14,604 nt of DNA, taken from the IMG/VR virus record IMGVR_UViG_3300009180_000026, one strand, 5' to 3'. The notes below the pieces were generated by a model. It was given only the letters and a program-made list of their open reading frames with translations. It searched no databases and was not told where the DNA came from. Below are positions 1 through 14,604 of the stretch, in pieces. This DNA is from a virus. Lineage: Duplodnaviria; Heunggongvirae; Uroviricota; Caudoviricetes. Within the stretch, counting starts at the first letter, position 1, and each line of letters begins with the position of its first letter. Made by a program: the position numbers and the translations under genes.

Positions 1-987
1 ACTGATTATAAGACTTATATGGACCTTCTTGATCTTAGAAACATCGATAAGCCTCTTTGGAGAGCTGCTATTAAGGAGTTTCAATCTATTGTAGAAATGT
101 ACAATAAAGAATGGCAAGATCTTGATGCATTAGTAGTTCCTCAATCCTTTATAGACAGTAAGAAGAAAGTTAAAATTAGTGTTTCTGGAGGCACACCTGG
201 TGTAAGAAGACAAAAGCTTAAAGGTGAAATAGTTGGTAAAGAAGCTTCTCCATTAGAAAGAGATGTATATGGTCAGAATTGTAAGTTTGTTCCTACAACA
301 TATGTATTAGAGAACGCTCACAAGCTACCATATCTACATGTTTATGGTTCTCAAGCTGATAAAGATACACTTGATCGTTTATATGGTGCATTTAATAAAT
401 GTCGCAAGAACATTAAATTCATCATGTTTTCTGAAAGAGAACTTAACAACTTAGAGAAAGTAGAATTACACAACTGGATAAAACTTGATAAATTTATGAA
501 AGGAGACAACAAACCATTTAAGAGAATAGTGACAGCTTATTTAGTAAAGAAGCTTTATGAGAAGAACAGATCGGTGTTTCAAAGAAATCACCACATGTTA
601 TCAATCTCTGAAGATCTTTACAATAAAATTGTAATGCTTGGTAAATATCAAGATGCTTATCATCCTGGATATATGTCTGCAGATACAGAAGCTATTATAT
701 TCAGTGAGCTTTTAGAAATAGCTGAAGCTAAAGATCTATTTGATGGTGAAGTCTATCCTATTTATCAGGAAGTTAAAGAGGTTCTTGAGAAGTTCCCATT
801 CATTGAGAATGTATTTAGTGTAATGAAAAGCTGGGGAGGTGATGATCCTTTACAACAAGTTGTTATTGATCTTTTGAAGTATAATAGACATAGAGTTAAT
901 TTAAAGAATTACACTGTTAAACTTACAGAAGATGCTCCTTTAGAGCAAGAATTAACTGAAGATGTTGTAGAAAATCTACAGGATTAA
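1..987 (+). CDS. 5'-truncated protein, probably the C-terminal part of an rIIA-like protein
   Basis: Frame 1 is open from base 1 (ACT GAT TAT AAG ACT TAT ATG), so the gene starts upstream of the window. It lies directly before an rIIB-like gene, the usual rIIA position. The diagnostic N-terminal GHKL ATPase domain is not visible, so the call is by synteny only. Confidence 0.45.
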   Translation, partial: TDYKTYMDLLDLRNIDKPLWRAAIKEFQSIVEMYNKEWQDLDALVVPQSFIDSKKKVKISVSGGTPGVRRQKLKGEIVGKEASPLERDVYGQNCKFVPTTYVLENAHKLPYLHVYGSQADKDTLDRLYGAFNKCRKNIKFIMFSERELNNLEKVELHNWIKLDKFMKGDNKPFKRIVTAYLVKKLYEKNRSVFQRNHHMLSISEDLYNKIVMLGKYQDAYHPGYMSADTEAIIFSELLEIAEAKDLFDGEVYPIYQEVKEVLEKFPFIENVFSVMKSWGGDDPLQQVVIDLLKYNRHRVNLKNYTVKLTEDAPLEQELTEDVVENLQD

Positions 988-1019
988 TTTGGTATTATGT
1001 ATAATTTTTAGTATATTTA
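988..1019 (+). promoter_or_regulatory. Bacteroidota sigma-A type promoter, TTTG-N20-TATATTTA
   Basis: TTTG at 988-991 and TATATTTA at 1012-1019, 20-bp spacer; matches the -33/-7 consensus TTTG / TAnnTTTG except the last base; intergenic. Confidence 0.65.
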
Positions 1020-1047
1020 GGGGGTACAAAGCCCCCATTTTATTTTT
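1020..1047 (+). terminator. Probable intrinsic terminator
   Basis: GGGGGT-ACAAA-GCCCCC stem-loop (1020-1036) followed by ATTTTATTTTT. Confidence 0.5.
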
Positions 1048-1066
1048 CATTTAAAAACAAAAAAAC

Positions 1067-2542
1067 ATGAGCAATTTTAGCATTGACTGGTTCAAACAAG
1101 AATTAGCAAAATTACAATTAGAAGAACAAAAACTTAAGAACGAAATGATGAGACTTGAGTTGGAAGAAAAACAAAAAGAATATGATGAGGATTGTGGATG
1201 CAATGGTGATGATTGGGACATTGAGAATGAATTTGATGAGGATGATTTGTGGAATGAAAACTACAGCAGTGAGGAAGAATATGTTCCTTACATCAAACCT
1301 TACATGCATTTAAAGATGGTGAATGATGTATTGACCATTGTATTACAAAACGGTGATATCATCAGTAAACCAAATGCTACACAGGATGATTTCAAAACTG
1401 CACAAAATGCTACTAGTGAAGCAGATCTATTTACACTTGTTATGTCTCAAGAAGTTAGAGATGATAAGATGAAAAGAGATGCTGAAGTGAGTAGAATGAA
1501 GGCTATTCAAAAAGGATTGAATGAACTTGCAAGCTTTAATGATTTTGTTGTAGATGGTTACACTGTATATCTTAAGGGTATTAGTAGAAGTCTTCCACAA
1601 ATTCTTGTTGAAGAGTTCTTGGCAATCATTGGTGCTTATTCTAACATGGGAATTAGCAATGATGAAATAGAGAAATCTCTACCGTATAACGAAAGTTATC
1701 AAGGTCTTAAGAGATTCTTTATGTGGTGTTGCTTAAATCCAAGAGCAGAAGTTGCACATGAGTTGTACAGATTCTTGAAAGAGAATTCCTTCAGAATCAC
1801 AAAACAAGGTTTCTTTGTTGCTCTTAGAAATGTTGTTAGCTTATGTGATGATACAGCTCTTGTAGATTTTGTAAGCAATTCTTACAACAAGATTAAAGCT
1901 ATCTGGAAGAAAGATCCTTCTAACTTTAATATATGGAGAGATAGTAATGACTTCTTACATCTACAGGATTTTAACTATCAACCTAGTGTAGACATGACAA
2001 ATGTTGGTAATCTAACAGATTTATATTTGGAACTTCCAGAAATGAAGAGCAATCGTTACACAGATGCATGGACTAAAACATTTGACATTCGTGTAGGTGT
2101 TCCTGTAAATATGCCTATGAGTGATTGTAACTGGAGTACACAAGATTGTGCTGCTGCAGGATTGCATTTCACAGCTGATCACATCAACTATGTAGGATGT
2201 GGTGATACATCTATGTTAATCTTGATTAATCCAATGAAGGTTGTTGGTATTGGTGAATTCAAAGGTCGTTGCTATGAATATCTTCCATTAATGACTGTTC
2301 CTACAGAAGAGTCTACAACTATTCTTCACGATCTTAATTTTGATACATTAGAATTAGATGATCAATATGCTGTTCGTGAACTGCAAACATTGGTTGAAAG
2401 AACACAAGCAGGATTTGTAGCAGAATCTCGTAAGTATGATTTTAACATTCCTAACATTTCTATTGCAGAAATAAAAGGAATTACAGCTTCACTTGAAGAG
2501 ATGTATTCAGAAATTGCAGATAGAGTTAAATCTATTAACTAA
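1067..2542 (+). CDS. rIIB: rIIB-like protein with N-terminal coiled-coil/acidic extension
   Basis: The C-terminal half matches the T4 rIIB motif series: FFMWCCLNPRAEVAHELYRFL, ITKQGFFVALRNV, YTDAWTKTFDIRVGVPVNMP, DCAAAGLHF, LILINPMKVV. A-rich start context AAAAACAAAAAAAC-ATG. Confidence 0.75.
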   Translation: MSNFSIDWFKQELAKLQLEEQKLKNEMMRLELEEKQKEYDEDCGCNGDDWDIENEFDEDDLWNENYSSEEEYVPYIKPYMHLKMVNDVLTIVLQNGDIISKPNATQDDFKTAQNATSEADLFTLVMSQEVRDDKMKRDAEVSRMKAIQKGLNELASFNDFVVDGYTVYLKGISRSLPQILVEEFLAIIGAYSNMGISNDEIEKSLPYNESYQGLKRFFMWCCLNPRAEVAHELYRFLKENSFRITKQGFFVALRNVVSLCDDTALVDFVSNSYNKIKAIWKKDPSNFNIWRDSNDFLHLQDFNYQPSVDMTNVGNLTDLYLELPEMKSNRYTDAWTKTFDIRVGVPVNMPMSDCNWSTQDCAAAGLHFTADHINYVGCGDTSMLILINPMKVVGIGEFKGRCYEYLPLMTVPTEESTTILHDLNFDTLELDDQYAVRELQTLVERTQAGFVAESRKYDFNIPNISIAEIKGITASLEEMYSEIADRVKSIN

Positions 2543-2591
2543 TTAAAATAATATACCCCATTTATTCTTATATTTGGGGTATATTTTAATT
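2541..2591. other. Intergenic inverted repeat (hairpin/cruciform; possible terminator) enclosing a promoter box
   Basis: ATATACCCCA (2551-2560) and TGGGGTATAT (2575-2584) form a perfect 10-bp stem, extendable by AATTAAA/TTTAATT across a 3-nt bulge; 14-nt loop. Confidence 0.7.
2569..2576 (+). promoter_or_regulatory. Bacteroidota -7 element TATATTTG
   Basis: Exact TAnnTTTG in the intergenic space ahead of the HNH gene; no TTTG at the -33 position. Confidence 0.5.
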
Positions 2592-2594
2592 ATT

Positions 2595-2993
2595 ATGGCT
2601 ACAAAAAGAAAAAAGGCTGTTGCTAAACCTAAAACACTAAAGACTAGAAATGCAGGCACTATGACAGAGTCTGCATTTTGGTCTTTTATTAGAAGTGGAC
2701 TAAGACAAAAGAGTAGGTTTTGGAAACCTATTACACAATGTAAGATGAGTAACAGAAGAGTGTATAAAGGACCTCTCAAGAGGCAGAAGTTTGAATATCA
2801 GTGTGCAGAGTGTTCTCAGTGGTTTCCTGAGAAGAAAATTAATGTTGACCACATTACACCTGCTGGATCTTTAAGATGTGCTGATGACCTCCCAGGGTTT
2901 GTAGAAAGACTGTTCTGTGAAATTGACAACTTACAAATCTTGTGCTCCACCTGTCACAATGTTAAAACTCAAAATGAAAAAGATGGAAGATGA
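2595..2993 (+). CDS. HNH endonuclease (phage, Zn-binding)
   Basis: YQCAEC...NVDHITP...RLFCEIDNLQILCSTCHNVKT: two CxxC pairs with DH and N catalytic residues. ATG 2595 preferred over TTG 2574, which falls inside the promoter hairpin. Confidence 0.85.
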   Translation: MATKRKKAVAKPKTLKTRNAGTMTESAFWSFIRSGLRQKSRFWKPITQCKMSNRRVYKGPLKRQKFEYQCAECSQWFPEKKINVDHITPAGSLRCADDLPGFVERLFCEIDNLQILCSTCHNVKTQNEKDGR

Positions 2994-3231
2994 AAAACAA
3001 TTAAAGGTCTCTATTAACAAAGAACCTTCATTTACAGAGATTTGGTATGAAGGATCTGTTGAATACAATGGAGAAGAACACAAGTTTTGGTTGATACATC
3101 CTTTGCAAACAGATGTGAATGGTGCACACTATGAAGTGGACGTTAGATGGTTCTTTGCTAGAGTTCCAAGGGAAGTGAGAGCAATGATTCCATATATTAT
3201 TGACGCATTTAAACAAACATTAAAAACATGA
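2983..3231 (+). CDS. Hypothetical protein (82 aa)
   Basis: ATG 2983 overlaps the HNH stop; ends with an ATGA overlap into the next gene; composition is protein-like. Confidence 0.7.
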   Translation: MEDEKQLKVSINKEPSFTEIWYEGSVEYNGEEHKFWLIHPLQTDVNGAHYEVDVRWFFARVPREVRAMIPYIIDAFKQTLKT

Positions 3232-4274
3232 TAAAAACAGAAAAGAGTTACAGGGCCATACAAATGGACAGTTCAAGTTCTTTAAAAGAATTCTCAACTA
3301 ACAGAAAGAAGTATTACAAAAAGTATATACTGAATGAAAGAGTTGAAGAAGAAGATAACAAAGCTGCCACTATAGGCAGAGTGGTAGAAACCTTGTTGTT
3401 AGAACCACATGAGTTTGATGGTAGATTTTACATGTCTACATGTGCAAGTGCTCCTACAGGGCTTATGTTAGCTTTTGTAGAGGCTTTATATAAGCACACT
3501 ATGGCAAACACAGATGAGAATGGAAACATCAGTGTAGAGTTTGAAGAGATTTGTAAAGCAGCTTATGCTGATTCAGGATTCAAGATTAAATTTGATGCTG
3601 TATTAGCCAAGTTTATAGGAAGTGATGCTGAAATCTTCTATAAGGAACTAAGAGAAGTGAAAAGCAAAGGTCTTACAGTGGTTACAACAGAAGATGTCAC
3701 TAATGCTGAAAACATTGTTACAGAGTTAAAAAGTAACTTTGTCACTGCAGAAGTGGTAAATCTTGTAAATAGTGCTAGATGGACTGTTAATAATCAGTTC
3801 CAGATAGAAGGTTATAGTGTTGATGGCCATTTGTTTAAGAGCATGATGGATAAGATAGTTATTGATCATAACGAAAGAACAATACAAGTGTACGATCTTA
3901 AATGTACATGGAGTGTTGAGAACTTCTATGAGGAATACTATCTCTATCGTAGAGCTTACATCCAAGCCTATCTTTATTATAAAGGAGCACAATCTCTTAC
4001 CATCCATCAGGAAAGTGAACTTTATGGATATGAGGTGGTCTATCCAAAGTTTATTGTATGCGATAGTACAAACTATTTCAATCCATTAATCTATACGCTT
4101 GATTTCACAGATATGACAAATGCATATGAAGGATTTGTTCATAAAGGTAGATTTTATCCAGGTGTGAAACAGCTTATTGAAGATCTTGAATGGGCTATTG
4201 AGAATGATGTTTGGAACATTAGTAGGGAAAATTATTTAAATCATGGATTTGTAAATGTAAAAGGAGGAAATTAA
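3228..4274 (+). CDS. PD-(D/E)XK nuclease, RecE/exonuclease VIII-like
   Basis: N-terminal SSSSLKEF...IGRVVETLLLEP and C-terminal FKSMMDKIVID...VYDLKCT...YIQAYLY motifs typical of ExoVIII-like phage exonucleases. Confidence 0.8.
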   Translation: MIKTEKSYRAIQMDSSSSLKEFSTNRKKYYKKYILNERVEEEDNKAATIGRVVETLLLEPHEFDGRFYMSTCASAPTGLMLAFVEALYKHTMANTDENGNISVEFEEICKAAYADSGFKIKFDAVLAKFIGSDAEIFYKELREVKSKGLTVVTTEDVTNAENIVTELKSNFVTAEVVNLVNSARWTVNNQFQIEGYSVDGHLFKSMMDKIVIDHNERTIQVYDLKCTWSVENFYEEYYLYRRAYIQAYLYYKGAQSLTIHQESELYGYEVVYPKFIVCDSTNYFNPLIYTLDFTDMTNAYEGFVHKGRFYPGVKQLIEDLEWAIENDVWNISRENYLNHGFVNVKGGN

Positions 4275-4825
4275 TGGAGATAAAAAAGACCATCACTAGT
4301 ATATTCATAATGCCTACATTGAAAATAGGTAGAGAAAGGTTGCTTGGAAATGGATATATTAATGGATATATAAAAGATGAGGGAAAGGATGTACAATATC
4401 AAAACGCTGTATATGCTCTTTTCAAACCAAAAAAGATGGATGCTTTCCGTGAGTTTCTTGATGAAGAATATGCAAGAACAAACCAAATCATAGATGATTA
4501 TGATTATCCAGATGGGTTCGTTGTTGTTGTATATAACTTGGATGAGAAATTTAAGAAAGACTTCCTTCTTATTAAAGAAGGACTCTATTCTAAAACTTCC
4601 AAAGAGTTTCAAGCTCAGTTTCCAAAGATTGTAAAACTATTTAAGAATGGGCTTCATAAGGATGAAATCTCTCTTCAATATCGTGTCTTCAATAAGACAG
4701 AAGATCTTAAGAAATATTGGGAAGAAAAACTTGGTGTAGAATTCGATGATTCTATGGAAGTTTGGGATGGTTTTAACATTGATAAAGAAACTCTCAACCT
4801 TAATAAAATTAAACAATATGTATAA
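4274..4825 (+). CDS. Hypothetical protein (183 aa)
   Basis: TAATG coupling to the upstream gene; long ORF in the operon direction; no recognisable motif. Confidence 0.8.
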   Translation: MEIKKTITSIFIMPTLKIGRERLLGNGYINGYIKDEGKDVQYQNAVYALFKPKKMDAFREFLDEEYARTNQIIDDYDYPDGFVVVVYNLDEKFKKDFLLIKEGLYSKTSKEFQAQFPKIVKLFKNGLHKDEISLQYRVFNKTEDLKKYWEEKLGVEFDDSMEVWDGFNIDKETLNLNKIKQYV

Positions 4826-5015
4826 CGAACTATTATTAACAAAGTTAATTGCTGATTTTGGTGTAGACCAAACTATTACTTATTGTAAAATGGAAAGTGC
4901 AAAGAATGCCTATCTGTTTGAAGAGTGTGTTGCTTCAGGTGAAGATCTCACTTGTACACAATATGATTTTGAAAGAGATTGGTGGAAAAATGCAGAATTA
5001 AAATTAAAATCTTAA
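4818..5015 (+). CDS. Hypothetical protein (65 aa)
   Basis: ATG 4818 overlaps the previous stop (ATGTATAA); fills the gap in the operon. Confidence 0.65.
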   Translation: MYNELLLTKLIADFGVDQTITYCKMESAKNAYLFEECVASGEDLTCTQYDFERDWWKNAELKLKS

Positions 5016-5018
5016 ATT

Positions 5019-5375
5019 ATGAAAATGTTAGAACTATTAAAAGAACATCCTAAAACAGCCATTGTTATAAAACAATGGTTTTTAGAGAAGATGTTAGAAA
5101 GTCTTAAAGATGAATCTCTTCCTGAAGATTTCAAAGATTATGTAAGAGAACAAGGAATAGATGATGAGAAGATAGCAAATATGGTGGAAACTTCTCCTAG
5201 AAGTCTATTTGATATATTTGATGATCATAAACTGTACATCAATATTGACATGACTGCAGGTCATTGGGGATGGGAAGTTGGATCATCTGTTGAAAATGCT
5301 GTATGCTCATCTAGAAAAGAAGCTGAGATGGCAGCTATTGTTGAATCATTTAAATTATTGGAGGAAAAATTATGA
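5019..5375 (+). CDS. Hypothetical protein (118 aa)
   Basis: ATG 3 nt after the previous stop; ATGA overlap with the next gene. Confidence 0.75.
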   Translation: MKMLELLKEHPKTAIVIKQWFLEKMLESLKDESLPEDFKDYVREQGIDDEKIANMVETSPRSLFDIFDDHKLYINIDMTAGHWGWEVGSSVENAVCSSRKEAEMAAIVESFKLLEEKL

Positions 5376-5623
5376 GAGACAAAATAGTAGATGATGTAAT
5401 AGATAAATACTATGAGAGAAGTCAAGTGGGAATCACTAAATATGGAACCACGTTGTATAACAACAATAAAGACAACTATCTCAAGCATTTACAAGAAGAA
5501 CTTATGGATGCCACTCTGTACATTGAGAAACTCATGTATCTAAGGGAAGAACTAACGTGTTTAGTTAACACTTATGATAATGATGCAGATCTTGGTGCAG
5601 CTGTAAGGATTTTTGTTAAGTGA
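5372..5623 (+). CDS. Small all-alpha MazG-like nucleotide pyrophosphohydrolase (putative)
   Basis: DKIVDDVIDKYYERSQVGITKYGTTL...HLQEELMDATLYIEK: KYG and EExxD motifs of small phage NTP-PPase-like proteins; adjacent to nrdJ. Confidence 0.5.
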   Translation: MRDKIVDDVIDKYYERSQVGITKYGTTLYNNNKDNYLKHLQEELMDATLYIEKLMYLREELTCLVNTYDNDADLGAAVRIFVK

Positions 5624-5636
5624 TATTTTTAATTTA

Positions 5637-5669
5637 TTTGGATTATAAGGGCTGTAAGTTGTATATTTA
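5637..5669 (+). promoter_or_regulatory. Bacteroidota-type promoter TTTG-N21-TATATTTA for nrdJ
   Basis: TTTG at 5637-5640 and TATATTTA at 5662-5669; the -7 box is identical to that at 1012-1019. Confidence 0.65.
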
Positions 5670-5685
5670 CAGCCCTTTATTTTTT
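5647..5685 (+). terminator. Intrinsic terminator overlapping the nrdJ promoter
   Basis: AAGGGCTGTAA (5647-5657) and TTACAGCCCTT (5667-5677) form a perfect 11-bp stem with a 9-nt loop, followed by TATTTTTT. Confidence 0.7.
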
Positions 5686-5706
5686 AACAATTAAACAAAA
5701 ACATTT

Positions 5707-7557
5707 ATGGATTTAGGATTACAAGCTCTCTCGGACATAACTGTATACAGTAAATATGCAAAGTTTGTTCCAGAGAAGAAGAGAAGAGAAACTTGGGATG
5801 AAATCATTGATCGTTATCAGGATATGATGATTAAGAAATACCCAATGCTTGAAGAGGCTATTATTAAAAGTGCTGAATTGATTAGATTGAAGAAAGTCCT
5901 ACCATCAATGAGAGCTTTACAGTTTGCAGGTGCTGCAGCTGAGGTGAACAATGCAAGAATTTACAACTGTTGTTTCCTTCCTATAGACAGTCTTCACAGT
6001 TTTAGTGAAACAATGTTCTTATTATTAGGAGGAACAGGTGTTGGATATTCTGTACAGAAACATCACGTTGAACAACTTCCAGCTATTACAAAACCAGGTA
6101 AGAAGAAAACATATCTTATTGAGGATTCTATAATGGGATGGGCTGATGCTGTAAAGGTGTTATTCAAAGCTTATATGGAAGGTAAGTTTATGCCTTCATT
6201 TGATTTTAGAGCTATTAGACACAAAGGTGCTAGACTTGTCACTGCTGGTGGTAAAGCTCCTGGTCCTGAACCATTAAAACTTTGTCTCACACACGTACAA
6301 GCTATTTTAGACAGAAAACAGGAAGGAGAACATCTATCTCCTATAGAAGCACATGATATATTGTGTCACATTGCTAACTCTGTATTAGCAGGTGGTATTA
6401 GAAGAAGCGCTATGATTGCATTGTTTAGCCTTGATGATGAGGAAATGATTACATGTAAATACGGTAATTGGTGGGAAACAAATGAACAACGTGGTAGGGC
6501 TAACAATTCTGCTGTTCTTGAGAGAGGAAATGTCTTAGCTACAGAATTCTTTGATCTTTGGAAGAGAATAGAAGCTTCTGGATCTGGAGAACCTGGAATC
6601 TATTGGACTAACAATAAAGATTGGGGAACTAATCCTTGTTGTGAGATTGCTCTTAGGCCATATCAATTCTGTAACCTTTGCGAGATAAATGTAAGTGATA
6701 TTGAAAGTCAGATAGATCTTAATGATCGTGTATCTGTAGCAGCATTCTTTGGTACATTACAAGCTGGGTTTACAGACTTCCATTACTTACGTCCTATATG
6801 GAAACAAACTACAGATAAAGATGGTTTGTTAGGAATAGGAATGACAGGAATTGGTTCAGGAAAGATTCTTGAGGCAGACCTTGAAATAGCAGCTAACACA
6901 GCTACTGTTGTGAATTCTACAATTTCAGCTATAATAGGAACTAATGAAGCAGCTCGTGTAACATGTATAAAACCATCAGGTACAACAAGTTGTGTATTAG
7001 GAACAGCTAGTGGTATTCATGCTTGGCATGCTCCATATTACTTAAGAACAATTAGATTTAATAAGAATGAAGATATTGCAATGTTTATGGAAGTAAATCA
7101 TCCTGAACTATGTGAAGATGATGTGCTTAGACCAAAAGATACATTGTGTATAAGAATTCCTATTAAAGCTCCAGAAGGTTCTATATTCAGAACAGAAACA
7201 GCTATTGATACATTAGAACGTGTTAAGAAGTTTTCTATAGAATGGGTGAAAGCAGGACATGTTAGAGGTGATAACACACATAATGTAAGTGCTACAATTT
7301 CTGTTAATAATGATGAATGGCCTACAGTGGGAGAATGGATGTGGAATGAACGAGATCATTACAATGGTCTTTCAGTTTTACCATATTTTGGAGGTTCTTA
7401 CAAACAAGCTCCTTTTGAGGACATAACAGAGGAAGAATATAATTCTAGGATAGGTCATTTAAAATCCTTAGATTTGACAAAAGTTATGGAAATAGATGAT
7501 AACGTAGAATTTGGTCAGACAGCAGCATGCGCAGGTGGTGCATGTGCTATAGAATAA
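5707..7557 (+). CDS. nrdJ: Class II (adenosylcobalamin-dependent) ribonucleotide reductase, monomeric type
   Basis: YNCCF, GGTGVGYSV, AGGIRRSAMI, SGEPG, GTNPCCEI (thiyl-radical Cys), QFCNLCE, TCIKPSGT and C-terminal CAGGAC redox pair; no ATP cone; no beta-subunit gene follows. Confidence 0.93.
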   Translation: MDLGLQALSDITVYSKYAKFVPEKKRRETWDEIIDRYQDMMIKKYPMLEEAIIKSAELIRLKKVLPSMRALQFAGAAAEVNNARIYNCCFLPIDSLHSFSETMFLLLGGTGVGYSVQKHHVEQLPAITKPGKKKTYLIEDSIMGWADAVKVLFKAYMEGKFMPSFDFRAIRHKGARLVTAGGKAPGPEPLKLCLTHVQAILDRKQEGEHLSPIEAHDILCHIANSVLAGGIRRSAMIALFSLDDEEMITCKYGNWWETNEQRGRANNSAVLERGNVLATEFFDLWKRIEASGSGEPGIYWTNNKDWGTNPCCEIALRPYQFCNLCEINVSDIESQIDLNDRVSVAAFFGTLQAGFTDFHYLRPIWKQTTDKDGLLGIGMTGIGSGKILEADLEIAANTATVVNSTISAIIGTNEAARVTCIKPSGTTSCVLGTASGIHAWHAPYYLRTIRFNKNEDIAMFMEVNHPELCEDDVLRPKDTLCIRIPIKAPEGSIFRTETAIDTLERVKKFSIEWVKAGHVRGDNTHNVSATISVNNDEWPTVGEWMWNERDHYNGLSVLPYFGGSYKQAPFEDITEEEYNSRIGHLKSLDLTKVMEIDDNVEFGQTAACAGGACAIE

Positions 7558-7594
7558 TATTGTTTTTGTTTCGTTTTTGATGATTGATGATTAC

Positions 7595-7631
7595 AGCCCC
7601 ATTGTTTCTACAATTTGGGGCTCTTTTTTTT
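7595..7631 (+). terminator. Rho-independent terminator after nrdJ
   Basis: AGCCCC-ATTG-tttcta-CAAT-tt-GGGGCT stem-loop (7595-7622) followed by C and an 8-T run. Confidence 0.8.
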
Positions 7632-7660
7632 GTCAAAACGAGAATAATTAATTAACTTTA
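7629..7660 (+). promoter_or_regulatory. Bacteroidota-type promoter TTTG-N20-TAACTTTA for recA
   Basis: TTTG at 7629-7632 (end of the terminator T-tract) and TAACTTTA at 7653-7660, 20-bp spacer; 20 nt upstream of the recA ATG. Confidence 0.6.
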
Positions 7661-7680
7661 CAGACTAAAAATCAATCAAT

Positions 7681-8706
7681 ATGGCGAAAGCAAAAGAAGC
7701 TCCAGAGAGCAAAGGTAAATTTCAAGATGCACTTGATAAGCTAAACAAAGCTTATGGTGTAGGAACTGTTCTTACATTAGACAGTAAAACCACTGGTGAT
7801 TATGATCTTATTAGCACAGGAAGTGTGGGATTTGATCACATCACATTAGGAACAGGTGGATTTGTTAAAGGTAAGATGTATGAACTTATGGGATGGGAAG
7901 GTTCAGGTAAATCAACAATTTGTGGACATGCTGTAGCAGAATGCCAAAAGAAAGGTGGTGTTGTTCTGTATATAGATGGTGAGCATGCTGTTGATAAACA
8001 TTATTTTGAAGCATTGGGTGTAGACACTACAAAGATGCTTATTGCCCAACCATCATGTGGTGAGGAAGGTTTCAACATTGCTATGGAGATGATTGAAACA
8101 GGAACCATCGATCTTATTATCATAGATTCAGATTCTAGTCTTATTCCTAAGAAAGTCTTAGATGGTGAGGTGGGTGATTCTTCTATTGGTAAGAAAGCTC
8201 TGCTTAATTCAAATGCCTATCCAAAGCTTAAAGGTGCTTTGTCTCAACACAATGTATGTGTAATTGTTATTTCTCAGTATAGAGAAAAGATAGGTGTTAT
8301 GTTTGGTAATCCTACAACAACTCAGGGAGGACATGCTCTTAAGTTTTATTCAGATGTTCGTATAGAAGTGTCTAAATCTCTTGCTAAAGAAGGAGATCAA
8401 GCTTATGGTAACATCACCAAGGTGAAAGCTATTAAGAACAAGATGAGTCCTCCATATAGACTATCTAGTTTTGAAATCATCTATGGCCAGGGTATTGATA
8501 AGATTGGAGAACTAATGGAACTCATTAACGAGTTTGAGATAGGTAGAAAGTATGGTAAGACAATGACCATAAATGAAATCAAATATGATCTTGAAGATTT
8601 CAAAAGAATGTTAATGGACAATGAAGAATTCTATAATGACATTGTGAAACAAATTTTAAACAAAATTAATAACGTAAAAATTGAAGAAAATGCAGGTGAA
8701 ATTTAA
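7681..8706 (+). CDS. recA: RecA-family recombinase (phage-encoded)
   Basis: ISTGSVGFD..LGTGG, ELMGWEGSGKST (Walker A), YIDGEHAVD, LIIIDS (Walker B), QYREKIGVMFGNPTTTQGGHALKFYSDVRIEV, KNKMSPPYR. Confidence 0.95.
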   Translation: MAKAKEAPESKGKFQDALDKLNKAYGVGTVLTLDSKTTGDYDLISTGSVGFDHITLGTGGFVKGKMYELMGWEGSGKSTICGHAVAECQKKGGVVLYIDGEHAVDKHYFEALGVDTTKMLIAQPSCGEEGFNIAMEMIETGTIDLIIIDSDSSLIPKKVLDGEVGDSSIGKKALLNSNAYPKLKGALSQHNVCVIVISQYREKIGVMFGNPTTTQGGHALKFYSDVRIEVSKSLAKEGDQAYGNITKVKAIKNKMSPPYRLSSFEIIYGQGIDKIGELMELINEFEIGRKYGKTMTINEIKYDLEDFKRMLMDNEEFYNDIVKQILNKINNVKIEENAGEI

Positions 8707-9256
8707 AAAATTACATGCAAATGCTCAACTTCCTGTAAAGGGGAGTGAGCATGCTGCGTGTTTTGATGTTTATGCTACAAGTGTAACAGCAGAATATGGT
8801 GGAAAGGTTACATATGGATTAGGATTTGCAACAGAAATTCCAGTGGGCTATATGGGAATATTAGTTCCTAGAAGCAACATCACTAAACATAAATGGGTGA
8901 TGAACAATTCTACAGGTATAATTGACAGTGATTATAGAGGAGAGTGGATGATGAAGCTCAATTCTATAGGAAAAGATTTTGAAGAACTTCCATATGCTGT
9001 AGGAGATAGAATAGGACAAATCTATTTCATACCAATCCTTCCTACCACCTTTGAAGAAGTCTCATCATTAGATGATTCTGCAAGAGGAGAGGGTGGATTT
9101 GGTTCTACAGGAATAGGAGTGTTAAATATTCATTCTTCTGGAACTGATCTTGATAAAACGTGGATTGATGAAATTCATAATACCAATTATTATATTGATC
9201 CTAAATTCATAACTACAACAAACATTGCAGATGGGAAAATTAATATTACAGCTTGA
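8690..9256 (+). CDS. dut: Trimeric dUTPase with a 47-aa C-terminal extension
   Basis: All five motifs present: ACFDVYA, PRSN, GIIDSDYRGE, GDRIGQ, RGEGGFGSTG. ATG 8690 preferred over TTG 8681. Confidence 0.92.
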   Translation: MQVKFKKLHANAQLPVKGSEHAACFDVYATSVTAEYGGKVTYGLGFATEIPVGYMGILVPRSNITKHKWVMNNSTGIIDSDYRGEWMMKLNSIGKDFEELPYAVGDRIGQIYFIPILPTTFEEVSSLDDSARGEGGFGSTGIGVLNIHSSGTDLDKTWIDEIHNTNYYIDPKFITTTNIADGKINITA

Positions 9257-9458
9257 TGATGATGAAATGAATATATTTAAGAAACAATATGTAAACCTTG
9301 TAGATCTTCATGATGAAATTGAAAAGCTTTTTGAAGAAGGAGAAAAGCTTGACAAGCGTAAGAAGAAAGCTTATGCAGAATGGAAAGAAAAGATTAACTT
9401 TCTGATTGATGTATATAATACAAGGGCAACGTTTAAAACCTATAACAAAGTAAAATGA
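9231..9458 (+). CDS. Hypothetical helical protein (75 aa)
   Basis: ATG 9231 overlaps the end of dut; ATGA overlap into the next gene; charged amphipathic helices. Confidence 0.65.
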   Translation: MGKLILQLDDDEMNIFKKQYVNLVDLHDEIEKLFEEGEKLDKRKKKAYAEWKEKINFLIDVYNTRATFKTYNKVK

Positions 9459-10138
9459 GAATATTGCACATTAGTGACACCCATAGCTATCATGAGATGT
9501 TTCCTATGGAGAGATTTAAAGACATAGATGTTGTTGTACACTCAGGAGATTGTTCCAATTATAAAGATCATATTAGGAATGAACAAGAAGTTAGAGCTTT
9601 CATAGCTTGGTATAAAGATGTTCCTGTTAAACACAAAATTTATGTAGCAGGTAATCATGATACTAGCATAGAAAGAAACAGAGTTACACCAGCAGATTTT
9701 CATTCTGAAGGAATCACCTATCTTGAGAATGCAGGCACCACTATAGATGGTGTTAAGTTTTGGGGAAGTCCTCACACTCCTACATTTGGTCAATGGGCTT
9801 TTATGAAAAGTAGACAAACCATTAACAGAGTGTGGCAGAACATTCCTATAGATGTAGATGTTCTTATAACCCACGGTCCTCCTAAAGGTGTAAGAGATCT
9901 CTCACATGATAGAGATGGAATCCTTGAATTCTGTGGAGACAGTGCTCTTATGAAAGCTGTATGGGGATTGAAACCAAAATGTATGTTGTTTGGACATATA
10001 CACAACTCTCCAGGATGTGATAATCAAGGAATCTCTCATTATTCTAAAACACCAACAATCTTTTCTAACGCTTCATGTGTAGATGATGGAAGATTTGATC
10101 TAGGACTTACATCATTTGGAAATATAATTGAAATATGA
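9455..10138 (+). CDS. Calcineurin-like metallophosphoesterase, MPPED1/2 (239FB)-like
   Basis: HISDTH, HSGDC, VAGNHD, LITHGPP.G, PKCMLFGHIH, FSNAS: the full metal-ligand set in the subfamily-typical arrangement. Confidence 0.88.
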   Translation: MRILHISDTHSYHEMFPMERFKDIDVVVHSGDCSNYKDHIRNEQEVRAFIAWYKDVPVKHKIYVAGNHDTSIERNRVTPADFHSEGITYLENAGTTIDGVKFWGSPHTPTFGQWAFMKSRQTINRVWQNIPIDVDVLITHGPPKGVRDLSHDRDGILEFCGDSALMKAVWGLKPKCMLFGHIHNSPGCDNQGISHYSKTPTIFSNASCVDDGRFDLGLTSFGNIIEI

Positions 10139-10527
10139 AATGTAAAACATGTGGGAAAAACTCAGAATCAGAATATTGCTTCCAACATAAACCAAGAAAG
10201 CCTCTTAAAAGTGTAAAATTTTCAACAGTTAAACGGAAAACTTCCGATGATTCAGCACAAATTTTACAAATGCAAGAGTTCTTCCTTGATATATGGAGAA
10301 AGAGAAAAGAACACAACTGTGAAAACTGTAAGAAGTGGCTTGGTAGTGAGCCACTTTCTTATATGTTTGATCATCTTCTTGAGAAAAGTAAATACCCTGA
10401 TCTCAAACTTAAAGAAGAAAATATAATGTTAGTGTGTTTAGAATGTCACGATCTTAAAACAAGAGGTTTTGTAACTGATTTTGTTAGAGATAAAATAGAA
10501 GAAGTTAGGAACAAGTTTGATAAATAG
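10135..10527 (+). CDS. Zn-finger plus HNH-like nuclease
   Basis: N-terminal CKTC...YCFQH; C-terminal CENC...FDHLLEKS...EENIMLVCLECHD (HNH-like core). Confidence 0.65.
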   Translation: MKCKTCGKNSESEYCFQHKPRKPLKSVKFSTVKRKTSDDSAQILQMQEFFLDIWRKRKEHNCENCKKWLGSEPLSYMFDHLLEKSKYPDLKLKEENIMLVCLECHDLKTRGFVTDFVRDKIEEVRNKFDK

Positions 10528-10528
10528 T

Positions 10529-10536
10529 TATCTTTG
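10529..10536 (+). promoter_or_regulatory. Bacteroidota -7 element TATCTTTG upstream of phoH
   Basis: Exact TAnnTTTG in a 22-bp intergenic gap; a near-consensus TTAG lies 20 bp upstream (10505-10508). Confidence 0.45.
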
Positions 10537-10549
10537 GTAAAACTTAAAT

Positions 10550-11200
10550 ATGAAAGAACCTAACAGAGAACGTAAACAAGACATTAAATATAAAATTACA
10601 TTAAACGAAGAACAGAAAGAAGCTAAAAGACTCATCCTTGAAAATCAGATTGTGATCATCACTGGTAGAGCTGGTTGTGGTAAGAGTCTTGTTAGTGCTC
10701 AAGTTGCTTTAGATTTCCTTTTTAAAAAACAATGTGATCAAATCCTAATTACAAGAGCTGCTATTGAGGTGGGTAAAAGTCTTGGGTTTCTACCAGGAAG
10801 CCTTGATGAAAAGTTTGATCCTTATTTAGAAGCATTTCAAGAAAATCTTATGAAGTGTTATGATAAGGTGAAAGTGGAAGAGATGGTCACTGCTAAAAAG
10901 ATCAATGCACTACCTGTACAGTTTATAAGAGGAAAAACAATTGATGATATATTGATTGTAGAAGAAGCCCAAAACTTAAGCAAAGCAGAGATGTTAGCAA
11001 TTGTTACAAGACTAGGAAAGAATGGTAAGATTATAATTAATGGAGACAATGAACAAAAGGATATTAGAGATGAGTTTAATGGCCTAAGTTTCATCACCTC
11101 TCTTGTTAAGAAGATTCCAGAGATTAAATATATAAATCTCAAACACAACCACAGGTCTGATCTTGTGGGTAAAATTTTAGAATTAGAATACGGTAAATAA
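10550..11200 (+). CDS. phoH: PhoH-like ATPase
   Basis: ITGRAGCGKS (P-loop), TRAAIEVGKSLGFLPG, FIRGKT, IVEEAQN, RLGKNGKIIINGD..QKD, RSDLV. Confidence 0.92.
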   Translation: MKEPNRERKQDIKYKITLNEEQKEAKRLILENQIVIITGRAGCGKSLVSAQVALDFLFKKQCDQILITRAAIEVGKSLGFLPGSLDEKFDPYLEAFQENLMKCYDKVKVEEMVTAKKINALPVQFIRGKTIDDILIVEEAQNLSKAEMLAIVTRLGKNGKIIINGDNEQKDIRDEFNGLSFITSLVKKIPEIKYINLKHNHRSDLVGKILELEYGK

Positions 11201-11216
11201 TTAAAACCAAATAAAC

Positions 11217-11516
11217 ATGAATCAATTTTTCTACACTCGTAAAGAGCTTGTATCTGGAACACCAGAAAATCCTGAATTCAAAGAGTTCAGAGACAGTTTT
11301 AACATCAACAAGGTTGTGAGAACAATCACTATGATTGATGAACGTACATTAGTTTTATTAGATGATCTACATGAAAGAGCTCAAGAAGTTCCTGATATAG
11401 ATCCTAAAACAAATAAGATGAGAGCTATGAAACGTGTTAAAGACACCTTCCAATCTGAGATCTATCTTGATCCTTCAGATGCTGTTAGATTCCAAAAAGT
11501 CACATCTCTAGACTAA
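11217..11516 (+). CDS. Hypothetical protein (99 aa), last gene of the rightward arm
   Basis: A-rich start AAAACCAAATAAAC-ATG; ends just before the bidirectional terminator. Confidence 0.8.
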   Translation: MNQFFYTRKELVSGTPENPEFKEFRDSFNINKVVRTITMIDERTLVLLDDLHERAQEVPDIDPKTNKMRAMKRVKDTFQSEIYLDPSDAVRFQKVTSLD

Positions 11517-11524
11517 TAGAAATA

Positions 11525-11553
11525 AAAAAGCCCTCTTAAATTGAGGGCTTTTT
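11525..11553. terminator. Bidirectional intrinsic terminator
   Basis: AAAAAGCCCTC-ttaaatt-GAGGGCTTTTT perfect inverted repeat, with T-tracts on both strands, between convergent gene arms. Confidence 0.9.
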
Positions 11554-11570
11554 AATTCTTTGTAAGAAGA

Positions 11571-11804
11571 TTATGCAATTGCTTCAAGATCAGCCTTAAC
11601 AGCTTCGATCTTTTCAACAACAGCTTGTCTTGCTTCAGCTGTACCACCTTCAGCAACCATTGCTTCTAAAGCAGCAATTGATTCAGTTAATCCAGTAATT
11701 GCTGCATCTTTTGCAGAAATTAAGATAGCAATTTGTTCTTGCTCAGCATCAAGAGCAGCTTGTAGTTCATCTACTTTTGCAGAGATTTCTTCTAATGTAG
11801 CCAT
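11571..11804 (-). CDS. Acidic Ala-rich coiled-coil protein (77 aa)
   Basis: Heptad pattern LEEISAKVDELQAALDAEQEQIAIL; start context CTAAAAACAAATAAAC-ATG. Confidence 0.85.
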   Translation of the reverse strand: MATLEEISAKVDELQAALDAEQEQIAILISAKDAAITGLTESIAALEAMVAEGGTAEARQAVVEKIEAVKADLEAIA

Positions 11805-11823
11805 GTTTATTTGTTTTTAGAGG

Positions 11824-11991
11824 TTAAATAATTGAATTTATATCGTCTATAGACTCTTCTAACTTATCATATATTTCTTGCTTGATCTTTGCATTTTCAG
11901 CAAGAATCATGTCAAGCTTTCTTTCTATTTGCCTAAGTCTTTTCTTAGTGTCATTGTCTATAGCGTTGATAATAAAGGTAAATAGTCTCAT
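11824..11991 (-). CDS. Small coiled-coil protein (55 aa; absent from the ORF track)
   Basis: Manual translation: MRLFTFIINAIDNDTKKRLRQIERKLDMILAENAKIKQEIYDKLEESIDDINSII*; fills the gap between two (-) genes. Confidence 0.75.
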   Translation of the reverse strand: MRLFTFIINAIDNDTKKRLRQIERKLDMILAENAKIKQEIYDKLEESIDDINSII

Positions 11992-11997
11992 ATTAAT

Positions 11998-12177
11998 TTA
12001 TTTTGATAATCTTTTTTGCATCATTGGTTGCATAGGTGATGTTCGTATTGCTTTATCATCCATAGATTTATTCTTGGAAAAAGGTTTATCCTTCTTAGGA
12101 ATACCAACCTTTGGAGCTTTTCTTGGAGCTCCTGATTTCTTAGCTTTACCAGCTGTTAAGCCTTTACTTGCAGCCAT
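11998..12177 (-). CDS. Small Lys-rich basic protein (59 aa)
   Basis: MAASKGLTAGKAKKSGAPRKAPKVG...; ATG 12177 overlaps the last codons of the upstream gene and is preferred to the longer start at 12204. Confidence 0.7.
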   Translation of the reverse strand: MAASKGLTAGKAKKSGAPRKAPKVGIPKKDKPFSKNKSMDDKAIRTSPMQPMMQKRLSK

Positions 12178-12466
12178 ACTTACATTTTTTAGCCATCTTA
12201 CCACCTTTTTTCATATCCTGAGTCATCCTACCTCTTGTTTGATCTGATGCACTTTTACTAGCTGCCTGTGCTTGAAGTTGTGAAGTACCAGTTTGAGCCT
12301 TCTTAACCTTCATTCCTTTCTTAGCAATAACACCACGACCTTTAAGAACATCAGCCTTCGTGATTTTACCATCTTTGTTTAAGTCTGGGAATGATTTACC
12401 ATTCTTAGCTTTAGTAGTTCCACCCATCATCTGCATTTTTTTAGCAGGTTTTTTCATTGTAGCCAT
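12164..12466 (-). CDS. Lys/Met-rich basic protein with an EF-hand-like loop (100 aa)
   Basis: Contains DLNKDGKITKAD plus MMGG, KKAQTG and MKKGGK motifs. Confidence 0.85.
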   Translation of the reverse strand: MATMKKPAKKMQMMGGTTKAKNGKSFPDLNKDGKITKADVLKGRGVIAKKGMKVKKAQTGTSQLQAQAASKSASDQTRGRMTQDMKKGGKMAKKCKYGCK

Positions 12467-12469
12467 GAT

Positions 12470-12631
12470 TTATTTTTTTAAAGTGTCAACAATAGTTGTA
12501 TCAATAACTCTAACTGATTCTACAACCTTAGTTGTGTCAGAGATTTTAGTTGAATCAACAGAAACAGTTTCTGTAGAAGCACCACCACATGCTGATAACG
12601 CTACAGCTAATACGAATAACAATTTTTTCAT
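12470..12631 (-). CDS. Mini-lipoprotein (53 aa; absent from the ORF track)
   Basis: MKKLLFVLAVALSA-CGGASTETVSVDSTKISDTTKVVESVRVIDTTIVDTLKK*: basic n-region, hydrophobic h-region, lipobox LSA-C15, Thr/Asp/Val-rich tail. Confidence 0.85.
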   Translation of the reverse strand: MKKLLFVLAVALSACGGASTETVSVDSTKISDTTKVVESVRVIDTTIVDTLKK

Positions 12632-12647
12632 TTTTTATTTTTAAGGT

Positions 12648-13082
12648 TTAACAATTCCATTTTCTTAAAGCTAGTGCTTTTCTTGTAGGTTTACCATTAG
12701 GCTTTTTCATAGGGCCTTTAACTCCACTCATTCTAGCACAAAATGATTTCCTACGTTTAGCAGGTTTGCTATCTGGATCTAATTTAGAAGGCTTTGTTGT
12801 AACAGCCATCTTTAATTTACTTCCAGGATTAGCACGTCTATAACTAGCAACACCTTTTCTATTAAGACCACCTGCAGGATCTTTTCCTTCAGAGCGTGTC
12901 CAAGCAGGTGTACTACCACCATTCTTTAAAGAAGAACCTTTAAATGGACCTTTCTTCTTAATAAGTGGACCATTAGGAACAGGTGTGATTGCACCACCTT
13001 TTCTAAGAACACCTTTTCCTACATAAGCAGAAGCTTTCTGTGGGTTGTAGGGTCCTTTTCCTATTTTCTTAATTGTTGCCAT
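12648..13082 (-). CDS. Basic protein with a widespread phage C-terminal domain (DUF6321-like, from recall)
   Basis: TPAWTRSEGKDPAGGLNRKG...RRKSFCARMSG..GPMKKPNGKPTRKALALRKWNC resembles a recurrent uncharacterised phage domain; Lys/Gly-rich N-terminus. Confidence 0.7.
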   Translation of the reverse strand: MATIKKIGKGPYNPQKASAYVGKGVLRKGGAITPVPNGPLIKKKGPFKGSSLKNGGSTPAWTRSEGKDPAGGLNRKGVASYRRANPGSKLKMAVTTKPSKLDPDSKPAKRRKSFCARMSGVKGPMKKPNGKPTRKALALRKWNC

Positions 13083-14080
13083 TATAATGTATTTCTAAAA
13101 TCAGTTGTAAGATCTGTCCAAGTTCCTGAATTTCTCAACCATAATTCACTGAAAACAATACAAGGTGCATATCCATCATCTACATTAATAAATGTTCCAG
13201 ATAGGAAATAAAGATCTTTTTGCCCTGTAAGAACAGGAATTAATGTATTCTTTAAATCTGTAAAACTTGCTGCTCTTATATATTCTGTAGCTAATTTAAC
13301 ACCAGCACTATATTTAGTGGGGTCTAAAACAAAGTTATAGGGAGCAGAACAAAGTGTAGCTCTGTTTGTATATAGAATATTAGCAAGTGTATAGTATTGA
13401 TCATTATCAGCAAATACACCAGCACCTCTAGTTGGAGCAGAACCACCAGAACCATTTGTCATAACCCAGTTAGCAGCTGTAACAACAGCACCACATGTAT
13501 TATCACTTGTAGCAGAAGTCTTTCCTCTTCTTAACATTCTACCTACATTATCATTAGCAGTAACAAGATCAGCTTGTTGTGTAACTCCTATGTGAGGCAT
13601 GTTAATTAACAATAATGGTCCATCAGTAGGAGTCATTGTTGTAGCATGACTTTGCCAAGCTTGTAATGCTAGAGCTCCTGTATGAGGATAACCAGCTAAT
13701 CCACCACCCATAAATGGTCCAAGATAGGAATTTAATGCTGGAGGATTTTGTCCTATGTTATTAATATCAGCAAACTCAGAAGCATTAACATCATCTGAAC
13801 ACACTGTAAGATTTAAAACTGTATCACTAGTTTTCACACCTCTATCAGAAAGGAATAATTGTAACCTTGTAGTAAGATGTTGAGCTAATACAGCATCTGG
13901 ATAGGTTGTTTGTACAACATCAAGATAGTGCTGAGTAGTCTTATTAAAATATTCTACAGGTTGAACCTCTTTCCATATACCCACCTTAGGAGCATGAGTG
14001 TATAAACCAAGACTTCCTGGTACTATTTCTCCATTTTTTAGAAACCTTGCATAAGGTTTTAACTTTATACTTTTTGCCAT
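13082..14080 (-). CDS. LCIB/theta-type carbonic anhydrase-like protein with an N-terminal phage module
   Basis: Ordered motifs YPDA, TVCSDDVN (C94, D96), FMGGGLAGYPHTG, SH, INMPHIG (H163), GRMLRRG, TCGA (C196), DQ, SGTFINVDDG match the LCIB/C family with Cys-His-Cys Zn ligands. Confidence 0.8.
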   Translation of the reverse strand: MAKSIKLKPYARFLKNGEIVPGSLGLYTHAPKVGIWKEVQPVEYFNKTTQHYLDVVQTTYPDAVLAQHLTTRLQLFLSDRGVKTSDTVLNLTVCSDDVNASEFADINNIGQNPPALNSYLGPFMGGGLAGYPHTGALALQAWQSHATTMTPTDGPLLLINMPHIGVTQQADLVTANDNVGRMLRRGKTSATSDNTCGAVVTAANWVMTNGSGGSAPTRGAGVFADNDQYYTLANILYTNRATLCSAPYNFVLDPTKYSAGVKLATEYIRAASFTDLKNTLIPVLTGQKDLYFLSGTFINVDDGYAPCIVFSELWLRNSGTWTDLTTDFRNTL

Positions 14081-14550
14081 TATTTCTTTTTAGCCATTTT
14101 CTTGAATGTCTTAGCAAGAGCTTTAGCTTTGCCAGTACATCCAGGTTTTGTAATAGGAGTACATTTACCAGCAGTTCCACGTTTCTTAATAGAAGCTGTA
14201 GCTTTCTGTATCCATTTACCATCTTTAGCTTTTGTTACACCACCAGTCTTTTCTTTTTTAATAGAATTCTTTTTATAGTTTTCTTTTCCTTCTTTAGCTC
14301 CCATATGAACTTGAAGGTCACTAAAAAGACCAGCATCACTACCTCTTATTCCTGCTTTATACCCAGCTCTATAATTTGAGCTATCTAAACCAGTTGGTTT
14401 TTTACCAGCTGGTACAAACAAGTCTATATACTTATACTTTGTAGAAGGTCTAGTATTAATAGCAGGCTTTTCTACTCTTGTATTATCAGCTTTAGCTTGA
14501 AGAGGTTTCCCAGAATTTTGGTATTTCTTAACCTTTTTCATTATAGCCAT
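14080..14550 (-). CDS. Lys-rich basic protein (156 aa) with a C-terminal Cys-pair domain
   Basis: KKVKKYQNSG; KTGGVTKAKDGKWIQKATASIKKRGTAGKCTPITKPGCTGKAKALAKTFKKMAKKK; TAATG coupling to the next gene. Confidence 0.85.
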   Translation of the reverse strand: MAIMKKVKKYQNSGKPLQAKADNTRVEKPAINTRPSTKYKYIDLFVPAGKKPTGLDSSNYRAGYKAGIRGSDAGLFSDLQVHMGAKEGKENYKKNSIKKEKTGGVTKAKDGKWIQKATASIKKRGTAGKCTPITKPGCTGKAKALAKTFKKMAKKK

Positions 14551-14552
14551 GA

Positions 14553-14603
14553 CTATTTCTTTTTAGACATTTTACCACCCATTTTTTTCTGAGGAAGACC
14601 TGG
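14553..14603 (-). CDS. C-terminus of another Lys-rich protein (truncated by the window edge)
   Basis: Manual translation ...PGLPQKKMGGKMSKKK* (TAG at 14555-14553), 2 nt before the next ATG; same KxGG motif as its neighbours. Confidence 0.7.
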   Translation of the reverse strand, partial: PGLPQKKMGGKMSKKK

Positions 14604-14604
14604 A

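What the first reader, a model, noticed from the sequence alone, without database searches (positions are those of the whole stretch)
13082..13942. Phage-encoded LCIB/theta-class carbonic anhydrase-like domain with intact zinc ligands
Seen: C94 (13801-13799) in CSDD, H163 (13594-13592) in PHIG and C196 (13495-13493) in CGA, plus YPDA, GGLAGYP and GTFINV in the family's order. Known: LCIB/LCIC of Chlamydomonas and diatom theta-CAs have a beta-CA-like fold with Cys-His-Cys zinc coordination and act in CO2-concentrating mechanisms. I am not aware of this family being characterised in phages. Inference: an auxiliary metabolic gene supplying bicarbonate (for pyrimidine/purine synthesis or anaplerotic carboxylation) or buffering pH in a heterotrophic host; some LCIB members are inactive alone, so activity is unproven.
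Basis: partly seen in the sequence, partly recalled or inferred. Interest (0 to 1): 0.9.

Follow-up and report, generated by a model that had tools for sequence, protein, structure and literature searches.

The report
Phage LCIB-type carbonic anhydrase with adaptor
An uncultured 114-kb freshwater phage encodes a protein with the fold and full zinc active site of the algal CO2-concentrating factor LCIB. The enzyme domain carries a short N-terminal module that the same phages put on adhesin-like late proteins, so it may ride on the virus particle rather than act as an ordinary metabolic helper gene.

Summary
ORF 13082-14080(-), 332 aa, matches Pfam LCIB_C_CA (E 1.7e-17). Its model superposes on diatom PtLCIB4 (Z 26.4, rmsd 2.1 A, 233 of 241 residues). 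C94, H163 and C196 align to the PtLCIB4 zinc ligands. D96, H145 and R184 align to other active-site residues. All six are invariant in 44 homologs down to 41% identity.

The DNA is phage. The window spans the ends of a complete 113,975-bp IMG/VR genome. Seventy-six viral contigs carry homologs, against one 1.5-kb MAG contig among 185,579 species genomes. The phage proteins form one clade (SH-aLRT 100), apart from algal and bacterial LCIBs.

The gene ends the 71-kb late/structural arm and overlaps both basic-protein neighbours by TAATG. That module also sits on 30 other late ORFs, some with LRR or lectin-like payloads.

My best reading is a late-expressed, probably active carbonic anhydrase docked to the particle. 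Neither activity nor location has been tested. This scan found such phage LCIB genes before on other DNA. I found no publication describing them.

The parts
13082..14080 (-). Whole ORF, 332 aa plus stop: N-terminal adaptor module followed by an LCIB-type carbonic anhydrase domain
   Evidence: 97-98% identical copies on complete or near-complete IMG/VR phage genomes
13937..14080 (-). N-terminal adaptor module, aa 1-48, predicted as three short beta strands; not part of the LCIB fold
   Evidence: The model shows strands 8-13, 25-27 and 35-38, and LCIB structures align only from residue 49-50. The module is shared with a 245-aa late ORF of the same phage at 46% identity over 37 aa. It also occurs on 30 non-LCIB ORFs in related phages.
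13085..13933 (-). LCIB/theta-type beta-carbonic anhydrase domain, aa 50-332
   Evidence: VIA-align Z 26.4, rmsd 2.1 A, 233/241 residues against 5b5y_B, model range 50-329; Pfam PF18599
13790..13801 (-). C94-S95-D96-D97: first zinc ligand and catalytic Asp; Ser95 aligns to PtLCIB4 Ser47
   Evidence: Alignment to 5b5y; C94, D96 and D97 invariant; codons checked
13646..13648 (-). H145, aligns to PtLCIB4 His88 (the residue mutated in PDB 5b5z)
13586..13597 (-). P162-H163-I164-G165: second zinc ligand (PtLCIB4 His102)
13523..13531 (-). R184-R185-G186: aligns to the RRG of PtLCIB4; R184 and G186 invariant; candidate partner Arg of the Asp
   Evidence: The review PMC5876011 names His162 and Arg194 of CrLCIB as important active-site residues.
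13487..13495 (-). C196-G197-A198: third zinc ligand (PtLCIB4 Cys126)
13712..13777 (-). Clade-specific loop, aa 102-123, with invariant N108, G110, Q111, L120, G121 and F123; 9 residues longer than in PtLCIB4; low model confidence
13295..13486 (-). Internal helical segment, aa 199-262, exchanged between lineages as a cassette
   Evidence: Identity 77-89% in proteins whose core is 48-55% identical, and 27% in proteins whose core is 89-91% identical
14080..14550 (-). Upstream 156-aa Lys-rich basic protein; its stop overlaps the LCIB start (TAATG)
   Evidence: homolog on the same strand within about 3.2 kb of the LCIB gene in 35 of 77 related loci
12648..13082 (-). Downstream 144-aa basic protein with C-terminal DUF6321; its start overlaps the LCIB stop (TAATG)
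   Evidence: Pfam PF19846 E 1.4e-22; junction sequence; on the same strand near the LCIB gene in 46 of 77 loci, often directly downstream
11571..12631 (-). Last genes of the same minus-strand arm: a 53-aa ORF, a 100-aa basic protein and a 77-aa coiled-coil protein
11525..11553 (.). Bidirectional hairpin terminator where the late (minus) arm and the replication (plus) arm converge

Best explanation
The ORF encodes a two-part late phage protein. Residues 50-332 are a complete LCIB-type (theta / beta-like) zinc carbonic anhydrase domain. It belongs to a clade found almost only on viral contigs. The three zinc ligands (C94, H163, C196), the catalytic Asp (D96), the His88-equivalent (H145) and the partner Arg (R184) are all retained. 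The most likely chemistry is therefore reversible CO2 + H2O <-> HCO3- + H+. Residues 1-48 are a small beta module. This phage group places the same module at the N-terminus of many otherwise unrelated late proteins, some carrying LRR or lectin-like payloads. I read the module as a docking adaptor that ties its payload to a common partner, most likely a component of the particle. The gene is transcribed with the late/structural arm and translated in a coupled chain with Lys-rich basic proteins. The enzyme is therefore made late and probably travels on or in the virion, rather than acting as a free early metabolic enzyme. Shown here: fold, family, residues, phage origin, operon structure and module sharing. 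Inferred: zinc binding, activity, late timing and particle association. Unknown: what the CO2/bicarbonate chemistry achieves for the phage.
For: Family and fold: Pfam E 1.7e-17. AF2 model pLDDT 81.7. Z 26.4, rmsd 2.1 A over 233/241 residues of PtLCIB4, against Z 11-12 for canonical beta-CAs.

Active site: residue-by-residue alignment to 5b5y. All six residues are invariant in 44 homologs down to 41% identity. The motifs are kept in 75 viral ORFs. dN/dS is 0.2-0.37 for unsaturated pairs.

Phage origin and clade: the window maps across the ends of a complete 113,975-bp DTR genome. There are 76 IMG/VR loci against one 1.5-kb MAG contig in the species genomes. The viral-type sequences form one clade with SH-aLRT 100 on a 0.72 branch, which contains all three N-terminal types.

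Late/structural setting: every ORF of 200 aa or more from 71 kb down to 2 kb of the reference genome is on the minus strand. These include the major head protein homolog and proteins of 1153 to 4441 aa, and the LCIB gene lies at the 3' end of this block. TAATG overlaps occur on both sides of the gene. In two other lineages the gene lies 1-3 kb downstream of the major head protein gene on the same strand.

Adaptor: the N-module occurs on 30 non-LCIB ORFs with variable C-termini, including BspA-type LRR and Fib_succ_major domains. An unrelated 83-aa N-terminus on other LCIB homologs is likewise shared with neighbouring 73-88-aa, 122-aa and 778-aa ORFs. All 75 viral ORFs retrieved carry an N-terminal extension.
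Against: No experiment or proteome places this protein in a particle. Gene position and shared modules are indirect evidence. The adaptor's partner is unidentified. About six of 23 cluster representatives of the clade start within 6-24 residues of the LCIB domain, so they may lack an adaptor. Chlamydomonas LCIB and LCIC have the same ligands yet showed no activity in vitro (PMC5876011 and PMC9614477), so intact residues do not prove catalysis. The conserved clade-specific loop next to the active site is modelled with low confidence, and its effect on the site is unknown. No known role exists for a carbonic anhydrase on a virion.
Confidence: 0.45

Rival explanations
1. Soluble auxiliary metabolic enzyme. 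The protein acts in the infected cytoplasm as a carbonic anhydrase. It supplies bicarbonate for carboxylations (carbamoyl-phosphate synthetase, the PurK step, acetyl-CoA carboxylase, anaplerotic PEP or pyruvate carboxylation) or buffers pH. The N-terminal module would serve folding or oligomerisation and have nothing to do with the particle.
For: The active site is intact and conserved. The phage invests heavily in nucleotide metabolism: RNR, dUTPase and PhoH lie in the same window. The likely host phylum is Bacteroidota, since the best cellular RecA relatives are Bacteroidota at 43-47%; from general knowledge, many of its members depend on anaplerotic CO2 fixation. Free-standing bacterial LCIB homologs exist in Fluviicola and Methylobacter chromosomes. 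[quoted passage not shown]
Against: The gene is not in the plus-strand replication/nucleotide arm. It lies at the end of the late structural arm, coupled to basic proteins. Late synthesis is poorly timed for feeding nucleotide synthesis. The same N-module sits on LRR and lectin-like payloads that have no metabolic role. In other lineages the gene lies next to the head protein gene.
Confidence: 0.3
2. Non-catalytic use of the fold. Like Chlamydomonas LCIB/LCIC in vitro, the domain binds zinc but does not turn over CO2 on its own. It would then serve as a structural, binding or CO2/bicarbonate-sensing module on the particle.
For: CrLCIB and CrLCIC keep the ligands yet lacked measurable activity. 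The protein evolves fairly fast outside its core (dN/dS 0.2-0.37). An internal 64-aa segment and the N-module are swapped between lineages, as in surface proteins. Its sister payloads are binding domains.
Against: Invariance covers not only the ligands but also D96, H145 and R184, which are catalytic rather than structural residues. Position 95 is Ser, as in PtLCIB4, for which PDB 5b60 holds an S47R mutant. PtLCIB3 and PtLCIB4, the closest solved relatives, are described as constitutively active (PMC9614477).
Confidence: 0.15
3. The domain is an enzyme of the same fold with another small substrate, such as carbonyl sulfide or carbon disulfide. Such hydrolases are known among beta-CA-fold proteins.
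For: From general knowledge, beta-CA-fold COS and CS2 hydrolases use the same Cys-His-Cys plus Asp-Arg site. The phage clade has its own invariant loop next to the active site (aa 102-123) that could reshape the substrate tunnel.
Against: No LCIB-family member is known to do this. Nothing in the gene neighbourhood points to sulfur chemistry. The closest structures are all LCIB proteins.
Confidence: 0.05

Closest known systems
PtLCIB4 / PtLCIB3 of Phaeodactylum tricornutum (LCIB family, also called theta-CA; PDB 5b5y, 5b5z, 5b60)
   Same: The whole-domain fold matches (Z 26.4, rmsd 2.1 A, 233/241 residues). The Cys-His-Cys ligands, CSD motif, His88-equivalent, RRG motif and Ser after the first Cys are all shared.
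   Different: Sequence identity is only 22-24%. The phage protein has a 48-aa N-terminal adaptor, a 9-residue longer invariant loop after the first ligand and a swapped helical segment. It lacks plastid targeting. It is encoded in a phage late operon, not in an algal CO2-concentrating system.
Chlamydomonas LCIB / LCIC (PDB 5k5w, 5b5x)
   Same: Same family and fold (Z 20.5 and 20.3) and the same ligand set.
   Different: These proteins are more distant (17-18% identity). They form an LCIB-LCIC complex around the pyrenoid and lacked activity in vitro. The phage protein is closer to the active diatom type at position 95.
Free-standing bacterial LCIB_C_CA proteins (for example in Fluviicola and Methylobacter tundripaludum genomes; also PDB 6kfs)
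   Same: They are single-domain prokaryotic members of PF18599. The Fluviicola protein is 29% identical to the phage protein over the full domain. A small group of similar single-domain proteins (P0162, P0179, P0262), to which these are 42-44% identical, is the nearest neighbour of the phage clade in the tree, with support 87.
   Different: They are about 250-aa proteins with no N-terminal adaptor, in ordinary chromosomal neighbourhoods. They lack the phage-clade motifs GLAGYPHTG and NIGQ.
Canonical beta-carbonic anhydrases (E. coli Can/YadF, H. influenzae HICA, Nce103)
   Same: Same core fold and Cys-His-Cys zinc site (Z 11-12).
   Different: They have the CxDxR motif. Here the residue four after the Cys is Val, and the Arg comes from elsewhere in the chain. 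The fold match is much weaker than to LCIB proteins.
Modular phage surface proteins with a shared N-terminal anchor and variable distal domain (tail-fibre or decoration paralogs)
   Same: A short conserved N-terminus sits on many late ORFs with unrelated, fast-changing C-terminal payloads. Payloads include LRR and lectin-like domains, and the genes lie in the structural arm.
   Different: Here one payload is a metabolic-type metalloenzyme, for which I know no precedent. Attachment to the particle is inferred, not shown.

Membership tests
LCIB family (Pfam PF18599 LCIB_C_CA; theta-CA) | Profile match above the curated threshold | tested here: met
   63.9 bits against a cut-off of 25, E 1.7e-17, profile positions 4-144. 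Homologs with the same architecture match positions 14-220.
LCIB family (Pfam PF18599 LCIB_C_CA; theta-CA) | LCIB-type elaboration of the beta-CA fold over the whole domain | tested here: met
   Z 26.4/26.0/20.5 to 5b5y/6kfs/5k5w covering 233/241, 240/248 and 218/226 residues. Canonical beta-CAs reach only Z 11-12.
LCIB family (Pfam PF18599 LCIB_C_CA; theta-CA) | Cys-His-Cys zinc ligands at the homologous positions | tested here: met
   C94, H163 and C196 align to PtLCIB4 C46, H102 and C126. They are invariant in 44 homologs. Codons verified. Convergence in 3D is inferred from the 2.1 A superposition; model coordinates could not be measured directly.
LCIB family (Pfam PF18599 LCIB_C_CA; theta-CA) | Catalytic Asp two residues after the first Cys, plus the conserved His and Arg of the active site | tested here: met
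   D96, H145 (PtLCIB4 H88) and R184 (RRG motif) are aligned and invariant. The importance of the His and Arg is taken from PMC5876011.
LCIB family (Pfam PF18599 LCIB_C_CA; theta-CA) | Homodimer with the active site at the subunit interface | tested here: inconclusive
   The single complex job gave no verdict; see Tried and rejected.
LCIB family (Pfam PF18599 LCIB_C_CA; theta-CA) | Zinc content and CO2 hydration activity | not testable with these tools
   This needs recombinant protein, metal analysis and a MIMS or Wilbur-Anderson assay.
Canonical beta-carbonic anhydrase (Pfam PF00484 type) | CxDxR motif with the Arg two residues after the Asp | tested here: not met
   The sequence is C94-S-D96-D-V98. 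No Pro_CA profile hit appeared in the Pfam scan at E up to 1.
Auxiliary metabolic gene in the usual sense | Cell-derived metabolic gene carried by a phage | tested here: met
   This is a metabolic enzyme family with bacterial and algal members. The phage copies form an old, separate clade. The gene's GC (35%) equals that of the window (34%).
Auxiliary metabolic gene in the usual sense | Acts on host metabolism during infection (placed or expressed with metabolic or early genes) | tested here: inconclusive
   The gene sits at the end of the late/structural arm, not in the replication/nucleotide arm. Expression timing was not measured.
Modular virion proteins with a shared N-terminal anchor | The same N-terminal module on several late proteins with unrelated C-termini | tested here: met
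   There are two carriers in the reference genome and 30 non-LCIB carriers in related loci. Payloads include LRR_5 and Fib_succ_major. A second, unrelated N-terminus shows the same pattern.
Modular virion proteins with a shared N-terminal anchor | Physical presence in the particle | not testable with these tools
   This needs virion proteomics or cryo-EM of a cultured relative.

The most novel reading that the evidence does not exclude
Freshwater phages display an active carbonic anhydrase on, or package it in, their particles through a plug-in N-terminal anchor. CO2/bicarbonate chemistry would then take place at the host surface or at genome delivery, which would be a new class of virion-borne enzyme. 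The swapped internal segment and swapped anchors would reflect selection on an exposed particle component.
Probability: 0.35. Interest if true: 0.8.

Novelty: new variant of a known kind. Interest (0 to 1): 0.62.

Why it matters
LCIB/theta-type carbonic anhydrases are regarded as components of algal CO2-concentrating mechanisms, with a narrow distribution. This work shows a large clade of them almost confined to viral contigs, spread over several freshwater phage lineages of about 90 to 203 kb. All catalytic residues are kept, and the gene is always in the late or structural region. It is usually fused to modules shared with adhesin-like late proteins.

If the enzyme is active, phages manipulate inorganic carbon chemistry in lakes in a way not yet described. 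If it is on the particle, it would be the first carbonic anhydrase known as a virion component. The domain is also compact, diverse and lacks a transit peptide, so it offers a source of LCIB-type enzymes for engineering. The question is directly testable with recombinant protein and with lake viral-fraction proteomics.

Tried and rejected
1. Homodimer prediction (residues 50-332, two copies, with zinc) gave no verdict (score 0.00). It is not used for or against dimerisation.

2. INPHARED phage genomes held no tblastn or megablast match to the protein or the window. BFVD held no LCIB-type viral structure, only weak giant-virus beta-CAs and one 52-column match of the N-module to a protein of Virus NIOZ-UU157.

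3. PHROGs gave no significant family for the LCIB protein or for the N-terminal modules.

4. ESM Atlas search with residues 1-50 gave no usable hit.

5. Genomic context look-ups for distant clade members (P0144, P0142, P0151, P0162, P0160) returned only short contigs and did not settle their origin.

6. A search of species genomes with a profile of 34 single-domain LCIBs failed because no stretch was conserved enough. A single-protein query was used instead.

7. RNA evidence is weak. Contigs from four metatranscriptome libraries overlap the gene, including one 221-nt piece identical to 13432-13652 in a lake-water library. Contigs in an RNA library do not prove transcription and cannot give strand, ends or level, so I treat this only as a weak hint.

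8. The taxonomy of the MAG holding the only species-genome hit could not be obtained. The hit is a 1.5-kb contig and is probably a mis-binned phage fragment.

9. I considered folding the 245-aa N-module paralog. I dropped this because its payload has almost no homologs for an alignment.

10. The paper on the LCIB structures (Jin et al. 2016) is not held. Statements about the effects of the S47R and H88A mutants rest on PDB titles, reviews and my recollection.
Full report
1. The observation

The minus-strand ORF at 13082-14080 encodes 332 residues. The motifs YPDA, CSDD, GGLAGYP, PHIG, CGA and GTFINV follow in that order. The true start is the ATG at 14080.

2. Family and fold

Pfam gives a single hit, PF18599 LCIB_C_CA, at E 1.7e-17 and 63.9 bits against a cut-off of 25. 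phmmer against PDB sequences finds only LCIB-family entries: 6kfs, 5b5y/5b5z/5b60 and 9vzj/9w00/9w05.

An AlphaFold2 model built on 44 homologs has mean pLDDT 81.7. Foldseek ranks LCIB structures first (E 4e-14 to 1e-6), with canonical beta-CAs next at about E 1e-3. VIA-align gives Z 26.4, rmsd 2.1 A over 233 of 241 residues of PtLCIB4, spanning model residues 50-329. It gives Z 26.0 for 6kfs, about 20 for Chlamydomonas LCIB and LCIC, and 11-12 for ordinary beta-CAs. The whole LCIB domain is therefore present, including the C-terminal half that the Pfam alignment missed.

3. Active site

In the phmmer alignment to 5b5y, taking the construct offset from the named S47R and H88A mutants, the correspondences are as follows:
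- C94 = Cys46
- S95 = Ser47
- D96 = Asp48
- H145 = His88
- H163 = His102
- R184/R185 = the RRG motif
- C196 = Cys126

C94, D96, H145, H163, R184 and C196 are invariant in an alignment of 44 homologs that goes down to 41% identity. The motifs are kept in all 75 viral ORFs examined. A review states that His162 and Arg194 of CrLCIB, the equivalents of H145 and R184, are important active-site residues (PMC5876011). Another review states that PtLCIB3 and PtLCIB4 appear constitutively active, whereas CrLCIB had no measurable activity in vitro (PMC9614477). The canonical CxDxR motif is absent (C-S-D-D-V), as in other LCIB proteins. Pairwise dN/dS is 0.2-0.37 where dS is unsaturated. I could not measure ligand distances because the model coordinates are not exposed. 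Convergence of the three ligands is inferred from the close superposition.

4. It is a phage gene

The window contains RNR, RecA, dUTPase, a metallophosphatase, PhoH and HNH genes. It maps at 85-97% identity across the two ends of an IMG/VR genome of 113,975 bp with direct terminal repeats, rated 100% complete.

In that genome every ORF of 200 aa or more from 71 kb down to 2 kb is on the minus strand. These include a major head protein homolog at about 63-65 kb and proteins of 1153, 1947 and 4441 aa. A LamG-type protein and an M15 endolysin also lie in this minus-strand block. Every ORF of 200 aa or more from 80 to 113 kb is on the plus strand and belongs to replication and nucleotide metabolism.

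The LCIB gene lies at the 3' end of the minus (late) arm. A bidirectional terminator at 11525-11553 separates the two converging arms.

A motif-seeded scan found 76 distinct loci on viral contigs of up to 203 kb. The same scan found a single 1.5-kb MAG contig among one genome for each of 185,579 species. The 5.8-billion-protein search found 324 relatives, many on contigs of 113-127 kb. The gene's GC (35%) equals that of the window (34%). Near-identical DNA occurs in freshwater metagenomes from several studies. The closest cellular RecA relatives (43-47% identity) are almost all Bacteroidota. This weakly suggests the host phylum.

5. A clade confined to viral contigs

With a profile of the domain, viral-type proteins score E 1e-64 or better, and the next proteins score 1e-41 or worse. 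In a maximum-likelihood tree of 127 domains, all viral-type sequences fall on one side of a branch of length 0.72 with SH-aLRT 100. This holds for contigs of both 114 kb and 203 kb and for all three N-terminal types.

The nearest neighbours are three single-domain proteins (support 87). Tandem-domain proteins, some carrying a plastid-type PAP_fibrillin domain and so probably algal, lie far away. Relatives of that neighbour group sit in ordinary chromosomal contexts in Fluviicola (Bacteroidota) and Methylobacter. The Fluviicola protein is 29% identical to the phage protein and has no N-terminal extension. The tree is unrooted and was built with a quick search. I therefore claim one clade but no donor.

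6. Operon structure

The stop of the upstream 156-aa Lys-rich gene overlaps the LCIB start, and the LCIB stop overlaps the start of the downstream 144-aa gene. Both junctions read TAATG. The downstream protein carries DUF6321 (E 1.4e-22).

Across 77 related loci, a DUF6321 gene lies on the same strand near the LCIB gene in 46, often directly after it, including in proteins only about 42% identical. A Dps-like DUF5856 gene is nearby in 31 loci and the 156-aa basic protein in 35. DUF6321 is widespread in cyanophages and pelagiphages, always annotated as hypothetical. Earlier notes of this scan say such proteins were detected in cyanophage particles. I did not check that.

7. The N-terminal module

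LCIB structures align only from residue 49-50. Residues 1-48 are predicted as three short strands. A profile of this module finds exactly two ORFs in the 114-kb genome: the LCIB protein and a 245-aa late ORF (46% identity over 37 residues).

In the related loci the module heads 30 non-LCIB ORFs of 69-633 aa, often in tandem and with unrelated, fast-changing C-termini. Among the payloads are a BspA-type leucine-rich repeat domain (E 6e-26) and a Fib_succ_major domain (E 6e-36), both typical of surface binding proteins.

All 75 viral LCIB ORFs retrieved carry an N-terminal extension of one of three kinds: 45-57 aa (70 in one ORF, probably an over-extended start), 83-84 aa or 132-133 aa. The 83-aa kind is unrelated in its first half but is shared in the same way with neighbouring ORFs of 73-88, 122 and 778 aa. 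In that lineage the LCIB gene lies 1 kb downstream of the major head protein gene (phrog_138, E 1e-66) and upstream of a head-tail adaptor-like gene. In another lineage the head protein gene is 2.8 kb upstream.

About six of the 23 cluster representatives of the clade seem to begin close to the domain and may lack an adaptor.

8. Mosaic evolution

Identity to the query is decoupled between parts of the protein.
- The segment 199-262 is 77-89% identical in proteins whose core is 48-55% identical.
- The same segment is only 27% identical in proteins whose core is 89-91% identical.
- The N-module can be 96% identical where the core is 71%.

The protein has therefore been reassembled by recombination from at least three exchangeable parts while the catalytic residues stayed fixed.

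9. Interpretation

Four conclusions are firm:
- This is a genuine LCIB-type domain with a complete, conserved active site.
- It belongs to a clade found almost only on viral contigs.
- It is encoded in the late/structural arm.
- It is fused to a module shared with adhesin-like late proteins.

From this I infer that it is most likely an active zinc carbonic anhydrase, made late and docked by its N-terminal module to a common partner, probably part of the particle (confidence about 0.45).

It would fit a Bacteroidota host and a phage rich in nucleotide-metabolism genes, but it fits the gene's position and architecture less well. A non-catalytic role (about 0.15) is suggested by the inactive Chlamydomonas proteins and by the surface-protein style of evolution. 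Invariance of the catalytic Asp, His and Arg argues against it. A different small substrate such as COS or CS2 cannot be excluded (about 0.05).

10. Novelty

Searches for LCIB or theta-CA together with phage found nothing relevant. A 2026 survey of microbial carbonic anhydrases treats theta-CA as largely restricted to diatoms and protozoa and does not mention viruses (PMC13098186). [quoted passage not shown]

This scan has found phage LCIB genes before on other DNA. Two followed-up cases reached similar readings: a tandem pair in a 203-kb phage, and a probably virion-mounted copy behind a portal gene. I therefore rate this a new variant of a known kind: a known enzyme family in a new clade with a new architecture. 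It is not unique to this window.

Noticed in passing
window 13295-13486 (aa 199-262 of the LCIB protein): An internal helical segment behaves as an exchangeable cassette. It is 77-89% identical in homologs whose core is about 50% identical, and 27% identical in homologs whose core is about 90% identical. The N-module is swapped independently as well.
   Followed up: partly
window 11998-14603, minus strand: A chain of Lys-rich basic proteins surrounds the LCIB gene, several starting MA(T/I)(I/M)KK, and one carries DUF6321. The two junctions flanking the LCIB gene are TAATG overlaps. DUF6321 matches 543 phage records, mostly cyanophages and pelagiphages, all annotated hypothetical.
   Followed up: partly
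window 11525-11553: An 11-bp-stem hairpin with T-runs on both strands lies exactly where the plus-strand replication arm and the minus-strand late arm converge. It is probably a bidirectional terminator.
   Followed up: no
L003:4411-4833(-) (reference phage genome, 2 kb upstream of the LCIB gene): A Dps/ferritin-like DUF5856 protein (phrog_858) lies on the same strand near the LCIB gene in 31 of 77 related loci. Its link to the zinc enzyme, if any, is unknown.
   Followed up: no
L029:6990-8036(+), L034:2858-4081(+): Other payloads occur on the same N-terminal module. One protein has the module duplicated in tandem in front of a Fib_succ_major domain, and one has a BspA-type LRR domain. In most non-LCIB carriers the module ends in a Cys-Cys pair.
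   Followed up: partly
L039:5467-5730, L043:643-870, L045:5491-5724, L048:146-364: ORFs of 73-88 aa lie directly upstream of the LCIB gene in the 83-aa-adaptor lineage. Each consists of little more than that adaptor module.
   Followed up: no
reference genome G001, 20683-34023(-): A single 4441-aa ORF sits in the late arm, flanked by ORFs of 1947, 1373 and 1585 aa. They were not analysed.
   Followed up: no
window 7681-8706 (RecA): The best hit in the species genomes (77% identity) is a 2.8-kb contig binned with an Aquiluna MAG and is probably a mis-binned phage fragment. All other top hits (43-47%) are chromosomal RecA, mostly of Bacteroidota.
   Followed up: no
window 1-14604: Contigs of a fish-gut metatranscriptome library (X17) cover 29 of 30 bins of the window at 85-99% identity. 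Relatives of this phage, or their RNA, therefore occur in that sample.
   Followed up: no
window 5707-7557: A 616-aa ribonucleotide-reductase-like protein gives only a weak, partial Pfam barrel-domain match (E 8.6e-7, 78 residues). This suggests a divergent RNR.
   Followed up: no

Follow-up and report, generated by a model that had tools for sequence, protein, structure and literature searches.

Several described systems are close to the locus that we report here. In phage fibres and spikes, the intramolecular Peptidase_S74 chaperone brings about trimer formation, after which it is removed by cleavage. To our knowledge, the enzymes carried on phage virions (depolymerases, lysins, esterases) cut polymers. 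The LCIB family comprises theta or beta-like carbonic anhydrases (CAs). A carbonic-anhydrase-like domain also forms the ectodomain of the vaccinia virus protein D8, which binds chondroitin sulfate without catalysis. Activity within the LCIB family varies: PtLCIB3 and PtLCIB4 of Phaeodactylum tricornutum are active, while CrLCIB of Chlamydomonas is inactive in vitro (PMC9614477). The head fibres of crAss001, gp21 and gp29, are 97 and 118 aa long and sit in pockets at the hexon centres; their anchors are formed by residues 1-38 as a trimer and by residues 1-58 as a dimer (PMC10172136). The same authors note that in other crassvirus groups the role of head fibre may fall to proteins not yet characterised (PMC10172136).

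We analysed a window of 14,604 nucleotides (the whole stretch of DNA presented here) from an uncultured lake or sea phage of the Bacteroidota type. One of its genes encodes a 332-aa protein, P0001, in which an N-terminal module precedes an LCIB carbonic anhydrase domain. In our view P0001 probably serves on the virion as a short fibre or decoration protein that displays the enzyme. Proteins with this module are like gp21 and gp29 of crAss001 in that they have a short N-terminal anchor (here residues 6-45) and a small variable distal domain. The two anchor types in the crAss001 genome are paralleled by modules A and B here. crAss001 is related to this phage group distantly, by terminase. Neither in sequence nor in fold could we find a resemblance between the anchors, the capsid proteins gave no recognisable similarity, and none of the crAss001 fibres carries an enzyme. 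The head-fibre parallel is used here as an analogy only.

The window consists of two convergent arms. The + strand arm (19-11516) carries an RNR-like gene, recA, dut, a metallophosphoesterase gene, genes of HNH nucleases and phoH, while the - strand arm (14604 down to 11571) encodes small lysine-rich proteins plus the 332-aa ORF. The earlier note had set the LCIB gene apart from the metabolic arm, and it does lie on the - strand, opposite RNR, dut and phoH on the + strand. The distance from the end of phoH to the LCIB gene is about 1.9 kb, and a terminator-like hairpin is located in between (Table 1), which is likely the end of the LCIB-containing transcription unit. The TAATG overlaps that had been described on both sides of the gene were read directly. 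Such stop/start overlaps are commonplace in phage operons and unremarkable alone. We found no family for the 156-aa upstream protein in Pfam and PHROG searches, and it is poorly conserved even in comparison with G001, the nearest relative found. The 144-aa downstream protein has a C-terminal DUF6321 domain (Pfam, 1.4e-22), which in PHROGs forms the C-terminus of proteins 99-928 aa long. A scan with a Bacteroidota-type promoter pattern and for sigma-70 promoters gave nothing useful on expression timing.

Table 1. Features of the LCIB gene and its surroundings, in coordinates of the window.
Feature	Position	Strand	Basis
Lysine-rich protein, 156 aa, upstream of the LCIB gene	14080..14550	-	Stop codon overlaps LCIB start, TAATG 14082-14078
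Gene for the module-LCIB fusion P0001, 332 aa, stop codon included	13082..14080	-	ORF list, translation
N-terminal module, putative docking, residues ~6-45	13946..14065	-	Module HMM envelope 6-45
LCIB-family beta-carbonic-anhydrase domain, residues ~53-332	13085..13924	-	Pfam PF18599 1.7e-17; PDB and Foldseek matches
Cys94 codon, first Zn ligand	13799..13801	-	CSDD motif, Asp96 two residues on; aligned to CSD of PtLCIB4
His163 codon, second Zn ligand	13592..13594	-	PHIG motif; aligned to H of SHVGV (PtLCIB4) and PHVGV (6kfs)
Cys196 codon, third Zn ligand	13493..13495	-	TCGA motif; aligned to CCGSAV of 6kfs and PtLCIB4
Basic protein, 144 aa, downstream of the LCIB gene	12648..13082	-	Start overlaps LCIB stop, TAATG 13084-13080
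Terminator-like hairpin, bidirectional	11525..11553	.	11-bp stem, T runs on both strands; divides late (-) from replication (+) arm

The Pfam profile LCIB_C_CA (PF18599) matched residues 66-228 of P0001 with 63.9 bits against a cut-off of 25. A phmmer search of PDB sequences matched P0001 to the LCIB proteins 6kfs, PtLCIB4 (5b5y) and 9vzj, and the alignments with solved LCIB proteins begin at query residues 53-56 (53/54 being chain residue 18/20). Further, we built an AlphaFold2 (AF2) model of P0001 on 79 homologues (pLDDT 82) and compared it with known structures by Foldseek. The model matched 6kfs with an E value of 2.5e-13 (TM by target 0.79) and 5b5y with 4.5e-13; for these two, TM by target was 0.76-0.79 over about 280 aligned columns. 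It also matched CrLCIB and LCIC, while canonical beta-CAs were far behind (E about 5e-3). Therefore the whole of residues ~53-332 is predicted to adopt the LCIB fold.

Across two sets of phage homologues, of 13 and of 79 sequences with 40-98% identity, we saw no variation in the zinc ligands Cys94, His163 and Cys196, in Ser95, Asp96 and His145, or in the GGLAGYPHTG loop. The correspondence with PtLCIB4 was read off the alignment together with the naming of deposited mutants (S47R, H88A); on this basis Cys94, Ser95, Asp96, His145, His163 and Cys196 of P0001 would be equivalent to Cys46, Ser47, Asp48, His88, His102 and Cys126, respectively. Judged from its residues, the LCIB active site of P0001 is complete and apparently intact. 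The protein is like PtLCIB3, PtLCIB4 and 6kfs in Pfam family, fold, Cys-His-Cys triad, CSD motif and the His88 equivalent, but its identity to PtLCIB4 and 6kfs is only 21-22%, and extra segments are inserted at 104-128 and around 167-176. It is also phage-encoded, with a phage module of about 50 residues at its N-terminus, whereas the algal and bacterial LCIBs are without the module. The profile, the zinc triad with the Asp, and the fold all place P0001 in the LCIB family. We found 324 homologues of P0001, nearly all of them spanning 97-100% of its length.

The earlier note had claimed that a separate phage module precedes the enzyme. Approximately 50 residues do precede the LCIB domain, since the Pfam match covers residues 66-228, the PDB alignment starts from 53/54 and cellular LCIBs start from 53-60. 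We found such cellular LCIBs in 39 of 301 sampled genomes, from the phylum of a Bacteroidia MAG. They are 228-246 aa long, and the module HMM gave no match to them. As they begin at query residues 53-60 without a module match, the first ~50 residues of P0001 are an addition, and the notion that residues 1-46 might be part of cellular LCIBs was not borne out. The string quoted in the earlier note, LKPYARFLKNGEIVPGSLGLYTHAPKVGIWKEV, corresponds to residues 7-39 of P0001. In AF2 models of both the full-length protein and residues 1-50 alone, the module is predicted to form three beta-strands (8-13, 25-27, 35-38), with a pLDDT of about 90 in the full-length model and 85-90 in the isolated one. The module profile gave no match among PDB sequences, a search in which 40-residue anchors are at the limit of the method. 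The isolated model was also compared with 48,161 chains by VIA-align, for which 40 residues are likewise the limit; the best Z was 2.6, obtained with unrelated chains, and neither gp21 nor gp29 gave a structural match.

We observed that the module is widespread in phages. A phmmer search of 1.84 billion representatives with residues 1-62 retrieved 34 proteins, with lengths of 94-722 aa, alongside two matches that are probably false; the module stood at the extreme N-terminus, often in tandem. The tandem-module proteins were too divergent for a usable alignment scan. With at least 305 module loci found by a pattern scan of IMG/VR and at least 1932 module clusters (proteins of at least 129 aa) found by a profile search of 5.8 billion proteins, the consensus K.YVR.DG.GR.VPGSL....PKVG.W.E, which the earlier note had given, proved to be real and far beyond chance. 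In 80 IMG/VR loci that we examined there were 162 module ORFs, always with the module N-terminal, on one strand and in arrays of 1-4 genes. The module lay at residues ~3-15 in 172 of the 172 module ORFs in examined loci, deeper positions occurring only where the ORF start was over-extended. Among 185,579 species genomes, matches were limited to 3 short MAG contigs, 2.5-3.6 kb in length. Pfam and PHROGs contain no entry for the module, and a PHROGs search with module proteins and with the LCIB of a second clade (described below) gave nothing.

Behind the module we found at least 22 unrelated C-terminal classes, and they are of the fibre or display kind, as the idea of interchangeable cargo had foreseen. 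The paralogues are 55-165 aa long. Their usual order after the module is a Cys-Cys pair and a poly-Thr linker, followed by the C-terminal part or by a Thr tail alone. The named partners are Fib_succ_major, Laminin_G_3, DUF285/LRR_5 (BspA-type LRR), Lcl_C, PKD and Peptidase_S74, and small Cys-rich domains are also among the cargo. We detected no signal peptides in the module proteins. Elsewhere in phages, many long fibre-like proteins that start with a different N-terminus end in Fib_succ_major. Roughly one in four of the best profile matches carried the Peptidase_S74 chaperone with the SD.R.K motif; the S74 domain (PF13884) is found in the module paralogues P0171, P0176 and P0239, while P0001 itself is without it. 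These paralogues end in the same chaperone, with the same cleavage motif, as tail fibres and spikes of the endosialidase type, but at 131-160 aa they are far shorter than classical tail spikes. Because this fibre chaperone is present, the module family would be one of (trimeric) fibre proteins. Proteins exposed on a released particle would be expected to have just such traits: domains of the extracellular type, small disulfide-rich domains, mucin-like linkers and a chaperone for fibres. Together, the data support the view that the module is an autonomous, phage-restricted, N-terminal unit with interchangeable C-terminal domains, as far as sequences can tell. The earlier note had called it a capsid-attachment or packaging adaptor. 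The display-type cargo agrees with attachment, and a packaging adaptor is less likely because the partners of the module are of the extracellular type.

We tested homogenisation of the module copies as a pointer to a shared partner. The copies within one genome are not homogenised; with 28-59% identity to the other copies in its genome, the LCIB copy forms a subtype of its own. Compared with a co-resident paralogue it is only about 40% identical, and it has neither the Cys-Cys pair nor the poly-Thr linker.

The nearest relative found, G001, is complete, at 113,975 bp with direct terminal repeats, and its LCIB is 97% identical to P0001. The window maps to 100.4-113.9 kb plus 0-3.2 kb of G001. 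The - strand arm of G001 carries the genes of terminase, portal, capsid and tail proteins, giant ORFs (up to 4441 aa), a holin-like gene and an M15 endolysin. After the endolysin it encodes a Laminin_G_3 protein, a GT-A-like protein, the module slot, a Dps-like DUF5856 protein, basic proteins, the LCIB protein and DUF6321 proteins. The LCIB gene is thus on the late/structural strand, which in G001 is the strand of the terminase, portal, capsid and lysis genes. It is located about 60 kb from the capsid gene, in an accessory region that varies and comes after the lysis cassette. The G001 terminase shares 39% identity with its counterpart in Leptolyngbya phage Lbo-JY46, 34% with those of Cellulophaga phages phi17:2 and phi4:1, and 27-31% with those of gut crAss-like phages. 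Lbo-JY46 and phi17:2, the nearest cultured phages by terminase, are without the module. A tblastn search of 50,697 GenBank phages with P0001 and a 245-aa paralogue gave nothing. When the capsid protein of G001 and the 415-aa protein encoded beside it were searched against PDB sequences, neither could be linked to the capsid or auxiliary protein of crAss001.

Relatives of about 110-117 kb have 1-4 module genes with varied cargo in a fixed slot between the GT-like gene and the DUF5856 gene. In these same relatives the basic/DUF6321 cluster occurs with or without LCIB, and therefore LCIB is an accessory insertion in this cluster rather than a fixed member. In a further lineage, L097, the module-LCIB gene comes after that of the endolysin, and directly behind it is a gene for a tandem-module Fib_succ_major (lectin) protein. 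The claim that the enzyme is locked into the basic-protein operon was thus overstated, as close relatives keep the cluster without LCIB and the position in L097 differs.

In about a third of the homologues listed (e.g. P0080, P0108, P0116) the first strand of the module is replaced by one of two other N-termini. The N-terminus of one such clade, clade 2 (P0080), reads MANLTLR.KGSALT..E.DGNFEY and is common to non-LCIB fibre proteins with SASY or GN repeats (83-93% identity) on contigs of up to 172 kb. The clade-2 LCIB gene belongs to a T4-like phage and lies between the major head protein gene and a neck-adaptor-like gene. The order at this locus (L182) is prohead protease, unknown gene, major head protein (phrog_138), PhoH, 162-aa protein, LCIB, neck-adaptor-like and tail-fibre-like. 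By its gene order and N-terminus, clade 2 appears to be an independent second case of an LCIB on a fibre-type N-terminus within a head/neck gene block. Leaving evident fragments aside, each of the best 120 phage homologues has a phage module at its N-terminus; a bare LCIB of the cellular kind is not among them. Since two unrelated lineages have the LCIB on the N-terminus of their own fibres, with late/structural placement and no bare enzyme, mounting on the particle is the simplest account.

We propose that the three-strand module of about 40 residues would dock to a site on the phage particle at assembly, which may be on the capsid, neck or tail, with the capsid as the leading candidate by analogy with the crAss001 head fibres. 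The distal LCIB-type zinc carbonic anhydrase would then be exposed on the particle, where it would hydrate CO2. The reaction would matter outside the cell: respiratory CO2 may be converted at the envelope of the host or within the boundary layer of an alga, which could shift local pH or bicarbonate. This purpose is the weakest step of the proposal. An enzyme that merely speeds an equilibrium needs flux, and the benefit to a free particle is only presumed, which counts against the proposal. So do the negative PDB searches with the module, the dissimilarity of the G001 and crAss001 capsid proteins, the distance of the LCIB gene from the capsid gene and the divergence of its module copy, and so does the inactivity in vitro of Chlamydomonas LCIB (PMC9614477). 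It also counts against this reading that no cultured relative has the module or the LCIB gene among the 50,697 GenBank phages.

We considered whether P0001 could instead be a soluble, intracellular auxiliary metabolic CA that supplies bicarbonate for carboxylations in nucleotide or lipid synthesis, with the module serving only oligomerisation or stability. The intact active site and the investment of the genome in nucleotide metabolism (RNR, dut, phoH) would suit such an enzyme, as would a gene that lies in an accessory region past the lysis genes and is present or absent among close relatives. Genomes of the host phylum often have an LCIB of their own, which also suits this reading. However, the gene is on the late strand and not in the metabolic arm, where a stand-alone enzyme of this kind would be looked for. 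None of the best 120 phage homologues (fragments aside) is free of an N-terminal phage module, and in clade 2 the gene lies between capsid and neck genes. Moreover, the same module is carried by lectin, LRR and S74-chaperone proteins and by poly-Thr tails, which have no metabolic role. We therefore consider a soluble enzyme unlikely. A virion-mounted LCIB fold might also act without catalysis, as an adhesin or receptor-binding domain. The comparison here is with vaccinia virus D8, which is like the placement proposed for P0001 in that a CA-like domain is exposed on a virus particle. D8 differs in that it has an alpha-CA fold without zinc ligands, binds glycosaminoglycan and belongs to an animal virus, whereas P0001 is of the beta/LCIB type with its catalytic residues intact. 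Other cargo of the module consists of binding domains (Fib_succ_major, Laminin_G_3, LRR, Lcl_C), which agrees with a binding role, and so does the lack of measurable in-vitro activity of Chlamydomonas LCIB (PMC9614477). The zinc triad, Asp96, His145 and GGLAGYPHTG remain invariant down to 40% identity, however, and this is the pattern of a conserved catalytic site and not of a fast-evolving receptor-binding surface. We find a purely binding role rather improbable.

Two further readings concern the module itself, which could be a handle for the neighbouring GT-like enzyme, in the manner of a leader and core, or a signal for packing inside the capsid and ejection. The module genes adjoin a conserved GT-A-like gene and many of them encode only a module and a poly-Thr tail, which speaks for a transferase handle. 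The LCIB protein, in contrast, has no Thr tract to glycosylate, and its gene is 2-3 kb from that of the transferase. As for internal cargo, crAss-type phages do carry cargo proteins, and the LCIB gene lies among genes for small lysine-rich proteins that are possibly internal; the internal proteins of crAss001, however, are large and without such a tag. The lectin-type, Cys-rich and S74-chaperone partners speak against both readings and point to an exterior trimeric fibre. Taken together, the handle and internal-cargo readings seem very unlikely to us. A RiPP-like leader/core reading for the LCIB protein was rejected, as its cargo is a 280-residue folded enzyme.

The reading that we prefer remains a short virion fibre or decoration protein with the LCIB enzyme displayed at its distal end. 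Phage fibre and decoration proteins with an exchangeable distal domain are known already; what would be new here is a distal enzyme of a class not known from particles. A literature search for phage LCIB or phage carbonic anhydrase as a virion protein found none. It is possible, and we suggest it with some reserve, that several unrelated aquatic lineages (crAss/N4-related ones of about 113-126 kb and T4-like ones) mount an active CA on the particle exterior and so alter CO2, bicarbonate and pH at the envelope of the host or within the boundary layers of algae.

In summary, if this were true, there would be a class of virion-borne enzymes that is not aimed at a polymer barrier. With a CA on the particle, the activity would be of another kind, directed at the chemistry of small molecules around the host, and adsorption, the triggering of ejection or carbonate nucleation might be affected. 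The 40-residue handle itself is an undescribed and very common plug-in module, which seemingly enables a single phage lineage to mount many different domains and is of interest for phage biology and as a display scaffold. As the module-LCIB family is large and well conserved, the idea is directly testable.

The gene encoding the module-LCIB fusion, a member of a carbonic anhydrase family, was 96% identical between the window and its complete relative G001 (blastn). Conservation of the small lysine-rich proteins around it (window 11998-14604, minus strand) was far below that of LCIB, and the blastn alignment of the window with G001 had gaps at 12214-12519, 12641-12822, 13005-13083 and 14124-14525. 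Several of these proteins near LCIB contain DUF6321, a C-terminal domain which PHROGs also place on proteins of up to 928 aa. Window 11670-11792 matched both termini of G001 (113,853-113,975 and 1-123), therefore we assign it to the direct terminal repeat of this genome. If the repeat marks real ends, the LCIB cluster is located at most approximately 3 kb from a physical genome end. The RNR-like gene encodes 616 aa in the window versus 929 aa in G001. An intein or mobile intron containing a homing endonuclease may account for the additional 0.9 kb or so in G001 (window 6639-6642 versus G001 107811-108747).

Features of the complete relative G001
Feature	Position in G001	Strand	Remark
Giant ORF, 4441 aa	20680-34005	-	late strand
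Giant ORF, 1947 aa	14822-20665	-	late strand
Giant ORF, 1585 aa	43192-47949	-	late strand
Transferase-like gene, phrog_4417	5594-6622 (L003:5594-6622)	-	2.6 kb past window end
Module B gene	6639-7907	-	second type of N-terminal handle

Directly upstream of the module slot, which holds genes that share the N-terminal handle of the LCIB fusion (module A) but differ in cargo, we observed a conserved gene for a transferase-like protein of 338-354 aa, found also in L031, L036, L053, L073, L080 and L136. Its structure neighbours in the Atlas were HPAT-type, galactosyl- and GlcNAc-transferases; this likeness, together with poly-Thr tails in the adjoining genes, suggests that the fibre linkers are O-glycosylated. 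Module A genes lie downstream of the transferase-like gene, and module B genes upstream of it. Module B (consensus M.IP..QIG.....NLLWQISKQLE.L) was present in 54 ORFs across loci L009-L175 (e.g. L072:3351-3491, L136:9249-9974) and its fold is probably helical. It started at residue 6 in every case and was followed by poly-Thr and then variable cargo: Laminin_G_3, Fib_succ_major or none.

In three module A paralogues (P0176, P0239 and P0171), the module is followed by poly-Thr and then by a Peptidase_S74 chaperone that contains SD(K/I)RLK. Self-cleavage would leave only the module and the Thr tail, a predicted product of the same form as many ORFs of 55-70 aa that encode the module only.

Among cellular genome assemblies, module A was matched only in a Bacteroidia MAG (L094, L095) and an Aquiluna MAG (L096). 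These contigs are short (2.5-3.6 kb) and probably represent pieces of phage DNA that were binned with the MAGs. A Bacteroidota host fits the matches in Bacteroidia.

The giant ORFs of G001 may encode a virion RNA polymerase or ejected cargo like those of crAss/N4-type phages. The presence of two anchor types in one genome, modules A and B, recalls the two head fibres of the crassvirus crAss001.
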